In this document: piece after piece, positions 1 through 64,000 of the stretch | Layout of the letters: every line of letters starts with the position of its first letter | Position numbering within the stretch: the first letter of the stretch is position 1 | Source of the DNA: Firmicutes bacterium CAG:449 | GTDB taxonomy: Bacteria > Bacillota_I > Bacilli_A > RFN20 > CAG-449 | Direction of reading: 5' to 3' | Length of the DNA: 64,000 bases | Assembly: GCA_000432895.1 (NCBI GenBank) | Contig: FR889447.1 | Span: 20,182-84,181 of the forward strand | Position numbers and translations under genes: made by a program | The notes under the pieces: model-generated | Told to the model about the DNA's origin: nothing | Seen by the model: the letters and a program-made list of their open reading frames with translations, nothing else | Database searches by the model: none

Positions 1-553
1 CACCTATACCACACCAAATACAAAGTAAACCAACCATAAACCAAGCTGCATTTACTTCTCCAAACCAGTCAATATTTAAATTAAATAAATTATTAATAAA
101 TCCATTTTGATAACTAAACATCTTTAATAAAATTAAACCAGTTGCTGTTAAAGGAAAAATACCTGGTAAATAAATAGCCGCTCTAAAAAATTTATATCCT
201 GGTGGTTTTATATTGATTAATAAAGCCAAACCTAAAGGAATTAAAATTGATAAAGGTACAATTATTAAATCAAATTTAATAGTTGTCCAAACGCTACTCC
301 AAAAATCACGAGCTAAAATAGTATCTGAAAATAGTTTTTCATAATTACTAAAACCTACAAATTGACTAGGATAAATAGATGTTCCATCAAAAGAACATAA
401 AGACATTATGACTCCAAAAATTAAAGGAAAAACAAAGAAGAGAATAAAGCAAATTCCATATGGTCCTAAAAAGATTCCAACCGAAGAAGCATTTCTTAAC
501 GAATTCTTCTTTTTTTCTTTTTTTGAAGCATACTCAATTAAACTAACTTTCAT
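1..553 (-). CDS. Carbohydrate ABC transporter permease (MalF/UgpA-type), partial; N-terminus in window, gene continues past position 1
   Basis: Reverse-strand ATG at 553 translates to MKVSLIEYASKKEKKKNSLRNASSVGIFLGPYGICFILFFVFPLIFGV..., a typical N-terminus and TM1 of binding-protein-dependent sugar permeases. It lies directly downstream of the solute-binding protein gene. It is missing from the ORF track because it runs off the window edge. Confidence 0.6.
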   Translation of the reverse strand, partial: MKVSLIEYASKKEKKKNSLRNASSVGIFLGPYGICFILFFVFPLIFGVIMSLCSFDGTSIYPSQFVGFSNYEKLFSDTILARDFWSSVWTTIKFDLIIVPLSILIPLGLALLINIKPPGYKFFRAAIYLPGIFPLTATGLILLKMFSYQNGFINNLFNLNIDWFGEVNAAWFMVGLLCIWCGIG

Positions 554-555
554 AA

Positions 556-2040
556 TTAAGCAAATAATTCAATATATTTTAAGCAATCTTCATATTGCTT
601 TTTCATAATTTCATCAACAGATTGATTTTTAAATTGAGAAGAAACAACTTTTTGTAAGCCTTCTTTAAAATAGGAATCAACATAAGAATAATTTTTAGTA
701 GGTTGAACAACTACATAGTCATTTGCACTTCCCCAATATTTAATATATTGTTCATATGCTGGATCAGAAGTATATTCTTCTGCTAAACTCACTGATTGAG
801 CCGCTGGAATATGTCCTCTTTTTGCCCAATTAATTCCTCCATAATATGCCATATATTCCATAAAGACAGTTGCTGCGCATGCTTTAGTAGTTGAATTGAC
901 AGTATTAAGCATCATGATAGCATGACCTTCACCTTTAATTTTAGAAGCATATTCTTTACTAGTATCTAAAGCAAGCATATTTGATAAGCTTCTAGTAGTA
1001 ATATTATTGGCCCCACCATCTTTAGCTAAAGTTCTTTCAAAATCTGCAATATCTTTAGCATATGACCAAGGTCCTTGTAATTTAAATATAGCATTTCCAT
1101 TTTTAAAAGGGGCATCACCAACATCATAAGAAGATCCATAATCTTTTGATAATGCTACTTTATTTTTACTTGTTGAAGAAGGAAAAATCCAATCTCTTAA
1201 AAGTTGTAAACCTCTATTAGTTTCATTACTATACCAAGAAGGTAGTTCATTTTCTTCATTAACAATACTTCCACCATTTTGAATAGAAGCAGTATAACCA
1301 AAATATTCATGAACCCACATATCACCAAAAGAAATAGGGAAAGGAGTATAATCTTCTGCATTAGAAGCAAGTCTCCATTCAGTAGAAGATGTACCAGTTG
1401 AATTTTCACCTCTAATCCATAATTTATTATTTTTAGCAAGTTCAGTTGCTTTTTGACATACTTCAACTAATTCAGCATAATTAGAAGGAATTGATAAATT
1501 ATTTTTTTCTAATATATCCACTCTTATTTCTATCATTGCACTATGAACATCAATTGGCATACCATATAATTCACCATTAATTTTTACTGAATTTAATAAA
1601 GATGGAGCAAAATCATTAATATCATAATTAACCCCTGATTTTTCAAAATATGTATAACATGGAATTAACCAATTTCTTGCTTTATATTCAGCAGCTCTAC
1701 TACCATGATTAAACATTAAATCTGGTGCATTTTCCTTATCAAATTGCATTGTAGTATTTAATAATTGTTCTAAGTCATAACGAGAATGATGTTGTACTTC
1801 TACTTCAATCAATCCTTTATACATATTATTAAAATCAGCAATAATTGAATCCTGAGTTTGTGCATCATCACCAGTAGTAACTGACCACATTTTTAATTTT
1901 ACATTGTTATAAACAATATTTCCATTTTCATCTCTAACAAGATCTCCATCATCATTTGGATTAAGAGATGAAGTATTGCTTCCTCCACATGCAAAAAGTG
2001 GTAAAACCATTAAAGCAGTTAATAATAATCTTTTTTTCAT
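556..2040 (-). CDS. Extracellular solute-binding lipoprotein of a sugar ABC transporter (family 1 SBP)
   Basis: 494 aa. Signal peptide with lipobox LPLFAC-GG. Length and composition are typical of oligosaccharide-binding proteins. Co-oriented with the permease and the GH43 genes. Confidence 0.75.
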   Translation of the reverse strand: MKKRLLLTALMVLPLFACGGSNTSSLNPNDDGDLVRDENGNIVYNNVKLKMWSVTTGDDAQTQDSIIADFNNMYKGLIEVEVQHHSRYDLEQLLNTTMQFDKENAPDLMFNHGSRAAEYKARNWLIPCYTYFEKSGVNYDINDFAPSLLNSVKINGELYGMPIDVHSAMIEIRVDILEKNNLSIPSNYAELVEVCQKATELAKNNKLWIRGENSTGTSSTEWRLASNAEDYTPFPISFGDMWVHEYFGYTASIQNGGSIVNEENELPSWYSNETNRGLQLLRDWIFPSSTSKNKVALSKDYGSSYDVGDAPFKNGNAIFKLQGPWSYAKDIADFERTLAKDGGANNITTRSLSNMLALDTSKEYASKIKGEGHAIMMLNTVNSTTKACAATVFMEYMAYYGGINWAKRGHIPAAQSVSLAEEYTSDPAYEQYIKYWGSANDYVVVQPTKNYSYVDSYFKEGLQKVVSSQFKNQSVDEIMKKQYEDCLKYIELFA

Positions 2041-2049
2041 AAACTCCTC

Positions 2050-3204
2050 CTAAAAATCTATTACCAATGGTCCAATTTTATCTTGATGAATTGAAGCTTT
2101 TTTATTTTCAACATAAGGCATATCATTTTCATCAAAATAAAGTTTATCCATAAAAATTGTTCTTTCATTTGGGTATTCACCATTTACATCAAATCCATGA
2201 TAGAATAACCAAAATTCCCCTTCATAATCCTCTACAACAGTGTTATGTCCAACTCCAGCTACTTCTTCACTTGGTCCAACAACTAAATCACCATAACTTC
2301 CTGTTTCATCAGTTAAAGTTTTTCCATCAGATCCATAATATTTTCCAAGTAATTTATTAGCTTTACCTGCTTTTACTCGATAAGTAGAGTTAACTCCATC
2401 ACAACACGTTCCTTGAGAACCAAAATAATAATAACTATCATTTCTTTTAATAATATAAGAACCTTCATAATTAATATTAATATCCATTTGACCATTTGAA
2501 TTATCATCAATAATCCAATATAAATGATCTTTTATATTATTAATTCCCCAAAATACTTCTGTACCATCATCAGTTAATTCAACTGCACCAATTCCATAAA
2601 AAGAGCCCCATATCAAATATAATTTTCCATCTTCATCATATATTGGTTGAGGATCAATCGAGTTTTTAACTCCTGATAGATTTGAATCTAATACTTTACC
2701 ATAATGAGTCCAAGGTCCATATGGTGTTAGTGAAGTAGCAACTCCAATTCCTGGATTAGAATCTCCCCATAAAGATAAAGAATAGTAATAGTTATAATGA
2801 TTACCTACTTTAATTACCGATGGTGCCCATACTCCAGCATCTTTATCACCCCAATTTAAAGCTTGAGGATGTCCATCAAACACACTCCCTACCCAAGTCC
2901 AATTAATTAAATCTTTACTTTGAAATATTGGTCCACGATCATATTGCATTCCTTTATTTCCCATTTCACAATAAGTATTTGTACAATACATGTAGAAATA
3001 ACCATCATCAGCTTTTAAGACATCAGGATCAGCAGCGGTTACAAAGTATTTAGACCCATCTTGCTTATAAAAATTTAAAGGATTTTGATACGTTTTATTA
3101 ATATAATTAACTCTACTTTCTGAAGAAGTAGATATTTGACTAGTATTAATAGAAGAACAAGAAGAAAAAATAAGTAAAGGTAATAATAAAATCTTTTTTT
3201 TCAT
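2050..3204 (-). CDS. Glycoside hydrolase family 43 lipoprotein (arabinanase/xylosidase-like)
   Basis: Lipobox LLIFSSC. Motifs ADPDVLKADDGYFYMY, GVWAPSV and EGSYIIKRNDSYYYF match the GH43 five-bladed propeller catalytic Asp/Asp/Glu regions. Confidence 0.7.
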   Translation of the reverse strand: MKKKILLLPLLIFSSCSSINTSQISTSSESRVNYINKTYQNPLNFYKQDGSKYFVTAADPDVLKADDGYFYMYCTNTYCEMGNKGMQYDRGPIFQSKDLINWTWVGSVFDGHPQALNWGDKDAGVWAPSVIKVGNHYNYYYSLSLWGDSNPGIGVATSLTPYGPWTHYGKVLDSNLSGVKNSIDPQPIYDEDGKLYLIWGSFYGIGAVELTDDGTEVFWGINNIKDHLYWIIDDNSNGQMDININYEGSYIIKRNDSYYYFGSQGTCCDGVNSTYRVKAGKANKLLGKYYGSDGKTLTDETGSYGDLVVGPSEEVAGVGHNTVVEDYEGEFWLFYHGFDVNGEYPNERTIFMDKLYFDENDMPYVENKKASIHQDKIGPLVIDF

Positions 3205-3205
3205 A

Positions 3206-4381
3206 TTATTCCTCTAAACTCTTTATATAAGGTCCATCTTTGATTTCTTCGTTAGAGGCCTTTTTATTTTCTACACAAGGCATATTAGTTTCATTATCAA
3301 AAATAAGTTGATCTAAATATAAAACTCGATAAGATGGATTTTTTCCTTTTGTATTATATCCATGATATAACATCCATAAATTATCATTATCATCATTGAT
3401 AACTGCACAATGTCCTGTTCCCATTGCACCAGATAAAGAAGGAACAACTACTGGATCACCTCTATTAGGTTTAAACATATCTCTTCCTTGACTATCTAAA
3501 TATGGACCTTTAACATTTCTACTTCTACTTACCACAACTTTATAAGTTGAGTTGACGCCATTACAACAACTGCCAGTAGATAACAATAAATAATACCAAC
3601 CATCTTTTTTAAAAATGAAAGTACCTTCATAATTAGTCATATCAAAAACTTCAAATCCCGCTAAAGCAACTTTATTTTCTTTTTGATATTCTAATCCATT
3701 TTTTAATTCTAAACCATCATTAGTAAGTTCAACTAAACTAATAAGTCCTCCATAAGAACCAAAAGCCATATAAACATTATTGTCATCGACAAAAACAAAA
3801 GGATCAATAGAATTTGTAACACCTATTTCATTAGAATTAAATAACTTGCCATAATGAGTCCAAGGTCCATATGGAGTTTGTGAAGTAGCTACTCCAATTC
3901 CTGGATTAGGATCACTAGCAATTGATAAAGAATAATAAAAATTCCAAGTATCGCCTATTTTAATAACAGTTGGTGCCCATACTCCTGCTCCTGATTCCCC
4001 CCAAGTAGGAACATAATCAGCAAAAACATCACTAACATAAGTCCAATCAATCATATTAGTAGATTTAAATGTTGGTCCTCTTTTAAATAATAAATTAGGA
4101 GTATATACCTCTGTTTGAGTGCAATACATATAATAAGTTCCATCATCATCTCTAACCACAAATGGATCAGCCATATAAGTTTCTTTTTTTTCATTATTTG
4201 CTAAAGGATAAGTTGGATTTGAATATTGATTATGATAGCTAACTCTTACTTCAGTTATTGGTAAAGAAGATGGTTGTACACTATTATTGCTAGTTGTATT
4301 TCCACATGAAAACAAAGAAAAAATTGCAATAGAACTTAATGTGATTTTTGAAAGTATCTTTTTATAAAAATCATCTTTCAT
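3206..4381 (-). CDS. Glycoside hydrolase family 43 lipoprotein, paralogue of the neighbour
   Basis: Lipobox SLFSC-GN. Motifs ADPFVVRDDDGTYYMY, GVWAPTV and EGTFIFKKDGWYYL. AGGAGG RBS upstream of the ATG at 4381. Confidence 0.7.
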   Translation of the reverse strand: MKDDFYKKILSKITLSSIAIFSLFSCGNTTSNNSVQPSSLPITEVRVSYHNQYSNPTYPLANNEKKETYMADPFVVRDDDGTYYMYCTQTEVYTPNLLFKRGPTFKSTNMIDWTYVSDVFADYVPTWGESGAGVWAPTVIKIGDTWNFYYSLSIASDPNPGIGVATSQTPYGPWTHYGKLFNSNEIGVTNSIDPFVFVDDNNVYMAFGSYGGLISLVELTNDGLELKNGLEYQKENKVALAGFEVFDMTNYEGTFIFKKDGWYYLLLSTGSCCNGVNSTYKVVVSRSRNVKGPYLDSQGRDMFKPNRGDPVVVPSLSGAMGTGHCAVINDDNDNLWMLYHGYNTKGKNPSYRVLYLDQLIFDNETNMPCVENKKASNEEIKDGPYIKSLEE

Positions 4382-4410
4382 AAAATTATTATCCTCCTGT
4401 AATCGCTTTC

Positions 4411-4439
4411 ATTATAACATTACTATATCGTTATAGCAA
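4411..4439 (-). promoter_or_regulatory. Candidate sigma-A promoter of the GH43-SBP-permease operon (-35 TTGCTA, 17-nt spacer, -10 TATAAT on the minus strand); the spacer contains the palindrome CTATAtcgtTATAG
   Basis: Reverse complement of 4434-4439 is TTGCTA and of 4411-4416 is TATAAT, with a 17-nt spacer. Located about 25 nt upstream of the RBS and ATG of the first GH43 gene. Confidence 0.45.
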
Positions 4440-4718
4440 GAGCCAAAATTAAATATTTTTTTGTTCTTATCTAAGCAATTACCACAATAATATATGTTAT
4501 CGAATTCTTAAGTATTATTTTTTTATAAGCTACTTTAGCATAATCACAAACAATTTTATAATTTAATTCATCAACTAGTTTTTGTAATTTTATATACCAT
4601 TCAATATTTTTAAAATCTTTTTCTTAATTATCACAATATAATGATATTGTTTTAATTAATTATCATTCATAAACTATCCCTTTGATAAAATAATTTTTTC
4701 TTATATACTTTATTTCAC

Positions 4719-4774
4719 AAAAAAAAGAGCTGAAATGCAGTAATTTAAGTTTTTTAACTACATAATACAGCTCT
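4719..4774 (-). terminator. Probable intrinsic terminator downstream of dnaN
   Basis: Inverted repeat AGAGCTG (4726-4732) / CAGCTCT (4768-4774) with an A8 run on the plus strand, which is a U-run after the stem on the minus-strand transcript. The loop is long and itself structured. Confidence 0.4.
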
Positions 4775-4790
4775 TAATTTAAATAGTATA

Positions 4791-5912
4791 TTAATAATAA
4801 GATCTTACTGGAGTAACAATTTGAACAATTGATTCATCATCTAATGAAGATACTTTAAATGCTGACATTTCACCAACAAATGATAAAACAACATCTTCAC
4901 TTTGAGCAGCTTTAATTGCATCTATAACATAATTAACATTAAAGGAAATTTCAAATCTATCACCTGTATATCTAAAATCTTCAATTGTTTCAATAGCTGA
5001 TCCAATTTGTTCAGATTTAGAAGAGATTTCTAATTTATCACTAGAAACTGCTAATTTAACAATATTTTCTCTTTCAATAGCAAGTAAAGAAACTCTTTCC
5101 ATAGCAGCGACAAAATTATTTGAATTAACTTGTAAAACATAAGGATAGTTTGAAGGGAACATATTAGAAATTTTTGGGAAATCTCCAGAAATTAATCTTG
5201 AATAAATATTTGTATCTTTATAAGAGAAAACAGCTTTAGTTTCTGAAATAGTCATGACAACTTCACCATCTTCAACTAATTTTGAAACTTCAATTAAAGT
5301 TTTTACAGGAATGTTTGCTAAGAAATGAACATCTTGATTGATGTAATATGTTTTCTTTGCTAAACGATAGCTATCTGTTGCAACAAATTCAATTTCATTA
5401 CCATTTCCTTTAGCGTTAATAGCTGTTAAAACTGGTCTAACTTCTTTAGTAGATGCTGCAAAAGCTGTTTGAGAAACAATTTTCTTTAAATCTTCTGCTA
5501 AGAAAACAATTTCTTCTCCTTGTTTTTCTAAATCTAAATCAGGATATTCGTATGCTCTAATAGAATTTAATTTGAACTCAGATTTATTATCAGAAATTCT
5601 AGCAATTACTTCATCAATAATTTCTAAAGTTACAATGTCTGATTCTAATTTCTTTACGATTTCAAGAAGGAATCTAGCAGAGATTAATGTTTCACCTTCT
5701 TCATAATCTGTAATTAAATTTTTTCCATTTTCTTCAATTGGACATGTTGAAGAAATAGTTAATTCTCCATTGCTACCTAAAACTTGTAATTCATTAGATT
5801 TCATGACAAGTTTGAAATTTAAATAAGCAGGTGTTGGTGACTTTGGAACAATCGCAATATTTACAATATTTAAGATTTTTAAGAAGCGTTGTCTATTGAT
5901 TGTAAGTTTCAT
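4791..5912 (-). CDS. dnaN: DNA polymerase III beta sliding clamp
   Basis: 373 aa with the three-domain clamp architecture (MKLTINRQRFLKIL...). Located immediately downstream of dnaA. Confidence 0.95.
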   Translation of the reverse strand: MKLTINRQRFLKILNIVNIAIVPKSPTPAYLNFKLVMKSNELQVLGSNGELTISSTCPIEENGKNLITDYEEGETLISARFLLEIVKKLESDIVTLEIIDEVIARISDNKSEFKLNSIRAYEYPDLDLEKQGEEIVFLAEDLKKIVSQTAFAASTKEVRPVLTAINAKGNGNEIEFVATDSYRLAKKTYYINQDVHFLANIPVKTLIEVSKLVEDGEVVMTISETKAVFSYKDTNIYSRLISGDFPKISNMFPSNYPYVLQVNSNNFVAAMERVSLLAIERENIVKLAVSSDKLEISSKSEQIGSAIETIEDFRYTGDRFEISFNVNYVIDAIKAAQSEDVVLSFVGEMSAFKVSSLDDESIVQIVTPVRSYY

Positions 5913-5970
5913 AATTTTTCTCCTTTTATATTTTTATTTTTATATATTTATATTTAATAATAATAAAGAA

Positions 5971-5988
5971 TGTGGATAATGTGGATAA
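5971..5988. promoter_or_regulatory. Two tandem consensus DnaA boxes (TGTGGATAA x2) in the dnaA-dnaN intergenic region
   Basis: The sequence tgtggataatgtggataag contains two perfect 9-mers in head-to-tail arrangement. Confidence 0.8.
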
Positions 5989-6052
5989 GTACTAATTACA
6001 TTCTTTTTTATCAAAAATATTATATCATATATATGCTCATAAAACTATTTAA

Positions 6053-7432
6053 TTAAGCTTTTTTTAAGGCTTTTTTGATATCATTTACTGCATTTGCAAG
6101 TTGCAAATTTGTCTTAATTTCTGTCCCCACTTTATCCACACCGGTAATAACAGTTGAATGGTCTCGATGGAAAATTTGGCCTATTTTTTTATAAGGTGAA
6201 TTTAATAACAATCGGCATTCATACATTGCAATTCTTCTTGCTAGAGCAATTTGAGCATTTCTAACTGGTGAAAGAATTTGATCTGTTGATAAATGATAAT
6301 AAGAAGCAACTTCATTAATAATATCTTCTTCAGTTATTACTCTTTTTTTATCAGATTTAGGAATCATGATGCTTAAAGCATCTTGAATATCACTAAGAGT
6401 CACTTTTTGGGAACTATTAATAGTGACAGTATGGAATAATAATCTATTTAAAGCTCCTTCAAGTTCACGAACATTTTTTGAAAAGGTTTCCGCTAAAAAC
6501 AAAAGACCATCTTCATCATAATTACTCAATTTTAGACCTCTTGCAATGATTTTTCTTTTTAAAATTTCTAAAGCTGTTTCAGTATCTGGATTTTTTATAG
6601 AAACACATAATCCCATTATAAATCTAGAAACAAGTCGTTCTTCTAATCCTTTTAAATCACGTGGATGTCTATCTGAAGTTAAAACAATTTGCTTTCCTTT
6701 ATTTACTAATTTAGTAAATATATTAAAAAATTGTTCACTAGTTTTTTCTTTATTTGATAAAAATTGAATATCATCAACAAGTAATAAATCTACTTTATCA
6801 AAATATGCATAGAAATTTTGTTGGTCTTGATAGCCTCTAACATAATTAACAAAGGCTTCTAGAAAAGTATCAGTAGAAATATACATGATATTTGCTTCAG
6901 GATGCTTCTCTTGATAATAATTTCCAATTGCATGTAGTAAATGAGTTTTTCCAAGCCCAGAATGAGAATAAATAAAAAGTGGATTATAAGTTAAAGAAGA
7001 ATCATCACTAACAATTAAAGCGGCAGTCAAAGCCTCTTTATTACATTCACCTTGCACAAAATTATCGAAAGTATATTTTTTATTTAATTGACAATTTGGA
7101 AATAAATTAAATTCTTTTTTTACAGATTCAATGTCTACTTGAGCAGGTTGAATTTCAGCAACTTCGTTTGCAAGAACAAAATTTAAAGTATATTTAGTTT
7201 CTGTAATGTCATTAATAGCGCTTTTTAAAAGTTCACAATGATCATTTGAGGAAAAATACGCCTTAACTAAAGGAGAAGGAGTTAAAATATCCATTTTATT
7301 ATTATCTAAATTAATAAGTTTTAAATCAGAATAAAAAATAGAAAAGGTATGTTGATCTTTTGAAAGATTTTTTTCAACATTGCTCAAAACTTTATTCCAA
7401 AGATTTTTTTGTTTGGTAATTGTTACTGGCAT
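6053..7432 (-). CDS. dnaA: Chromosomal replication initiator protein DnaA
   Basis: 459 aa. AAA+ Walker A GLGKTHLLHAIGN. Sensor and C-terminal DnaA-box-binding HTH domain. AGGAGG RBS. Confidence 0.97.
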   Translation of the reverse strand: MPVTITKQKNLWNKVLSNVEKNLSKDQHTFSIFYSDLKLINLDNNKMDILTPSPLVKAYFSSNDHCELLKSAINDITETKYTLNFVLANEVAEIQPAQVDIESVKKEFNLFPNCQLNKKYTFDNFVQGECNKEALTAALIVSDDSSLTYNPLFIYSHSGLGKTHLLHAIGNYYQEKHPEANIMYISTDTFLEAFVNYVRGYQDQQNFYAYFDKVDLLLVDDIQFLSNKEKTSEQFFNIFTKLVNKGKQIVLTSDRHPRDLKGLEERLVSRFIMGLCVSIKNPDTETALEILKRKIIARGLKLSNYDEDGLLFLAETFSKNVRELEGALNRLLFHTVTINSSQKVTLSDIQDALSIMIPKSDKKRVITEEDIINEVASYYHLSTDQILSPVRNAQIALARRIAMYECRLLLNSPYKKIGQIFHRDHSTVITGVDKVGTEIKTNLQLANAVNDIKKALKKA

Positions 7433-7974
7433 AGTTTTGCCTCCTGCATAGCATTAAAATAATAGCATAATTTTTTGTAAATGAAACAAATAAAAGTGGA
7501 AAAAATATTTATCCACAAAAAAAGATAAAAAAACAGCGAAAAAATAGGGATTTTTTTAGTTATCCACATTTTATAATGTTGATAAGTGGTGTTTATAACA
7601 AATGTGGATAAATTGATGTGGAAAATGTGGAAAATTTAAAACAAAAATTTAATAATTGTTTATAATTAATGCCTAAAAATAGGTATTTTATTAAATTTAT
7701 CCACAAAATAAAATCATTATTAACATCTTAATTTTTATGTGGAAAAAATGTTAAAAATTGAAAATAAAGCAAAAAATAAATTGAATAAAATTATTAAAAA
7801 ATTCATTTTTACATGTAAATACTATATTAATTAAAAAAATGCAAGTAAATTAATGAAAATTTATAATTTTTTTTGCTAAAAATTTTTTTATTTAAATTCC
7901 TGCTTTTCGTTGACTTATTATTTATATATATATATAATCATAACGTATGTTAGTATCTATCGGAGGTGTATCAA
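7433..7974. other. oriC region: DnaA-box cluster plus AT-rich unwinding region between dnaA and rpmH
   Basis: Consensus TTATCCACA/TGTGGATAA boxes at 7509-7517, 7560-7568, 7603-7611 and 7697-7705. Degenerate TGTGGAAAA boxes at 7617-7634 and 7738-7746. Extremely AT-rich 7740-7960, including a (TA)n tract at 7921-7938. Confidence 0.8.
7910..7938 (+). promoter_or_regulatory. Consensus sigma-A promoter of rpmH (-35 TTGACT, 17-nt spacer, -10 TATAAT)
   Basis: TTGACT at 7910-7915 and TATAAT at 7933-7938, with an exactly 17-nt spacer. About 36 nt upstream of the rpmH ATG. GGAGG RBS at 7962-7966. Confidence 0.65.
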
Positions 7975-8109
7975 ATGAAAAGAACGTATCAACCAAGTAA
8001 AAGAAAACACACATCCGTAAATGGTTTCCGTGCAAGAATGGCAACCCCAAACGGTCGTAAAGTGTTAGCAAGAAGAAGATTAAAAGGAAGAAAAGTCCTT
8101 TCTGCTTAA
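7975..8109 (+). CDS. rpmH: 50S ribosomal protein L34
   Basis: Translates to [44 protein letters not shown], the canonical L34 sequence. Not in the ORF track because it is short. Confidence 0.95.
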
Positions 8110-8126
8110 TTCTTAATTACTTATTA

Positions 8127-8156
8127 AACCACTAGGGGAATCTCTAGTGGTTTTTA
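8127..8156 (+). terminator. Intrinsic terminator / attenuator between rpmH and rnpA
   Basis: Stem AACCACTAG / CTAGTGGTT with an 8-nt loop, followed by TTTTT. Confidence 0.7.
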
Positions 8157-8171
8157 AAAAGTTGGAGAAAT

Positions 8172-8507
8172 ATGCTAAAAAAAGAAGAAAGAGTAAAATC
8201 TAAAGAAGACTTTCAATTAGTTATTTCTAAAAAAAATAAAAAGTTTTCTGATTATTTTATTATATATTCTTTAAAAAGAGAAGAATATAATTATCCTAGG
8301 TTTGGAATTTCTGCATCAAAAAAATTAGGTGATGCAGTTAAAAGAGTAAAGATACGTCGACAAGTTAGAGCGATGATACACCAAATAAAATCTAACTCTT
8401 ATGTAAAACCGAAAGATTATGTGATTATTGTAAGAAATAAATTCTTAAATAATAATTATGAAACTAATTTACAAGCTTTAAAAAAGTTGATTATGGAGGA
8501 CAACTGA
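8172..8507 (+). CDS. rnpA: Ribonuclease P protein component
   Basis: 111 aa basic protein. KLGDAVKRVKIRRQVRA RNR-like motif. Conserved rpmH-rnpA-yidC order. Confidence 0.9.
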   Translation: MLKKEERVKSKEDFQLVISKKNKKFSDYFIIYSLKREEYNYPRFGISASKKLGDAVKRVKIRRQVRAMIHQIKSNSYVKPKDYVIIVRNKFLNNNYETNLQALKKLIMEDN

Positions 8508-9880
8508 TGAAAAAAAATCTTTTCAAGGTTGGTTTATTATTCTTAGGAGCTTTAGTTTTAACTGGATGTACAAAATCATTCAGTACAGTTCAAGATAAAG
8601 CAAATATGATGATAGTATATGAGAATACTAAAGTCGATGATAAAACAACAATGGAAACAATAATATCAAGTGTTAAAGATAAAGGATATTATGTTCCAAG
8701 TGAAAATTATTTTAATTATGTTGAAGAAAAAATAGTAGACAATGTTAAAACAAATTATGCTTCTGCGACATTAAATGGAATTGCTTATAGTGATATTAGT
8801 AAAGAAAGTTTATTAACTGCAGGTGAAACAAGAACTAATTTTGTTAAATCTAATGAATATGCAATAATAAAATATGCTAAAGAGAAAACTAATTCATTAG
8901 ATGATTTATGGTATAACTATGATTTATGGAGAAGTGAAGCTTTAAAAGATGGATTAACATTAGAAGATGTTGGTTCAAATTATTTCTTTAATGAAATGAA
9001 AACTTCATTTAATAATTATGCAAATACAATTACTGCAACTATTACACCAGTTGATGGAGTATTTGATGGATTAAAATTACAAGGTAAAGGATGGGGTTAT
9101 ACATTTACTAATGTAGGTCTTATAGAAGGTTTACTTGTTTGGCCAATTGCTGCTCTATTATATTATTTTGCAATGGCATTTTCTTCTTTAGGAGTTGGTG
9201 GTATTGTCTTATCTATTCTTCTTGTTACTATTATTGTTAGAGGACTATTATTGTTATTGACATTTAAACAAACTGCTTCTCAACAAAAAATAACTGCTTT
9301 ACAACCACAAATTGCAAAACTTCAAGAAAAGTATCCTCACGCTGATACAAATCAATATGAAAAGCAAGCAATGGCACAAGAACAAATGGAACTATATAAA
9401 AAGAATAATGTAAATCCATTTAGTATGTTTATTGTTTTATTAGTCCAATTTCCTGTATTTATTGCTGTTTGGGGAGCTATGTCAGGTTCGGCAGTTTTAA
9501 GAGAAGGGGAACTTTGGGGATTAAGATTATCCGCAAATACCGGAAGTTCAATTATTCATTGGACTGGAACACCTTCTGTTGTTGCATTAGTAATTTTTAT
9601 TATAATGGCTATTGCTCAAGCTGTTAGTATGTTATTACCTCAATTTATACAAAAAAAGAAAACTGAAAAAGTGGCAAAATTAAATAAAAATCCTACTGCA
9701 GCAAAAACAAATAATCAAATGATGATTATGAATATTGTAATGTTAGTGATGATTATTTTCACAGGTACTCAATTACCAGTTGCTATGTCAATTTATTGGA
9801 TTATTACTGCATTAATTTCACTTGTTCAATCGCTTGTTATGGCACATATTACAAATAGAAAAGCAAAAAATTATAAATAG
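8507..9880 (+). CDS. yidC: Membrane protein insertase YidC/Oxa1 with N-terminal lipoprotein domain
   Basis: 457 aa. Lipobox LTGC. About 200-aa extracytoplasmic N-domain followed by the 5-TM YidC core (PQIAKLQEKY..., NPFSMFIVLLVQFPVFIAVW). Basic C-tail. Confidence 0.9.
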   Translation: MKKNLFKVGLLFLGALVLTGCTKSFSTVQDKANMMIVYENTKVDDKTTMETIISSVKDKGYYVPSENYFNYVEEKIVDNVKTNYASATLNGIAYSDISKESLLTAGETRTNFVKSNEYAIIKYAKEKTNSLDDLWYNYDLWRSEALKDGLTLEDVGSNYFFNEMKTSFNNYANTITATITPVDGVFDGLKLQGKGWGYTFTNVGLIEGLLVWPIAALLYYFAMAFSSLGVGGIVLSILLVTIIVRGLLLLLTFKQTASQQKITALQPQIAKLQEKYPHADTNQYEKQAMAQEQMELYKKNNVNPFSMFIVLLVQFPVFIAVWGAMSGSAVLREGELWGLRLSANTGSSIIHWTGTPSVVALVIFIIMAIAQAVSMLLPQFIQKKKTEKVAKLNKNPTAAKTNNQMMIMNIVMLVMIIFTGTQLPVAMSIYWIITALISLVQSLVMAHITNRKAKNYK

Positions 9881-9891
9881 AGGAGAAGAAT

Positions 9892-10476
9892 ATGCTTTAT
9901 ACAGGAAAAAATTTAGAAGAAGCTATTAAAATAGCAGCTGAAAAAGAATATTGTTCAGAAGAAGAAATAGATTATTTACTTGTTGAACAAAATGAAGAAC
10001 AAACAACAATTGATGTTTATACAATAATGGATGTTATTGAATATGCTAAAAATTATGTTCACGATGGAATTGTTGCTTTAGGTTTTGAAAATAAAGTTAC
10101 TCCTTCTTTAAATGATGGAATTATTAATTTAAAAATTGAATCAGATCGTAATTCAATTTTAATTGGCAAAAATGGTAAATCATTACAAGCTTTAAATGAA
10201 TTAACAAAATTAGCAGTTAATAATAAATTTAAAAAGAGATTTAGAATTTTATTAGATATTAATGGATATAAACTTGAAAAATATTCAAAATTAGTTTCTA
10301 TTGCTAGACATTTAGCTCACGAAGTTCAAAAAACAAAAACAGATGTTGTTCTTGATCCAATGCCAGCTGATGAAAGAAGAGCAATTCATAATGCTCTTGC
10401 AGGTATGCCTCATATTAAGACTGAATCAGAAGGATTTGGTAAAGATAGACAACTTCATATTAAATATGTTGATTAA
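9892..10476 (+). CDS. khpB: Jag/KhpB RNA-binding protein (KH plus R3H domains)
   Basis: 194 aa. KH-like ILIGKNGKSLQALNEL. C-terminal R3H region VLDPMPADERRAIHNAL. Canonical position after yidC. Confidence 0.8.
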   Translation: MLYTGKNLEEAIKIAAEKEYCSEEEIDYLLVEQNEEQTTIDVYTIMDVIEYAKNYVHDGIVALGFENKVTPSLNDGIINLKIESDRNSILIGKNGKSLQALNELTKLAVNNKFKKRFRILLDINGYKLEKYSKLVSIARHLAHEVQKTKTDVVLDPMPADERRAIHNALAGMPHIKTESEGFGKDRQLHIKYVD

Positions 10477-10502
10477 GATGATTGAAAAATCATCTTTTTT
10501 CT
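10474..10502 (+). terminator. Intrinsic terminator after jag
   Basis: Stem AAGATGATT / AATCATCTT with a GAAA loop, followed by TTTTTTC. The stop codon is embedded in the left arm. Confidence 0.75.
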
Positions 10503-10590
10503 TCCTTTGCAAAAATAATTTTTTTAAAAACGTTAGAAAATTGCCTAAAAATAGGCTATAATTATAATATAGAAATTTGCGGAGGATTTA

Positions 10591-11087
10591 TGATTAAAAT
10601 TGGACAAATCGTTGTTACTAAAAATTCAGGAGTATGTAAAATTATTACTGAAGAAGAAATGAATTTTGGAGCAGGAGTCAAAAAATATTATGTTTTACGT
10701 CCAGTTTTTGCTAAAGATCAATCATCAAAAGTTTATATTCCAGCAGATCAAAATGGATTATTACGTCCATTAATGAAAAAAGAAGAAATTTTAGATGTAA
10801 TAGATAATATGCCAAAAATGGAAAAAATTTGGTTTAATGATCAAAAAGAAAGAAGAAGTAAATTTGATGAAATTTATCGTCGTGGCAATATTTATGAAAT
10901 ATGTCAATTAGTTAAATCGTTATATTTACATAATGAAGAGTTAAAATTATCTAAGCATACATTATCAATGTTAGATCGTGAATATTTAAACAAATTAAAA
11001 GAAGGTGTTTATCAAGAATTTTCTTTAGCTTTAGATATTCCTTATGAAGAAGTCGATAATTATATTGAAAAAAGAATAAGTTGTTAA
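10591..11087 (+). CDS. CarD/CdnL-family RNA-polymerase-interacting transcription factor
   Basis: Start chosen at the ATG with a GGAGG RBS. MIKIGQIVVTKNSGVCKI...YYVLRP...YIPADQ...LLRPLMKKEEI...KFDEIYRRGNIYEICQLVKSLYL aligns along its whole length with the CarD_CdnL_TRCF N-domain plus the C-terminal helical domain. Confidence 0.65.
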
Positions 11088-11809
11088 AATTTTCTCATAC
11101 TATTAGTATGAGATTTTTTAATTTTTTACAACAAAAAAGAAAAGAGAATATTTTAAAACCTTTTGATTTGGTTTATTTATATTTAATTGGCGGATTGATT
11201 GGAACTATATATGAAGAAATATTCTATTTAATTACTATTAATAAATTTGTTAATTCCAGTGGATCAGTTGTTTTACCATTTAATATGGTTTATGGGTTAG
11301 GAATTGTTTTAATTACTTTTTGCTTTTATCAAGTTAGTAATTGGCTATTAATATGGCTTTTTAGTGGAGTTTTATGTGGAATAGTAGAATATATTTCTTC
11401 TTTTTTATCTGAAAAAACAATGCATGTTATAAGTTGGGATTATAGTGATAAGATAATGAATTTAAATGGTCGAACAACAATTCCATTGATGGTTTTATGG
11501 GGACTTGCAGGAATGGTTATGATTGTTTTAATTGTTCCATTTCTTTTAAAGTTAATTCATAAAATACCAGACAAGGTTTATAATACTTTAGCTTTGATTT
11601 TTTTATTAATGATTATTTTTGATTTAGTGATTTCTTTTTTAGCGGTTTTTCGTTATTCACAAAGATATCATCAGCAAGATAGTAATAATGAAATAATGAA
11701 ACTAATTGATAAATTGTTTGATGATAATTATATGAAAGAAAAATTTCCTAATTTAAAATTTATTTACTTTAAAATTAATGGACTTATATCTATATATAAA
11801 ATAATTTAG
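11081..11809 (+). CDS. Polytopic membrane protein of unknown function (5-6 TM; contains WDYS motif)
   Basis: 242 aa and hydrophobic. 7-nt overlap with the upstream gene. No catalytic motif recognised. Confidence 0.4.
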   Translation: MLKFSHTISMRFFNFLQQKRKENILKPFDLVYLYLIGGLIGTIYEEIFYLITINKFVNSSGSVVLPFNMVYGLGIVLITFCFYQVSNWLLIWLFSGVLCGIVEYISSFLSEKTMHVISWDYSDKIMNLNGRTTIPLMVLWGLAGMVMIVLIVPFLLKLIHKIPDKVYNTLALIFLLMIIFDLVISFLAVFRYSQRYHQQDSNNEIMKLIDKLFDDNYMKEKFPNLKFIYFKINGLISIYKII

Positions 11810-11842
11810 TCATGGTATTATTTTCATGTAAGCGCTTTAATT

Positions 11843-14256
11843 ATGGAGGATAATATGAAAAAAAGCATAAAAGTATTAAGTGGACTTTTACTTATGACAA
11901 CTTTGTTTTCATGTGGAAATGAAAATAGTAGTTCCAATCTAATTAATACAAGTTCATTTAATACAAGTAAAACTACAAGTGAAAAACAATCTATATATGG
12001 ATTAACTTTTATTGTTGGTACAGAAAAGAAAGAAACTTATAATAAAGAAATTGATTTAAATTCTATTGATAATGATATTATAAGATTAAAAGTAACTAAA
12101 GATGATGAAGAAGTAAATAATGAAGAAATAATTTATTCTGTTGATGGTGATCAAAATACTATTAAGTCAATAGATTTATCTACTAATTCTAATCATAATT
12201 ATGCAACAGTTAATTTTAATGGTGTGGGAAATGTAACTATTACGTTTAGTCTTGCATTACATAATGAAGTTAGCAGTGTTTCAGTTACTTATAATGTTAC
12301 ACAAGGATTTTTAAATAAAACTATTATGCGTGGTGATATCAAAGAAGAGAATGGTGTAATTATTATTCCAAGTAAAGTTCAAGCTACCGCGGTTGCTGCT
12401 AAAGCTGATACAAAATGGGTGTTGTCTGCGATAATGGAAGTTCCTTTATATTCATCAAGTGAATCATTTGGTATGGAAGTGAATCATTTGGTATGGGGTC
12501 ATTTATTGATGAAGGAAATATTGCTTTTTGGTCTGCTTTAAGAAATTCTAATAAAACAAAAGATGGAAAGTATGACATCTATGTTCGTGATTTTTTCTCA
12601 GGATGGGATACTCCTTCTTATGACAAGGAAGCTTGTTTAGAATATAAAAATCTTGATTTTCCTCTTGAAAATGAAAAAACTATTGTTGATTTTAAATTAA
12701 TTAGAAATGGATTAAATTATTATTTTGAAATTAATGGTTATCATTATCAATATGAATCAAAAGAAGAAAAACCAACATATCCAGGCTTTTTCTCACAAAA
12801 TCAAAGTGCAGAAATTAAAAATTATCAAGTAAATTATGATCAAAAATGTGTTGATGAAGCTATTGAAAAAGAATGGAATGATAATTCTAAATTAGATATT
12901 TTAAAATTTTTAGAAAAAGATTCCACTTCAATAAAAGCAGGTGAAAGTAGAAGTTTTAATGTTGTTAAGGCTCCTGAATATGCAAAAGAAAATTATGTCT
13001 TTGATGTTAATGAAGAATATAAAGATTTTGTTGTAATTGAAAATAATTTAATAAAAGTTAATGAAAATGCTCCTGAAGGATTATTAGAAGTAACTTTATC
13101 TTCTGAAAGTAAAAAAATTACAGATAAATATTCTATTCAAATTACAAAAGATGTGCAAATTACAGAAAATGATTATATTTTAGCAACAGGTGGATCATAT
13201 TTATCTTCTTCAAATAGTATAGTTTTTCCAGAAGCTTTATTTGAAAATAATGGTATTGGTAATGAAACAAAATATGATTCTTCACCAACATATGGAGCAA
13301 TCTTAAAACAAAAAGTATATGGATGTTCATTTACTTTAGAATTTGATGTTAATAATTATAATGGACATGGACAAGAAAAGAATAATTTATTAATTTCTTT
13401 AGGTGGTAGATTTAATCAATATTATTTTTCTTTTGGTAATGGGGTTGCAAATGTAAATGTATATACTCAATCTTTAAAACAAAATAGAACTAACGAAGGA
13501 TCAAATATTATTGCAAATCAATTAAGTGGTTTAGATGGAAATAATCATCATGTTAGAATTCATTCAAATGAAGGAACTATTGAAATAACAATTGATAATA
13601 AAAAAGTAGTATTTTCTGAAGCAGTTCCATTAATGAATTTATCTTCTTTCTTCATGGAGTTACCTGTTAGAATAGCAACTAATAATGCATCCTGTGAAAT
13701 AAATAATATTGTTACTACTAAAGGAGAAATATCAAATAAAAATGTTTACTCTCACAATTCTAATTATGCATATCAGCAAGATGGTAAGTATGTTATTTCA
13801 ATGCTTACAAATAATGGATGGGATTATCGAGATAGATTAGATTTAAATGCTTGTACTTTTAAAGAATTTGGTAAATGCCAAGGAGCTTACATTGCAAAAT
13901 TTAAAGCAACTTTAGAAGGGGCTGGATCTAGTTCAAAATTATGCATAAGAATAGGAGATGAACAAGAACAAGAGGCACAAATTTGTTTTGGCGAAAATAA
14001 AATTGAAAATGGTAGTTTTAAAAATTCGTCATCAATTAATATTTCAAAAAATGATACTGTTTATGTAACAATTTATAGAAATAACAATGGTAAAGCTAAT
14101 ATTGGTGTTGCAAAAAATGAAAATGATGAACCAACATATATTGCTAAAGAATTTGAAAATGTTTCTGATAATGGAATATGGTTATGGGCAAGAAATTCTA
14201 AAAATGAAACAACTAAAAAAGTGTATATTGAAAATATTGTGGTGGAAAATTTATGA
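11843..14256 (+). pseudogene. Large surface lipoprotein gene (about 805 aa, Big_2-like plus jelly-roll-like domains) split into two ORFs by a 20-bp tandem duplication (11843..12541 and 12493..14256)
   Basis: Lipobox LFSC-GN at the N-terminus (probable start ATG 11855 after GGAGG). ORF1 reads ...SSESFGME then runs into an out-of-frame tail. ORF2 in the +2 frame reads SESFGMGSFIDEGNIAFW.... The duplicated 20-mer GTGAATCATTTGGTATGG(AA/GG) sits exactly at the junction. Removing one copy restores a single ORF. Confidence 0.6.
12459..12498 (+). repeat. Perfect-but-2 tandem duplication of a 20-bp unit (gtgaatcatttggtatggaa / gtgaatcatttggtatgggg)
   Basis: Direct reading: copies at 12459-12478 and 12479-12498. 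20 bp is not a multiple of 3, so the duplication causes a +2 frameshift. Confidence 0.9.
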
Positions 14257-15362
14257 AAAAAGAAATAATAGTTTTATCTTTACTAGTTATGATGGTTTCT
14301 TGTGGAGAACAAAATAGCACTATAGAAACGTCAAAAAATGATTATAATATTAAATTAAACCAAATAAATGAAGCAAGTATTCATACTGATTTGCAAAATG
14401 ATTTTTTGCTTGTAGGAGCAGAAGGATTAAGTTCACTTGGAATAAATGGATCAACAGAAAATTCTAGACCTAATGCAATTACATTTTCTTGGGAATATGA
14501 ATTACCTCAGGATGATAATTTATTTTTATTAAAAATTTCGGAAAATGAAGATTTAAGTGATTGTTGGGAATATGAAATTAATGATAATCACTATGACGTT
14601 TATAATTTAAAAGTTGGAACTAAATATTATTGGAATGTTTCTACTTTACAAAATAATTATTCAAGTGAAATATCTTCATTTATGACATCTTTAGATAATC
14701 CAAGAAATCTTTATATAGATGGTATAACAAATGTTAGAGATATTGGAGGATGGATGATTGATGAACATACTAGAGTTAGACAAGGTTTAGCGTATAGGTG
14801 TGGAAGATTAAATAAATCTTCTTCTGATACTTTAGAAGTAGAAATTACTGAAGAAGGTATCTCACAAATGAATGATTATCTTGGAATAAAATCAGAAATT
14901 GATTTACGATTAGTTAATAATAACGAAGTTGGAAAATATACTCAATCTGCTTTAGGTGAAGAAATTAATTATTATCAATGCCCAATGGGATATAATGGAA
15001 ATTATTTAGAAAATAATAAATTAATGGTTAAAGAAGTATTTTCATTGTTAAGTGATAAGAATAATTACCCTCTTATTTATCATTGTAATATTGGAACTGA
15101 TAGAACAGGATTAATAACATATATGCTTAATGGTTTATTAGGAGTTGATCAAGAAGATTTATTTATTGATTATGAGTTTTCTAATCTTGGTAAAATAGAT
15201 GGTACAAGAAATAGAAATAGCCTTATATCTAATTATGTATATACATTAAATTTATCATCTGGTAACACTCTTTCTGAAAAGATTGCAAACTATTTATTGA
15301 ACATTGGAATTAATCAAATTCAAATAGATACAATTATAGATTTATTTACTGAAAAAATTTAA
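14253..15362 (+). CDS. Secreted lipoprotein with C-terminal protein-tyrosine-phosphatase-like domain (Y_phosphatase3-type, CX5R)
   Basis: Lipobox MMVSC-GE. Active-site signature HCNIGTDRTG (H-C-x5-R) about 90 aa from the C-terminus. ATGA overlap with the upstream lipoprotein gene. Confidence 0.6.
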   Translation: MKKEIIVLSLLVMMVSCGEQNSTIETSKNDYNIKLNQINEASIHTDLQNDFLLVGAEGLSSLGINGSTENSRPNAITFSWEYELPQDDNLFLLKISENEDLSDCWEYEINDNHYDVYNLKVGTKYYWNVSTLQNNYSSEISSFMTSLDNPRNLYIDGITNVRDIGGWMIDEHTRVRQGLAYRCGRLNKSSSDTLEVEITEEGISQMNDYLGIKSEIDLRLVNNNEVGKYTQSALGEEINYYQCPMGYNGNYLENNKLMVKEVFSLLSDKNNYPLIYHCNIGTDRTGLITYMLNGLLGVDQEDLFIDYEFSNLGKIDGTRNRNSLISNYVYTLNLSSGNTLSEKIANYLLNIGINQIQIDTIIDLFTEKI

Positions 15363-15450
15363 TAATATATTTTCTCTTAAGAGGTAATATTGAAAAAAGA
15401 ATGTATTTGTTGTACATTGTAATTAAATAAAATTTAATTAAGAGGCAATT

Positions 15451-16449
15451 ATGAAACTAAATGTTAATTTAAAAGATAAATCATATGAAGTAATTGTTGA
15501 AAGAGGAATTATAAAAAATATTACACCTTATGTAGACATTGAAAAAAAGTTTTTAATTGTTAGTGATGATAGAATTCCTAATGTTTATATTAACACCATA
15601 AAAAAACAATTAAAGAAAGTTGATGTTTTTATTTTTCCACATGGTGAAAATAATAAATCTTTAAAAAATTATCAATTAGTTATTGATAAATTAATTCAAG
15701 GTGATTATTCTCGAAAAGATTATATAATCGCTCTTGGTGGTGGGGTAGTTACCGATTTAGCGGGTTTTGTTGCATCTACATATAAAAGAGGCATGAATTT
15801 AATTAATATTCCAACGACAACTTTAGCAATGGTTGATGCATCTGTTGGTGGAAAAGTCGCTTTGAATTTTGATAAATTAAAAAATGTAATAGGATCATTT
15901 TATCATCCTAACTGTATTTTAATTGATATTGATACTTTAGAAACTTTGCCAAAAAGACATTATATTAATGGAGTAATTGAAGCTTTAAAAACAGGAATGA
16001 TTGGTGATAAAGAATTATATAATATTTTCTTTAATGGTGATTATAGAGATCATATAGAGGAAATTATTTATCGTTCTTTACAATATAAAATTAAAATTGT
16101 TGAACAAGATGAAAAAGAAGAAAATATCAGAAAAGTTTTAAATTTCGGACATACTTTTGGTCATGCTTATGAAACATATTTTTTAATGAAAAATTATCTT
16201 CATGGAGAAGCAGTGGCTTTAGGAATTGTTACTATCAGTAAAGATAAACCATATTTAGAAGATATAAAAAAAATATTTACTAAATGGGGAATTAAATTAA
16301 ATATTAATGTTGAAAAAGATAAAATAATTAATATCATTAGAAATGATAAAAAATGCGATGATGATATAGTTGATTTAATTATTGTTGATGAAATTGGTAA
16401 AAGTAAAATTGTTCCAACCAAAATAGAAGATTTATCGAGGTATTTATGA
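15451..16449 (+). CDS. aroB: 3-dehydroquinate synthase
   Basis: 332 aa. NAD-binding GGGVVTDLAGFVAS. Metal-binding region KVLNFGHTFGHAYE. Confidence 0.9.
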   Translation: MKLNVNLKDKSYEVIVERGIIKNITPYVDIEKKFLIVSDDRIPNVYINTIKKQLKKVDVFIFPHGENNKSLKNYQLVIDKLIQGDYSRKDYIIALGGGVVTDLAGFVASTYKRGMNLINIPTTTLAMVDASVGGKVALNFDKLKNVIGSFYHPNCILIDIDTLETLPKRHYINGVIEALKTGMIGDKELYNIFFNGDYRDHIEEIIYRSLQYKIKIVEQDEKEENIRKVLNFGHTFGHAYETYFLMKNYLHGEAVALGIVTISKDKPYLEDIKKIFTKWGIKLNINVEKDKIINIIRNDKKCDDDIVDLIIVDEIGKSKIVPTKIEDLSRYL

Positions 16450-17498
16450 GTTTTGGTGAAGAAGTAAAAATAAGTTTATTTGGTGAATCACATTCTTATT
16501 GTGTAGGAATGTTAATTGAAGGACTTAAAAGCGGAATATATTTAGATATAAATTATTTAGAAGAAAAATTAAAAAAGAGAAAAACACATGATAAATTATC
16601 TACTTCTAGGAATGAAGAAGATAAAATTGATTTTTTAAGTGGAGTTTTTAATAATTATACTGATGGTAGTCCTCTTGTTTTTATTATTAAAAATAAAGAT
16701 GTCAAAAGTGAAGATTATATTAAAGGGAATATAAGACCATCTCACGCAGATTATACTTATTATGAAAAATATCATCATTATAATGATTATCGCGGTGGAG
16801 GATATTCTTCTGGAAGATTAACCGCGCCTATTATTGTTTTAGGAGCGATTATAGAAAGTATTTTACCTAATATTAAGGTTACTTCTCGAATTTATCAAAT
16901 TGGTGATGTTTTTGATGATGAAGAAGTTGATATTAATTTGTTAGAGGGGTTATTTGCAACTTCTAATAAAGAAAAATCTATTTTAATGCAAAAAGAAATT
17001 GAAAAAGCAAAATTAGATAATGATTCTCTTGGTGGAATTGTTGAAACTTTTGTTCAAGGAGTTCCCATTGGTTTAGGTGAACCTTTTTTTGATAGTTTAG
17101 AAAGTATGATTTCACATGCTTTATTTTCTATTGGAGGAGTTAAAGGAGTTCTTTTTGGTGATGGAATTAAATTTGCTTCCTCTAGAGGTAGTGAAGTAAA
17201 TGATCAAATGTCATATATAGATGGAAAAGTTACTTATTTAACTAATCATAATGGAGGGATCAATGGGGGTATTTCTAATGGCCAAGTGATTAGTTTTAAA
17301 ACTATTATTAAACCAACTTCATCTATTTCTAAAACAATGAAAACAATTAATGTTCAAGATCAAAGTAATATTGAATTAAATTTAAAAGGTCGACATGATA
17401 GTTGTTTAGTTCATCGTATAAAACCAGTTATTGATGCGTTAACATATTATGTAATTTATGAAATGATGTTAAGAGGAAAAAAATGGAATACGGATTGA
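16446..17498 (+). CDS. aroC: Chorismate synthase
   Basis: 350 aa. FGESHS near the N-terminus. RPSHADYTYYEKY, SSGR and GGISNGQ signature regions. Confidence 0.9.
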   Translation: MSFGEEVKISLFGESHSYCVGMLIEGLKSGIYLDINYLEEKLKKRKTHDKLSTSRNEEDKIDFLSGVFNNYTDGSPLVFIIKNKDVKSEDYIKGNIRPSHADYTYYEKYHHYNDYRGGGYSSGRLTAPIIVLGAIIESILPNIKVTSRIYQIGDVFDDEEVDINLLEGLFATSNKEKSILMQKEIEKAKLDNDSLGGIVETFVQGVPIGLGEPFFDSLESMISHALFSIGGVKGVLFGDGIKFASSRGSEVNDQMSYIDGKVTYLTNHNGGINGGISNGQVISFKTIIKPTSSISKTMKTINVQDQSNIELNLKGRHDSCLVHRIKPVIDALTYYVIYEMMLRGKKWNTD

Positions 17499-18730
17499 TT
17501 GGAAAAGTATTAGTTCATTCTTATTCACAATATATTCATACTTTACTAACACAAAAAGAATATGTTTTAAAATCTTTAGATGAAAATGAATTTATAAATT
17601 TTATGAAAAATAAAGATTTTAAAGGAATTAATGTTACTATTCCTTATAAAGAAAAAGTTATTCCTTACTTAGATGAAATTGATGAAAAAGCTTCTTTAAT
17701 AGGGGCCGTTAATACTATTATTAATCAAAATAATCATTTAAAAGGCTATAATACTGATTATTATGGTTTTATCAAGATGATAAAAAGACATAACATCAAT
17801 TTTGAAAATAAAAAAGTTTTGATTTTAGGTTCTGGAGGAACTTCAAAAACTATTAAACAAGCTTTAATTGATTTATCCGCTAAAGAAATATATATTGTTT
17901 CAAGAACGAAAAAGAAGAATGTTATTACTTACCAAGAATTAGATAATTATTTTGATATAGATTGTATTATTAATACTACACCATATGGAATGTATCCAAA
18001 TTATGAAAAAGATACTTTAATAGATGTAAAAAAATTTCCGTATTTAAGTTTATGTATTGATATAATTTATAATCCATATAAAACAAATTTTTTATTAGAA
18101 GCAAAAAAAAGAAATATTAAAATTATTTCAGGACTAGAAATGCTTGTTGAACAAGCAATTTTAGCAAGTGAATTATTTTTTAATGTTAAATATAGTGAAA
18201 TTGTGTATAAAAATATTTTTCATCAAACAATGTTAAAATATAATAATATTGTTTTAATTGGAATGCCTGCTTCTGGAAAAACTACAGCTTCAAGAATATT
18301 ATCAAAAAAATTAAAAATGGAATATCTTGATTTAGATGAAGAATTTGAAAAAATTAATAATGTTTCAATTAAAGAGTATTTTGAAAAATATTCAGAAAGT
18401 GCTTTTAGAGAGCAAGAAAATCAAATAGTAAAAAGTATAAAAGATGTTCGAGGAAAAATAATTTCTACTGGGGGAGGAACTTTCTTAAACGAAGAAAATG
18501 CAGAAATTTTATCAAGAAATGGAATTGTTATATTTTTAAATAGAGATTTATATTCAATAAAAAAAATAAAGTCTTTAAAGAAAACTAGACCTTTACTTAC
18601 TGATAATAATGCTTTACAAGATTTATATGAAAAAAGAATAGAAATATATAAAAAATATGCAGATAAAGAAATTTATTGTAAAGGAACAAAACTTAATACA
18701 ATTAATTTAATTTTGGAGAGTTTAAGATGA
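17483..18730 (+). CDS. aroE-aroK: Bifunctional shikimate dehydrogenase / shikimate kinase fusion
   Basis: Residues about 1-245 are a complete SDH (GINVTIPYK, GAVNT, GYNTDYYG, ILGSGGTSK, NTTPYGM). Residues about 250-415 are a complete shikimate kinase (Walker A GMPASGKTT, STGGG). Confidence 0.85.
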   Translation: MEYGLIGKVLVHSYSQYIHTLLTQKEYVLKSLDENEFINFMKNKDFKGINVTIPYKEKVIPYLDEIDEKASLIGAVNTIINQNNHLKGYNTDYYGFIKMIKRHNINFENKKVLILGSGGTSKTIKQALIDLSAKEIYIVSRTKKKNVITYQELDNYFDIDCIINTTPYGMYPNYEKDTLIDVKKFPYLSLCIDIIYNPYKTNFLLEAKKRNIKIISGLEMLVEQAILASELFFNVKYSEIVYKNIFHQTMLKYNNIVLIGMPASGKTTASRILSKKLKMEYLDLDEEFEKINNVSIKEYFEKYSESAFREQENQIVKSIKDVRGKIISTGGGTFLNEENAEILSRNGIVIFLNRDLYSIKKIKSLKKTRPLLTDNNALQDLYEKRIEIYKKYADKEIYCKGTKLNTINLILESLR

Positions 18731-19161
18731 AGATAATGATTATCAATGGACCAAATATTAATATGCTTGGTATTCGAGAAACAAATTTATATGGAATTAC
18801 TTTTTATCATGATTTAGAAAAGAAAATAAAAATCTGGGCTAAAGAAAATAATCTTAAAGTTGAAATTCATCAATCCAATTATGAAGGAAAAATCATTGAT
18901 TTAATACAAAAGGCTTATTTTAAAAAATTTAATGGTATAATATTAAATGCTGGGGGTTATACACATACCTCAATTTCAATTTTAGATGCCTTAAAATCAA
19001 CAAATATTCCTTGTATAGAGGTTCATTTAACTGATATAGAAAAAAGGGAAGAATATAGAAAGCGTTCATATATTTCTGAATATGCATTTAAGGTTATCAA
19101 AGGTCTTGGTATAGAAGGTTATCACCAAGCGTTAGTTAGTTTTAAGGAGAATGAAATATGA
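18727..19161 (+). CDS. aroQ: 3-dehydroquinate dehydratase, type II
   Basis: 144 aa. MKIMIINGPNINMLGIRE and HLTDIEKRE signature. Confidence 0.9.
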   Translation: MKIMIINGPNINMLGIRETNLYGITFYHDLEKKIKIWAKENNLKVEIHQSNYEGKIIDLIQKAYFKKFNGIILNAGGYTHTSISILDALKSTNIPCIEVHLTDIEKREEYRKRSYISEYAFKVIKGLGIEGYHQALVSFKENEI

Positions 19162-20177
19162 TTCTAATTATAAAAAATGAAGCCACAGAAAAAAGTATTA
19201 TTGAATTACAAGATTATTTGGCAGATAACAATTTCTTTTATGAAATTATTCAAGGTAATAATACAAAAGTAATGACAGTTATTGGTGATACTTCTTTACT
19301 TGATGATAATATTGTTCGTTCGTTTGATTGTGTTGATGATGTTAAAAGAATTACTCCTGCTTATAAAAAAGTAAGTAGAAAATATCATCCAGAAGATACG
19401 ATTGTTGAGGTTAATGGAATTAAAATAGGTGGAAAAGAAAATGTTGTTTTAATTGCTGGACCATGTTCAATTGAAGGAGAACAATCAACTTTATATATTG
19501 CTGAAAATGTTCAAAAGATTGGAGCTAAAATTTTTAGAGGTGGAGCTTATAAAGGAAGAACTTCACCATATTCATTCCAAGGCTTAAAACAAGAAGGTTT
19601 AAAAGATTTACAAAAAGTAAAAACTTATTTTAATATGCCAGTAGTTTCAGAAATTTTATCTATTGAACAAATTCCTGAATTTGTTGAAAAAGTAGATATT
19701 ATTCAAGTTGGTGCAAGAAATATGCAAAATTATGAATTATTAAAAGCTTTAGGTAAAATAAATAAACCAATTTTATTAAAAAGAGGAATGTCTGCGACAA
19801 TTGAAGAATTATTAATGGCAGCAGAATATATTGTTAATGGTGGTAATAAGAATGTTATTCTTTGTGAAAGAGGAATTAGAACATTTGAAAAAGCATTTAG
19901 AAATACTTTAGATTTAGCTTCTGTTCCTTATTTAAAGAAAATAACTCATTTACCAATTATTGTTGATCCTTCTCATGGAACTGGAAGAAGAGAATTAGTT
20001 GAACCTATGACGCTTGCAGCGATTGCTTGTGGAGCAGATGGAGTAATGATGGAAGTTCATAATAATCCTCAATGTGCTTTCTCTGATGGAGCACAATGCA
20101 TTGATTTTGAAGAATTTGCTCAAATTGTCAAAAAATCTAAATTAATTGCTAAGGCTATTGGAAGGGATATTTATTAA
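19158..20177 (+). CDS. aroF: 3-deoxy-7-phosphoheptulonate (DAHP) synthase, KDO8PS-like type I-beta, with N-terminal ferredoxin-like regulatory domain
   Basis: 339 aa. The core has LIAGPCSIE, KPILLKRG and VDPSH motifs. An extension of about 80 aa precedes the core. No chorismate mutase domain. Confidence 0.85.
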   Translation: MILIIKNEATEKSIIELQDYLADNNFFYEIIQGNNTKVMTVIGDTSLLDDNIVRSFDCVDDVKRITPAYKKVSRKYHPEDTIVEVNGIKIGGKENVVLIAGPCSIEGEQSTLYIAENVQKIGAKIFRGGAYKGRTSPYSFQGLKQEGLKDLQKVKTYFNMPVVSEILSIEQIPEFVEKVDIIQVGARNMQNYELLKALGKINKPILLKRGMSATIEELLMAAEYIVNGGNKNVILCERGIRTFEKAFRNTLDLASVPYLKKITHLPIIVDPSHGTGRRELVEPMTLAAIACGADGVMMEVHNNPQCAFSDGAQCIDFEEFAQIVKKSKLIAKAIGRDIY

Positions 20178-21427
20178 TGAATATCCCTTCTTTTGTTCCT
20201 TGTGGAAAAGTTAGTTTGCCTTCTTCAAAAAGTTATTTTCATCGTTATTTAATTTCTTTTTTTATTGCTAATAAGAAATCATCTTTAACTTATTATTCAA
20301 TGTGTGAGGATGTTTATTTAACATTAAAAGCTTTAGAAAAATTAGGTGGTGAATTTTTAATTGAAGAAAATAAAATTACTTTTTTTAAAAGGAAAAGTGC
20401 ACCTAATTATGTTGAATTTGATGTTAAAGAAAGTGCTTCTACTTTAAGATTTTTATTTTTTATTAGTTGCTATTTATCTTCTCATATTAAAATAAATGGA
20501 AGTAAGTCTTTATTTAAAAGAGGAATTAAACCAATTGAAGAATTTTTAAAAAATCAAAACATTAAATATAATTTACAAGATACTTATTTAGAAGTTTTTG
20601 GAAAAATAAAAGTCGATAATTTTATTTTAAATGAGAACATTTCTAGCCAATATATTACAGGTTATTTATTTTTATTAGGAATAAGTAAAGAAGATAAATA
20701 TATTAAATATCCTGTAAATATGGAATCTTTTTCTTATGTAGAAATGAGTTTAAAATCTTTAGAAGATATTGGAGTTAGTTTTATTAACGAAGATAATCTT
20801 ATAAAATTAAATAAAATTAATTATTGCTCTAATGATATTGTGCTTGAACAAGATTATTCTTCTTTAGCAAATTTTGCTGTTTTAGGAGCTTTAAAAGGGA
20901 AAGTTATTTTTGAAAATTTAAATTTAACTTCTTTACAAGGTGATAAAAAAATTCTAGAAATATTGATGGATGGAAGAGCAAAAATTGATTTTTTTCAAAA
21001 TGAAGTGAGTTTCAATTCTTCAATTATTAAAGGCCAAACAATTTCTTTAAAAGATTGTATAGATTTAGGACCAATACTTTTTGTTTTAGCTTCTTATAGT
21101 TATGGTAAAACTACATTTATTAATTTTTCTAGATTAATATATAAAGAAAGTAATCGTTTAAAATGTATGTTTGATGAATTAAAAAAAACAAATGTTGATA
21201 TTAATATTGTTAATGATGAAGTAATTATTAATGGTAAAGCCTCTTATGAAGGAGGTTATCATTTTTCTAGTCATAATGATCATCGAATTTGTATGGCATT
21301 AACAATTTTTAGTGTTTTAAGTAAAGGAAATTGTATAATAGATGGTGAAGAATGTGTAAAGAAATCATATCCACATTTTTTTGAAGATTTATTTTCGTTA
21401 AGGAGTCAAAATGAAAACAATTGTTAG
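20177..21427 (+). CDS. aroA: 3-phosphoshikimate 1-carboxyvinyltransferase (EPSP synthase), divergent
   Basis: 416 aa. LPSSKSYFHRYLI corresponds to the LPGSKS region. Two-domain length and position within the aro operon. Confidence 0.75.
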   Translation: MNIPSFVPCGKVSLPSSKSYFHRYLISFFIANKKSSLTYYSMCEDVYLTLKALEKLGGEFLIEENKITFFKRKSAPNYVEFDVKESASTLRFLFFISCYLSSHIKINGSKSLFKRGIKPIEEFLKNQNIKYNLQDTYLEVFGKIKVDNFILNENISSQYITGYLFLLGISKEDKYIKYPVNMESFSYVEMSLKSLEDIGVSFINEDNLIKLNKINYCSNDIVLEQDYSSLANFAVLGALKGKVIFENLNLTSLQGDKKILEILMDGRAKIDFFQNEVSFNSSIIKGQTISLKDCIDLGPILFVLASYSYGKTTFINFSRLIYKESNRLKCMFDELKKTNVDINIVNDEVIINGKASYEGGYHFSSHNDHRICMALTIFSVLSKGNCIIDGEECVKKSYPHFFEDLFSLRSQNENNC

Positions 21428-22727
21428 TTTAATTACTCCTCCATTAAATGCAGCAGTCGCCGTTATTAGAATGTCAGGAGATGAAGCAAAAACTATTGCT
21501 CAAGAAATTTTTTCACGACCAATAGAAAAACCTAATCATGTTTATTATGGAAATATTATTGATGGTAAAGAAATTGTTGATCAAGTTTTATTAACTTATT
21601 TTGCTTCACCAAAATCTTTTACAGGTGAAGATGTTGTGGAAATTTCTACTCATGGATCAATGCTAATTGCTAATCAAGTAATTGAATTAATTATTTCTAA
21701 AGGTGCTAGACTTGCTGAAAGAGGAGAATTTTCTTCTCGAGCGTATTATAATAATAAAATTGATTTAGTCCAAGCAGAAGCTATTTTATCTACAATAGAG
21801 GCTAATACTTTAGAAGCAAAAAAATTAGCATTATATTCTTTAAATGGAGAAACCTCATCTTTAATAAAACCATTAATTGATAATTTGGCTTCTTTATTAA
21901 GTAATATTGAAGTAAATATTGATTATCCAGAGTATTTAGATATTGAAGAGGTCACTTATTCTAGAATCAAAAAAGAATGTTTAGAGATGGTTAATGAATT
22001 AGATAAATTATTATCTCAATCAAAAAAATCTCAATATTTTATGCATGGGATTAATGTTTGTTTAGTTGGCTTACCAAATACAGGAAAATCATCTTTATTA
22101 AATGCTTTTTTAAATCAAGAAAAAGCAATTGTAACTAATGTTCCAGGAACCACTAGAGATATAGTGGAAGGAAATATTAATTTGGATGGATTACCTTTAC
22201 ATTTACTTGATACCGCGGGAATTAGAAAAGCTGATAATGTTGTTGAACAAATTGGTATTAGTAAATCTCAAGAAAGTATTAAAAATGCTGATTTAGTAAT
22301 TATGGTTTTAGATGCAACAAGACAAATTAATGATGAAGAAAAAGAAATACTTAACTCTATTAAAGATAAAAACTATATTTTAGTTTATAACAAGAAAGAT
22401 TTAATAGATAAAGTTGATGATGATAAAATCTATATTTCCGCTTTAAATAAAGATATTAGTTCTTTAAAAAAGAAAATCTTATCTTTATTTAATTTATCAA
22501 GTAGTGATTTAACGCCTTCTTTATGTACATCTAGACAAGTTGGTTTATTACAAAAAGCTAAAAATAGTTTATTAAAAGCTCAAGAAGATGCTTCAAATAA
22601 TGTTCCTATTGATTTAGTAAGTGTATCTATTAAAGAAAGTTATGATAGTTTAAAAGAAATCTTAGGAATGAATGTTAATATTGATTTATCAGAAGAGATT
22701 TTTTCTCGTTTTTGTGTGGGGAAATAA
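21411..22727 (+). CDS. mnmE: tRNA modification GTPase MnmE
   Basis: 438 aa. N-terminal THF-binding domain. G-domain motifs GLPNTGKSS and DTAGIR. C-terminal CVGK. Confidence 0.9.
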   Translation: MKTIVSLITPPLNAAVAVIRMSGDEAKTIAQEIFSRPIEKPNHVYYGNIIDGKEIVDQVLLTYFASPKSFTGEDVVEISTHGSMLIANQVIELIISKGARLAERGEFSSRAYYNNKIDLVQAEAILSTIEANTLEAKKLALYSLNGETSSLIKPLIDNLASLLSNIEVNIDYPEYLDIEEVTYSRIKKECLEMVNELDKLLSQSKKSQYFMHGINVCLVGLPNTGKSSLLNAFLNQEKAIVTNVPGTTRDIVEGNINLDGLPLHLLDTAGIRKADNVVEQIGISKSQESIKNADLVIMVLDATRQINDEEKEILNSIKDKNYILVYNKKDLIDKVDDDKIYISALNKDISSLKKKILSLFNLSSSDLTPSLCTSRQVGLLQKAKNSLLKAQEDASNNVPIDLVSVSIKESYDSLKEILGMNVNIDLSEEIFSRFCVGK

Positions 22728-22729
22728 AG

Positions 22730-23488
22730 ATGATTTTTGATACACATTGCCATCTTTACGATGATCCTTTTACGGATTTAAAAGATGTTATAAAAAGAGC
22801 ACAAGATAATAAAGTTGAATTAATGTTAATTCCAAGTGATAATATTATAAATTCAAAAAAAAGTATTGATTTAGCAAGTAAATATTCTTTTATTTATTCT
22901 GCAATAGGAATTTTTCCTGGTGAAGTAGATAATTTAGATCTTTCTTGCTTAGAAGAAATAGAAAAACTCGCTCAAAATAAAAAAGTTAAAGCAATTGGTG
23001 AAATTGGTTTAGATTATCATTATTATCAAGATAATAAAGAAAAACAAAAAATATTTTTCATTAAACAAATTGAATTAGCTAATAAATTACATTTACCAAT
23101 TATTGTTCATTCTCGTGATGCTTGTGAAGATACATTAGCTGTTTTAGATGAAAATAAACCATTATATGGATGTGTATTTCATTGTTTTTCATATTCAGTG
23201 GAAGTAATGAAAATCTTAATGAAAAGAGGCTATTATATTGGTTTAGATGGACCAGTTACTTATAAAAATGCCTCCACGCCTAAACAAGTAGCTAAAGAAG
23301 TTGATATAAATAGATTGCTAGTAGAAACTGATTCACCTTATTTAACACCTACTCCTCATCGTGGAGAAAGAAATGAACCTGCTAGAATTATTTATACTAT
23401 TCAAGAAATTGCTTTATTAAGAAATATGTTTTACGATGATGTTTGTAAAATAACTTATGAAAATGGTAGGGAATTTTTCTCTATATGA
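22730..23488 (+). CDS. tatD: TatD-family metal-dependent DNase/hydrolase
   Basis: MIFDTHCHL start, preferred over the upstream TTG on RBS spacing. GEIGLDYHY and HSRDA motifs. Confidence 0.85.
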   Translation: MIFDTHCHLYDDPFTDLKDVIKRAQDNKVELMLIPSDNIINSKKSIDLASKYSFIYSAIGIFPGEVDNLDLSCLEEIEKLAQNKKVKAIGEIGLDYHYYQDNKEKQKIFFIKQIELANKLHLPIIVHSRDACEDTLAVLDENKPLYGCVFHCFSYSVEVMKILMKRGYYIGLDGPVTYKNASTPKQVAKEVDINRLLVETDSPYLTPTPHRGERNEPARIIYTIQEIALLRNMFYDDVCKITYENGREFFSI

Positions 23489-24009
23489 AACCAGTAATTG
23501 TAGTAGAAGGGAAAACTGATGTACAAAGACTTGAAAATCTAGTAGATGCCGATTTTGTTATTTGTAATGGATCAGCTATTGATGAAGAAACAATTGCTTA
23601 TATTGATGAATTATCAAAGATTAGGAAAGTTATTATTTTTACTGATCCAGATTATCCTGGTACGCAAATAAGAAATAAAATTGCTAGTAAAGTTAAAAAC
23701 GTATATCATGCTTATGTAGATAGAAATAAAGCAAGTAATGGAAAAAAATTAGGAATTGCAGAAACTGAAAAAGAAGAGATTTTAAACGCTCTTAGTAATT
23801 ATGTTTTTTATAATCAAGAAAAGAATAATCAAATTACTATGAATGATTTTTATTCACTAGGTTTAGCAGGTAGTGAAAATTCTTCTTTGCAAAGAGAAAA
23901 AATATCAAAAAAATTTTCTTTAGGATATAACAATAGTAAATCATTATTAAAAAAAATAAATATGTTAAATATCTCATTAGAACAATTAAAGGAGGCTTTA
24001 AATGATTAG
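23485..24009 (+). CDS. rnmV: Ribonuclease M5 (Toprim domain, 5S rRNA maturase)
   Basis: 174 aa. VIVVEGKTDVQRL Toprim start and IIFTDPDYPG. Conserved rnmV-rsmA adjacency. Confidence 0.8.
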   Translation: MKPVIVVEGKTDVQRLENLVDADFVICNGSAIDEETIAYIDELSKIRKVIIFTDPDYPGTQIRNKIASKVKNVYHAYVDRNKASNGKKLGIAETEKEEILNALSNYVFYNQEKNNQITMNDFYSLGLAGSENSSLQREKISKKFSLGYNNSKSLLKKINMLNISLEQLKEALND

Positions 24010-24799
24010 TAGTAAAGAATATGTTATTAAAACTATGGTTAGTTTACTAGCTAATCCTAAAAAAAAGTTTTCACAGAATTTTTTGATTGATTATCAAACA
24101 GTTATTAAAACAGTTGATGCTTTAAATGGAAAAAGTAAAACTATTATTGAAATAGGTCCAGGGTTAGGAGCGCTTAGCGAAGAAATAGTAAATAGAAATT
24201 ATCTTTTATATGCTTATGAAATAGATCAAACAATGGTTAATCATTTAGAAAGTTTTTTCAAAAATAAGAATAATTTTCATGTTATACAAGGTGATTTTTT
24301 AAAACAAGATTTAAAATATGATGAATTAATTAGTGTTGTTTCTAATATTCCTTATAGTTTAACTACTCCAATTATTGAAAAAGTAATTTTATTACCTTTA
24401 CAAATTGAAAGTTTTGTTTTTATGGTTCAAAAAGAAGCTGGACTTAGAATAATGGCAAAAAAAGGTAGTAAAGATTATTCTCCTTTATCAATATTTTTAT
24501 CATATCTAGGAAAAATGGAAGTGGTTAATAAGGTTTCTAGAGATAAATTTCTTCCTTCACCCAATGTTGATTCGATTGTTTTAAAATTAACTTTTAATAA
24601 AAATAGAGATTATCAAAAAGAAAAAAAATTATATCAATTATTAAATAATTCTTTTCGCATGAGAAGAAAAACTTTATATAACAATTTACATAATATTGAA
24701 AATATTAAAGAGATTCTTTTTAGATGTAATATAAAAGAAAATGCTCGTCCAGAAGAATTAGAATTAAATGATTATTTAAAAATATTAGAGTTAATTTAA
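24002..24799 (+). CDS. rsmA: 16S rRNA (adenine1518/1519-N6)-dimethyltransferase
   Basis: 265 aa. SAM-binding IIEIGPGLGALS. NIPYS motif. Confidence 0.9.
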   Translation: MISSKEYVIKTMVSLLANPKKKFSQNFLIDYQTVIKTVDALNGKSKTIIEIGPGLGALSEEIVNRNYLLYAYEIDQTMVNHLESFFKNKNNFHVIQGDFLKQDLKYDELISVVSNIPYSLTTPIIEKVILLPLQIESFVFMVQKEAGLRIMAKKGSKDYSPLSIFLSYLGKMEVVNKVSRDKFLPSPNVDSIVLKLTFNKNRDYQKEKKLYQLLNNSFRMRRKTLYNNLHNIENIKEILFRCNIKENARPEELELNDYLKILELI

Positions 24800-24857
24800 T
24801 ATTATATGTATAAAAATTCTTTTTTGAGCCAAATTATTATTGAGGTGAAAAAAGAGA

Positions 24858-25517
24858 ATGAAAAACTTTTTTAAAAATATCAAAAATTGGAATGCTTCTT
24901 TAAAATTAGGAACGGCAATTACTTTAGGTGGAATAATTATTGTAGGATCAAGTTTGATTTATGCATCTAATCAACCAACAAGTGAACCGCCAATTACTTA
25001 TGTAACAACTTCAAATGATAATACAACAACAAGTGTTAATCCTCCAGTAGATGAAAAGGTCGAAGAAATAATAAGACCATATACAGTAAAATGTAATATC
25101 GATCATTATTTTTATGAAGAAACTGCAAGTAGTGAAATTAAGGCAAAATCAATAGTTTCTATTCCAGGAACAAAAAGAACATATATGCTTTCTGAAGGTT
25201 GTGACTACAGTTATGATGGTAAAGACTTCGATGTTGTAGCTTCAATTTCAGGGACTATTACAGATAAAATTAATGATGCTAGTTTTGGGAATATTGTTAT
25301 TTTAACTCATGAAAATGGAATTAAATTTATTTATGCTTCTCTTGATGAAGTGGTGGTAAATAAAGGTCAAAAAGTTTCTCAAGGAGATAAAATTGCTAAA
25401 GCTGGAACGTCTTTGTATACTGAAAAATTAGGAAAATCATTGCATTTTGAAATTGTAAAAGGTGATGTTAATTTAAATCCAGAAAAATTATATTCTACAT
25501 CAATAGAAAAAATTTAA
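24858..25517 (+). CDS. Membrane-anchored M23/LytM-family peptidase
   Basis: N-terminal TM. C-terminal GNIVILTHENG...SLHFEI...VNLNP M23 signature. Confidence 0.65.
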   Translation: MKNFFKNIKNWNASLKLGTAITLGGIIIVGSSLIYASNQPTSEPPITYVTTSNDNTTTSVNPPVDEKVEEIIRPYTVKCNIDHYFYEETASSEIKAKSIVSIPGTKRTYMLSEGCDYSYDGKDFDVVASISGTITDKINDASFGNIVILTHENGIKFIYASLDEVVVNKGQKVSQGDKIAKAGTSLYTEKLGKSLHFEIVKGDVNLNPEKLYSTSIEKI

Positions 25518-25529
25518 TTAAAATTAAAA

Positions 25530-25566
25530 AAATACTCTAATTAAAATATATAGGAGTATTTTTTTA
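25530..25566 (+). terminator. Hairpin plus T-run after the M23 peptidase gene; its right arm contains the GGAG RBS of comFA
   Basis: AATACTCTA...TAGGAGTATTTTTTT immediately abutting the comFA ATG at 25566. Confidence 0.45.
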
Positions 25567-26693
25567 TGGCAAAATGTGAAATATGTTTAGCAGAAGATGA
25601 TAAATATTTTGCTTTTAATAATGGAAAAATTTATTGTCGTAGATGTATTACTTTTAAAGGAGAAAAAGCTAAAATAAACAATTCTTCTAATAATGAAGTT
25701 ATATTAGATTTAAAATATAATTTGTCTAAAAAGCAAGAAGAAATATCTTCAAATGTTTTAAAAGCATTTATTAATCATCAAAATGTTTTAATAAATGCAG
25801 TATGTGGTTCAGGTAAAACCGAATTAGTATATAAAACAATTGAATATTGTTTAAAACATAAATTACAAGTTGGATTTGCTATTCCTAGAAAAGATGTTGT
25901 TATTGATTTATTTCCTCGTTTAAAAGATGCTTTTCCTCATCAAAAGGTTATTTCTATTTATGGAGGTCATACTAATAATTTATCTGGAGATATTATTATT
26001 TTAACCACTCATCAACTTTATCGTTTTGAAAATTATTTTGATTTATTAATTCTTGATGAAGTAGATGCGTTTCCTTTTTATAATAACCAATTATTAAACA
26101 CTATGTTTAAAAAGAGTGTTAAAGGTAATTATATTATGATGTCTGCGACTTCTTTAGATAATATTAAAGAGGAGATTATTAAACAAAATGGATTGATCTT
26201 TACTTTAAATAAAAGATACCATAATCATCCTTTACCTGTACCAACTATTAAAGAATTTTTTATTGGTAAAAATATATATTTAATTTATAAATTAAACAAG
26301 TTTTTAAAATGTAATAAACCAACTTTAATTTTTGTTCCGACCATTAAAATTTGTGAAAGATTATATATATTTTTAGAGGTGTTTTTTAAAAATGGAGAGT
26401 GTGTCCACTCTCAAAAGAAAAATAGAGAAGAAATAATTGAAAATTTTAAGAAAAATAAGGTATTATTTTTAGTAACAACTTCAATTTTAGAAAGAGGTGT
26501 TACTATTAAAAACTTGCAAGTTATAGTTTATAATGCCGATAATTACCTTTTTGATAGTAAAGCATTAATCCAGATGGCAGGAAGAGTAGGAAGAAAAATA
26601 GATGCTTATGATGGAGAGGTGGTGTTTTTAGGTGGATATAATTCAACTTCAATGCAAGAAGCTAAAAGAAAAATTTTACAAGCCAATAAATAG
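25566..26693 (+). CDS. comFA: Competence protein ComFA-like DEAD-box helicase with N-terminal zinc ribbon
   Basis: CEICL...CRRC zinc ribbon. Walker A AVCGSGKTE. DEVD box LLILDEVD. Helicase C motifs. Confidence 0.75.
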   Translation: MAKCEICLAEDDKYFAFNNGKIYCRRCITFKGEKAKINNSSNNEVILDLKYNLSKKQEEISSNVLKAFINHQNVLINAVCGSGKTELVYKTIEYCLKHKLQVGFAIPRKDVVIDLFPRLKDAFPHQKVISIYGGHTNNLSGDIIILTTHQLYRFENYFDLLILDEVDAFPFYNNQLLNTMFKKSVKGNYIMMSATSLDNIKEEIIKQNGLIFTLNKRYHNHPLPVPTIKEFFIGKNIYLIYKLNKFLKCNKPTLIFVPTIKICERLYIFLEVFFKNGECVHSQKKNREEIIENFKKNKVLFLVTTSILERGVTIKNLQVIVYNADNYLFDSKALIQMAGRVGRKIDAYDGEVVFLGGYNSTSMQEAKRKILQANK

Positions 26694-27324
26694 CTTTTGT
26701 TTAATTTGTTTTAATAAAATTGATCCTTTAATGAAATTATTAAATATTAACATTTGCTTTGATTGTTTAACTAAAATGAAACCATCGATTAAAAAAATTC
26801 AATTAGATGATCTTTCTGGAATTGGAATATATCCATACCAAGATACAATTAAAGATTTGCTATATCAATTTAAAGGTTGCTATGATATAGCACTTAAAGA
26901 TGCTTTTATTAATCATTATGCTTTTTTATTTAGAATAATATTTTTTAATTATGTAATAGTATTTGTTCCTTCTTATGAAGAAAAAGATAAGATAAGAGGA
27001 TTTAATCATGTTGAGGAAATGTTTAAATGCTTAAAAATAAAAACTTGCAAATGTTTAATTAAAACTAAAGATGTAAAACAATCATCAAAAAATAAAGTTA
27101 ATCGTTTAGAAATTAAACAATATTTTAGTTTAAATAATAATGCATATACTTTAAAAGATAAGAATATCTTACTAGTGGATGATGTATTAACAACTGGATC
27201 CACTCTATTAGCGTGCTATGAATTATTAAAAACAATAAAACCAAAGAAAATAAAATTTTTAGTTATGTCATATTCATGTCGAAAAACATTGAACTTTGAT
27301 GATGAAAAAAATAAGCATACTTAA
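26632..27324 (+). CDS. comFC: ComFC-like phosphoribosyltransferase-domain protein with N-terminal CxxC...CxxC zinc finger
   Basis: CLIC...CFDC, then the PRTase motif ILLVDDVLTTGSTL. The 5' end overlaps comFA by 60 nt. Confidence 0.75.
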   Translation: MDIIQLQCKKLKEKFYKPINSFCLICFNKIDPLMKLLNINICFDCLTKMKPSIKKIQLDDLSGIGIYPYQDTIKDLLYQFKGCYDIALKDAFINHYAFLFRIIFFNYVIVFVPSYEEKDKIRGFNHVEEMFKCLKIKTCKCLIKTKDVKQSSKNKVNRLEIKQYFSLNNNAYTLKDKNILLVDDVLTTGSTLLACYELLKTIKPKKIKFLVMSYSCRKTLNFDDEKNKHT

Positions 27325-27374
27325 CTAAATGAGTTATAATAAAAGAGTATTAAATGCAGGAAAGAGGTGTAAAC

Positions 27375-27578
27375 ATGGTAGGAAAAGTAAAATGGTTTAA
27401 TGCAGAAAAAGGATATGGTTTCATTAATCGTGGCGAAGGTGAAGATATTTTTGTTCATTATTCACAAATTATGGAAGAAGGTTATCGTTCTTTGAATGAA
27501 GGACAACAAGTTCAATTTGATTTAGCCCAAACAGAACGTGGACTTCAAGCAAAAAAAGTTTATAAAATAGGTGTTTAA
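27375..27578 (+). CDS. cspA: Cold-shock protein (CspA family)
   Basis: [17 protein letters not shown]... with RNP motifs. Start set at the ATG after the GAGG RBS rather than the track's upstream ATG. Confidence 0.9.
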
Positions 27579-27580
27579 GT

Positions 27581-27612
27581 AAAAAAGCCATCTCTAATAT
27601 GAGGTGGTTTTA
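27581..27612 (+). terminator. Intrinsic terminator of cspA
   Basis: A-run, stem GCCATCTC / GAGGTGGT with G-U wobbles valid only on the plus-strand RNA, then TTTT. Confidence 0.55.
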
Positions 27613-28094
27613 ATTTCTTCAAGTGATTTATTAATATTTGAAAAATATAAAATGTCTTCAATTAATGAGTCTATTTCTTCTTCTTTTAAATAATTTATAG
27701 AAATTCTTTTTACAGAAGAACATTTAAATGATAAAAATTTATTTACTTTGTAATAATTATTACCTTTTGAATCAATATTTTTTTCTTCGATAAATATATC
27801 TTTAATTTCTTTATATTTGATATTGATATAATATTGAATTTTTTTGTTTTGAGGAAGTTCATCATTATTAACGATAATTTCTTCTTGAGTTAAAGTTAAT
27901 TTATATTTTATTTTTTTTAATAAATCGAAAATAAAAAAACTTGCACATAAAATAAATGTAAATAAATATATTATGTTATAGATAATACCTAAAATTACTC
28001 CTGCTATTGTTAAAATTGAAAATGATATAGCTTCAATAATAATTATATTGATGGTGTTTTTTCCATATAGTAAATAAACTTTATTTTTTTTCAT
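27594..28094 (-). CDS. Small membrane protein (2 TM plus bacterial PH-like C-domain), unknown function
   Basis: 166 aa. N-terminal hydrophobic hairpin, then a beta-rich domain. Confidence 0.4.
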   Translation of the reverse strand: MKKNKVYLLYGKNTINIIIIEAISFSILTIAGVILGIIYNIIYLFTFILCASFFIFDLLKKIKYKLTLTQEEIIVNNDELPQNKKIQYYINIKYKEIKDIFIEEKNIDSKGNNYYKVNKFLSFKCSSVKRISINYLKEEEIDSLIEDILYFSNINKSLEEIKTTSY

Positions 28095-28186
28095 AACTTT
28101 TATCCTTTATTTAAAGAATAGAGAATCGAAAAAGAAAAATAAATAATATCTTTTTAATTTATTAAAAATCATATAATATATATTAT

Positions 28187-29404
28187 ATGGAAAAAATAGT
28201 TAAGTACCCTTTAGATGAAAAATATCTTGTCGCGGTTTCTGGTGGACCAGATTCAATGGCGCTTCTTGATTTACTTATTAAAAGTAAATACTCTATAGTA
28301 GTTTGTTTTGTAAACTATCATCACCGTAGTAATTCAAATGACGAAGAAAAGATGGTTAAAGCATTTTGTAAAAAAAATAATGTTACTTGTGAAATGTTAA
28401 ACGCTCACTATAAAATTGATTATGGCAACTTTGAAAACTGGGCTAGAGTTGTTAGATATGATTTTTTTGCTAAAATTGGAAAAAAATATAAAATTAATCA
28501 ATGCTTTGTTGGACATCATCAAGATGATTTACTAGAAACATATTTACTACAAAAACAAAGAGGATATGTTAGTTATTATGGACTTCAAGAACAAACTAAT
28601 ATCAAAGAAATATTTATTATTAGACCTTTATTAAAATATACAAAAAACGAATTGGAAGAATATTGTAAACAAAATAAAATCCCTTATTCTTTTGATTACA
28701 CAAATAATGATGTTAATTTAAGTAGAAACAAGATAAGATTAGAAGTTTTAAGTAAATATTCTTCTAAAAAGAAACTTGCTTTATTAAAAGAAATTGAAGA
28801 AGAAAATAAAAAGATAAGTACTATAAATAAAAAAATTAATCGTATATTATGTGATACTATTTCCTTAACTGAATTTAATAAATTAAATGAAGAAGAAAAA
28901 GATCGCTTACTATATGCATATATTGCTCAATTTATTAATATAAATTTATCAAAGGCTCGTTTGTTAGATATAAAAAAACAAATATCTTCTTTAGATGGAA
29001 ATAAAGATATTCATTTAAATGAGGACTATTCTTTAATAAAAGAGTATAGTAGTTTAAAATTAGTTAAAAATGATATGTATAAATATTATGTAGTCGTCGA
29101 AAAACCGATGATTATTGAGAATAAATATATTTATTTTGATTTAATCTCTGATCCAAGTACATTTTATATTAAAAAAGATAGTTATCCTTTGATAATAAGA
29201 AATGTTGAAAAAGATAGGAAAATTAAAATTGGTTCAATTAATAAAAGTGTTTCTAGATTATTAATTGATGAAAAAGTTCCATATTTAAAAAGATTATATT
29301 GGCCTGAGATTGTAAATAATAAAGGTGAGATTATCTTTGTTCCCCGTAAGAGCCAAGATGAAAAAAAACTCTATATTGTTAAAGACAAAATAAGTATGAT
29401 ATAA
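28187..29404 (+). CDS. tilS: tRNA(Ile)-lysidine synthetase
   Basis: PP-loop VAVSGGPDSMAL. 405 aa with C-terminal TilS domain. Confidence 0.85.
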   Translation: MEKIVKYPLDEKYLVAVSGGPDSMALLDLLIKSKYSIVVCFVNYHHRSNSNDEEKMVKAFCKKNNVTCEMLNAHYKIDYGNFENWARVVRYDFFAKIGKKYKINQCFVGHHQDDLLETYLLQKQRGYVSYYGLQEQTNIKEIFIIRPLLKYTKNELEEYCKQNKIPYSFDYTNNDVNLSRNKIRLEVLSKYSSKKKLALLKEIEEENKKISTINKKINRILCDTISLTEFNKLNEEEKDRLLYAYIAQFININLSKARLLDIKKQISSLDGNKDIHLNEDYSLIKEYSSLKLVKNDMYKYYVVVEKPMIIENKYIYFDLISDPSTFYIKKDSYPLIIRNVEKDRKIKIGSINKSVSRLLIDEKVPYLKRLYWPEIVNNKGEIIFVPRKSQDEKKLYIVKDKISMI

Positions 29405-29455
29405 TATTTCTCACTTAAATTTATATTATTAATAATGTTATTAGGAGGCTAGTTA

Positions 29456-31468
29456 ATGAAACAAAACAAAAAAAATGGTAATTTCTTTTCGTTTATGCTA
29501 CCTTACTTATTAATTATTGGTGTTATTGTTGCTTTACTTGTTTCTTTTGGTGGATTTAATAGAGCAAAAGAAGGTGAAATTAATAGCACTAATATTTTGA
29601 TGGCTTTTAATGAAGAAGATACTAAAGATTCTAATTTTAAAGAAGAAAAATTAGAAAAATCAGCTTTGTATACTTATAATATTATTGCTTTAAATGTCAC
29701 CATTAAAACTACACCAGATATTATGATTTTATCTGGACAATATGAAAAAGAAGGAAAATATTATTCTTTTGGTGTAAATAATTTAAGTTGCAGTGCTTAT
29801 AATTACGCATTAAATTATATTTTAGAAAATCGTTTAAATGATCCAAATAATCTAGATAGTGGAAAATTTTATACAGATAAAATTCTAAATAGAATTGACC
29901 CTTATGAAAGTAATTTCTGGACAGATTATTTCCCAAGTATATTAATGTCAGGAATAGGGATTGTCTTAGTTATTTTCTTATTTTCAAGAATGAGTAATTC
30001 AATTTCTAAATCTAACAATTCAGCTTTAGATTTTAATCGTTCAAGAGCAAGAAGAGAAGATGCTTCTGGAGTTAAATTTGATGATGTAGCTGGATGTGAT
30101 GAATGTAAAGCTGAAATGGTTGAATTAGTTGATTATCTAAGAAAACCTGAAAAATATTCTAAATTTGGAGCTAAACTTCCAAAAGGTGTTCTTTTAGTTG
30201 GGCCACCAGGAACAGGTAAAACTTTGCTTGCCAAAGCTGTTGCTGGTGAAGCAAAAGTTCCTTTCTATTCTATTTCAGGATCAGACTTTGTTGAAATGTT
30301 CGTTGGTGTTGGTGCTGGTAGAGTTAGAGATATGTTCAAAAAAGCAAAACAAACTGCACCATGTTTAATCTTTATTGATGAAATTGATGCTGTTGGTCGT
30401 CAAAGAGGAACAGGTATGGGGGGAGGAAATGATGAAAGAGAACAAACCCTTAACCAATTACTTGTTGAAATGGATGGCTTTGCTGATAATGCTGGTATTA
30501 TTGTTATTGCGGCAACAAATAGAGATGATGTTCTTGATCCAGCTTTATTAAGAGCAGGACGTTTTGATAGAAAGATTACAGTTGATTTACCTGATAGAGA
30601 AGGTAGAGAAGCAATCTTAAAAGTTCATGCAAGAAACAAAATTATTGACCCAAGTGTTGATTTTAACGCTATTGCAAAAAGAACTGTTGGTTTCTCAGGT
30701 GCGGATTTAGCTAATATTCTTAATGAAGCAGCAATTCTTGCAGTTAGAGAAAATAAAGATAAAGTAACTGTTAGAGAAATTGATGAAGCTATTGATAGAA
30801 GAATTTCAGGACCAGCCAAATCATCTAAATCACTTTCTGATAGAGAAAAAGCAATGGTTGCTTTTCACGAAGCTGGACATGCAATTATTGGTATGAAAGT
30901 TCCTCATTCAGATAAAGTTCAAAAAGTTACTATTATTCCAAGAGGTAGAACTGGTGGTCATGTCTTGATGACTCCAGAAGAAGATCGCTTCTTAATGACT
31001 AAAGCTGAACTTGAAGCGCGTATTATTGGTTATTTAGGTGGAAGAGCTTCTGAAGAAGTTTTCTTTGATGATGTTTCTACTGGTGCATCTAACGATATTG
31101 AAGTAGCTACTAGAATTGCAAGAGCAATGGTTACTCAATATGGTATGTCTGATTTAGGTCCTATTCAATATGAATCCGATCAAGGTTCTGTATTCTTAGG
31201 AAGAGATTATACTTCCGCACAAAAGAATTTCTCTTCACAAGTAGCTAATGAAATTGATGCTGCAGTAAGAAATATTGTTGAATATGCTCATCAACAAGCA
31301 TTAGAAACAATTAAAACATATCGTAATAAAGTTACTTTAATTGCTAATGTTTTAATGGAAAAAGAAACAATTACTGCTGAAGAAATTGCTTACTTAATGG
31401 ATCATGATGAACTTCCAAAAGAAAACGAACAAACAGAAGAAGATAATTCATCTAAAGAAGAAAAATAA
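29456..31468 (+). CDS. ftsH: ATP-dependent zinc metalloprotease FtsH
   Basis: 670 aa. 2 TM. AAA Walker A GPPGTGKT and Walker B IIFIDEID. HEAGH zinc site. Acidic C-tail. Confidence 0.95.
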
Positions 31469-31475
31469 ATTTATA

Positions 31476-31503
31476 GAGATAACGGAAACGTTATCTTTTT
31501 TTT
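31476..31503 (+). terminator. Intrinsic terminator of ftsH
   Basis: GAGATAACG-GAAA-CGTTATCTT followed by T8. Confidence 0.8.
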
Positions 31504-31666
31504 ACTAATGAAAAATTTGAATTATTAAGACTTACAACAAAAGCGATAACTGAAATTACTACACGTGATGATTGGAAGTAAATTTAATAATTATAAAAAA
31601 GTTAAAACATTAGTAAATATATTATTAAAATTAATAAACAAATTTTAAGTAAATTTTGCATTAACT

Positions 31667-31694
31667 TTGATAGACTTTTTCCTTAGATATATAA
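31667..31694 (+). promoter_or_regulatory. Candidate promoter (-35 TTGATA, 16 nt, -10 TATAAT) for the membrane phosphoesterase gene
   Basis: TTGATA at 31667-31672 and TATAAT at 31689-31694. Confidence 0.35.
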
Positions 31695-31719
31695 TTAAAT
31701 TATTAGGAGACTAACTATT

Positions 31720-33429
31720 ATGAAAAAAATTATAGAAACAACAGCAAAATACGCTAGTTTAATTATTGCTAGTTTTAATGCATTAATATTTTTTGCAATG
31801 AGAATTTGCTGGTCTGGTATTTCAAAAACATTGGGATATGAAAAAAATTATGCAAAAATTATTTTTGATTTACCAGTATTGGTGATGGTGTTATTTGTAA
31901 TTGTCGCAATATTATCAATTGTTAATTTTTTATTAAATAAGAAAAAACCAGTTTTATCTTATATTTTATTAGGAGTCAGCTTCCTTTTTCTTATTGTGAT
32001 TATAGCAATATTTATATTAGGAGCAATGGAATATAGTTTATACATATTTAGAAACTTTGCTAAATCATTAGGTTATCTTTTATTAATAGGAATTGCTATT
32101 TTCTTTATTTTCTTTTATCATAAAACACCTTTAAAAGATTCAAAACCTTTTAAAATAACTTTAATAAGTATTATTTCCTTAGCTAGTGTTTGTAGTTTAT
32201 TAAAAGTTACAATTAATTACATTACATATGAACCAGTTGTTTATGCTGTAGAAAATGAATATCAAATTGTTTTTTCTTCTTCAAGTAATTCTATGGGAAG
32301 TGTCAAAATTGGTGATAAAGAGTATTATGATTTGTTTTCTGGAAGTGAAAAATCTTTTACTAAAGTTCATAAAGTATGTGTTCCAATGTCTGAATTAAAT
32401 AATGCAAAAGAATATACTATCTCAGTTCAACATCCTATTTATCGTGGACCATTTGGTGCGCTTTTAGGAAGAGAAATTACTAAAACATATAGTTTTATTC
32501 CTTGTGATAAATCTGATGGAATTAAATATTTTACTATTAGTGATGTACATTTAAATTTTAAAAGAGCGGTTCAAACTGCTTCATATGTGGAAAATATGGA
32601 TTTTCTTGTTTTAGGTGGAGATTTAACTTCTTATGTACAAAATGAAGAAGATGCAAATTTTGCAAATAAGATTGCTTTTGCTATTACAAAAGGTGAAAAA
32701 CCTGTTATTTATACAAGAGGAAATCATGAAATTAAAGGTGAATATGCAGAACAATTATATAAGTATGTTGGATCTAAAGATCAAAAGTTTTTCTATACTT
32801 TTTATTTAGATGGTGTATATGGATTAAATCTTGATATAGGAGAAGATCATGATGATGATTGGTGGGAATATTATACCACTGCTCATTTTGATGAATATCG
32901 TAATGAACAATTATCTCTTCTTGATGAAGAATTATTAAAACAAGATTATTTATCTTATGACTATCGTTTATTAACATGCCATATTCCTTTGCCATTTGTA
33001 AATTATAGAAAAAATCATGAAGATTTTAAATCAAAAGCAGTTGCTAAATTAAATAATATGAAAATTGATATGCATGTTTCTGGACATCAACATCAATTAT
33101 ATGTTTTTGATCCAAACAAAGTTACTCCAAACACTAAATTAACTTATAATCCTGAATTCAAAAAAGGAACATATAATGGCTATTTATTAAACTTTAATTT
33201 CCCTTCTTTAATGGTTTCTAAAACTGGGTTTAATCAAAAAGATAGTAATTATTTAGTTAACGCTAAATCGATTATTGGATTAGAAACATATGTTGATTTA
33301 AATAATCATCAACAAATTTGTACATATAAAAACTCAAAAGGAGAAAAAGTAAATGTTGTTAATCCTTTTGCAAAAATCAATTATGGAGATAGTATAGAAA
33401 TCGATTTATTAACTAAAGAAATGAAATAA
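31720..33429 (+). CDS. Membrane-anchored calcineurin-like metallophosphoesterase
   Basis: N-terminal about 170 aa with 5 TM. C-domain with ISDVHLN, GGDLTSY, TRGNHE and GHQHQ motifs. Confidence 0.7.
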   Translation: MKKIIETTAKYASLIIASFNALIFFAMRICWSGISKTLGYEKNYAKIIFDLPVLVMVLFVIVAILSIVNFLLNKKKPVLSYILLGVSFLFLIVIIAIFILGAMEYSLYIFRNFAKSLGYLLLIGIAIFFIFFYHKTPLKDSKPFKITLISIISLASVCSLLKVTINYITYEPVVYAVENEYQIVFSSSSNSMGSVKIGDKEYYDLFSGSEKSFTKVHKVCVPMSELNNAKEYTISVQHPIYRGPFGALLGREITKTYSFIPCDKSDGIKYFTISDVHLNFKRAVQTASYVENMDFLVLGGDLTSYVQNEEDANFANKIAFAITKGEKPVIYTRGNHEIKGEYAEQLYKYVGSKDQKFFYTFYLDGVYGLNLDIGEDHDDDWWEYYTTAHFDEYRNEQLSLLDEELLKQDYLSYDYRLLTCHIPLPFVNYRKNHEDFKSKAVAKLNNMKIDMHVSGHQHQLYVFDPNKVTPNTKLTYNPEFKKGTYNGYLLNFNFPSLMVSKTGFNQKDSNYLVNAKSIIGLETYVDLNNHQQICTYKNSKGEKVNVVNPFAKINYGDSIEIDLLTKEMK

Positions 33430-33466
33430 ATTGACTGAATAAATAAAAAAATATATCATTCTTACT

Positions 33467-34432
33467 ATGAAACCGATTATTATATTAGCTCCTTTAGCGG
33501 GTTATACAAATATAGCTTATAGAACATTCATGAAACAATTTGGATGTGATTTAGTCGTATCTGAAATGATTTCAGATTTTGCTTTAATTTATCAAAATGA
33601 AGAAACATTTAAAATGATTGAAACAAGTAAAGAAGAACATCCAGTTGCTATACAATTATTTGGTGGTAGTAAAGATTCTTTATTAAAGGGTTTAGAAATT
33701 TTACAATTAAAAGCTAATTATGATTATTTAGATATTAATTTAGGGTGTCCAGTTAATAAAGTTATTAAAAATAATGCTGGTTCCAGTTGGCTAAAAAGAC
33801 AAAGAAATGAAGAATTATATGACACTATTTTTAATATTGTAAAAATGTCTAATAAAAAAGTTACTTGTAAGATACGTTTAGGATGGAATGAAGAAGAAAT
33901 TAATGTCGTGGAAACTTGTAAAACACTTGAAAAAGCGGGAGTTAGTTTGATTACTATTCATGGTCGTACAAGAAGTCAAATGTATTCAGGTAATGCTAAT
34001 TATGAATTAATAAAAAAAGCTAAAGAAGCGGTTAATATTCCTGTTATTGCTAATGGAGATATTAATACTTTAGAAAAAGCTATTGAAGTATTAGAGTACA
34101 CTAAATGTGATGGTATTGCTATAGGAAGAGGTTGCTTAGGAAATCCATTTTTAATTAAACAAATTAAAGAGTATTATACAAACAATGTTAAATTACCTTT
34201 ACCAAATATCGAAAAACAAATTGAATATTTAAAAGAACATTATCTTGCTTTAAAAAATTTTAAAGGTGAATATATTGCTTTACTAGAGATAAGAGGAATT
34301 GCTTCTTGGTATTTAAAAGGTTTTAAAAATGTTAAAGAATATAAAGTAAAATTAACACAAGTCAATTCAGAAAATGATTTTTTTAATTTATTAAAAGAAA
34401 TAATTAATAATAAAGAAATTGTTAGAAATTAA
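33467..34432 (+). CDS. dus: tRNA-dihydrouridine synthase
   Basis: MKPIIILAPLAGYTNIAYR..., a TIM-barrel FMN site, DINLGCP. Confidence 0.85.
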   Translation: MKPIIILAPLAGYTNIAYRTFMKQFGCDLVVSEMISDFALIYQNEETFKMIETSKEEHPVAIQLFGGSKDSLLKGLEILQLKANYDYLDINLGCPVNKVIKNNAGSSWLKRQRNEELYDTIFNIVKMSNKKVTCKIRLGWNEEEINVVETCKTLEKAGVSLITIHGRTRSQMYSGNANYELIKKAKEAVNIPVIANGDINTLEKAIEVLEYTKCDGIAIGRGCLGNPFLIKQIKEYYTNNVKLPLPNIEKQIEYLKEHYLALKNFKGEYIALLEIRGIASWYLKGFKNVKEYKVKLTQVNSENDFFNLLKEIINNKEIVRN

Positions 34433-34518
34433 CAACTTGATAATTACTTGTTTATTTTGCTAAATCATAGTATTATTTTTTGTAAGGAAGTACTTAAATT
34501 TTTAAGGAAAATTTTTTT

Positions 34519-36075
34519 ATGAAAAAAGTATTAATAATTGGTGCAGGCCCTGCTGGACTTACAGCAGCATATCAACTTTTAAAAAGTAAACAAGAAGTAG
34601 AGGTAACAATTCTTGAAGGTAGCGATGTTATAGGTGGAATCTCTAGAACTTTTAATTATAAAGGTAATAGAATGGATATTGGTGGACATCGTTTCTTTTC
34701 TAAAGATGAAAGAGTTACTTCTTTATGGAATGAAATAATGCCAATGCAAGGTAAGTTAGCAAAAGATGATATTATTTTACATAATAATAAAAAACTAGCG
34801 GAAAATGGCCCTGATCCTGAAATAGAAGATCGAGTAATGTTACTTAGAAGAAGAGTTTCAAGAATCTTCTTTTTAAGAAAGTTTTTTGATTATCCAATTT
34901 CTATGAAATTTGAAACTTTTAAAAATATGGGTTTTAAAAATACTTGGAAAGCAGGATGGGGATATATTGGTTCTAGCATTCATAAAAGAAAAGAAACTAA
35001 CTTAGAAAACTTTTATATTAATCGTTTTGGTAAACCTTTATATGAAATGTTTTTTGAAGATTATACAACAAAGGTATGGGGAATTTCACCAAAAGAAATT
35101 TCTGCAGATTGGGGTGCTCAAAGAGTTAAAGGACTATCTTTATCTAAAGCAATAGGAGAAATTTTAGCTAAACCATTTAAGAAATTGTTTCATAGTAAAA
35201 AAGTTGAAACTTCTTTAATTGAAGAATTTTCTTATCCAAAATATGGACCAGGACAATTATATGAAGCGATGGCGGATGATATAGTTAAAATGGGTGGAAA
35301 AATATTATTTAATGAAGAAGTAATTCATATTAATGTTAATGATCGTCATATTGAATCAATTCAAACAAAAAATAATACTTATCAAGCTGATTATTACATT
35401 TCTTCGATGCCAATTAAAGATTTGTATTTATCATTTTCTTCTTATGATAAAGAAGCTTATGAAGTAGCAAGTAATTTATTGTATCGTGATTTTATTACTG
35501 TGGGTTTATTACTTCCAAAATTAAAAATTAAAAATCAAACTAAAATAAAAACTGTTTCTAATATTGTTCCTGATTGTTGGATTTATATTCAAGAAAGAGA
35601 TGTTAAAGTTGGAAGATTACAAATTTTTAATAATTGGTCACCATATATGGTAAAAGATTTAGAAAATACAATTTTTGTTGGGTTAGAATATTTTGTTAAT
35701 GAAAATGATGACATGTGGAATATGTCTGACCATGATTTTATTGAATTTGCTAAAGATGAATTAGCAAAAATAGATATCATTGATAAAAATGATGTTATGG
35801 ATGCATGTAGATTAAATGTTAAAAAAGCATATCCAGCGTATTTTGGTAGTTATATAAATTTTGATAAAGTAAGCAATGATTTAAAATTATTTGATAATTT
35901 ATTATGTGTTGGTAGAAATGGACAACATCGTTATAATAATATGGATCATTCCATGGTAACTGCCATGATTGCTTCAGAAATTATTTTATCTAATAAATAT
36001 ACTCAAGAAGATTTATGGAATGTTAATACAGAAAAATCTTATCATGAAGAGGATAAAAAAGAATGCAAAAAATAA
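34519..36075 (+). CDS. FAD/NAD(P)-binding oxidoreductase, UDP-galactopyranose-mutase / amine-oxidase-like
   Basis: Rossmann GxGxx[22 protein letters not shown]-terminal [15 protein letters not shown] resembles the Glf VGRLGTYRYLDMD motif. Confidence 0.55.
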
Positions 36076-37604
36076 TGAATTTCTTTTCTAAGCATCAAGT
36101 AATTAAATCTATTTTAAAATGGGTTTTATTATATATTGTTATTTGGATTTTATATGATGTTTTATATAAATTAGGTCGTAGTCCTAATGATAATTTACAA
36201 ACTATTAGAACAATGATGGTTGTGCCGATTGTTTATGCTCTAGGTAAAGGTTGTTATTTGTATGGTAAAAAAGAATTAGATGAAGAAAAATTAGCAACTT
36301 TACTTTTAATTATAGGATTTACTTTAAGAATTGGATATGCCTTTTATACAGGTAGTAGTACTCGTCAACATGATGTTGAAATGTATAATAATGGTAATTT
36401 AAATCTTTCTGGACAAGGTCATTTTTCTTATACATATATTATTTATAGTACAGGAATGCTTCCTCAAGAAATGAGATGGCAATTTTACCATCCTCCTCTT
36501 TGGCATAGTTTATGTGCTTTATTTATGCATATATATGAATTTTTTGAAGGAACTAATGATGTAGCTACTTTATATAACGCTAATATGATTTTATCTTCTT
36601 TTGTAGGATGCTTAACATTGTATTACATTAAAAAAATTATCTTTTATTTTTCAGAGAATAAATATTATCGAATTATTGCTTTATTACTTTTGGCTTTTCA
36701 TCCACAATTTTTTATTATGGCAGGATGGATGAATAATGAAGGATTATCATTTATGTTTATGATAATGTCTTTCTATTATGGATTATTGTTTAATCAAAAT
36801 AGAAAATGGCTAGATATTATTTTATGCGGAGTATCTTTAGGACTTGCTGCGATGAGTAAAGTTTCAGCCGCTTTAATATGTGCACCTTTATTAATGATTT
36901 TTATCTATGATTTTGTTAAAGATGTCAAAAACAAAACTTATAAGAAAACTCTTTTACAAGGTTTAACTTTTATTGGGATTGTTGCCCCTTTATCTTTGTG
37001 GTTTATTGTTAGAAATATTGTTAAATTTGGAATTACTAGTGTTGGTGTTCCTGGAATGAATCCATATAAATCATCATTAGGAGTAGTTTCTTATTCATTA
37101 TGGCAAAGATTTGGTATTCCTAATATATTTAATTTAAATGAAGGGTTATGGTGTATTCTCCGACCAAACAATAATAATTATTTAGATTATAATGTTTGGT
37201 TATATACTTTTAAATGTTCTGTGTTTGGTGAGTATTCATTTTGGCAAGGAGAAATATTTGCTTATATGCTTTTAATTACAAATATCTTAGTAATTATTTT
37301 TGCTTTATATTGTATGATTTATGTTTTAATCAAAAATATTAAATCTTTTAATAATATATTAATGTTATTAACTTATATTATAACCATTATTTCATATATT
37401 GCTTTCCAAATAATTTATCCATTAACCTGCACACAAGATTTTCGTTATATGACATTAGTTTTAATTCCTAGTGCATATTTTGTTGGGCAATATTTTTCTT
37501 TAGAAAATAAAAATAAAATAACTATAAAATTTAAATATTTATCTTTGGCGCTTATTTTTAGTTTTTGTTTATCATCAGTTCTATTTTATATTTCTTGTCG
37601 ATAA
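36063..37604 (+). CDS. Polytopic (about 12 TM) membrane protein, GT-C fold glycosyltransferase-like (PMT/ArnT-type), function unverified
   Basis: 513 aa and very hydrophobic with large loops. 13-nt overlap with the upstream oxidoreductase gene. Confidence 0.35.
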
Positions 37605-38372
37605 ACGCATTTGTTTAGGTGAGTAGTAATACTTTTTTTTAAACATTTTATTAAAATATGATTGGTTATTAAAACCAACTGAATAAGCAATTTGAGAAAT
37701 TGTCATATTAGAAACATTAATTAAATTATAGGCTTCTTCTAATTGCTTATTTAATTTATATTCAATAATTGTCATATTGGTTTCTTTTTTAAATTGATGT
37801 GAAATAGAAGATACGGAAGTAGAAAAACGACTTGCAATATCTTTTAATTTAATATTCAAAGAAAAATTATTATCAATGACATATTTAATATTACTAATTA
37901 AATCTGATTCACTATTAGAAGAAGTGTTAATTAATAAATTCATATTTCTTTCTAAATAAATTAAAATATTATCTAGACAATTATTAATTATAAGATCATA
38001 TTTTTCTTTTTTTGATAAGGCTTCGTTATAAATAGTTTCATATAAATAATAAAAATTAGAATCATTTTTAGTAATGATTTTTTTTGTGAATTTTTCTTTT
38101 GAAAAAATTTCCATTTTATTTAAACCAATAGCAAAAAATGATAGATGTTTATTACTTGTTTCTTGATGGTTAGAATTAGGATTAATAAAAACTAAATCCT
38201 CCTTTTTAACAGGTATTTTTTTGTTTGTTGTTTCAATAAAGCCATCACCATCAATAATATAAAGAATCTCTAAATTAGGATGAGAATGTAAAGTGGCTTT
38301 ATAATTTTTGTTTATTTCTGTTTTTGAAATATAGATTAAGCTACTAATATTTAATGGAATTCTTTGATGCAT
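37581..38372 (-). CDS. AraC/XylS-family transcriptional regulator (RhaR/RhaS-like) with N-terminal cupin sugar-binding domain
   Basis: C-terminal double HTH (ISQIAYSVGFNNQSYFNKMFKK). N-terminal cupin. Divergent from rhaBAD. Confidence 0.8.
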   Translation of the reverse strand: MHQRIPLNISSLIYISKTEINKNYKATLHSHPNLEILYIIDGDGFIETTNKKIPVKKEDLVFINPNSNHQETSNKHLSFFAIGLNKMEIFSKEKFTKKIITKNDSNFYYLYETIYNEALSKKEKYDLIINNCLDNILIYLERNMNLLINTSSNSESDLISNIKYVIDNNFSLNIKLKDIASRFSTSVSSISHQFKKETNMTIIEYKLNKQLEEAYNLINVSNMTISQIAYSVGFNNQSYFNKMFKKKYYYSPKQMRLSTRNIK

Positions 38373-38460
38373 AAATTAATAATACAATATAATTGTATCA
38401 TTTTGCAAGATAGTTATATAAAAGAAAGATAGATAATTTAAAATATAATTAGGTGAAACA

Positions 38461-39777
38461 ATGAAATATTATTTAGCAATTGATATAGGTGCTTCCAGTG
38501 GAAGACATATTATTGGACATTATGAAAATGAACAATTAATTTTAGAAGAAATCTATCGCTTTCCTAATGGTGTTATAAATCAAAATAATCATTTAATTTG
38601 GGATATTGATAATTTATTTTTAAATATTAAAAAAGGAATTAAATTATGTTTAGAAAAATATTCTCAGATTGAATCTTTAGCTATTGATACATGGGGATGT
38701 GATTATGTTTTGATGAATAAAAATCAAGTAATTTATCCATGTTATGCTTATCGAGATAATAGAACTAATTCTATTATTGATGAAGTACATAAAAAAATTC
38801 CTTTTGAAAAACTTTACAATATAAGCGGTTCACAATTTCAAAATTTTAATACCATTTATCAATTATATGAAGATAAAGTAAGTGGAAGATTAAAAAAGGC
38901 CGATTCATTTTTAATGATTCCAGAATATTTAACTTATAAATTAACGGGAATTAAAATGAAAGAATTTACTAATGCTGGTACAACTGGCTTATATGATATA
39001 AACACATTAAAAGTTTCTCAAGAAATTGTCGATAAATTACAATTTCCTGAATTTGTTAAAGAAAAAGTTTATAAGCCATCTACATTAGTAGGTGATTTAA
39101 AAGAAGATATTATTCAAGAAGTAGGTGGCAATATTAAAGTAAAATTATGTTGTTCTCATGATACTGCATCGGCTATTGAATGTTTAAAAATGGATGATGA
39201 AATTTATATTTCAAGTGGAACTTGGTCATTACTTGGAATAAAAACAAAAACACCTATTACTACTTTAAAAGCTCAACAAGCTAATTATTCAAATGAATTT
39301 GGTCCTAATTATATTAGATTTCAAAAAAACATTATGGGGTTATGGATTATTCAAAATTTAGCTAAAGAATTATCTTTATCTTTTACTGATATGGTTAGTT
39401 TGGCTTCGTCAAGTAAATATAATGAATTAATTGATGTTAATGATGAATGTTTTAAAGCGCCTAAAGATATGAAAAAAGAAATTATTTCATATTTAAGTAA
39501 CCGCAAAATGATCTTACCAAAAAATAATGCTGATTTAATTAACTTAGTATACCATTCTTTAGCGTTTTCTTATCAGCAAGCAATCGAAGAATTAGAAGAA
39601 ATTACTAATAAAAAATTTAAAAAAATTTATATTGTTGGAGGTGGGGCTAAAAACAAATATTTAAATGAATTAACTAAATTTTATACACAAAAAGAAGTTA
39701 TTGCTTTACCAATAGAAGCAACTTCAATAGGTAATTTAATGATGCAAATGGAGGAAAAAAATGAATCAAGAAGTTAA
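38461..39777 (+). CDS. rhaB: Rhamnulokinase
   Basis: AIDIGASSGRHIIGHY..., IDTWGCDYVLMN, AYRDNRTN. Collinear with E. coli RhaB. Confidence 0.9.
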   Translation: MKYYLAIDIGASSGRHIIGHYENEQLILEEIYRFPNGVINQNNHLIWDIDNLFLNIKKGIKLCLEKYSQIESLAIDTWGCDYVLMNKNQVIYPCYAYRDNRTNSIIDEVHKKIPFEKLYNISGSQFQNFNTIYQLYEDKVSGRLKKADSFLMIPEYLTYKLTGIKMKEFTNAGTTGLYDINTLKVSQEIVDKLQFPEFVKEKVYKPSTLVGDLKEDIIQEVGGNIKVKLCCSHDTASAIECLKMDDEIYISSGTWSLLGIKTKTPITTLKAQQANYSNEFGPNYIRFQKNIMGLWIIQNLAKELSLSFTDMVSLASSSKYNELIDVNDECFKAPKDMKKEIISYLSNRKMILPKNNADLINLVYHSLAFSYQQAIEELEEITNKKFKKIYIVGGGAKNKYLNELTKFYTQKEVIALPIEATSIGNLMMQMEEKNESRS

Positions 39778-40996
39778 AAACAAATTTTTAAAATATGGTG
39801 TAGATGTTGATGTCGCTCTACAAAAAATGAAAGAAGTCGTAGTGTCTATACATTGCTGGCAACTTGATGATGTGCAAGGTTTTGAAAATGATGGACCATT
39901 AACAGGTGGAATTCAATCAACCGGTAATCATCCTGGAAAAGCTAGAAACTTTAAAGAATTAACTAGTGATTTAAAAGAAGCATTAAAATATATTCCAGGA
40001 AAAAAGAAAATTAATTTACATGCCATTTATCAAGCTGGTGAAAAAATAGTTGATCGTAGTGAAGTGGGAATTAATGAATTTACTAAATGGGTAGATTTTG
40101 CTAAAGAAAACAATTTAGGCCTTGATTATAATCCAACTTTATTCTCTTCTAATATGGTTAAAAATGGTTTAACTTTGTCTTCTCCTGAAGAAGAAGTAAG
40201 AAAATATTGGATTAAACATGTTATTAATTCTTTAAAGATAACTGAATATTTTGGAAAAGAATTACATCAAAAAGCTTTATGTAATATTTGGATTCCTGAT
40301 GGATTAAAAGATGTTCCTGCCGATAGAATTGGACCAAGACAAAGATTAAAAGAGTCTTTAGATGAAATCTTAAAATATGATTATAACAAAGACTATATGG
40401 ATGTTTCAGTTGAATCTAAAGTCTTTGGTATAGGGGTAGAATCATACACTACTGGTTCTCATGAGTTTTATTTATCTTATGCGATGAAAAATAATATTTT
40501 ATGTTTACTTGATACTGGGCATTTCCATCCAACTGAAAATGTTGCAGATAAAATTAGTTCTTTATTATTATTTTCACCTAAATTAGCTTTACATGTTTCT
40601 CGACCAGTAAGATGGGATTCAGATCACGTTTTAAAACTAAATGATGATCTTCAAGAAGTAGCAAATGAACTTGTTAAATGTGATGCTTTAAATAGAACAT
40701 ATATTGGTTTAGACTATTTTGATGGCTCTTTAAATAGAGTGGCTTCAATTGTTATAGGATCAAGAAATATGTATAAAGCCATTTTGAAAGCTTTATTAAC
40801 ACCTTGGAAATATATGAAAAAATTACAAGATAGTTATGATTTTACGACTTTACTAGTATTACAAGAAGAAATTAAAGATTTACCTTATTACGAAGTTTGG
40901 AAAGAATTTTGTAAACAAGAAAATGTCATTTCAGATGAAAAATGGTATAACAAAGTAAAAAAATATGAAGAAAAAATAATTAAAGTTAGAGGTTAA
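39761..40996 (+). CDS. rhaA: L-rhamnose isomerase
   Basis: VSIHCWQLDDVQGFEN...TGGIQSTGNHPGKARN...INLHAIY almost motif-for-motif identical to E. coli RhaA. Confidence 0.95.
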   Translation: MNQEVKNKFLKYGVDVDVALQKMKEVVVSIHCWQLDDVQGFENDGPLTGGIQSTGNHPGKARNFKELTSDLKEALKYIPGKKKINLHAIYQAGEKIVDRSEVGINEFTKWVDFAKENNLGLDYNPTLFSSNMVKNGLTLSSPEEEVRKYWIKHVINSLKITEYFGKELHQKALCNIWIPDGLKDVPADRIGPRQRLKESLDEILKYDYNKDYMDVSVESKVFGIGVESYTTGSHEFYLSYAMKNNILCLLDTGHFHPTENVADKISSLLLFSPKLALHVSRPVRWDSDHVLKLNDDLQEVANELVKCDALNRTYIGLDYFDGSLNRVASIVIGSRNMYKAILKALLTPWKYMKKLQDSYDFTTLLVLQEEIKDLPYYEVWKEFCKQENVISDEKWYNKVKKYEEKIIKVRG

Positions 40997-41001
40997 TTAA
41001 A

Positions 41002-41793
41002 ATGAAATGTATTGAAGAAGTAACAGAAATTTTAGATTTATTATATAAACATGGTTATGATGAAAGAAATGGAGGGAATTTATCTTATATTTTAAATGAA
41101 GATGAAATTTTACCAATTATTCATAACGATGTTATAAGAGAGTTTAAATATGAAGATATTGATTTATCTTTATTAATTGGTAAATATTTTATTATTACAG
41201 GAACTGGTAAATATTTTAAAAACTGTTTAAAGGATCCAGAAACTAATCTTGGTATTATGAAAGTAAAAGATAAACATACTTTATCATTAATTTGGGGATA
41301 TAAAGATGGAGGTAGACCAACTTCAGAAGCACCTACTCATTTACAATGTCATATTGAAAGATTACGTCTTGACTCATCACATCGACTTGTAATTCATTGT
41401 CATCCTTTAAATATTATTTGTATGACTCATATCTTACCATTATCTTCAAATAAATTTACAGAAATCTTATGGAAAATGCAAACAGAAAGTATTGTTGTTT
41501 TCCCAGAAGGTGTAGCAGTTTTACCTTGGATTTTATGTGGAGGCACTGAAATTGGTATACAAACATCAAAATTAATGAAAGAATATCGTTCTGTTATTTG
41601 GGCTCAACATGGTATTTTCTGTACAGGTAGAACTCTTGATGAAGTTTTTGGTTTAATTGAAACTATTGAAAAAGCGGCTGAGATTTATATGAAGATTTGT
41701 GATAAAAAAATTGTTCAATCAATTTCAAATGAAAACCTTAAAGAAATCGCAGTAGCGTTTAAAATAGATTATAGAAAAGGTATTATTGATTAA
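41002..41793 (+). CDS. rhaD: Rhamnulose-1-phosphate aldolase (class II)
   Basis: DERNGGNLSY, IITGTGKYFKN, ETNLGIMKV, VIHCHP collinear with E. coli RhaD. Confidence 0.9.
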   Translation: MKCIEEVTEILDLLYKHGYDERNGGNLSYILNEDEILPIIHNDVIREFKYEDIDLSLLIGKYFIITGTGKYFKNCLKDPETNLGIMKVKDKHTLSLIWGYKDGGRPTSEAPTHLQCHIERLRLDSSHRLVIHCHPLNIICMTHILPLSSNKFTEILWKMQTESIVVFPEGVAVLPWILCGGTEIGIQTSKLMKEYRSVIWAQHGIFCTGRTLDEVFGLIETIEKAAEIYMKICDKKIVQSISNENLKEIAVAFKIDYRKGIID

Positions 41794-41797
41794 TTTA

Positions 41798-41832
41798 AAG
41801 ATCATCTTATGCAAAAGTAAGATGATTTTTCT
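41798..41832 (+). terminator. Intrinsic terminator of the rha operon
   Basis: ATCATCTTA-tgcaaaag-TAAGATGAT followed by TTTTT. Confidence 0.75.
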
Positions 41833-41889
41833 TTATATTGTTTAAAAAATAACTAATTTCCATTAGAATAATAACGAGGTGTTTTTATA

Positions 41890-43386
41890 ATGGAAGAAAA
41901 ATTAACTGATCAAGAAATTGCAAGAAGACAAAAAATAGAAAAATTAAAAGAATTAGGTCTTGATCCATTTGGACAAGCTTATGATCGCACAGATTGGTCA
42001 AAAGATATAAGAGAATTAGTAAGTGGCAAAACTCATGAAGAAGTTGAACAAATGAATTTGCATGTTTCTATTGCTGGTAGAATTATGTTTATTCGTAAAA
42101 TGGGTAAAGCAAGCTTTTTTACGATTCAAGATGTAAAAGGTAAACAACAAGTTTATATTTCAATTAATGATGTTGGTGAACAAACATATGCTTTATTTAA
42201 AATGGCTGATGTTGGAGATATTGTAGGGGTTAAAGGAAAAGTTATGTTAACTCAAACTGGTGAACCAACAGTAAAATGCTTAGAGTATACTCATTTGACT
42301 AAATCTTTAAGACCTTTACCAGAAAAATTCCATGGTTTAACTGATAAAGAAGAAAGATATAGAAGAAGATATGTTGATTTAATCATGAATGAAGAAGCAA
42401 AGAAAGTTGCTATTGCTCGTCCAAAAATTATTAGAGCAATTCAAGAATATTGTGATTCATTAGGTTTTATGGAAGTGGAAACACCAGTACTTTCACCTAT
42501 TCAAGGTGGCGCTACTGCTAGACCATTTGTTACGCATCATAATGCTTTAGATAGAGATTTTTATTTAAGAATAGCTACTGAATTACCTTTAAAAAGATTA
42601 ATTGTCGGTGGTTTAGAAAAAGTTTATGAAATTGGACGCTTATTTAGAAACGAAGGAATGGATGCAACACATAATCCAGAATTTACAACAATTGAATTAT
42701 ATGAAGCATATGGAGACTTATCTTCAATGATGAAAATAACTGAAGGTATTATTCGTCATGCTGCAAAGAAGGTTGCTAATAAAACTGAATTTATTAATAT
42801 CTTTAATCCAGAAGGAGAAAAAATTGATATTGCTCAACCTTTTAAAGTAGTAACAATGTGCGATATGATTTATCAAGAAACAGGTATTGATTTTAAAAAC
42901 AATCATTATACTCTTTCAGAAGCAACTGAACTTGCAAAAAAACATAATATTAAAGTAGAAAAACATTTTACAGTTGGACATATTATTGATGCATTCTTTG
43001 AAACATTCTGTGAAGAAAAATTAATTCAACCAACATTCTTGTGTGGACATCCAGTAGAAATTTCACCTTTAACAAAAATTGATCCATCAGATCCAAGATT
43101 TGTACAAAGATTTGAACTTTATATTGGTGGACATGAATTTGCTAATGCTTACACTGAATTAAATGATCCAATCGATCAAAAGAATAGATTCTTAGAACAA
43201 CTTGCCGAAAAAGATGCTGGTAATGATGAAGCTAATGATATGGATGTTGACTTTGTTGAAGCTCTTGAATATGGTATGCCTCCATGTGGAGGAGTAGGAA
43301 TGGGTATTGATAGACTTGTAATGTTTTTAACCGAACAAACATCAATTAGAGAAGTCTTATTATTCCCACATATGAAAGATAGATAA
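41890..43386 (+). CDS. lysS: Lysyl-tRNA synthetase, class II
   Basis: 498 aa. N-terminal OB fold. Class II motifs (FRNEG, GGHEFANAYTELNDP, GMGIDRLVM). Confidence 0.95.
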   Translation: MEEKLTDQEIARRQKIEKLKELGLDPFGQAYDRTDWSKDIRELVSGKTHEEVEQMNLHVSIAGRIMFIRKMGKASFFTIQDVKGKQQVYISINDVGEQTYALFKMADVGDIVGVKGKVMLTQTGEPTVKCLEYTHLTKSLRPLPEKFHGLTDKEERYRRRYVDLIMNEEAKKVAIARPKIIRAIQEYCDSLGFMEVETPVLSPIQGGATARPFVTHHNALDRDFYLRIATELPLKRLIVGGLEKVYEIGRLFRNEGMDATHNPEFTTIELYEAYGDLSSMMKITEGIIRHAAKKVANKTEFINIFNPEGEKIDIAQPFKVVTMCDMIYQETGIDFKNNHYTLSEATELAKKHNIKVEKHFTVGHIIDAFFETFCEEKLIQPTFLCGHPVEISPLTKIDPSDPRFVQRFELYIGGHEFANAYTELNDPIDQKNRFLEQLAEKDAGNDEANDMDVDFVEALEYGMPPCGGVGMGIDRLVMFLTEQTSIREVLLFPHMKDR

Positions 43387-43458
43387 TATATAATAAATTT
43401 TTCTATCACTATATATAAAATATTAATAATTTAAAATATATAAAAAATCATATACAAT

Positions 43459-43488
43459 AAATCGCCTGAATTTAGGCGATTTTTTCTT
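43459..43488 (+). terminator. Intrinsic terminator of lysS
   Basis: AATCGCCT-gaattt-AGGCGATT followed by TTTTT. Confidence 0.8.
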
Positions 43489-43562
43489 TTCTTTATATAA
43501 TAAAAATGTTGAAATGTTAATTTTGAATTTATAAATATTTGTGCTATGAATAATAAGAAAGA

Positions 43563-43970
43563 CTATTATGAAAAATAAATATTTAACACCAAATTTTTTA
43601 ATTGAAACACTAGAATTAAATGAGGTAATTTTAACTTCTGGTTTTGTGTCAAAAGATGATAATAAATTAGGAGAAGATATAAATATCAAAATGAACTAAT
43701 TATTTTATCTGAGTTTGGTGGATATGGATTAAATATTGATGATTCAAAAAATGCTTGGTGTTATGGAAAAGCTAGTAACAATGTTGATGATTATATTTTA
43801 AAATTAACTAATATGTATCATTCTATTAAAAAATTAGATTTCATAAGAGGAATTTGTTATACTCAATTTAATGATATATTTCCAGAATTAAATGGAATTG
43901 TCTCAATTGATAGAAAGGAAAAAATAGACATTAAAATTTTAAAGAAACTTAATGATTTATTATAGGTGAT
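43563..43970 (+). pseudogene. Remnant (C-terminal about 120 codons, frameshifted) of a GH2-type beta-glucuronidase/beta-galactosidase gene
   Basis: Two short frames, ...YKYQNELIILSEFGGYGLNIDDSKNAW and ...ICYTQFNDIFPELNGIVSIDRKEK, align with the end of the GH2 TIM barrel (IIITEYG ... WNFADF...GIFTRDRKPK of GUS). No N-terminal part exists between the lysS terminator and this fragment. Confidence 0.45.
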
Positions 43971-43972
43971 TT

Positions 43973-46705
43973 ATGATTAAAAATTTATATAAAGAAGCAA
44001 CTTCATCCAAAGGAACCTTACCTTTTTCAAATTATTTTGATGTAAAAAATGGTTTTAAAAAGAATTTAAAAAAATGGAAATATGATTATCAAGAAAGCTT
44101 TAATTTTGATGAAGCAATTAAAGTTAACCCTCTTAAAGAAATTACTATTCCTTATATGGGCGAAATGCATGGGTATAATCGACCTGTATATTCAAATGAT
44201 CGATATCTTTTTCCATATTATCCACCTTATATTTTAAAACAAACTAGTGCGCAAATTTATGTTCATGATGAAGAGATTGTTCTTGATGAAAATGAATTTA
44301 TTTTACAAATTGAAGGTGTCGATAATGCATATTATTTATTTGTTAATAAAGAGTATGTTGGTTTTAGTAATATTTCACATTGTGTACAAAAATTTGATAT
44401 TAAAAAACATTTACAAAATGGACATAATGAAATTAGACTTGTAGTTTTAAAATTTACTCCATCATCTTATTTAGAAGATCAAGATAAAATAAGATTATCT
44501 GGAATTTTTAGAAATATATATTTAATTAAAAGAAAGAAAGATTACTTAGAAAATTTCAAAGTTGAAACTGATGTTGTTAATGATGAAGGTGTTGTTCATC
44601 TTACTGCTTCTAAAGAAGTTGAAGCAACATTTAATAAAAAAACTCAATTTGGAAAAGATATTACTTTTAAAATAAAAAATCCTAAATTATGGAATGCTGA
44701 AGAACCATATTTATATAATTTAATAATTAAGTGTAATGATGAAACAATTGTTCAAAAAGTTGGTATTAGAAAAATTGAAATCAAAGATAATTTATTTTTA
44801 ATTAATGGTAAAGTAGTTAAAATGCGTGGTGTTAATAGACATTCATTTTCTAAACTTGGATATGGAGAAAGTCATGCTTTAATGGAAAAAGATATTAAAT
44901 TAATGAAAAAGTTTAATATTAATGCAATTAGAACTTCTCATTATCCTGCGGATCCTTATTTATATGATTTATGTGATAAATATGGAATGTATGTTATTTC
45001 AGAGGCTGATTTAGAAACACATGGTACTGTTAGACAAGAAAATAAATATGAAATGGATAAATGGGATGAAGTTATTTCTAGTGAAAATTTCTATGATCAA
45101 ATTTTAGAAAGAGAATTATCTAATGTCATAATTAATCAAAATCATCCTTCAGTAGTGATATTTTCTTTAGGTAACGAATCAGGATTTTCTAATGTAATTA
45201 GTAAAATCGGCCATGAAATTAAAAAAATTGATAATAGACCTCTTCATTATGAAGGAGCTTTTAGAAATATTGATGGACATGGATTTTTTAATGAGCATGT
45301 TTTAGATATGTATTCTAGAATGTATCCACCAATTGAATATTGTAAAAATGAACCTGTTAAAATGGATAAACCATTTATTTTATGTGAATTTGCTCATGCT
45401 ATGGGAAATTCATTAGGAGAATTTAATGATTATATGTCTAGTTTTTGGGCTAATGATTGTTTCTTTGGAGCGTTTGTTTGGGAATGGATAAATCATGTAA
45501 TTATTCAAAACAAAAAAGAATGTTATGGTGGTGATTTCTTAGAAAGTATGCATGATGGTGAATTTTGTGTTGATGGTCTAGTTGATATTGATAGAAAAAT
45601 TAATCCAAGTATGTATGAATTAAGAGAGTGTTATTCACCAGTGAATTATTATCAAGAAAATAATAATATTTATGTTGAAAATAGGTATGATTTTATTTCA
45701 TTAAAAAATCACATTTTTAAAATTGAATTCTTAAAAGATGGAGTAATCTATAAAGAAGAATATGTTAATGTAGATGTTGTAGCTAAGCAAAAAGGCTTAT
45801 TATATGTTTTACCTCTACAAGAAGATTATCATTATGTATCGTGTAATATTTCTTGTATTTATCATGATGAATTAATTAGTAAAAAGAGTATTGTTTTAAA
45901 ACCTCTAAAGAGTTTAGTTTATCAATTAGATGATAATCAAAAACTAACATTTATTTTAAAAGAAAATGGCTTAATTGAACAAATTTTAATTAATGACAAA
46001 AAAATAATATCTAACATGAACTTTTTAATTAATAGAGTTTATATCTCTAATGATCGTAATATAAAAAATAATTTAGAATCATTGAGATTGAATTATACAT
46101 ATTTCTTTGCTACAAATATAGTAAAAGAAAATAATGAAGTCAAAGTAGAAGGATTTTTATCTGTTGATGCTTTAAAACCATTATTTAAAATAAATATTAC
46201 ATATTCAATCTTAAATAGCGAATTAAAAATGCTTATTAATGCAGAAAAAATTTGGGATTTTGCTAAAATATTACGCTTTGGTTTAAAACTTGAATTAAAT
46301 GATAATTATCAAGGAATTGAATATTTAGGTTTAGATGGTGAATCATATATTGATCGTCATCAAGGCAATGTTTTTGGAAAATATTTATTAAATGTGGAAA
46401 ATAATCATCGTTATATTGTTCCTCAAAACAGTAATGATCACTTCAATACAGTATATTTAAAATTGCTTCAAGATAATTTACTCATTCATAGCGATAATAA
46501 TTTTTCATTTTGTTATGATTGCTTTGATATTTTTGATTATAAAAAACATCGTGTAGATATGCCTTTAACAAGTAAACGATATTTATTTATTGATTATAAA
46601 ATGTCTGGCGTAGGAACTGCTTCATGTGGACCAGTTATTCAAGATAAATATTCAATTTTAGAAAAAAATATTAGGTTTAATCTATTTTTTAAAATAGTAA
46701 AATAA
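43973..46705 (+). CDS. lacZ: Beta-galactosidase, glycoside hydrolase family 2 (LacZ-like)
   Basis: 910 aa. SYLEDQDKIRLSGIFR, NAIRTSHYP, acid/base region GNESG and nucleophile region CEFAHAMGNS match LacZ catalytic motifs. No signal peptide. Confidence 0.85.
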   Translation: MIKNLYKEATSSKGTLPFSNYFDVKNGFKKNLKKWKYDYQESFNFDEAIKVNPLKEITIPYMGEMHGYNRPVYSNDRYLFPYYPPYILKQTSAQIYVHDEEIVLDENEFILQIEGVDNAYYLFVNKEYVGFSNISHCVQKFDIKKHLQNGHNEIRLVVLKFTPSSYLEDQDKIRLSGIFRNIYLIKRKKDYLENFKVETDVVNDEGVVHLTASKEVEATFNKKTQFGKDITFKIKNPKLWNAEEPYLYNLIIKCNDETIVQKVGIRKIEIKDNLFLINGKVVKMRGVNRHSFSKLGYGESHALMEKDIKLMKKFNINAIRTSHYPADPYLYDLCDKYGMYVISEADLETHGTVRQENKYEMDKWDEVISSENFYDQILERELSNVIINQNHPSVVIFSLGNESGFSNVISKIGHEIKKIDNRPLHYEGAFRNIDGHGFFNEHVLDMYSRMYPPIEYCKNEPVKMDKPFILCEFAHAMGNSLGEFNDYMSSFWANDCFFGAFVWEWINHVIIQNKKECYGGDFLESMHDGEFCVDGLVDIDRKINPSMYELRECYSPVNYYQENNNIYVENRYDFISLKNHIFKIEFLKDGVIYKEEYVNVDVVAKQKGLLYVLPLQEDYHYVSCNISCIYHDELISKKSIVLKPLKSLVYQLDDNQKLTFILKENGLIEQILINDKKIISNMNFLINRVYISNDRNIKNNLESLRLNYTYFFATNIVKENNEVKVEGFLSVDALKPLFKINITYSILNSELKMLINAEKIWDFAKILRFGLKLELNDNYQGIEYLGLDGESYIDRHQGNVFGKYLLNVENNHRYIVPQNSNDHFNTVYLKLLQDNLLIHSDNNFSFCYDCFDIFDYKKHRVDMPLTSKRYLFIDYKMSGVGTASCGPVIQDKYSILEKNIRFNLFFKIVK

Positions 46706-46757
46706 ATGAAAGAAAAATATGGAAATTTATTATTCTAAAAATAAAAATTTTTAACTT

Positions 46758-46810
46758 AAAAAGGACTGTTGAAAACCAAAAAAAGTAGGTTTGTTAACAG
46801 CCTTTTTTAA
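46758..46810 (+). terminator. Probable terminator after lacZ
   Basis: Imperfect long inverted repeat AAGGACTGTTGAAAACC / GGTTTGTTAACAGCCTT followed by TTTTTT. Confidence 0.55.
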
Positions 46811-46818
46811 TTTTATCA

Positions 46819-47397
46819 TTGTTTTTTATATATCAAAAGAAATTTTTTTTGTTTGAAAATAAAACTAAAACAAATAAATATTTTTATTTTATACCTTTTT
46901 TTATTTGCTGTTTTTCTAATTTGTTGTTGCTTTTTTTTACAAAAGATAGCATTGAAATTAAAAATATAGAATTTTTAATTAATGATGTATTTTTAGATAT
47001 ATTTGTTGCAAGTAGTGAAGAAATATTATTTACATACGCTTTAATTATGTATTTAGAAACTAAAAATTTATCTTTTTTTAAAATAATTATTTTTTCTGCA
47101 TTGATTTTTGCGTTAGCTCATTTGCTAAATATTACTTTAGATAATATTTTTAATACTTTGTTACAGTGCTTATATTGTTTTGGTATAGGATTAATAACTT
47201 CGTTTATGTTTGTTTCTACTAGAAACATTATATTAAGTATTTTATTTCATTTTTTGTTTAATTTTTTTAATCGATCATTATTTGAAAAATTTATAATTCA
47301 TATTCCAATGCCCATATTTATTTTGGTTAATTGTAGTATTGCTTTATTAACTTTTATTTATTGGTTAATAATATATAAAAAAAGAACCATTTTATAA
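46819..47397 (+). CDS. CPBP-family (CAAX protease / Abi-like) intramembrane protein with degenerate motif 1
   Basis: Motif 1 is SEEILFT, i.e. EExxxT rather than EExxxR. Motif 2 FALAHL and motif 3 HFLFNFF are present. About 6 TM. Confidence 0.5.
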   Translation: MFFIYQKKFFLFENKTKTNKYFYFIPFFICCFSNLLLLFFTKDSIEIKNIEFLINDVFLDIFVASSEEILFTYALIMYLETKNLSFFKIIIFSALIFALAHLLNITLDNIFNTLLQCLYCFGIGLITSFMFVSTRNIILSILFHFLFNFFNRSLFEKFIIHIPMPIFILVNCSIALLTFIYWLIIYKKRTIL

Positions 47398-47415
47398 CTA
47401 ATGTGGTTCTTTTAT
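47376..47415. terminator. Bidirectional terminator between the convergent CPBP and hydrogenase genes
   Basis: A-run, AGAACCA, 14-nt loop containing the CPBP stop codon, TGGTTCT, then TTTT. Confidence 0.55.
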
Positions 47416-47418
47416 ATC

Positions 47419-48849
47419 TTATTTTAAATTTAAAATACTAATAGCTTCAGAAATTGTTTTTTCTTTAGCTTCTTTACCATATTTATCAACTTCAGTTTTA
47501 TCTTTAAATTCGTGAGTTAAGCAACATGGTCCTCCAATACAACCATTTACACAACCCATACCTTCAATAAAGTTGAAATCTCTACTAGGTGACATAGCTT
47601 TAATTAAGCCTAACTTACAATTATCAAGTCCATCACAAACTAATGGTTTAACTTCAAATGAACTATTTTGTTCTTTTAAAGCTTGTTTAACTGCATCAGC
47701 AAGGCCACCAGTTCTAGCAAAGATTCTTCCATAATAAGAAGCATTATCTAAAACACTTTCTTCTAAAGTAGAAGCATCAATATCTTGACTATCAATTAAA
47801 GCTTGTAATTCTTCAAAAGTTAAAACATAATCAACATAAGGTTTAACTCTTTCATCTTTAATTTCTTGCTTTTTAGAAATACATGGTCCTACGAAGATAA
47901 TTTTAGCTTCAGGAGTAATTTCTTTAATATGTTTAGCAATGGTTGCCATTGGTGAAAGATTATGAGAAATGTGTTCAGCAAGCTTTGGATAGCATTTTTT
48001 GATATATGAAACGAAAGTTGGACAGCATGAAGAAGTTAAGAATTGTTTCTCTTCTAATTCTTTTGCTTCAGTATAACTGACCATATCTGCACCTAAAGCA
48101 GCTTCGACAACAGAATGGAATCCTAATTTTTTTATAGCGGTAACAATTTGACCTAATGTAGCGTATTTAAATTGAGCAGAAATTGATGGGGCAACAACTG
48201 CATAAATTGGGAATTTTTTAGAGTAATCACTTTCTTTAATTAAGTTAATGACATCAACAATGCTTGATTTATCCATAATAGCACCAAATGGACATTGATA
48301 AACACATGCTCCACATTGTACACATTTGTTATCATCGATTTTTGCTGCATAATCTTCGCCCATAGAAATAGCTTTTACTTTACAAGCTTGTTCACATGGT
48401 CTTTGGAAATTTTGGATAGCATTATATTGACATGCCTTAGCACACATTCCACAATTGACACAAGATGTTTTTTCAATATGTGCCATTCTAGTTTTTGGAT
48501 CAAAAGTAATTGCATTTCTTCTACAAGCTTTTTCACAACGATGAGCAATGCATCCACGGCATCTATTAGTGACTTCATATCCACCTAATGGACATTCATC
48601 ACATGCAATATTAATAACTTCGACAACATTATTGATATCTTTGTTGCCACCAAGAGCAAGTTTAATTCTTTCGTTTACAATAGCTCTTTCTTTATAAATA
48701 CAGCATCTCATTGTTGGTTTTGGGCCTGGAACAACTGTTTTAGGAATATCATTATAATCTTCTAATAATGAACCTTTGAAGGCTGATTTTGCAACTTCTT
48801 TTAAAACCTTATATTTTAATTCTTGTACATTTGTATCAAATTTTAACAT
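47419..48849 (-). CDS. [FeFe]-hydrogenase-like protein with N-terminal 4Fe-4S ferredoxin domains (HfsD-like)
   Basis: CVNCGMCAKAC and CVQCGACVYQCP 4Fe-4S motifs. H-cluster-type motifs P1 TSSCCPTF, P2 GPCISKKQE and P3 EGMGCVNGCIGGPCC. Confidence 0.7.
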   Translation of the reverse strand: MLKFDTNVQELKYKVLKEVAKSAFKGSLLEDYNDIPKTVVPGPKPTMRCCIYKERAIVNERIKLALGGNKDINNVVEVINIACDECPLGGYEVTNRCRGCIAHRCEKACRRNAITFDPKTRMAHIEKTSCVNCGMCAKACQYNAIQNFQRPCEQACKVKAISMGEDYAAKIDDNKCVQCGACVYQCPFGAIMDKSSIVDVINLIKESDYSKKFPIYAVVAPSISAQFKYATLGQIVTAIKKLGFHSVVEAALGADMVSYTEAKELEEKQFLTSSCCPTFVSYIKKCYPKLAEHISHNLSPMATIAKHIKEITPEAKIIFVGPCISKKQEIKDERVKPYVDYVLTFEELQALIDSQDIDASTLEESVLDNASYYGRIFARTGGLADAVKQALKEQNSSFEVKPLVCDGLDNCKLGLIKAMSPSRDFNFIEGMGCVNGCIGGPCCLTHEFKDKTEVDKYGKEAKEKTISEAISILNLK

Positions 48850-48860
48850 CTTTCAAACCT

Positions 48861-50039
48861 CTAAAAATAACTTACTTTAATGTTTTTTCCCATTAGTTTC
48901 AACATTTTTGATAATTCATCAATTAATTGCATTTTTAATGAAAAACTTAGTTGAACATCACTATTTTGATGAGCGTTATTAATTGCACACCCTACAAAGA
49001 AATTAATGTCAGTAGCTTCTTCAAATAACATTTTTGAAATTAAAGAAGCGCCATCTTTTTTGTATTCCCATGTAAAATAATTTGTATTTTTACCATATAA
49101 TAAATTTTTAGCGTTTTCTAAAACTTTATTGATAGTAATAACACCTTCGGTAACTAAATCGACTCCTTCAATTCTAGCAATTGGCGGTATGTTTTTATCT
49201 GTATAATCAAGCGCTAATTCTAAATCTTTATTTAAATAATTAGCAGCAATATGTGAAGTTGTACCTCCACTTACAATATGCTTTCCAGCTTTAGCAAAAA
49301 ATAAAGAAAGCATTTTACTATCATCATCTTTATTAGAAGCTGGTCCAATTAATAGATTCACTTGAGACCTTTTTCTAATTCTAACAATTCCAGCGGTAAC
49401 ATCATCGCCTGGTTTATTATTGTATAATTGATTACAATAGTCAATCAAATTCGTTGCTAATGACATAGAAGATGATTCTTGATTATATATACATTCTAAA
49501 TATTCTTTAATTTGTGGAATATCCCAACCAAAATTTAATGTTTCACCCACGCCAGCATAAATAACTCCATCACTCATGACCACAAATGTATCATAAATGT
49601 CAGCAATCCATTTAGCGTGATAAATTTTTTTATTATCAATAGTGATTAAAGTATAATCTAAATTACATGCTTTTCCATTATGAATAACAAAAGGTGTAGG
49701 GTTATCATAGTTATAGATATCCACATATTTATTGTCTTTGATTTTTATAACAGTAAAAGTTGAATAAGCCAGTTTTCTTACTTTGCATATTGGTAAAGTT
49801 TCTGCAATTGAGTGTACACATTGCTTTAATGAAACGTTTTTGGCCATCATAGTTGAAAGCATTTTAGCGGTTAAAGTTGATAAAATATTAGCTTTAACTC
49901 CACTTCCTAATCCATCGGCAAGGACTAATATAGTGGTGTTTTCGTTTGGATAACAAACTTCAATATGATCACCACATAATTGTTCACCAACATGATTTAA
50001 AGAAAGATAACCAACTTCGGTGACATATCTACTTATCAT
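48861..50039 (-). CDS. PP2C-type (SpoIIE/RsbU family) serine phosphatase with C-terminal extra domain (HfsC-like)
   Basis: CGDHIEV...LADGLGSGVKAN...VMSDGV...DDVT PPM motifs, followed by an uncharacterised domain of about 160 aa. Confidence 0.75.
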   Translation of the reverse strand: MISRYVTEVGYLSLNHVGEQLCGDHIEVCYPNENTTILVLADGLGSGVKANILSTLTAKMLSTMMAKNVSLKQCVHSIAETLPICKVRKLAYSTFTVIKIKDNKYVDIYNYDNPTPFVIHNGKACNLDYTLITIDNKKIYHAKWIADIYDTFVVMSDGVIYAGVGETLNFGWDIPQIKEYLECIYNQESSSMSLATNLIDYCNQLYNNKPGDDVTAGIVRIRKRSQVNLLIGPASNKDDDSKMLSLFFAKAGKHIVSGGTTSHIAANYLNKDLELALDYTDKNIPPIARIEGVDLVTEGVITINKVLENAKNLLYGKNTNYFTWEYKKDGASLISKMLFEEATDINFFVGCAINNAHQNSDVQLSFSLKMQLIDELSKMLKLMGKNIKVSYF

Positions 50040-51708
50040 TTTCTAAAGTGTCCTTTAATGAAAGAAGAGCAACTTTTGTTTCAGCAGCTGATTCACCTAA
50101 AAGCGAAGCAATTTCTTGAACTGCTCGCATGTTTTTTTCAATAACTTCGTTTGTAATCTCAACAGATTTACGAAGTGTTTCTTCTCTTTTTTGATAAGAT
50201 AATTCTGATTCAGTAATATCTTTCATGATGCAAATTAAAATATGAAATTTTTTATCATGAATAATAGTGTTATCAACATATTTATCATATTCGGAAAGAT
50301 ATTCTTTTTTTTCTAAAATTCCATTTTCTTCATCAAGAGCTTTTAAATAAGTACTTGGATCTAAAATGGTAGTAATGTTTTGTTTTAAAACAGTAGAAGG
50401 AGATTGAGCCTTTACTATTTTACACATTGATTCATTTATTAATTGTATATCTAAATTCTCATCTAAAACCATTAAACCATTTGGAGTATTATAAACAATT
50501 TTATCAGAGAATGATTGTGCTTTTTCCATTAAATATGGCAAACACATTTCTGGTATTGCTTTACCTTGAATTATTGCAATTGCTTTTTCGCGACATGAAT
50601 TATATCCACATGATCCACAATTAAGTTGAGCTTCTTTTTCATGTTTTCCCATTAAAAGCAAAGTTTTTTCAATTTCTGCTTCTGAAGGTGTTGCATGAGA
50701 AAGACTATATGGAGCGTGTTGAGAAAAAATATCTTGGCTACTAATTTTCATTAAGTCAAAATCTTTTGCTCCTGTTGTGTTTTCAATTGCTAAATAACTA
50801 GTAACAATACTTCTTGCTTTGTCTTTGATCATTGGTCCATTTACACAACTACCATGACAACTTGACATTTCAATAAAACATTTATGAATTTTTCCATGGA
50901 TAATATCTTCTAAAGCGTATCTAGCAGATTCGATTCCATCAATAGAAATGAATTTAAAATCTTGATTAGAGGTATCCATTGTTTTTAGGATACCTCCACA
51001 AGTAGGGAAGAATCGTGCTTTAGATTTATCAATAAGAATATTATCATCAGTTTCAATTATAATATTTTGTTGATCTAAAAATTCGTCTAATTCGGTAAAT
51101 GTTAAACATGCATCAATATAATTTTTATTTTTATCCGCTTCATCTTTTTTAGCTATGCATGGGCCAATAAAGACAACTTTTGCATCATCATATCTTGCTT
51201 TGATATCTTTACCATGAGCAAGCATTGGAGAAAGTACATTAGCTAAATAAGGTAAGGCTTCAGGGTAATATTTTTCAATTAAAAGATTTATTGAATGACA
51301 GCAGGAAGAAATAATTACATCATGTTGATCATTTAACATATTGTTATATGCATTTTTAACGATTGTTGCGCCAACAGCAGTTTCTTCTACATCATAAAAT
51401 CCTAATTGTAATAAAGCCTTTTTGATAGAATTTAAACTTACATTAGCGTAGTTAGAAATAAAACTTGGTGCTAATGAAACAATAACTTTTTTATTATTTG
51501 CAATTAAGTTTTTAACTTTATCGATATCATTTCTAACAATTTTTACTTTTTGTGGACACGCTAAATAGCATTTACCACATAAAATACAATCATCATGGAT
51601 AATTATTGCTTTATTATTGGTAAAAGAAATTGATTTAACAGGGCAATTACGTATACATTTATAACAATTTTTACAATTATTAGTTTTGCTTTCTAAACAA
51701 TAATCCAT
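50029..51708 (-). CDS. Putative sensory [FeFe]-hydrogenase (HydS/HfsB-like) with C-terminal PAS domain
   Basis: Two N-terminal CxxCxxCxxxCP motifs. H-domain motifs P1 ISSCCHS, P2 GPCIAKKDE and P3 EMSSCHGSCVNGP. Extra Cys cluster NCGSCGYNSC. Then a PAS-like fold of about 110 aa and a helical tail. Confidence 0.75.
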   Translation of the reverse strand: MDYCLESKTNNCKNCYKCIRNCPVKSISFTNNKAIIIHDDCILCGKCYLACPQKVKIVRNDIDKVKNLIANNKKVIVSLAPSFISNYANVSLNSIKKALLQLGFYDVEETAVGATIVKNAYNNMLNDQHDVIISSCCHSINLLIEKYYPEALPYLANVLSPMLAHGKDIKARYDDAKVVFIGPCIAKKDEADKNKNYIDACLTFTELDEFLDQQNIIIETDDNILIDKSKARFFPTCGGILKTMDTSNQDFKFISIDGIESARYALEDIIHGKIHKCFIEMSSCHGSCVNGPMIKDKARSIVTSYLAIENTTGAKDFDLMKISSQDIFSQHAPYSLSHATPSEAEIEKTLLLMGKHEKEAQLNCGSCGYNSCREKAIAIIQGKAIPEMCLPYLMEKAQSFSDKIVYNTPNGLMVLDENLDIQLINESMCKIVKAQSPSTVLKQNITTILDPSTYLKALDEENGILEKKEYLSEYDKYVDNTIIHDKKFHILICIMKDITESELSYQKREETLRKSVEITNEVIEKNMRAVQEIASLLGESAAETKVALLSLKDTLENDK

Positions 51709-51725
51709 TTAATTTCCCCTTAAAA

Positions 51726-51971
51726 TTAAATTTTACTTAATATATGGTTGTTGAAGAAATCGTTAAAGTTATCTAATGTAACTCCTGTAACAATTTCATC
51801 ATCAACTTTTATTGAAACACCAGAGATGCCACATTTGCCGAGGCAAAATGTGGCTTTAAGTGTAACTTTATCTTCTAAAGAATGTTCTTTGATAGCATTT
51901 TTTAATGCTTCAACAATATCATAACTTCCTTTTAAGTGGCATGAAGAACCAACGCAAACTAAGACTGTCAT
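51726..51971 (-). CDS. Thioredoxin-like [2Fe-2S] ferredoxin (NuoE/HndA-like; HfsA-like)
   Basis: 81 aa. CVGSSC (Cx4C) and CLGKC (Cx3C) ligand motifs. Confidence 0.65.
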   Translation of the reverse strand: MTVLVCVGSSCHLKGSYDIVEALKNAIKEHSLEDKVTLKATFCLGKCGISGVSIKVDDEIVTGVTLDNFNDFFNNHILSKI

Positions 51972-51972
51972 A

Positions 51973-54588
51973 TTAATTTCCTTTATAAGCTTTTCTTAAA
52001 ATTTCTTTCATGTCTTCAACAAGAGGAACACGTGGGTTAGCTGGTGAACATTGATCTTCATAAGCAAGAACAGCGATTTCATCAATCTTACTATTCCAAT
52101 CTTCTTCAGAAATACCCATTGCTTGGAAGTTAGGATCAAGATTAATTTCTTTCATTAAATCGTAAATTGCTTTGACTAATGAATTAACACCTTCTTCAGG
52201 AGTTGAAGCTTTTAATCCTAATAATTTAGAGATGTCTTGATATTTTTTATCTGCACAATAATGGTTGTATTTTGGCCATACAGATAATTTTGTTGGGACT
52301 TGACCATTATATTTAATAACGTGTGGTAATAAAACAGCACATGCATATCCGTGAACAGCATGGAATTCTGCGCCAACTTTATGAGCGAGTGAGTGAGTCA
52401 TACCAAGGAATGCATTAGCAAATGCCATACCTGCGATTGTTGCAGCATTATGCATTTTTTCACGAGCTTCTAAATCATCTTTACCATATTTAACTGCACG
52501 AGGTAAATATTCAAAGACCATCTTAATTGCTTGTAAAGCAAGACCATCTGTATAATCACTTGCTAAAACTGAAACATAAGCTTCAATAGCGTGAGTTAAA
52601 ACATCCATACCAGTCATTGCTGTTGATCTTGCTGGTAAGTTTGTTGTAAATTCAGCATCGACAATAGCAATTGTTGGAGTTAATGAGTAGTCTGTTAAAG
52701 GATATTTTTTGTTATTTGCTTTGTCTGAAATAACAGCGAATGGAGTTACTTCACTACCTGTACCAGAAGTTGTAGGAATACAAATGAGTTTTGATTTCTT
52801 TCCTAATTCAGGATATTTAAATGCTCTTTTACGAATATCCATGAATTTTTGTTTTAAGTCATCAAAGTTAACTTCTGGATGTTCATAGAATAACCACATA
52901 CCTTTAGCAGCATCCATTGGTGAACCACCACCAAGAGCAATAATTGTATCAGGTTTAAATGCGTTCATTAAACGAACACCACGTTTTACTGTTTCAATAT
53001 CTGGATCTGGTTCTACATCACAGAATAATTGAACTTGAACAGGATTTCTTCTTAAATTTAATTGTTCAGTAATTTTGTTAACAAAGCCAAAATCAACCAT
53101 TGATCTATCTGTAACAATAAAGACTTTATTTACATCTCTACATGCTTGTAAATATTGAATTGAATTTCTTTCGAAATAAATTTTTCTTGGTACTTTGAAC
53201 CATTGCATAGTATTTCTTCTTTTACCTACTTTCTTGACATTTAATAAGTTAACTGCACTGACGTTTCCACCAATAGAGTTACGTCCATAGCTACCACAAC
53301 CTAAAGTTAATGATGGTAAGAATGAGTTGTAAACATTACCGATTCCACCGAATGTTGAAGGTGAATTCCAAATAATACGCATAGCTTTAACTCTTTCGCC
53401 AAAGTCATCAGCCATTTTTTGTTCTTTACAATGAATTGCAGCACTATGACCTAAACCATTAAAGCAAACCATTTCTTCAGCAAATTTGAAACCTTCTTCT
53501 TCGTTCTTTGATTTTAATATAGCAAGTACTGGTGAAAGTTTTTCTCTTGTTAATGGTTCTTTTGGTCCAACAAAACTACATTCTGCAGCAAGAATAGCAG
53601 TATCTTCAGGTACTTCGAAACCAGCTTGTTCGGCAATCCAGTGTGCTGATTTACCAACAACATTTGGATTTAATTTAGCTTGTTCAACACCTTCTTCGTT
53701 TGTTGCATAACCAAACATAAATTTAGATAATTTAATTTTTTCTTCTTTATTAACAAAGTATGTTTTGAATCTAACAAATAATTTTTTAGCTTCTTGATAA
53801 ATTTCTTGATCGATAATTGCTGCTTGTTCACTAGCACAAATCATACCATTATCAAATGATTTTGATAAGACGATATCATTGACTGCTTGTTCAACATCAG
53901 CAGATTTATTAATATATGAAGGAACATTACCTGCACCAACACCCATAGCTGGTTTTCCACAACTATAAGCTGCTTTAACCATTGCGTTACCACCAGTAGC
54001 TAAAATTGTAGCGACACCTGTGTGATTCATTAAAGCGGTTGTAGCATCCATTGATGGATGTTCGATCCATTGAATACAATTCTTTGGAGCACCTGCTTTA
54101 ACTGCAGCTTCATACATTACTTGAGCAGCTGCTTTAGATGATTGTTGAGCATTTGGATGGAATGCAAAGATAATTGGATTTCTTGTTTTTAAACAAATTA
54201 AAGATTTAAAGATAACTGTAGAAGTTGGGTTAGTAACTGGAGTAATACCAGCAACAACACCAATTGGATCAGCAATTTCAGTAATTCCTGTAACAGGATC
54301 ACTAGAAATAACACCAACAGTTTTTAAATGTCTCATGTTATTTACAACGTATTCACATGCAAATAAGTTTTTAGTTGCTTTATCTTCAAAGACACCTCTT
54401 TTAGTTTCATCTATAGCAATTTTTGCTAATGAACCATGGTGATCAAGTCCAGCAACAGAACATTTTGCAACGATGTAGTCAACTTGTTCTTGATCAAGCT
54501 TTAAAAATTCGTCTAAAGCTTTTTGAGCATTTTTTACAAGTCCATCGACTTCTTCGAATGCGTTAATGTTTACGATTTTTTCACTCAT
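51973..54588 (-). CDS. adhE: Bifunctional acetaldehyde-CoA / alcohol dehydrogenase
   Basis: 871 aa. N-terminal ALDH domain and C-terminal iron-ADH domain (GGGSPMDAAK). 4-nt overlap with rex. Confidence 0.95.
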   Translation of the reverse strand: MSEKIVNINAFEEVDGLVKNAQKALDEFLKLDQEQVDYIVAKCSVAGLDHHGSLAKIAIDETKRGVFEDKATKNLFACEYVVNNMRHLKTVGVISSDPVTGITEIADPIGVVAGITPVTNPTSTVIFKSLICLKTRNPIIFAFHPNAQQSSKAAAQVMYEAAVKAGAPKNCIQWIEHPSMDATTALMNHTGVATILATGGNAMVKAAYSCGKPAMGVGAGNVPSYINKSADVEQAVNDIVLSKSFDNGMICASEQAAIIDQEIYQEAKKLFVRFKTYFVNKEEKIKLSKFMFGYATNEEGVEQAKLNPNVVGKSAHWIAEQAGFEVPEDTAILAAECSFVGPKEPLTREKLSPVLAILKSKNEEEGFKFAEEMVCFNGLGHSAAIHCKEQKMADDFGERVKAMRIIWNSPSTFGGIGNVYNSFLPSLTLGCGSYGRNSIGGNVSAVNLLNVKKVGKRRNTMQWFKVPRKIYFERNSIQYLQACRDVNKVFIVTDRSMVDFGFVNKITEQLNLRRNPVQVQLFCDVEPDPDIETVKRGVRLMNAFKPDTIIALGGGSPMDAAKGMWLFYEHPEVNFDDLKQKFMDIRKRAFKYPELGKKSKLICIPTTSGTGSEVTPFAVISDKANNKKYPLTDYSLTPTIAIVDAEFTTNLPARSTAMTGMDVLTHAIEAYVSVLASDYTDGLALQAIKMVFEYLPRAVKYGKDDLEAREKMHNAATIAGMAFANAFLGMTHSLAHKVGAEFHAVHGYACAVLLPHVIKYNGQVPTKLSVWPKYNHYCADKKYQDISKLLGLKASTPEEGVNSLVKAIYDLMKEINLDPNFQAMGISEEDWNSKIDEIAVLAYEDQCSPANPRVPLVEDMKEILRKAYKGN

Positions 54589-55235
54589 ATTTTTTCCTCC
54601 TGAAGTTTATTTTTTAGTTTATGAGAGATTACAGCAAGGGATGATGCTAAGTTTACATTTTCAATAACAATATCTTCATTAACATTTAAGTTAATTGGCG
54701 CAAAATTCCAAATTGCTTGAATTCCCGCATCAACAAGAAGATCTGCTACATATTGAGCTGCGCTTGATGGGGTGGTGATGATAGCAATTTTAACATTTAA
54801 TCTACCAACTAAATTTTTAAGTTTAGACATTGCAAAGATTGGCTTACCATTAATTTTTGTATCAATCTTTTGCGGATTAATATCAAATCCTGCAAGAATA
54901 TTTAAACCAAATTCTTTAAATCCTTCATATTTCATGAAAGCTTCACCAATACTTCCAACACCAACAATAATGGCATCATCAGTATTTTTATATCCTAAGA
55001 ATTGCTCAATATCATCAATTAGAACATTTATATCCCTTCCAAGATTTGGTTTTCCTTTCGTGGAAGTGATAGCTTGTAAATCTTTTTTTACTTGTTCTTC
55101 TGAAAATTTTAATGCTCTTGCAATTAATGGAGATGTGATATTAACTACTCCTGCATTTCGCATTGAAATTAAATATTTCAAGTAAATTGGATAACGTTGA
55201 ATTTGCTTGATTGAATAGTTTGGTACTTTATCCAC
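54585..55235 (-). CDS. rex: Redox-sensing transcriptional repressor Rex
   Basis: Collinear with B. subtilis Rex. Winged helix plus Rossmann GVGSIG. Classic rex-adhE pairing. Confidence 0.9.
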   Translation of the reverse strand: MDKVPNYSIKQIQRYPIYLKYLISMRNAGVVNITSPLIARALKFSEEQVKKDLQAITSTKGKPNLGRDINVLIDDIEQFLGYKNTDDAIIVGVGSIGEAFMKYEGFKEFGLNILAGFDINPQKIDTKINGKPIFAMSKLKNLVGRLNVKIAIITTPSSAAQYVADLLVDAGIQAIWNFAPINLNVNEDIVIENVNLASSLAVISHKLKNKLQEEKI

Positions 55236-55380
55236 TTAGCTCTCCTTTCGGTATTTTTTTACCGAGTACATTTTATCTTTAAATGTAATTTATTGTCAAT
55301 AAAAGTATAACAAATTTTATATGTTGTAGGCAATATATAAAATGTAAGCGATTTCATTAGACGTTAGTATTTTTTTATAA

Positions 55381-55423
55381 ACAAAAAAGACTATGAATTT
55401 CTAAATATCATAGTCTATTTTTG
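55381..55423. terminator. Bidirectional intrinsic terminator downstream of the feo operon
   Basis: A7 run, AGACTATGA, 11-nt loop, TCATAGTCT, then ATTTTT. Confidence 0.75.
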
Positions 55424-55427
55424 TCTT

Positions 55428-55604
55428 TTACTTATTGTATTTTTTGTGGTATGCTCTTACTAAATTGTTACCTTTTTTAGTATGACTACAGCAAGCACAA
55501 TCGCCAGTTGGTAAATGTTTCACTTTTCTATAAATATAACGACCAATAATAAATGCTAGAAATAGGAGGGTTAAAATAATAACAATTATTTCTATTGGTT
55601 GCAT
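55428..55604 (-). CDS. FeoB-associated Cys-rich small membrane protein (58 aa, 1 TM plus CxCC motif)
   Basis: Not in the ORF track. Translates to MQPIEIIVIILTLLFLAFIIGRYIYRKVKHLPTGDCACCSHTKKGNNLVRAYHKKYNK. Located 4 nt downstream of the feoB stop. Confidence 0.55.
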   Translation of the reverse strand: MQPIEIIVIILTLLFLAFIIGRYIYRKVKHLPTGDCACCSHTKKGNNLVRAYHKKYNK

Positions 55605-55608
55605 ATAT

Positions 55609-57861
55609 TTATTCTACAACTAATGGATGTTTTTTATTGTAAAAGTGAATACCAACGATAACTAATGCGATAACTGCAGCAAAGATAAATACTGTCCACC
55701 ACCATGAACCGATTACATAAATCATGCTAGAAACAATATATGATGTTCCAAGCCAAAATAAGATTGTTGTTAAGAATTTCTTTTTAGGTAATTCAGCTTT
55801 TGCTGTTGCACACGCTGCAAAGCAAGGAATAGTGGTCATATTGAATGCAATGAAAGAAATTAAAGCTGGAATTGTAATGCCAGTTCCTTGAATCATTGCA
55901 ACTGCTGCTGCAACATCTCCACCATCGACTTCAACATCAATAGAAGCACCGATAATACAAGCTGCAAGAGCACCGAATGTAGCAATAACATTTTCTTTGG
56001 CAATAAGACCTGTTAATGCTGCAACAACGAATACCCAACCAAATGTTTTTAATTGTGAACCAAAGCCAAGTGGTGTGAATAATGGTTGCAAGAATTTTCC
56101 TATACCGGCAAGTATAGATTGATCTATTTGTTCATCTTCAAGGAAATTAAATGTCCATGTGAAGTGAGATAGAACCCAAATTAAGATTGTGGAAGCAAGA
56201 ATAATTGTAAATGCTTTCTTAATAAAGTGTTTTGTTTTGTCCCATAGGTGAATCATTAATGATTTAAATTGAGGTGCATGGTAACTTGGAAGTTCCATAA
56301 TAAATGGTGGGACATCTCCACGCATTGTTGTATTTCTCATTAAGATAATAGTAACAATTGCTGTTACCATACCAAGTAAGTACATTGAATATGTAATTAA
56401 GTCAGCATTTCCTACATTGAAGAATTCAACAATACCACCAGCAATAGCGGTTAATATTGGTAATTTTGCTCCACATGAGAAGAAAGGAATAACTCTAATA
56501 GTAGCTGTTCTTTCATTATCATCAGCAAGAGTTCGAGTATTAATCATAGCAGGGACTGAACATCCAAAGCCCATAATCATTGGCATAAATGCTCGACCTG
56601 ATAAACCAAATTTTCTAAAGATACGATCAAGAATAAAAGCAACACGAGCCATATATCCAGAATCTTCAAGAATTGAGAAGAATAAGAATAAAACTAATAT
56701 TTGAGGTAAGAATCCTAAGACAGCAAATAATCCACCTAAAACACCATCACAAATAAAACCAGTGACCCAAACAGCGTTACCTTCACTAGGTAACCAACCT
56801 CTTACTACATCAGTAAACCATCCTGTAATAGAATTTAAAAGGTTAGCTAAGATTACTCCAGGTGAATTGATTCCAGCATCAGTGTAAAATAATCCTTCGA
56901 ATACTGTGCCACTAAAGCATGGCTCAACATCTGAGAAAAGTCCACCTAAGAAGAATAAATTTTCTGAGAATGTTAAATGGAATATAATAAATAAGATTAA
57001 TAAGAAGATAGGAATACCAGCCCATTTATTAGTTAATACTTTATCAATTTTGTCTGATTTAGTTAAAACTTCTTTTTCTTTTGTTTTAGTTAAAACTGAT
57101 GAGAAATTTTTTGAAATATATTTATATCTTTCATCAGCAACAATTGCTTCAAAATCTTTTCCAAAAGTATCATCAGAGAATGTATTTTTAAATTCTTCAA
57201 CCATTGGTAATAAATCTTGGTGTGCTTTTGTTTCTAATTCATCGAGTTCTACAAGTTTTACTGCATGAAAAAGTGAATTTTCGATATGTTGTCCTTTAAA
57301 AGCAATTTTAACATCGTTGATTAAATGAGCTAATTTGCTATCTTTTAAGACAGTTGTACCTTCTCTATAACCATGCTTAGAAGCAAGATAAGCAACTTCC
57401 ATTAATTTATTAATACCTTCTTCTTTTAAAGCGGATATTTCTACAACTGGAAGGCCAATTCTTTTTTCTAATTCTTTAGCGTTAATTGCTTCGCCTCTAT
57501 TTTTTACTTCATCCATCATGTTTAATGCGATAACCATAGGGACATCAATTTCCATTAATTGAGTAGTTAAATAAAGATTTCTTTCAAGGTTAGTTGCATC
57601 AACGATATTGATAATACAATTTGGTTTTTCATCAAGAATAAAGTTTCTTGAAATTACTTCTTCAGGAGTATATGGTGATAAAGAATAAATACCAGGTAAA
57701 TCAACAATGCTAATATGTTCTTCTAATTTTTTGTATGTACCTTCTCTTTTATCAACTGTAACTCCAGGCCAGTTACCAACATGAGCTGTTGAACCTGTTA
57801 AAGCGTTAAATAATGTGGTTTTACCACAGTTAGGATTACCTGCAAGTGCAAACTTTTTCAT
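55609..57861 (-). CDS. feoB: Ferrous iron transporter FeoB
   Basis: G-domain ALAGNPNCGKTTLFNALTG plus polytopic permease domain. Start set at MKKF, which has an AGGAGG RBS, rather than the upstream in-frame ATG. Confidence 0.9.
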   Translation of the reverse strand: MKKFALAGNPNCGKTTLFNALTGSTAHVGNWPGVTVDKREGTYKKLEEHISIVDLPGIYSLSPYTPEEVISRNFILDEKPNCIINIVDATNLERNLYLTTQLMEIDVPMVIALNMMDEVKNRGEAINAKELEKRIGLPVVEISALKEEGINKLMEVAYLASKHGYREGTTVLKDSKLAHLINDVKIAFKGQHIENSLFHAVKLVELDELETKAHQDLLPMVEEFKNTFSDDTFGKDFEAIVADERYKYISKNFSSVLTKTKEKEVLTKSDKIDKVLTNKWAGIPIFLLILFIIFHLTFSENLFFLGGLFSDVEPCFSGTVFEGLFYTDAGINSPGVILANLLNSITGWFTDVVRGWLPSEGNAVWVTGFICDGVLGGLFAVLGFLPQILVLFLFFSILEDSGYMARVAFILDRIFRKFGLSGRAFMPMIMGFGCSVPAMINTRTLADDNERTATIRVIPFFSCGAKLPILTAIAGGIVEFFNVGNADLITYSMYLLGMVTAIVTIILMRNTTMRGDVPPFIMELPSYHAPQFKSLMIHLWDKTKHFIKKAFTIILASTILIWVLSHFTWTFNFLEDEQIDQSILAGIGKFLQPLFTPLGFGSQLKTFGWVFVVAALTGLIAKENVIATFGALAACIIGASIDVEVDGGDVAAAVAMIQGTGITIPALISFIAFNMTTIPCFAACATAKAELPKKKFLTTILFWLGTSYIVSSMIYVIGSWWWTVFIFAAVIALVIVGIHFYNKKHPLVVE

Positions 57862-57862
57862 C

Positions 57863-58099
57863 TTAATCCTCCTTAACAAGCATTGTAACTAACTCTGCTT
57901 CTGTCTTTCTAAGTGTTAATTCGTATCCACGAATAGTAACTTCAATTGGATCACCTAGAGGAGCTTTTTTTCTTAAAATAACATCAGCGCCAGGAGTGAC
58001 ACCCATATCGAATAATCTTCTACGGACTCTTCCTTCCCCAATAACACTTTTAATTGTTCCTTTTTCTCCAACTAGAAATTCATTTAGTTTTTTCTCCAT
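57863..58099 (-). CDS. feoA: FeoA domain protein (copy 2)
   Basis: 78 aa from MEKKLNEFLVGEKGTIKSV...RRRLFDMGVTPGADV... SH3-like FeoA fold. Confidence 0.75.
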   Translation of the reverse strand: MEKKLNEFLVGEKGTIKSVIGEGRVRRRLFDMGVTPGADVILRKKAPLGDPIEVTIRGYELTLRKTEAELVTMLVKED

Positions 58100-58115
58100 A
58101 AAATTCCTTCTTTCT

Positions 58116-58328
58116 TTATGCAACAAGTATTTTTGTTGACAAATTACTATCAAGAGCTAAACGTCCATCTTTAACAATGCAAATGACATTTCCTCCTGAT
58201 TTGGATAAGACTTTAATTGTGGAATTAATAGTAATTCCTAAACTTTCAAGATGCTTTTTAGTTTTTTCATCTGCAAGAATTTTAACAACTTTTAAGTCTT
58301 GATCTAATGGTGCTAAAACGATTGGCAT
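58116..58328 (-). CDS. feoA: FeoA domain protein (copy 1)
   Basis: 70 aa. LKVVKILADEKTKKHLESLGITINSTIKVL...GNVICIVKDGRLAL. Confidence 0.7.
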   Translation of the reverse strand: MPIVLAPLDQDLKVVKILADEKTKKHLESLGITINSTIKVLSKSGGNVICIVKDGRLALDSNLSTKILVA

Positions 58329-58626
58329 AATAATTTCCTTTCAACACATAGTTAGCTTTATCTAACTTTAAGTTAATTATAACTAACTGTTTTAAGATAA
58401 TTCAATACTTTTCAATTATTTTTAATAAATAATAAATGTGAATAAATAATACATTTTATATAGTTATTAATATAAAATAAGTGATTATTTATGTAAAAAA
58501 TTAATTGAATATATAATAAATATATAAAAAAATAATATCAGTATTGAAAATATTAATTTTTTAAAAATTTTATTATCACATTTTTTTTCTTGAATATATA
58601 ATATTGATAAATATTCGAGGATTTTT

Positions 58627-61290
58627 ATGAAAAGAAATTTAATTTATATTACATCATGCTTAATTCTTTTTAATTTATTTGCTTGCTCATCTAATAATTC
58701 TTCTATAGATGATACAAGTAATACTAGTCAAACTAGTGAAACTTCTTTTCTAGAAGCAGTCAATGCGACAAAAGATAACTTCCAATTAGATACTTATTAT
58801 TATGAAGTAGATAATTTAAAATCTTATCTAAATCATTATCAACATAGTAATATTCGATACGATGGAAGTAAATCAATTTATTGGAAAAAATATGTAACTG
58901 CATATACTGAAGATAAAAATGAATTTGAAAAATTGTTAAATATTGATGATAATTATCAACAAATGGTTTTTTATCTTGAAGATGGAGTTCTTCAAGAAAG
59001 GTTAAAAAATGAAGAAGATGTTTGGAAACAATTTAATTATAAACCAACATTTAGTTTCGATGAAAAGATTACTGATTATATAATTGCTGATCATTACCAT
59101 GAACAAGATGGATTTTATTATTTAAATGATGAATATTTAGGAACTGAAGAATGTTCTAGATTAACTGGATATTATGGATCCTATTCTTATTTAAATCAAA
59201 TTTTTGATTATGTTTGTTTTTCTATCAAAGATGGAAAACTTGATGAATATAAGTTTAAAGTAAAGTTTACTAGTATGAAAACAACTACTTTTGATTATGA
59301 TGCGAATGTTGAATTAACAGGAAAATTTTCTAATATAGGAACAATTGATTTAAAAGTTCCAGCTTTACCTGTTTATCCAGAAGATTTACTTCCTGAACAA
59401 AAAGAATTAGAAGAAGCTAAAATAAAGACTGAAAAAAATTATACTTATAATGAAAAATATAGTATTACTGATGAAAATGGTGAAACAAAAACTTATGATT
59501 TTATTGAACAAGTCAATAATCGTTCATTTAGAAATTATATGTATTCAGAATTTGCAGGATGTTATGTGGATTCTTATACTTATGATGTAGTAAGTATTAG
59601 TTTCTCTGGTGGTGTCCACACCACGACATATGATACATCTTTATATTATTATGATGATCATACTGAATATTATTCTAATGATATGGATATTGAAGATGAT
59701 TCTGTTTCAAGTGTGGAAAGAATTGGAAGTAGCTTTGGTACAAAAATTTATACTTATAATGAAGAAGAAAAATATTATACTCCTAGATTAGAAAAACCAG
59801 AAAGATATAATCCTCGTAATGAAACATATCTAGATTATGCTTCTAAATCATTTATTCATGGTATTTATGGTGAATATACGACAAATGAAGGAGTTTCATA
59901 TCATTATGATTTTATTGATTTAAAGTTCTATTTAAATGATGAAGGAGTTTTTTCTAAAGCAAGTTATGAATATGATTTAACAATCACTGAAAAAGGTATT
60001 TCTAAAGTTTATAAATGCTCTGGAACTGGCTTGTTCTCTAATGTTGGTACAACTTCATTTGATATTCCAACTGATCCAAATAATGATATAGAACTAGATG
60101 AAAGACTACAAGGGTTATATGATTCAATGAATTTAACTAATTATTCATATGAGGAAACTTATTCTATTTATGATGATAGTGACAATAAATTAGAATTATA
60201 TGGAGTTGAAGGACAACCTGTTTATGATAATGTTTTAAAAGAAAAAGTAAATGGTAGAGATGTTTGTTTATCGCATTATGGATATGTTCCAAGAGTGGAT
60301 AATCAAGAAGAATATGATGTTGAGTTTGTTGATGAATATTATCATTATGGTGATTATAACTTAGTTAGATCATATAAATTACAAAATTATGAACAATTAT
60401 TCTTCAATTATGCAGGAACTTATAAATTTACTCCTTGCATTGAAGCATTAAAGAATTACTTAAAATATTTTAAATTTGTAAGAACAAGAACTATTAATAA
60501 TCAAGAAGCATATGTTTTCTCTTTACCAGAAGTGTATGCTAAAATGTATGGATCAAGTATTGTTAGTAGTGTTGATGAAAATTCTTATACAAAATTCAAT
60601 AGTTTAAATTTAACTATTATTGGTAATGAAATATATCAAATTTCTTATGATTATGATTATTATAATAAAACAGATTATATTGGTGTTTGTTCAGGCAAAA
60701 TTAAAATAAATGGTTTCGGTACTACAGAAGTCAATATTCCTAATTTTAATGAAAGCGATTATGAAGTAACTACTCTACAAGATTCAGTTAATTTATTAAA
60801 AGATTCTTCTTATAACTACAAAGATTCAGCAAAAATTTCTTATTTTTCTAATAGAACTATTGGAAATTATATAAATATTAATAATTCATTTAATGTTACT
60901 AGTGAGCAAGAAAATGAATATTATTTAAATGATAATAAGCAATTATGTTTAGATATGAATCTTAAAGATAAAGATTATACGTTTGCAGTTTTATCAAAAT
61001 TAGATATAGATATTTCCAAAATAGATCAAAGAAAATTTTATTGTGATAGTAATGGAACATTTGTTTTAAAAAGTGAATATAAAAATGAATTTTTTAAAGA
61101 GGTATTACCAATAGAAGAACAATTTGGTGAAGGTAATGTTCAACCTCAAAATATTTCTATTGATGCAAATGGAGCTATTTTACAAATTAATTTATCATAC
61201 ATTGTAAGATTTAAATTAGATGATGGAAGTTATGTAGTATTTTATATTACTCGTTCAATTTTAATTTCAAATTCACCAATTATTATGTAA
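58627..61290 (+). CDS. Large Tyr/Asp/Asn-rich surface lipoprotein (887 aa) with three tandem modules of about 230 aa each
   Basis: Lipobox LFAC-SS. Modules end in TGKFSNIGTIDLKVP (about 59.3 kb), GTGLFSNVGTTSFDIP (about 60.0 kb) and GKIKINGFGTTEVNIP (about 60.7 kb). Each is followed by NYTYNEKYSI-like segments. Confidence 0.6.
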   Translation: MKRNLIYITSCLILFNLFACSSNNSSIDDTSNTSQTSETSFLEAVNATKDNFQLDTYYYEVDNLKSYLNHYQHSNIRYDGSKSIYWKKYVTAYTEDKNEFEKLLNIDDNYQQMVFYLEDGVLQERLKNEEDVWKQFNYKPTFSFDEKITDYIIADHYHEQDGFYYLNDEYLGTEECSRLTGYYGSYSYLNQIFDYVCFSIKDGKLDEYKFKVKFTSMKTTTFDYDANVELTGKFSNIGTIDLKVPALPVYPEDLLPEQKELEEAKIKTEKNYTYNEKYSITDENGETKTYDFIEQVNNRSFRNYMYSEFAGCYVDSYTYDVVSISFSGGVHTTTYDTSLYYYDDHTEYYSNDMDIEDDSVSSVERIGSSFGTKIYTYNEEEKYYTPRLEKPERYNPRNETYLDYASKSFIHGIYGEYTTNEGVSYHYDFIDLKFYLNDEGVFSKASYEYDLTITEKGISKVYKCSGTGLFSNVGTTSFDIPTDPNNDIELDERLQGLYDSMNLTNYSYEETYSIYDDSDNKLELYGVEGQPVYDNVLKEKVNGRDVCLSHYGYVPRVDNQEEYDVEFVDEYYHYGDYNLVRSYKLQNYEQLFFNYAGTYKFTPCIEALKNYLKYFKFVRTRTINNQEAYVFSLPEVYAKMYGSSIVSSVDENSYTKFNSLNLTIIGNEIYQISYDYDYYNKTDYIGVCSGKIKINGFGTTEVNIPNFNESDYEVTTLQDSVNLLKDSSYNYKDSAKISYFSNRTIGNYININNSFNVTSEQENEYYLNDNKQLCLDMNLKDKDYTFAVLSKLDIDISKIDQRKFYCDSNGTFVLKSEYKNEFFKEVLPIEEQFGEGNVQPQNISIDANGAILQINLSYIVRFKLDDGSYVVFYITRSILISNSPIIM

Positions 61291-61309
61291 GAAAGGGGAT
61301 AATTAGATT

Positions 61310-63247
61310 ATGAAAATGAAAAAATTATTATTAACAACTTTACTTGCTTCAACTTTATTAGTTGGATGCAATTCTACACCTACTTCAAGTGAAGTAACTG
61401 AACAATATATGATTTATCAAAAAGCTGTTGAAGAAGGAAAGTTTACAGGTACTTATGAAGAATGGCTAGCTTCTATTAAAGGTGAAAAAGGCGACACTGG
61501 AGAAAAAGGCGATAAGGGGGATCCTGGAGAAAAAGGCGATAAGGGAGATCCTGGAGAAAAAGGTGATAAAGGAGATCCTGGAGAAAAAGGTGAAGATGGA
61601 AAAGATTCACCTCATTATGGTGAAAAACATACAGTCACTTTTAGTTTAAACGATGATGAATTTTTACCAGCAAATACCTCTACTACTTTAGAAGTTAATT
61701 ATGGAGATGTAATAAGTTTACCTATTCCTACTAAAGAAGGTTATACATTTGTTGGTTGGTTTACTGGCGATACTGTTAATGATGGACAATGGTTTAATCA
61801 TACAGCGGTTTTTGATGATATTACTTTATTTGCTAGATTTGCTTTAACTGAATATACTTTACCAACTAATGTAAAAGTTGTTTCAGGCGAAAAGGAAACA
61901 TATCATTATGGAGATGTTGTTACTTTGGAACCAGTTTTAAATGAAGGTGAAACTTTTAAAAAATTTACTTTTAGTTCTGTCTTTTTTAATCAAGGAGTGG
62001 AACAATTTACTTCCACATATTCTAGTAATTATCAATTAAAATATATTCTTGGTAAAAATACAAATTTACAAGTAGAAACTTTTGCTACTCCTACTTCCAC
62101 TGATGGAACAGAAGGAACTTATATTGGAGAATTAAAAAATGGCGATGAAATATTAGAATTTACTATTGTTCTTGATGGATTAGGCTCATATTGGTTTAAT
62201 GGTGATCGTTCTAGTATGGAAGTAAGTAATTTTGGTCATGTTGAAGATTGGGTAAGTGGAACAACAGAAAATTTATATTTTTCACCTTATATTGTTACAG
62301 GTAGTGAAACTGCTTTATATGATTCTTCAATTCATCTTAATGAAGAAATGCCTGATGGTAATCTTTATTCATATATTTTAGGTAAAGATGATCACGATGA
62401 TAAAGAAGTTTATTTATGGTTAGATGGTAATAAATATGAAGAAAGTACTTGTGATTATGCTGGCACATATTCTGATGCAACTGTAACAATTAAAATTAAT
62501 GAAGATGGAACAGGTACAATAACTGGGGATAGTTCTGTTAATGTTACTTCTTCAAAAAGAATAAGTGAAACCGTTATTGAATTAACTGATGAATATGGTG
62601 AAGTTTATAAACTTACTCTTCAAAGTGATGGAAAATATAAAATAAGATATGAGGATGAAACTCATTTATTAACATTTAAAGCTTATGTATTCCAATGGTT
62701 TGGAGTCTTTAAAGGAGTATATACTCCAGAAGAGGAAGAATGTGAAGTCAAATTAGTGGTTAATAAAGATAAAACTGCAGAAATTTATGTAAGTGGAATT
62801 AGTATAGGAACTTATGTAGTTAGTGAATATGACGATTCTTCACTTACTTTAATGGATGAATATAACGAAACAATAAAAGTCAGTTTACAACTAACAGGTT
62901 CTAATCAAGGAAAATATCGTTTACGTTTAGAAGATGGAACAGCTTATTTAACATTTACATCACTTGCAAATAATCCTTTAGAAGGTTTAACATTTACTGG
63001 AACATGTTCAGAAACTGAAGGAGAACATAAATTTGTTTTCAAAGAAGATTTTAAAGTAGATTATTATTGTGATGGTGCTCTTACATATGAAAATATGAAA
63101 GTAGATATTTCAAATTATCCTACTTCAATTGTTCTTATTGATGCTAATGATGAAGCAATTACATATACTTTAACTTTTACAAACGAAACAACTTTTACAG
63201 TTAACATGAAAGATGATTGTAGAAAAGTAACATATACTAAAAAATAA
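61310..63247 (+). CDS. Surface lipoprotein with collagen-like (Gly-X-Y)14 segment, Listeria-Bacteroides (Flg_new) repeat and three C-terminal repeats
   Basis: Lipobox LVGC-NS. GEKGDTGEKGDKGDPGEKGDKGDPGEKGDKGDPGEKGEDGKDS. Flg_new motif EGYTFVGWFTGDT. C-terminal repeats ...DEYGEVYKLTLQSDGKYKIRYEDETHLLTF and ...DEYNETIKVSLQLTGSNQGKYRLRLEDGTAYLTF. Confidence 0.65.
   Translation: MKMKKLLLTTLLASTLLVGCNSTPTSSEVTEQYMIYQKAVEEGKFTGTYEEWLASIKGEKGDTGEKGDKGDPGEKGDKGDPGEKGDKGDPGEKGEDGKDSPHYGEKHTVTFSLNDDEFLPANTSTTLEVNYGDVISLPIPTKEGYTFVGWFTGDTVNDGQWFNHTAVFDDITLFARFALTEYTLPTNVKVVSGEKETYHYGDVVTLEPVLNEGETFKKFTFSSVFFNQGVEQFTSTYSSNYQLKYILGKNTNLQVETFATPTSTDGTEGTYIGELKNGDEILEFTIVLDGLGSYWFNGDRSSMEVSNFGHVEDWVSGTTENLYFSPYIVTGSETALYDSSIHLNEEMPDGNLYSYILGKDDHDDKEVYLWLDGNKYEESTCDYAGTYSDATVTIKINEDGTGTITGDSSVNVTSSKRISETVIELTDEYGEVYKLTLQSDGKYKIRYEDETHLLTFKAYVFQWFGVFKGVYTPEEEECEVKLVVNKDKTAEIYVSGISIGTYVVSEYDDSSLTLMDEYNETIKVSLQLTGSNQGKYRLRLEDGTAYLTFTSLANNPLEGLTFTGTCSETEGEHKFVFKEDFKVDYYCDGALTYENMKVDISNYPTSIVLIDANDEAITYTLTFTNETTFTVNMKDDCRKVTYTKK
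61499..61579 (+). repeat. Three near-identical 27-bp tandem repeats (GGAGAAAAAGGCGATAAGGGGGATCCT) encoding GEKGDKGDP
   Basis: Copies at 61499-61525, 61526-61552 and 61553-61579 differ only at synonymous positions. Confidence 0.9.
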
Positions 63248-63273
63248 AAAAACTTTAGAAGTATAAAATTATT

Positions 63274-63326
63274 AGACATGGAAAGAAATCCTAAAATTAG
63301 GTATAAATTCCATGTCTTATTTTTTT
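63274..63326 (+). terminator. Intrinsic terminator of the collagen-like lipoprotein gene
   Basis: AGACATGGA ... TCCATGTCT with a 26-nt loop containing the mini-hairpin CCTAAAATTAGG, followed by T7. Confidence 0.7.
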
Positions 63327-63434
63327 AATAAAAATAGAAATGTAGTATTTTTTCTTATTTTAATGTGAAAAACTTTTATAAAAATAAATATTTTAATTGT
63401 ATTAACTTTATAAAGCAATTATATTTATTTTGTA

Positions 63435-63471
63435 GTTAGATTTGACTAACTTATAGTTAGTTATATCTAAC
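63435..63471 (+). promoter_or_regulatory. Two 16-bp palindromes GTTAG-N6-CTAAC spaced 21 bp apart (candidate operator) just upstream of an RBS
   Basis: GTTAGATTTGACTAAC at 63435-63450 and GTTAGTTATATCTAAC at 63456-63471. A candidate promoter TTGTAT-17-TATATT at 63397-63425 lies immediately upstream. Confidence 0.45.
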
Positions 63472-63487
63472 ATTAAGGAAATTATAT

Positions 63488-64000
63488 ATTAAAAAATTTA
63501 ATTTAATTTTAGGTTTATTGCTTTCTAGTGCTACTATTATTGGTTTATCTTCTTGTGGAGAAACAGTAAATAATGCAATTAAAGATTTTACTGTTCAAGA
63601 AGTTAATAATGTTAGTTATGGTGATGAAATCGATTTTTCTAAATTAGTAAGTATAGAAACTGACTCGGATGTAGCTTTTTTTAAAGTTAAACTTACTTCT
63701 TTAACTCCTTCTACTATTAGTATTGATTCTGAAAAATCTTCTATTGCTATTGTTATTGGTGTAGGAGAATGTTCAGTTAAAGTTAATGTGGGTAATTTAG
63801 AAAAAACTGTTAGTTTTACTAGTTATGCGACAGTAAGCTCTATTTCTGTTAAAAGAGTAACTACCACTTTAAAAGTTGGCGATAGTATAAATCTTGATGA
63901 ATATGTTGCAATTAAAGTTGCATCCCCTAAGGGAAGCCAAGGAGCTTATTTTGCAACTTCTAAAAATGAAGATGTTGCTTTAATTAGTCAAGATGGAAAA
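63488..64000 (+). CDS. Lipoprotein, partial (continues past window end), apparent ATT start codon
   Basis: An open frame from 63461 runs to the window end: (I)KKFNLILGLLLSSATIIGLSSCGETVNN..., a classic lipoprotein signal. No ATG/GTG/TTG precedes the signal peptide. ATT at 63488 lies 7 nt after the RBS AAGGAA (63475-63480). Confidence 0.4.
   Translation, partial: MKKFNLILGLLLSSATIIGLSSCGETVNNAIKDFTVQEVNNVSYGDEIDFSKLVSIETDSDVAFFKVKLTSLTPSTISIDSEKSSIAIVIGVGECSVKVNVGNLEKTVSFTSYATVSSISVKRVTTTLKVGDSINLDEYVAIKVASPKGSQGAYFATSKNEDVALISQDGK

What the first reader, a model, noticed from the sequence alone, without database searches (positions are those of the whole stretch)
11843..14256. Surface lipoprotein gene interrupted by a 20-bp tandem duplication (possible ON/OFF switch or recent pseudogenisation)
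ORFs 11843-12541 and 12493-14256 overlap exactly at a head-to-tail duplication of a 20-mer (12459-12478 / 12479-12498). The two copies differ only at their last two nucleotides (AA versus GG). Both copies encode SESFGM in different frames.

Deleting one copy fuses the ORFs into one lipoprotein of about 805 aa with Big_2-like Ig domains. The upstream ORF alone would still make a 232-aa lipoprotein carrying the signal peptide.

A 20-bp direct duplication is the kind of lesion that reverts by replication slippage or recombination. It could therefore act as a low-frequency phase switch on a large surface protein, or it may be a very recent inactivation.
Basis: seen in the sequence. Interest (0 to 1): 0.6.

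Follow-up and report, generated by a model that had tools for sequence, protein, structure and literature searches.

The report
Lipoprotein gene split, probably assembly error
A perfect 20-base doubling splits a conserved surface lipoprotein gene in this draft gut-bacterium genome, but the same strain assembled by others has one copy and an intact gene, so it is most likely an assembly error or a one-off mutation, not a switch.

Summary
AAGTGAATCATTTGGTATGG occurs twice head to tail (12457-12476 / 12477-12496), 100% identical. It is the only such repeat in 64 kb. It frameshifts a gene that otherwise encodes a 793-aa lipoprotein.

The window comes from the 2013-14 metagenome draft 'Firmicutes bacterium CAG:449'. 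Its two split products are on record for one contig only. The intact protein, identical to the reconstruction, is on 4 other contigs. One is a 100-kb re-assembly of a Nielsen-2014 study sample that matches the window over 22,382 bp with 0 mismatches and one gap, these 20 bp. Full-length 793-aa alleles are listed on at least 57 contigs. A 64%-identical orthologue and most more distant homologue clusters encode one polypeptide across the junction.

There is no decay downstream and no microhomology at the borders, and the ancestral state has no repeat. The best reading is a contig-join or gap-filling artefact of the old draft (about 0.6). Next is a real, very recent private loss-of-function mutation (about 0.3). 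A functional phase switch is unsupported (about 0.07). Reads were not available, so this is not proven.

The protein is all-beta, with Ig-like and ConA/laminin-G-like lectin folds and no Pfam match. It is translationally coupled to a tyrosine-phosphatase-family lipoprotein gene. Interest is low.

The parts
11845..11849 (+). Shine-Dalgarno GGAGG, 5 nt upstream of the likely true start ATG 11855
   Evidence: Read directly. All database homologues start at MKKS.
11855..12541 (+). Upstream fragment of the lipoprotein gene: 228 aa, made of signal peptide, lipobox LFSC (Cys20 codon at 11912-11914), 207 native residues and a 21-aa frameshifted tail
   Evidence: P0004 = CDC42644.1. Cys20 is conserved in at least 90% of 30 homologues.
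12457..12476 (+). Copy 1 of the 20-bp unit AAGTGAATCATTTGGTATGG (the native sequence)
12477..12496 (+). Copy 2 of the 20-bp unit. This is the extra 20 bp absent from all other assemblies, and it causes a +2 frameshift after Met207.
   Evidence: it is the only gap in alignments to L001, L004 and L005.
12493..14256 (+). Downstream fragment of the lipoprotein gene: 587 aa as called, with no signal peptide and no GGAGG 5-10 nt upstream of its ATG
   Evidence: P0005 = CDC42645.1
14253..15362 (+). Downstream lipoprotein gene of the tyrosine phosphatase family (Y_phosphatase3). Its start overlaps the stop of the split gene (ATGA). The pair is conserved in the 64% orthologue.

Best explanation
The extra 20-bp copy is most likely not present in the organism. 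It looks like a join or gap-filling artefact of the 2013-14 short-read draft 'Firmicutes bacterium CAG:449'. Two contig ends that shared 20 bases would have been concatenated instead of merged (inferred). The real locus is then a single intact gene (11855-14256 minus 20 bp) for a 793-aa surface lipoprotein. That protein is built of Ig-like and concanavalin-A/laminin-G-like beta-sandwich domains and is probably glycan-binding (inferred from fold). It is co-translated with a downstream tyrosine-phosphatase-family lipoprotein.
For: **Source of the window.** The split products are CDC42644.1 and CDC42645.1 of Firmicutes bacterium CAG:449. Each is on record for one contig only.

**The same strain has a single copy elsewhere.**
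- The exact fused protein (P0003) is encoded intact on 4 ENA contigs.
- L004 (NIEL14-1_SAMEA2042653 scaffold_49, 100,375 bp) is a re-assembly of a sample whose label points to the same study (my reading of the label). It matches the window over 22,382 bp with 0 mismatches and a single gap, the 20 bp.
- L005 and L006 show 1 and 0 mismatches over 7.2 kb and have a single copy.
- L007 is 100% identical over 15,025 bp.
- Other strains differ by 0.4-1%, so these contigs come from the same strain.

**Wider comparison.**
- At least 57 listed contigs encode full-length 793-aa alleles.
- The 266-aa cluster member is a contig-end fragment that reads through a single-copy junction.
- The 64% orthologue and most of the 38 remote homologue clusters are single polypeptides across this point.

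**The lesion itself.**
- The frameshift falls inside a strand (204-210) of a confidently modelled beta-sandwich with pLDDT 95-98.
- The tract is exactly 2 x 20 nt with no microhomology. Blunt concatenation of overlapping ends gives this pattern. It is atypical of slippage.
- This is the only broken gene in the window. All other genes match the gene calls in other strains.

**Assembly method.**
- The CAG assembly recipe, as re-used by others, is Velvet scaffolds followed by gap filling with GapCloser (PMC4563136).
- False duplications next to gaps and from wrong gap filling are documented in old short-read assemblies (PMC9516828).

**Own knowledge, not tested here.** Benchmarks of Velvet and SOAPdenovo scaffolds report many indel errors of 5 bp or more per bacterial genome. 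That is far more than the real differences expected between isolates of one strain.
Against: - No reads were available, so the artefact is inferred, not shown.
- A pure de Bruijn path cannot create the junction k-mers.
- It is not known whether CAG:449 was assembled from sample SAMEA2042653 or from another sample of the same person.
- If the source was a different sample, the difference in copy number could be real variation within one strain.
- Only one such duplication is seen in the window, so no pattern of repeated join artefacts can be demonstrated.
Confidence: 0.6

Rival explanations
1. A real, very recent, private loss-of-function mutation. A spontaneous 20-bp tandem duplication arose in the population sampled for CAG:449 and inactivated the lipoprotein gene. 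It probably also lowered expression of the translationally coupled phosphatase-family gene. It would be a fresh pseudogene or a within-host adaptive loss of a surface protein, with no programmed reversibility.
For: - The sequence as deposited carries the duplication, and NCBI annotated two proteins from it.
- The duplication is perfect, and the rest of the gene is undamaged. Same-strain contigs give an identical protein, as expected for a very young mutation.
- The gene shows many amino-acid changes among strains: 10 nonsynonymous versus 2 synonymous differences from L001, all in codons 434-743. Selection on this surface protein is therefore unusual, and loss could be tolerated or favoured.
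- A de Bruijn assembler cannot invent the junction sequence without a join step.
Against: - The state is unique to one contig among at least 58.
- Three other assemblies of the same strain have a single copy.
- There is no microhomology at the borders, which is unusual for replication slippage.
- Two samples of one strain that show 0 SNPs in 37 kb should differ at very few sites genome-wide. A real difference falling in this window is therefore a priori rarer than an assembly indel (inference).
Confidence: 0.3
2. A reversible phase switch. The duplication and its precise loss would toggle the surface lipoprotein OFF and ON within a clonal population. The precedent is the tandem duplications in cap3A of Streptococcus pneumoniae type 3.
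For: - Precise loss of one copy restores the full ORF.
- Identical-strain assemblies differ in copy number. A mixed population could produce that.
- The target is a surface-exposed, fast-evolving lipoprotein.
- There is a precedent: reversible duplications in cap3A give OFF and ON states (Waite et al. 2001, as summarised in PMC11163986).
Against: - There is no recurrence. Only one contig carries the duplication, against at least 57 listed full-length ones, and no other member listed is split.
- The ON state holds no repeat. Switching OFF would need a de novo 20-bp duplication without microhomology each time, which is not a high-rate event.
- No SSR, invertible element or recombinase lies at the locus.
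- Nothing here measures heterogeneity within a sample.
Confidence: 0.07

Closest known systems
False short duplications at contig joins or filled gaps in short-read scaffolds (for example Velvet or SOAPdenovo scaffolds closed with GapCloser; general phenomenon described in PMC9516828)
   Same: The duplication is exact and head to tail with no flanking microhomology. It is present in one old draft only and absent from re-assemblies of the same strain. It creates a falsely split gene.
   Different: The documented cases are mostly larger duplications in eukaryote assemblies. Here no gap or N marks the site, and the join step is inferred, not seen.
Tandem-duplication phase variation of cap3A in Streptococcus pneumoniae type 3 (Waite et al. 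2001; cited in PMC11163986)
   Same: An out-of-frame tandem duplication lies inside an ORF for a surface-related function. Precise loss of one copy restores the ORF.
   Different: In cap3A many independent duplications and their reversion were observed in culture. Here there is a single occurrence in one assembly, no evidence of mixed populations, and no recurrence among about 58 contigs.
Ordinary frameshift pseudogenes in bacterial genomes
   Same: One gene is split into two overlapping ORFs, and the N-terminal fragment keeps the signal peptide.
   Different: There is no further decay. Identical-strain contigs carry the intact gene, so if the lesion is real it is only days to years old.
Multi-domain Gram-positive surface lipoproteins with Ig-like and ConA-like/laminin-G lectin modules (fold neighbours: laminin LG1-3 5xau, neurexin LNS 3qcw, galectins, BT3469 4jqt)
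   Same: The predicted all-beta architecture has two Ig-like and three jelly-roll domains. A lipobox Cys is present.
   Different: There is no Pfam or NCBIfam family match. The sequence family is small, with 38 clusters at 50% identity among 1.84 billion representatives. The ligand is unknown.

Membership tests
Phase-variable locus switched by reversible tandem duplication (cap3A type) | Out-of-frame tandem duplication inside the ORF whose precise loss restores the reading frame | tested here: met
   removing 20 bp gives a 793-aa ORF identical to P0003.
Phase-variable locus switched by reversible tandem duplication (cap3A type) | Both states coexist and interconvert within a clonal population | not testable with these tools
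   No reads are available. Same-strain assemblies differ in state, but an artefact explains that equally well.
Phase-variable locus switched by reversible tandem duplication (cap3A type) | Recurrence: duplications seen repeatedly and independently in the gene | tested here: not met
   The split products are on 1 contig. At least 57 listed contigs carry full-length 793-aa alleles, and the 266-aa member is a contig-end fragment with a single copy. Only 15 of 101 cluster members could be listed.
Simple-sequence-repeat contingency locus | A pre-existing tract of several short (1-7 nt) repeat units in the ORF or promoter whose copy number varies | tested here: not met
   The ancestral state has one copy of a unique 20-mer. 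TRF finds no SSR tract at the site.
Assembly join or gap-fill duplication artefact | Present in one assembly and absent from independent assemblies of the same strain or sample | tested here: met
   L004, L005 and L006 show 0-1 mismatches over 7-22 kb and have a single copy. It is unknown whether they derive from the same reads.
Assembly join or gap-fill duplication artefact | No reads span the duplication junction, and a scaffold join or filled gap lies at the site | not testable with these tools
   Neither reads nor an AGP or scaffold file is available. The window contains no N.
Bacterial lipoprotein | N-terminal signal peptide ending in a lipobox with an invariant Cys | tested here: met
   The sequence MKKSIKVLSGLLLMTTLFS-C20 is read. 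C20 is conserved in at least 90% of 30 homologues. No dedicated predictor was run.
Big_2 (PF02368) domain protein | Pfam Big_2 match at or above the gathering score | tested here: not met
   There is no hit at E<=10. Big_2 hits in relatives lie N-terminal to the homologous region, and P0034 has a sub-threshold hit at 387-452. The family profile weakly matches Big_2-type Ig domains at positions 334-423, E about 2e-4 to 2e-3.
Concanavalin A-like lectin / laminin G fold | Jelly-roll beta-sandwich domains that match LG, LNS or galectin structures | tested here: inconclusive
   Foldseek probability is 1.0 to laminin LG, neurexin LNS and galectins, but TM-scores are low because the query has several domains. 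Pfam Laminin_G_2 scores only E=0.056.

The most novel reading that the evidence does not exclude
The duplication is real and reversible. An uncultured, low-GC gut Bacilli lineage (CAG:449) would switch a glycan-binding surface lipoprotein, and by polarity its phosphatase-family partner, OFF and ON through gain and precise loss of a 20-bp tandem duplication. Same-strain samples would then differ in state.
Probability: 0.05. Interest if true: 0.5.

Novelty: not a real feature. Interest (0 to 1): 0.1.

Why it matters
As it stands this matters mainly for data hygiene. The public CAG:449 record annotates two 'unknown' proteins (228 aa and 587 aa) where the species has one 793-aa lipoprotein. Pseudogene or phase-variation calls made on such early metagenome drafts need read support.

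If reads showed that the duplication is real and mixed, it would be a rare example of duplication-based phase variation in an uncultured gut commensal. The underlying gene family is small and uncharacterised: a lipoprotein with Ig-like and lectin-like domains, paired with a tyrosine-phosphatase-family lipoprotein. It is mildly interesting in its own right.

Tried and rejected
- **Exact look-up of the 587-aa product for its contig.** Not on record in the contig index, so the source record could not be read.
- **JGI metagenome scans.** Both the duplication junction and the single-copy junction gave 0 hits. The species is absent from that collection, so the negative result is uninformative.
- **GTDB genome scan with the protein alignment.** It returned only the 64% orthologue, in an uncultured Bacilli MAG. 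The window's own species was not returned, so no species-representative comparison was possible.
- **Nielsen et al. 2014 methods.** The paper is not held. The k-mer size and gap-closing step for CAG:449 are therefore unverified. The idea that 20 = k-1 for k = 21 stays a guess. A follow-up study that used the same recipe ran Velvet at k = 45-75 plus GapCloser.
- **Literature searches for short join artefacts and for the sample accession.** Only general false-duplication papers were found. The term 'CAG:449' could not be searched.
- **Promoter and terminator scan.** Hits were no more frequent than in shuffled sequence.
- **Pfam and NCBIfam on the fused protein.** No family matched.
- **Taxonomy look-up of the organism name.** It failed.
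- **Programmed frameshifting or internal re-initiation to rescue the split gene.** Considered and dropped. It would need a -2/+1 shift without any slippery motif, and there is no good Shine-Dalgarno sequence before ATG 12493 (read).

Full report
**1. The observation**

Tandem Repeats Finder gives a period-20, 2.0-copy, 100%-identical array at 12457-12496 with unit AAGTGAATCATTTGGTATGG.

That shift produced the apparent 'AA versus GG' difference. In the correct register the two copies are identical. The tract is exactly 40 nt, because the bases on either side break the periodicity. There is therefore no microhomology at the borders.

- The 20-mer has no other match in the window, even with 3 mismatches, and 0 matches are expected from shuffles.
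- It is the only exact tandem duplication of period 12-59 in the 64 kb.
- In 353 kb of related loci only one such event exists, an in-frame 27-bp collagen-type repeat.
- A short-range repeat scan found only this duplication, a collagen G-X-Y array and DnaA-box repeats.

Removing one copy gives a single ORF. A GGAGG at 11845-11849 sits 5 nt before ATG 11855, and every database homologue starts at MKKS. The real product is therefore 793 aa, not about 805. The upstream fragment is 228 aa: 207 native residues plus a 21-aa frameshifted tail.

**2. Where the window comes from, and what other assemblies show**

Exact-sequence look-up identifies the two split products as CDC42644.1 and CDC42645.1 of 'Firmicutes bacterium CAG:449'. 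Each is on record for one contig only, of 101,504 bp. CAG names come from the co-abundance-gene-group assemblies of Nielsen et al. 2014 (own knowledge).

The reconstructed 793-aa protein exists letter for letter in the collection (P0003) on 4 ENA contigs. The twelve full-length 793-aa cluster members that were listed sit on 57 contigs in all. The one short member (P0010, 266 aa) is a contig-end fragment that reads ...SESFGMGSFIDEGN..., which is the single-copy junction.

DNA comparison gives the following:

| Locus | Source | Aligned length | Mismatches | Gaps |
|---|---|---|---|---|
| L004 | 'NIEL14-1_SAMEA2042653_METAG-scaffold_49', 100,375 bp | 22,382 bp (window 1855-24256) | 0 | one, the 20 bp |
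| L005 | low-coverage SPAdes-type contig | 7.2 kb | 1 | one, the 20 bp |
| L006 | low-coverage SPAdes-type contig | 7.2 kb | 0 | the 20 bp plus 1 bp |
| L007 | same ENA assembly as L005 | 15,025 bp | 0 | none |

Other strains of the species are 99.0-99.6% identical. L004-L007 are therefore the same strain as the window. The label of L004 suggests a re-assembly of a sample from the same study that produced CAG:449 (my reading of the label).

The two JGI metagenome scans found neither junction, so that collection simply lacks the species.

**3. The gene behind it**

The intact form is clearly ancestral and functional.

- A 64%-identical orthologue (804 aa, from human-gut MAGs) is intact. It is also followed by a Y_phosphatase3 lipoprotein gene with overlapping stop and start.
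- In the window the overlap is ATGA at 14253-14256.
- A full HMMER scan of 1.84 billion representatives finds 38 homologous clusters. Most cover residues about 60-750 as one chain at 25-38% identity.
- Pfam and NCBIfam give no family for the protein.
- AlphaFold2 with a 30-sequence alignment gives a confident all-beta model with mean pLDDT 87.

From its strand pattern and confidence profile I read five domains:

| Residues | Predicted domain |
|---|---|
| about 48-150 | Ig-like sandwich |
| about 160-320 | beta-sandwich |
| about 340-425 | second Ig-like domain |
| about 430-615 | jelly roll |
| about 625-793 | jelly roll |

Foldseek against the PDB returns laminin LG, neurexin LNS, galectin and BT3469-type ConA-like lectin folds. 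The family profile weakly matches Big_2-type Ig domains at positions 334-423. The bona fide Big_2 hits in relatives are extra N-terminal modules outside the homologous region. The protein is therefore best described as a probable glycan-binding surface lipoprotein (inferred from fold). Its lipobox Cys20 is conserved in at least 90% of 30 homologues.

The frameshift falls after Met207, inside strand 204-210 of the second domain (pLDDT 95-98). The 228-aa product would be an Ig domain plus a broken sandwich. The 587-aa ORF has no signal peptide and no Shine-Dalgarno sequence at a proper distance. The two-copy state is therefore a null allele. It is probably also polar on the coupled downstream gene (inferred).

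**4. Age of the lesion**

Against L001 (99.0% identity) the gene shows 10 nonsynonymous and 2 synonymous differences, all in codons 434-743. Polarised by eye against the 64% orthologue, 7 of the 10 amino-acid differences are derived on the L001 side, 1 is derived in the window, and 2 are ambiguous. Against same-strain contigs there are none. There is thus no decay downstream of the frameshift. The lesion is either extremely young or not real.

**5. Explanations**

*(a) Assembly artefact, about 0.6.*
- The state is unique to one 2013-14 draft.
- Three other assemblies of the same strain lack it.
- The blunt 2 x 20 structure without microhomology is what results when two contig ends sharing 20 bases are concatenated.
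- The CAG recipe, as re-used by others, was Velvet scaffolding followed by GapCloser (PMC4563136).
- False duplications next to gaps or from wrong gap filling are documented (PMC9516828).
- Indel errors per genome in such assemblies far outnumber the real differences expected between samples of one strain (own knowledge).

Weak points:
- No reads were available.
- No N or join is visible at the site.
- It is unknown whether the source sample was SAMEA2042653.

*(b) Real private loss-of-function mutation, about 0.3.* The record does carry the duplication, and a de Bruijn path cannot invent the junction without a join step. Surface proteins are common targets of within-host loss. However, the event would have to be both rare in type and extremely recent.

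*(c) Phase switch, about 0.07.* A precedent exists in pneumococcal cap3A (Waite 2001, via PMC11163986). Here there is no recurrence among about 58 contigs. The ON allele holds no repeat to promote the OFF transition. There is no evidence of mixed populations.

**6. Comparison with known systems and verdict**

The finding resembles a cap3A-type switch only in its bare anatomy. It fails the one testable defining feature, recurrence. It also fails the definition of an SSR contingency locus. It meets the testable criterion for an assembly artefact, namely absence from independent assemblies of the same strain. The decisive criterion, junction-spanning reads, could not be tested.

Novelty rating: 'not a real feature' as the most likely case, otherwise an ordinary fresh pseudogene. 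Interest is 0.1. The most novel reading not excluded is a real reversible duplication switch on a lectin-like lipoprotein in an uncultured gut Bacilli lineage. I give it a probability of about 0.05 and an interest of about 0.5 if true.

Noticed in passing
window 4791-10476 (repeats at 7507-7526 and 7695-7714): The window spans the chromosomal replication origin region. dnaN and dnaA lie on the minus strand, then rpmH, rnpA, yidC and jag on the plus strand (gene calls of the identical locus L004). The dnaA-rpmH spacer holds repeated ATTTATCCACAAAA elements that contain the DnaA-box consensus TTATCCACA.
   Followed up: no
window 61310-63247 (repeat array 61478-61612): A collagen-like (G-X-Y, 9/18/27-nt periodic) plus Flg_new surface protein varies in length between strains: 645 aa here and 636, 627 or 562 aa elsewhere. 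The in-frame repeat copy number changes. This is a better candidate for real repeat-driven surface variation than the 20-bp duplication.
   Followed up: partly
window 13154-14083 (codons 434-743 of the repaired lipoprotein gene): Between the window allele and the L001 allele there are 10 nonsynonymous and 2 synonymous differences, all in the C-terminal lectin-like domains, and none in the first 433 codons. pN/pS is about 1.2, against about 0.2-0.3 for the neighbouring aro genes. This suggests diversifying or relaxed selection on the exposed C-terminal half.
   Followed up: partly
window about 43700-46800; loci L016, L018, L021, L023, L024: This is a strain-variable island next to the hydrogenase genes. 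Some strains carry the GH2 beta-galactosidase gene seen here. Others instead carry Rce1-like, Lgt, a 901-aa Big_3 protein and a 1333-aa GH28-like protein.
   Followed up: no
L006 5820-6817: In a low-coverage (about 1.9x) assembly of the same strain, a 1-bp indel splits the 3-dehydroquinate synthase gene into 98-aa and 218-aa calls. It is a clear example of an assembly error mimicking a pseudogene in this species' data.
   Followed up: partly
proteins P0033 (404 aa) and P0067 (83 aa): These fragments are 85-97% identical to internal parts of the lipoprotein but have unrelated N-terminal sequence. They could be chimeric contigs or real rearranged alleles in other samples.
   Followed up: no
L012 741-4574: One strain has a different gene set, including an AbiEii toxin-family gene, upstream of the dus gene. 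It takes the place of the ATP_bind_3 and FtsH-type (AAA/Peptidase_M41) genes and the 569-aa Metallophos gene found there in the window and the other strains.
   Followed up: no

Follow-up and report, generated by a model that had tools for sequence, protein, structure and literature searches.

Six minus-strand genes of Firmicutes bacterium CAG:449, in the order rex-adhE-fdx-hydS-pp2c-hydA2, constitute a real operon with one predicted promoter and one terminator. They lie in the window, the stretch of 64,000 nucleotides analysed here, and amount to a pared-down version of an operon that earlier work had described in Ruminococcus albus and Clostridium thermocellum, with no new principle. Judged by its likeness to the R. 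albus 7 system, the operon is probably the CAG:449 version of a high-H2/high-NADH switch that would make AdhE together with a ferredoxin-dependent hydrogenase. Gene content, order and spacing, the integrity of domains and motifs, orthology to the R. albus genes, synteny with their cluster and the wide conservation of the linkage all come from the present analysis.

Anatomy of the six-gene operon

The six ORFs lie exactly where the initial annotation had placed them, and Pfam and NCBIfam profile searches bear out the domains that it had named. Packing is tight, with successive intergenic distances from rex to hydA2 of -4, +1, +17, -11 and +11 nt, the negative values being overlaps of adhE with rex and of pp2c with hydS, and a Shine-Dalgarno-like sequence precedes each gene. 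Because fdx starts 1 nt past the end of adhE, there is no room for a terminator at this junction, and no minus-strand terminator-like site was found within the six-gene cluster. A predicted sigma-70-type operon promoter (55270..55299, minus strand; consensus match only) combines a -35 element, TTGACA (55299-55294), an 18-nt spacer and a -10 element, TAAAAT (55275-55270); with 11 of 12 matches, it is the top-scoring promoter-like site between 45 and 58 kb. An intrinsic terminator hairpin with a U-run (47377..47412, minus strand; -11.4 kcal/mol, z -3.57) is common to the operon and a convergent Rce1-like gene (46819-47397), and a hairpin upstream of the operon (55379-55426; -17.7 kcal/mol, z -6.5) ends the upstream feoAAB/small-ORF unit. 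The earlier proposal of one transcript bracketed by terminators therefore holds as far as anatomy goes, and co-transcription in CAG:449 would match that reported for R. albus. A scan of the entire window at Rfam gathering scores returned no RNA family. The cluster sits on the chromosome some 40 kb away from dnaA, in a genome of 26% G+C, and numerous independent contigs of human-gut metagenomes repeat the identical six-gene arrangement with 99.5-99.7% identity.

The first gene, rex (54585..55235, minus strand), encodes from a GTG start a 216-aa NADH/NAD+-sensing repressor (NF003994, 247.6 bits, cut-off 130). Both the winged-helix N-domain and the Rossmann NAD(H) domain are present, and the match to the PDB Rex 3wg9 (E 1e-35) covers residues 7-209, GVGSIG included. 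Alignment of the DNA-binding wing assigns the protein to a subfamily in which this wing has diverged and ITSTKGKPNLGR stands instead of FGxFGxxGYGY. The adjoining adhE (51973..54588, minus strand) specifies a bifunctional acetaldehyde-CoA/alcohol dehydrogenase of 871 aa (NF010378, 1408.7 bits, cut-off 951) with the Pfam domains Aldedh, Fe-ADH and ADH_Fe_C. It is followed by fdx (51726..51971, minus strand), the gene of an hfsA-like, thioredoxin-like [2Fe-2S] ferredoxin of 81 aa (PF01257, 37.4 bits, cut-off 24.8) with cysteines at Cys6, Cys11, Cys43 and Cys47 and weak C-terminal NuoE/HoxE matches in NCBIfam; this single gene is the counterpart of two (2Fe-2S) ferredoxin genes in R. albus.

The penultimate gene, pp2c (48861..50039, minus strand), codes for an hfsC-like SpoIIE/PP2C Ser/Thr phosphatase of 392 aa (PF07228). 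The PP2C fold is present, and its metal-binding aspartates are all kept (D24, D42, D157 and D212/D213) and are invariant in 75 orthologues. Its C-terminal domain, approximately residues 226-392, is Rossmann-like and uncharacterised. Neither a kinase nor an anti-sigma partner gene for the phosphatase was found in the window, in agreement with the earlier reading.

The two hydrogenases

The larger of the two hydrogenases, HydS (50029..51708, minus strand), is an hfsB-like putative H2-sensing enzyme of the [FeFe] type, 559 aa in length, with matches to Fer4, Fe_hyd_lg_C, PF04060 and, weakly, PAS. Two N-terminal [4Fe-4S] sites are followed by the H-domain, a C-terminal Cx2Cx4Cx16C cluster, a putative PAS region and a helix conserved at the C-terminus. 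The N-terminal sites, the H-domain and a C-terminal [4Fe-4S] cluster recur in the biochemically characterised sensory enzymes TmHydS (group C, M2f) and TamHydS (group D, M2e), of which TmHydS contains a PAS domain. The CAG:449 protein is 49.5% identical to R. albus HydS over 99% of its length. Its H-domain motifs are SSCCH, GPCIAKKDE and EMSSCHGSC, and C137, C184, C284 and C288 align with C300, C355, C499 and C503 of CpI, so that all four H-cluster cysteine ligands are kept; none of these ligands varies among 83 orthologues, nor do K187 and E190. The C-terminal cluster cysteines, C364, C367, C372 and C389 (PF04060, 38.9 bits, cut-off 23), are likewise invariant in the 83 orthologues. The PAS signal of the protein itself is weak (PF00989, 18.6-21.5 bits, below the gathering score of 22.6; fragment E 2.5e-4), and PF00989 is matched by 11 of 13 HydS homologues at E<=1e-3.

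Two substitutions relative to CpI, M353G (G182) and M497S (S282), are of the sensory type and place small residues where TmHydS has G177 and S267. Of the two hydrogenases, only HydS carries this pair. Its features suggest a sensor of H2, a role still called putative for any HydS (PMC8924675); in TamHydS, the C-terminal cluster gave no response to H2 (PMC13104023). In contrast to TmHydS and TamHydS, which have A131 and A137 at the position of the CpI proton-relay cysteine C299, the CAG:449 protein retains a cysteine there (C136, within SSCCH; conserved in 82 of the 83 orthologues), and, again unlike them, it shows His at the Pro position of TSCCP. Since 17% of group C sequences have Cys at the C299 position according to the literature, C136 does not exclude HydS from group C. 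With this cysteine kept, H2 turnover by HydS may exceed that of the sensors characterised so far.

The last gene, hydA2 (47419..48849, minus strand), encodes an hfsD-like monomeric group B [FeFe]-hydrogenase of 476 aa with Fer4 and Fe_hyd_lg_C domains. It matches TIGR04105, 'monomeric [FeFe] hydrogenase', at full length over residues 4-446 (560.8 bits, cut-off 450). Compared with CpI, it keeps C299, C300, C355, K358, E361, M497, C499 and C503 and has Gly in place of M353. The motifs TSSCCPTF, GPCISKKQE and EGMGCVNGCIGGP (patterns TSSCCP, GPCxxKKxE and EGMxCxxGC) are invariant in 61 orthologues. From its sequence, HydA2 is the predicted catalytic, ferredoxin-dependent counterpart of HydA2/HfsD and not a sensory protein. 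The initial annotation had regarded both hydrogenases as sensory, with atypical motifs in each; this description fits the 559-aa protein, with its SCCH and MSSCHGSC, and fails for the 476-aa protein. Group labels for such enzymes differ in the literature, R. albus HydA2 being assigned to group A1 (PMC6776011) and TsHfsD to group B (PMC8924675).

Known relatives and competing readings

Plasmid pRUMAL01 of R. albus 7 carries rex-aad(adhE)-Ser/Thr kinase-fdx-fdx-hydS-PP2C-hydA2, with the order and strand seen in the window. Its Rex belongs to the same divergent-wing subfamily, the layout of H-cluster, Cx2Cx4Cx16C motif and putative PAS region in its HydS is identical, and in both genomes PP2C overlaps hydS and a group B HydA2 comes last. 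The window differs in having no 250-aa APH-like kinase, one ferredoxin gene rather than two, no upstream LysR gene, no canonical Rex box and no extended -10, and in its chromosomal location, the R. albus cluster residing on a 420-kb plasmid. The latter is a co-transcribed, eight-gene, H2-repressible unit whose transcripts fell 111-fold when H2 was removed by co-culture with an H2 consumer (Greening et al. 2019, PMC6776011); it was also studied by Zheng et al. 2014 (J Bacteriol 196:3840), as summarised in PMC10838669 and PMC5707799.

In C. thermocellum (Cthe_0422-0431 / Clo1313_1799-1791), the order is rex, adhE, 'aminoglycoside phosphotransferase', hfsA, hfsB, hfsC, hydABC, and the block is co-regulated (PMC3848806). 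As in the window, rex-adhE adjoins a sensory hydrogenase and a SpoIIE phosphatase; the differences are the kinase-like gene and, going by description, a trimeric bifurcating HydABC after the sensor instead of a monomeric group B enzyme. Deletion of hfsB increased ethanol in five species, C. thermocellum included (PMC5707799). The hfsABCD operon of Thermoanaerobacterium saccharolyticum (Shaw 2009 and Eminoglu 2017; PMC5707799) consists of four genes, for a small protein, a PAS-[FeFe]-hydrogenase, a PP2C-like protein and a ferredoxin-linked hydrogenase, with no kinase; there, unlike in the window, adhE (Tsac_0416) lies at a separate locus (PMC5707799). HfsB has been equated with HydS and HfsD with HydA2 (PMC8924675). 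Domain order and R. albus synteny uphold the initial assignment of the last four genes to an hfsABCD/HydS-type module, and these comparisons, together with the literature statements, suggest that the module is orthologous to Tsac_1550-1553.

The initial annotation had further held that linkage of rex-adhE to the sensor was special, the loci being separate elsewhere. Among the matches listed, which did not include the window's own species, it is the majority arrangement: adhE lies directly upstream of the sensor module in 35 of the 46 species-level loci whose flanks are complete, so the fusion that was to be sought in relatives is widespread. By tblastn, rex, adhE, ferredoxin, hydS, PP2C and hydA2 share one strand and one order in the window and locus L085, and from Oscillospiraceae through to Bacilli-type genomes the genes keep their order. 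Given this majority linkage, co-transcription in R. albus and co-regulation in C. thermocellum, dual NADH/H2 control of ethanol formation, offered earlier as a new inference, is a model already published. Sensor-less rex-adhE-hydA2 clusters also occur (L132, L134 and L158; L159 is cut inside adhE), and they show adhE and hydA2 to be the functional core; conversely, two loci (L009, L086) have hfs modules without adhE. An APH/Bud32-like kinase, searched with the R. albus query (tblastn, E<=10), is present in 58 other loci and was found neither in the window nor in any Bacilli-type locus. Because kinase, second ferredoxin and LysR gene are all absent from the window and from the 10 kb on either side of all Bacilli-type clusters, the phosphorylation circuit is incomplete as encoded here.

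In the favoured reading, the single promoter would drive all six genes, with Rex repressing at low NADH/NAD+. HydS would bind H2 at an H-cluster tuned for sensing by M353G and M497S and presumably signal, via the [4Fe-4S]/PAS region at its C-terminus, to the PP2C with which it is translationally coupled; the phosphatase may then alter the phosphorylation state of a presumed target and so raise operon output. AdhE and HydA2 would cooperate when H2 accumulates and the electron-bifurcating hydrogenase can no longer reoxidise NADH: AdhE would reoxidise NADH via ethanol formation, and the group B HydA2 would discharge reduced ferredoxin as H2.

The main competitor keeps the H2 signal and moves its point of action from transcription to protein activity, with HydS-PP2C dephosphorylating AdhE, HydA2 or Rex that a housekeeping kinase had phosphorylated, so that the lack of a dedicated kinase would be of no consequence in this lineage. 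The PP2C catalytic residues are indeed invariant with no kinase in the window or near the Bacilli-type clusters, T. saccharolyticum hfsABCD is likewise described as four genes only, and in hfs mutants NADH-ADH activity changed without a matching change in ALDH (PMC5707799). Yet the main effect in R. albus is the large transcript change (PMC6776011), no phosphosite or substrate is known, and a kinase may be encoded elsewhere in the genome, beyond the regions searched. We regard this reading as possible, though on balance unlikely. Less likely still is a multi-subunit metabolic Hfs hydrogenase, in which HydS, the 2Fe-2S protein and HydA2 would form the main ferredoxin-linked hydrogenase, Rex would govern two electron sinks, and PP2C would tune enzyme activity post-translationally rather than pass an H2 signal to transcription. 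Such a complex would account for the proton-relay cysteine C136, lost in TmHydS and TamHydS, and for the invariant H-cluster ligands, K187 and E190; moreover, T. saccharolyticum shows less hydrogenase activity once the whole hfsABCD operon is deleted, and ADH activity was reported to be affected post-transcriptionally (PMC5707799). On the other hand, the M353G and M497S pair is the signature of low-activity sensory enzymes, a PAS domain and an extra C-terminal cluster are unnecessary for catalysis, deletion of hfsB only raised hydrogenase activity and altered adhE expression (PMC5707799), and rex-adhE-hydA2 clusters exist without hydS or pp2c.

It is also conceivable that internal promoters express fdx-hydS-pp2c-hydA2 apart from rex-adhE, the packing being mere compaction in a 26% G+C genome. 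Promoter-like hexamers do occur inside pp2c (49444-49416) and hydA2 (48780-48751), and the hfs modules lacking adhE point the same way. However, promoter-like sites are rarer than chance (61 found against 78 expected), the junctions consist of 1-nt and 17-nt gaps and 4-nt and 11-nt overlaps, the gene order persists across genomes from Oscillospiraceae to the Bacilli type, and the R. albus orthologue is reported as co-transcribed (PMC6776011), which makes this reading very improbable.

The rex-promoter palindrome and wider meaning

Within 350 nt upstream of rex, the best match to the canonical Rex box TTGTKAAnnnnTTMACAA scores 11/14, which equals background, and falls inside the upstream ORF; matches to this box in 26% G+C DNA are at chance level. 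Clostridia-type relatives, on the other hand, have near-perfect Rex boxes 50-70 nt upstream of rex. As a new side observation, an operator-like palindrome, TCGGTAAAAAAATACCGA, with arms TCGGTA/TACCGA, lies downstream of the -10 element and ahead of the ribosome-binding site (55248..55265, minus strand; about +1 to +16) and overlaps the predicted transcription start. It also occurs upstream of rex in Bacilli-type relatives (L012, L056, L080, with two copies, and L006-8). The strict family TC[GA][GA]TA-N6/7-TA[CT][CT]GA tracks rex, 30 of its 37 sites in 1.39 Mb lying within 220 nt upstream of that gene, and relatives of TCGGTAAAAAAATACCGA mark rex promoters in 30 loci. In Clostridia the palindrome sits some 100-130 nt before rex and close to promoter position -60, as in R. 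albus. The exact 18-mer is found in metagenome contigs at no fewer than 120 loci, and 96 of those listed lie inside ORFs as chance matches; no wider regulon is visible among the metagenome-contig matches listed. The site was also scored as a plus-strand 'terminator-like' match in the terminator scan.

A 5'-UTR RNA hairpin (folding at -7 kcal/mol) was considered and rejected, because the position of the palindrome relative to the promoter varies among loci (covering the -35, within the spacer or at +1), the mismatches between its arms in 31 loci are not strand-consistent, with A.C as frequent as G.U, and in Clostridia the element lies far upstream. Another candidate owner is the adjacent LysR regulator. 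The palindrome is present without a nearby LysR gene in the window, L132, L134 and L157, and lysR-adhE loci without rex have only a related TATCA-N5-TGATA element. Rex may autoregulate through the palindrome at the transcription start. A bolder proposal, which we hold tentatively and judge rather doubtful, is that TCGRTA-N6/7-TAYCGA is the operator of a dedicated Rex subfamily that has a remodelled wing, travels with adhE/hydA2 and has abandoned the canonical box, and that HydS-PP2C in Bacilli gives a kinase-independent H2 signal, possibly acting directly on Rex or AdhE. If true, the result would be a minimal four-component H2/NADH integrator.

Operons of this type are the leading candidate for H2 sensing and for the switch between acetate/H2 and ethanol in fermenting Firmicutes, a switch that underlies interspecies hydrogen transfer in rumen and gut and has been exploited in biofuel strains to increase their ethanol yield. 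Testable handles on the output side of this pathway are offered by the palindrome of the rex promoter and by the LysR gene conserved in Clostridia. The present locus shows the module reaching uncultured, very AT-rich Bacilli of the human gut, reduced to a minimum of six genes that include no kinase, second ferredoxin or LysR, and it narrows the choice of indispensable parts.

Gene order and predicted transcription unit

The six-gene feature is real and was correctly described by the initial annotation. On the minus strand, rex (54585-55235), adhE (51973-54588), an 81-aa ferredoxin gene (51726-51971), hydS (50029-51708), the gene for the 392-aa PP2C phosphatase (48861-50039) and hydA2 (47419-48849) occupy exactly the positions it gave. 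Pfam and NCBIfam agree with its domain content, the PAS domain of HydS being sub-threshold in the window's own sequence. Junctions from rex to hydA2 measure -4, +1, +17, -11 and +11 nt, and each of the six genes has a ribosome-binding site. A strong promoter-like site matching the consensus (TTGACA-18-TAAAAT, 55299-55270, minus strand) precedes rex, promoter-like hexamers inside the cluster are rarer than chance expectation, and no terminator-like site was found on its minus strand. The flanking terminators previously claimed correspond to hairpins at 55379-55426 (-17.7 kcal/mol), the predicted end of an upstream unit, and at 47377-47412 (-11.4 kcal/mol), after hydA2 and common to a convergent Rce1-like gene.

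The cluster recurs on many independent human-gut contigs at 99.5-99.7% identity. A 137-bp deletion splits hydA2 in L003 (near 13413; window equivalent ~48160-48296), a conspecific gut metagenome contig; the deletion is a naturally occurring loss-of-function allele or else an artefact of assembly.

Upstream of the operon lies a feoA-feoA-feoB iron-uptake unit (55428-58328) with its own strong terminator, whose last ORF encodes a Cys-rich membrane protein of 58 aa (MQPIEIIV...GDCACCSH...). The chromosomal origin region, with minus-strand dnaN and dnaA and plus-strand yidC and jag, spans 4791-10476, about 40 kb from the minus-strand operon; should the replication start lie between 7432 and 8507, operon transcription would run head-on to replication. 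No Pfam match at E<=1e-3 was obtained for three sizeable ORFs elsewhere in the window (12493-14256, 587 aa; 11843-12541, 232 aa; 58627-61290, 887 aa).

Two dissimilar hydrogenases

Both hydrogenases had been proposed to be sensory, a reading that remains likely for HydS and falls for HydA2. The 559-aa HydS has two N-terminal [4Fe-4S] motifs, the H-domain motifs SSCCH, GPCIAKKDE and EMSSCHGSC, a C-terminal cluster motif Cx2Cx4Cx16C (PF04060) and a PAS-like region that 11 of 13 homologues match. In CpI numbering it carries M353G and M497S, substitutions found likewise in the sensory group C enzyme TmHydS (G177, S267). Its C299 cysteine is kept, whereas TmHydS (A131) and the group D sensor TamHydS (A137) have alanine there; cysteine at this position is reported for 17% of group C sequences. 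All three positions are conserved across 83 orthologues (C299-equivalent cysteine in 82). Following the PAS region, a very conserved predicted helix (residues ~505-559, window 50029-50190) contains NMRAVQEIASLLGESAAETK, nearly invariant among 13 homologues compared, and may be a phosphatase-contact surface.

Against TIGR04105 ('monomeric [FeFe] hydrogenase', cut-off 450), HydA2 (476 aa) scores 560.8 bits. Residues C299, C300, K358, E361 and M497 are retained, and only M353 is replaced, by the glycine that the active group B enzyme CpIII also has there. Judged by this score and these residues, HydA2 is not a sensory hydrogenase.

A compact member of a known operon type

This locus adds a new, compact member to an operon type described before. 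A tblastn search of plasmids found the Ruminococcus albus 7 pRUMAL01 cluster, annotated as rex, adhE, a phosphotransferase, two (2Fe-2S) ferredoxins, a PAS-hydrogenase, a SpoIIE phosphatase and a 478-aa hydrogenase; the phosphotransferase (250 aa, APH/Bud32-like) is without counterpart in the window. Zheng et al. reportedly described this unit in 2014 as one transcript. In C. thermocellum, Cthe_0422 (rex), 0423 (adhE) and 0424 (phosphotransferase) belong to a co-regulated block, Cthe_0422-0430, that continues with 0425-0427 (hfsA, hfsB, SpoIIE) and 0428-0430 (hydABC) (PMC3848806). Because both species link rex-adhE to the sensor module, the earlier statement that the hfs and adhE loci are separate holds only for T. 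saccharolyticum. Deletion of hfsB increased ethanol in five species (PMC5707799).

Scanning one genome for each species gave at least 80 loci, to which cluster genes were mapped by tblastn. Among the matches listed, 46 loci had enough flanking sequence for gene order to be counted, and in 35 of these adhE sits immediately ahead of the sensor module, which makes the linkage the majority arrangement among them. The order rex-adhE-kinase-fdx-fdx-hydS-pp2c-hydA2 accounts for 16 of the 46, the R. albus-type order without detectable rex for seven, and the window's six-gene order for five (L006, L007, L008, L056, L080). L012, with incomplete flanks, also has the six-gene order, and L005 reads adhE-fdx-hydS-pp2c-hydA2 with rex undetected. 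The six-gene form appears, among the matches listed, only in Erysipelotrichaceae-, Bacilli- or Anaeroplasmatales-like records and a few mis-binned-looking contigs. Near-identical Bacilli-type clusters (L007, L008; also L006, L011, L015, L048) are filed as 'Gemmiger formicilis' and 'Slackia isoflavoniconvertens' within one MAG set, which suggests binning errors in those assemblies.

The kinase, present in 58 other loci, gave no tblastn match in the window or any Bacilli-type locus with the threshold relaxed to E<=10. Nor did Pfam detect a kinase, STAS/anti-sigma protein or LysR in any of the remaining window ORFs of 120 aa or longer, in line with the claim that the window holds no kinase or anti-sigma partner. 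Sensor-free rex-adhE-hydA2 clusters, devoid of hydS, pp2c and ferredoxin, exist at L132 (5154-9830), L134 (250-5016) and L158 (7005-11757), and therefore mark AdhE and HydA2 as the functional core. L159 (9113-10706), where the contig ends inside adhE after rex, is probably of this type. All four are preceded by an 18-mer palindrome identical to the window's.

Promoter palindrome and proposed regulation

No canonical Rex box was found upstream of rex in the window or its Bacilli-type relatives. The operator-like palindrome TCGGTAAAAAAATACCGA (55248-55265) sits instead downstream of the -10 element and ahead of the ribosome-binding site of rex. Its family, TCGRTA-N6/7-TAYCGA, marks cluster-linked rex promoters and occurs also at L012, L056, L080, L006-L008, L132, L134, L157-L159 and L167, in varying positions: over the -35 element (L006, L007), at about +5 (L056), or within the spacer of the promoter and once more ahead of the ribosome-binding site (L080). 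In Clostridia-type loci, TCGATA-N7-TATCGA is located ~100-130 nt ahead of rex, and next comes a canonical Rex box containing an extended -10 element. In 1.39 Mb of loci together with the window, TC[GA][GA]TA-N6/7-TA[CT][CT]GA has 37 sites, and for 30 a rex gene follows no more than 220 nt downstream. An RNA hairpin was rejected because arm mismatches are not strand-consistent, leaving the palindrome as a candidate DNA operator.

Candidate binders are, as alternatives, the cluster-linked Rex and a LysR-type protein. All cluster-linked Rex proteins have a divergent wing, VS-GxGKPKxG[Y/R], versus the usual FGxFGxxGYGY. In 35 Clostridia-type loci the cluster is immediately preceded by a LysR-family gene of the same orientation (39-66% identity), whichever of rex, adhE or the kinase gene comes first in it. 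The R. albus member (WP_013483405, L085 2273-3205) was left out of the published 'eight-gene cluster', and LysR is absent from the window.

For CAG:449, the best-supported account is the published R. albus model (Greening et al. 2019, PMC6776011) carried over by analogy; anatomy and orthology are observed here and expression behaviour is borrowed. At high H2, AdhE would reoxidise NADH and HydA2 reduced ferredoxin, with Rex reporting NADH/NAD+. HydS would sense H2 and, via its PAS region, signal to the PP2C translationally coupled to it, which would act on a substrate, and Rex may autoregulate through the palindrome. Caution is due mainly because HydS keeps its C299 cysteine and the kinase is missing, and the same two features motivate both rival explanations. 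That HydS is a working hydrogenase subunit is improbable, given the M353G and M497S changes shared with TmHydS. A post-translational rather than transcriptional output of the H2 signal is a less remote prospect, though still a doubtful one; the R. albus unit falls 111-fold when H2 is removed. The value of the find lies mainly in the minimal gene set and in the promoter palindrome and the LysR gene, both conserved, as handles for testing the output side of the pathway.

Follow-up and report, generated by a model that had tools for sequence, protein, structure and literature searches.

Results and discussion

Organization of the region upstream of the lipoprotein/opp operon

The DNA analysed here, a 64-kb stretch referred to below as the window, belongs to a human-gut metagenome scaffold (ENA ERZ28621979 scaffold_49) with a GC content of 26%, the standard genetic code and many lipoproteins. 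Towards the 3' end of the window, an operon of lipoprotein genes is followed by an intergenic region and by the beginning of a further lipoprotein gene, with the following features (positions are those of the window):

63274-63326, plus strand: intrinsic terminator closing the preceding lipoprotein operon (genes 58627-63247), made up of a hairpin, AGACAUGGAA...UUCCAUGUCU, and then a U-run
63397-63425, plus strand: candidate sigma-70 promoter TTGTAT-17-TATATT as read from the sequence (-35 TTGTAT, 63397-63402; 17-nt spacer; -10 TATATT, 63420-63425)
63435-63450, symmetrical: predicted operator palindrome 1, GTTAG-ATTTGA-CTAAC (GTTAGATTTGACTAAC), a perfect match to the pattern
63456-63471, symmetrical: predicted operator palindrome 2, GTTAG-TTATAT-CTAAC (GTTAGTTATATCTAAC), also a perfect match
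63475-63480, plus strand: Shine-Dalgarno sequence AAGGAA, separated from the start codon by a 7-nt gap
63488-63490, plus strand: ATT at the start-codon position, 7 nt past AAGGAA, where all other strains have ATG
63488-64000, plus strand: 5' part of a gene for a 673-aa lipoprotein with a signal peptide, the lipobox LSSC and a weak Big_2 match, running off the window

An initial annotation of this region, made from the sequence, had placed a terminator before the lipoprotein gene, and this was confirmed by the U-run and by a hairpin (63274-63317) with a dG of -20.3 kcal/mol (z = -5.5), a value that was equalled by none of 200 shuffled sequences. The two GTTAG-N6-CTAAC palindromes that it had reported are present at 63435-63450 and 63456-63471, with a start-to-start distance of 21 bp. 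As for the promoter that it had proposed, the sequence and coordinates of TTGTAT-17-TATATT stood, and both hexamers were constant across 13 conspecific contigs with two variable positions in the spacer, but a consensus sigma-70 scan did not call it because TTGTAT shares three of the six positions of TTGACA and is a weak -35 box. Judged by its sequence, it is a candidate for the promoter of the lipoprotein/opp operon, and the palindrome pair begins 9 nt past its -10 box, at about +3 to +40. An alternative promoter inside the palindromes (TTGACT, 63443-63448) was rejected, having no usable -10 box at 16-18 nt.

The complete operon, which was observed in contigs L001 and L134, encodes in this order the 673-aa lipoprotein, an 896-aa SBP_bac_5 lipoprotein, OppB, OppC, OppD, OppF and a 606-aa M6-metalloprotease-like lipoprotein, the OppB/OppC-like proteins being permeases and the OppD/OppF-like proteins ATPases. 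Among the best NCBIfam matches of the transporter are the minimal-mycoplasma Opp models, and the relatives of its OppA-like protein carry the NCBI names 'Bacilli bacterium' or 'Erysipelotrichaceae bacterium'. The signal peptide of the first product, (M/I)KKFNLILGLLLSSATIIGLSS-C-G, has a positively charged start, a hydrophobic core and the lipobox Cys, as read from the sequence.

A second pair of palindromes at the feo promoter

The initial annotation had also proposed a search for other GTTAG-N6-CTAAC sites, and within the window this revealed a second pair with the same 21-bp spacing, located on the promoter of the divergent feo operon, 5 kb away from the lipoprotein-operon palindromes:

55609-58328, minus strand: feoA-feoA-feoB ferrous-iron uptake operon (feoA, 58116-58328; feoA, 57863-58099; feoB, 57861 to about 55609)
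58351-58366, symmetrical: promoter-distal palindrome of the predicted feo operator (GTTAGCTTTATCTAAC), a perfect match, with the -10 box on one side of it and the ribosome-binding site of feoA on the other
58372-58387, symmetrical: promoter-proximal palindrome of the predicted feo operator (minus strand, GTTAGTTATAATTAAC), with one mismatch and containing the -10 box

The two FeoA products matched Pfam FeoA with E values of 4.7e-10 and 8.3e-20, and FeoB_N, FeoB_C and Gate domains were found in the 750-aa feoB product. The promoter, on the minus strand, consists of a -35 box TTGAAT (58405-58400), an 18-nt spacer and a -10 box TATAAT (58381-58376), and it was noticed that the mismatch in the proximal palindrome (TTAAC) is what completes the perfect TATAAT. 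Together, the two palindromes extend over the -10 box and start region of feoA-feoA-feoB; the distal palindrome stops 22 nt from the start codon of the first feoA (minus strand), and the ribosome-binding site comes immediately after it.

Perfect GTTAG-N6-CTAAC sites were observed three times in the 64-kb window as compared with 0.02 expected, and three or more were found in none of 100 shuffled sequences, so that a chance origin of the palindromes is ruled out. The third perfect site has its partner, the fourth site with its one mismatch, at a distance of exactly 21 bp, and both pairs are intergenic and promoter-proximal.

Conservation among strains and in related species

Thirteen conspecific contigs were compared, namely the window, L124-L133 and L134-L135, with a divergence of 0.4-2% from the window; ten of them were obtained via an exact look-up of the FeoA protein and two via a pattern scan of metagenome contigs in which the third codon base was left free. 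Upstream of the lipoprotein gene, variable positions amounted to 1 of 20 in the arms, 6 of 12 in the spacers, none of 5 in the linker and 7 of 98 in the flanks, the arms differing from the spacers with a Fisher p of 0.006. The arms of palindrome 1 were invariant around four different spacers (ATTTGA, ATTCGA, AATTGA and AATCAA), and those of palindrome 2 were kept around TTATAT, TTGTAC, TTATGT and TTGTGT, save for CTAAT in L128 and L134. Strain L133 reads AAGGAAT at the base adjacent to the Shine-Dalgarno sequence.

Operons of related species were retrieved via the neighbouring OppA-like protein, which was 63-65% identical in three species (L136, L137 and L138), and in these the first gene of the orthologous operon encodes a different lipoprotein. 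In L136, the orthologous operon is preceded by one perfect site, a single palindrome only, and the distance from the end of an extended -10 box (TGaTATACT) to this palindrome is 6 nt, a geometry like that of the lipoprotein operon in the window. L138 has one perfect site ahead of the operon and, in addition, a one-mismatch site that adjoins a divergent nrdI gene, and in L137 the site was absent upstream of the orthologous opp operon. The presence of the palindrome upstream of orthologues, by which the initial annotation had proposed to judge it, therefore extends to all 13 conspecific contigs and to two of the three related species. Scaled from the expectation for the window, about 1e-4 perfect sites would be expected per few hundred bases, and the opp-type operon would therefore be a recurrent, non-universal target in this lineage.

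Genes associated with the tandem motif in other genomes

A scan of one genome per GTDB species with the pattern GTTAR-N6-YTAAC-N5-GTTAR-N6-YTAAC yielded at least 119 loci, which were rich in Lachnospiraceae, Oscillospiraceae, Erysipelotrichaceae, Christensenellales and spirochaetes. The ORFs adjoining each motif were annotated (148 ORFs among the loci listed), and this revealed FeoA or FeoAB next to the motif at 23 of the at least 119 loci and PF01325+PF02742 regulators at 9 of them, seven of these nine being divergent from feoA across the motif. Other flanking genes, among the loci listed, were those for enolase (5), DUF2325 (5), DUF3793 (4) and actinobacterial iron-type binding proteins (3). 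When the 8-kb stretch around the motif was searched with tblastn, a DtxR-like gene was found at 16 of the 119 loci listed and a Fur-like gene at none of the 119. DtxR-family genes number one or two per few Mb of genome, and by rough estimate the DtxR-like genes are enriched several-ten-fold near the motif.

At the 23 feoA loci, the consensus promoter was TTGACA-17-TAtaCT, with TTGACA 5-12 nt upstream of palindrome 1, a -10 box to which the spacer of palindrome 1 contributes its end and the right arm its beginning, and palindrome 2 following closely on the -10 box. As far as sequence can tell, this register is the classical layout of a promoter-occluding repressor, and the predicted feo promoter in the window conforms to it. 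In Bacteroidota, archaea and CPR bacteria, the same pattern also matched about 14 loci whose neighbouring genes encode a membrane protein with DUF2178 and a 63-aa HTH_3 (Xre) protein; there the sites are 37-bp perfect palindromes and never adjoin feoA. The existence of this class of matches means that the pentamer arms alone are insufficient to identify the regulator family.

Family and metal type of the predicted regulator

The regulators adjoining the motif are small proteins of about 120-170 aa with two domains, and their closest solved relatives were B. subtilis MntR (the D8M mutant first, E 1.6e-13), E. coli MntR, IdeR and DtxR. When the nine regulators were aligned, Met was found at the DtxR-M10 position in five and Cys at the C102 position in seven, with Glu and His invariant; it is this Met/Cys/Glu/His ligand set that separates the Fe(II)-sensing DtxR/IdeR from the Mn(II)-sensing MntR (PMC11672702). 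Asp or Asn instead of Met was present in the other four, suggesting a mixed metal specificity. A profile search of the family returned at least 6,970 relatives at E <= 1e-8, many of them from gut-associated Bacillota and spirochaete assemblies.

The initial annotation had read the palindromes as a candidate operator, and this reading gains from the second pair at feo, from the conservation upstream of orthologues and from the comparative-genomic link to a DtxR-family sensor. It is thus quite probable that a metal-dependent DtxR/MntR-family repressor has the tandem palindromes as its double operator. This protein, whose identity in this organism is predicted from other genomes, would most likely be a small Fe(II) sensor with two domains, encoded elsewhere in the genome. 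Several points weigh against this explanation: no DtxR-family gene was found in about 85 kb of DNA from this species, the pattern is shared with the Xre/DUF2178 class of sites, the metal ligands differ among the nine regulators, an Opp-type peptide importer is a non-obvious member of an iron regulon, L137 is without the site, and the sites of the lipoprotein operon lie downstream of a candidate promoter with a weak -35 box, not over the -10 box.

In MntR dimers, as seen by cryo-EM, the recognition helices read base pairs 4-7 within both half-sites, where T-7/A+7 are nearly invariant, and MntR makes cooperative use of closely spaced multiple sites, including paired sites over a promoter (PMC11882963). 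Similarly, GTTAG-N6-CTAAC has its arms at +-4 to +-8, position -7 being a T and +7 an A, the pairs are found over promoters, and the motif-adjoining regulators share the two-domain architecture and size (about 120-145 aa) of MntR, their closest solved relative. They differ in that MntR of B. subtilis and E. coli has a site periodicity of 19 bp (18-bp sites 1 bp apart) as against 21 bp here, in that its metal ligands are Asp/Glu whereas most motif-adjoining regulators have the Met/Cys type, and in that its targets are mntH or mntABC, in contrast to mainly feoAB here. The pentamers GTTAG and CTAAC are also contained in the 19-bp DtxR/IdeR iron box of Corynebacterium and Mycobacterium, but in this classical box, TTAGGTTAGSCTAACCTAA, they are 1 bp apart instead of 6 bp, and as a candidate operator the box was rejected, having no match in the window even with three mismatches. 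DtxR/IdeR represses iron uptake in dependence on Fe(II), its primary site being formed by Met, Cys, Glu and His (PMC11672702), and unlike the motif-adjoining regulators it has a C-terminal SH3-like domain. In Haloferax volcanii, the DtxR-family protein TroR is the primary iron regulator and recognizes a TTAGG/CCTAA-type semi-palindrome that is often tandem in iron-uptake promoters, either copy being enough for repression (PMC10783522); the TroR site differs from the present one in its sequence (TTTAGGC-N3-CCTAAA), in the distance of about 30 bp between tandem copies and in belonging to archaeal promoters. The Bacillus-type 7-1-7 Fur box (TGATAATNATTATCA) was also rejected as the operator, since it is absent from 58329-58626 and 63248-63487; the 13 matches in the window with up to two mismatches are all elsewhere, mostly intragenic. 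A search of the literature found no earlier description of the tandem GTTAG-N6-CTAAC motif, an absence that is no proof of novelty.

It is improbable that a protein from a different family, for example an Xre-type HTH regulator, binds the sites, the link to feoA being regulatory but involving no DtxR-family protein. Such a regulator is brought to mind by the about 14 pattern loci that flank the 63-aa HTH_3 and DUF2178 genes, and also by the gene content of the window and about 20 kb of further conspecific DNA (about 85 kb of DNA from this species), which contains no DtxR or Fur gene, the regulators within the window being an AraC-type protein and Rex only. However, the same DNA contains no Xre/DUF2178 pair either, and the sites of that class, with their 37-bp perfect palindromes, lie upstream of their own genes and not by feoA. 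Moreover, among the loci listed the Bacillota motif accompanies feoA (23 loci) and DtxR-like genes (16 loci), including that of Erysipelotrichaceae L114, and both the Fur box and the classical IdeR box are missing from the two upstream regions in the window.

Still less credit can be given to the idea that the palindromes of the lipoprotein operon act as RNA, both being transcribed and together forming a long hairpin in the 5' UTR with an effect on translation or on the stability of the mRNA. The segment 63435-63471 does fold into one hairpin (-17.2 kcal/mol, z = -3.9), but palindromes with the same arms are always able to pair in this manner. Likewise, six conspecific contigs have both T-to-C at 63443 and A-to-G at 63463, which would preserve a pair, but the two changes are 20 nt apart in close strains, where tight linkage suffices as an explanation, and pairs are broken in L133 and L125; for these reasons the co-varying spacer changes were rejected as proof of an RNA helix. 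In addition, palindrome 1 at the feoA promoters overlaps the -10 box and is untranscribed, yet its arms are equally conserved, and L136 has only one palindrome.

Proposed mechanism of repression

If the palindromes are a double operator of a DtxR/MntR-family repressor, as we consider probable, then binding, the identity of the metal, cooperativity and the effect on expression at the two operators may be pictured as follows. With metal plentiful, the 16-bp palindromes would be occupied by one metallated dimer apiece, with the arms, +-4 to +-8 from the dyad, placed where the recognition helices of MntR contact DNA, and the 21-bp spacing, equal to two helical turns, would bring both dimers to one face of the DNA, making cooperative binding possible. 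At feoA-feoA-feoB, where the operator pair overlies the -10 box and the transcription start region, the bound repressor would occlude RNA polymerase. Polymerase would be kept from binding or from escaping the promoter at the lipoprotein/opp operon, whose pair is located at about +3 to +40. With metal scarce, the repressor would leave the DNA, and Feo would be expressed together with the operon for the lipoprotein, the Opp-type importer and the M6-protease-like protein.

ATT at the start-codon position of the lipoprotein gene

The initial annotation had pointed to an ATT at 63488 behind AAGGAA as the apparent start of an ORF without ATG, GTG or TTG, and this is indeed present: the ATT is in frame with (I)KKFNLILGLLLSSATIIGLSSCG, and the frame opens after a TAG at 63458-63460 and contains no ATG, GTG or TTG before the TTG at 63518. 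Its advice to look for a sequencing error converting ATG to ATT was apt. The start codon is ATG in all 12 other conspecific contigs, and the window alone has ATT. In the ten contigs obtained by the FeoA look-up, the gene was called at 673 aa, in each case starting at ATG.

Position 63490 (G-to-T) is one of 17 private single-base differences that the window shows in 12.6 kb. A sequencing or assembly error, the true sequence being ATG, is a possibility to be taken seriously, although we incline to doubt it. The codon is unique among the 13 contigs, and the scaffold, which derives from an older short-read metagenome, contains a run of Ns in the following gene; on the other hand, 17 private differences are typical of the other conspecific contigs (6-41), and the five that fall in the conserved adhE and rex genes are all synonymous, unlike random errors. 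From this it would seem that most of the private differences in this assembly reflect true variation, among which position 63490 may or may not belong. The ATT is a private G-to-T change of an ATG start and is either a real, translation-weakening variant or an assembly error. By contrast, the infC-type start implying autoregulation that the initial annotation had suggested did not hold up: it is hardly conceivable that the ATT is a genuine, selected non-canonical start serving low expression or IF3-type translational control, for in spite of its ideal spacing from a good Shine-Dalgarno sequence, the lack of any other start ahead of the signal peptide and private adhE/rex differences that resemble real variants, the other 12 contigs have ATG, Met is the first residue both of the 668-aa orthologue in L138 (39% identity) and of the unrelated lipoproteins that head the related operons, and a codon private to one assembly represents no conserved regulatory design. 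The likeness to infC and pcnB of E. coli consists in a start position that is occupied by AUU and preceded by a good Shine-Dalgarno sequence; there, however, the AUU is conserved and functionally used.

In E. coli, initiation at AUU amounts to about 1-2% of that at AUG (bioRxiv 10.1101/063800). If the ATT is real, translation of the first gene would be down to a few percent, or initiation would move to the TTG at 63518, in which case the charged start of the signal peptide would be lost.

Implications

These results support the view that feoAAB and the lipoprotein/Opp-type operon have in common a double operator at which a DtxR/MntR-family repressor with two domains, probably an Fe(II) sensor, would bind. 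The unexpected element is the Opp-type importer with protease-like lipoproteins, which falls in the same predicted regulon as Feo. A more far-reaching reading, which is tentative and rather unlikely to hold in all its parts, is that a two-domain Fe(II)-type DtxR couples Feo to the opp operon as an iron-starvation-induced uptake system, that in many gut Clostridia and Erysipelotrichia iron is sensed mainly by this regulator subfamily, and that the ATT is a natural knock-down. If this were true, the opp operon would be no ordinary peptide transporter, but would take up iron, haem or a metal chelate, or harvest host metalloproteins; the subfamily with its 5-6-5 tandem box would also control enolase, DUF2325 and DUF3793 genes; and the ATT allele would knock down an exposed lipoprotein in one strain. 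The host, in this reading, would be a gut bacterium of the Bacilli, uncultured and of low GC content (26%), whose Opp proteins are mycoplasma-like.

The apparent rare start codon, which vanished on strain comparison, counsels caution with oddities of a single assembly. A testable predicted operator, consisting of GTTAG-N6-CTAAC pairs spaced 21 bp apart, can now be assigned to a very large subfamily of small DtxR-type proteins that are generically annotated, and for this uncultured low-GC gut bacterium it provides a first sketch of a regulon, which would comprise Feo and the Opp-type importer operon.

Sequence variation within the palindromes

In comparison of the window with the conspecific contigs L124-L135, the spacers of the two GTTAG-N6-CTAAC palindromes (63440-63445 and 63461-63466) were found to be hypervariable between strains, with 6 of the 12 spacer positions being variable, whereas the flanking sequence varied at 7 of 98 positions (p = 0.0005). 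Two of these changes, T to C at 63443 and A to G at 63463, occurred together in 6 contigs, and as a pair they would preserve a long hairpin joining both palindromes. This co-occurrence could be explained by linkage or by quasi-palindrome templated mutation.

Strain differences and assembly quality

On L001, the scaffold containing the window, a run of Ns was located within the OppA-like gene at about 15950-15990 (about 67260-67300 in window numbering, past the window end), showing that the assembly has flaws a short way beyond the palindromes and the start-codon site; the OppA-like protein is intact, with 896 aa, in the conspecific contig L134. Other genes also differed between strains or appeared interrupted:

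61310-63247: gene for a lipoprotein that has a Flg_new domain and collagen-like repeats (GEKGDKGDP), 636, 645 or 657 aa depending on the strain, presumably due to repeat number
11843-12541 and 12493-14256 (span 11843-14256): overlapping ORFs, which look like one lipoprotein gene broken by a frameshift
L130 (conspecific), 7468-9720: feoB broken into two ORFs of 416 and 325 aa, either by a strain frameshift or stop or by assembly error

The chromosomal origin region was located at 4791-9880, and in conspecific L121-L123 rpmH is annotated at the corresponding position:

within 4791-9880, minus strand: dnaN and dnaA
within 4791-9880, after dnaN/dnaA, plus strand: rnpA and a yidC-like gene

Fur-box-like matches and a separate system with like arms

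Fur-box-like 7-1-7 matches were commoner in the window than in shuffled sequences (13 versus 3.2), an excess likely derived from the codon composition of an AT-rich genome. Those checked were all intragenic, and none of the 13 fell within either of the upstream regions that carry the palindrome pairs. Examples are:

58944-58958
18731-18745

The GTTAG/CTAAC arms are common to a second, different system of 37-bp perfect palindromes, such as GTTAAATATTTCTAAC-ACAAT-GTTAGAAATATTTAAC, positioned immediately 5' of genes for a 63-aa Xre-type HTH protein, a DUF2178 membrane protein or both, in Bacteroidota, CPR bacteria and archaea:

Xre/DUF2178-type loci of the genome scan: L004, L054, L055, L063, L086, L101, L104, L116; also L015, L019, L021, L037, L072, L077

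Putative operator sites at other genes

In L138, a locus of a related species, a one-mismatch site (GTTAGTTATCAATAAC, 6739-6754) was present 48 nt 5' of a divergent nrdI flavodoxin gene; the opp-type operon has its perfect site 66 bp away. Among the at least 119 loci of the scan, five from Lachnospiraceae (L003, L023, L049, L081 and L094, with Coprococcus hominis among the sources) had the tandem operator ahead of the enolase gene, where it keeps register with a promoter of the form TTGCAA-17-TATACT; other repeated neighbours were DUF2325 genes (5 loci) and DUF3793 genes (4 loci). With these enolase, DUF2325 and DUF3793 neighbours, the DtxR-subfamily regulon seems to extend past iron uptake.
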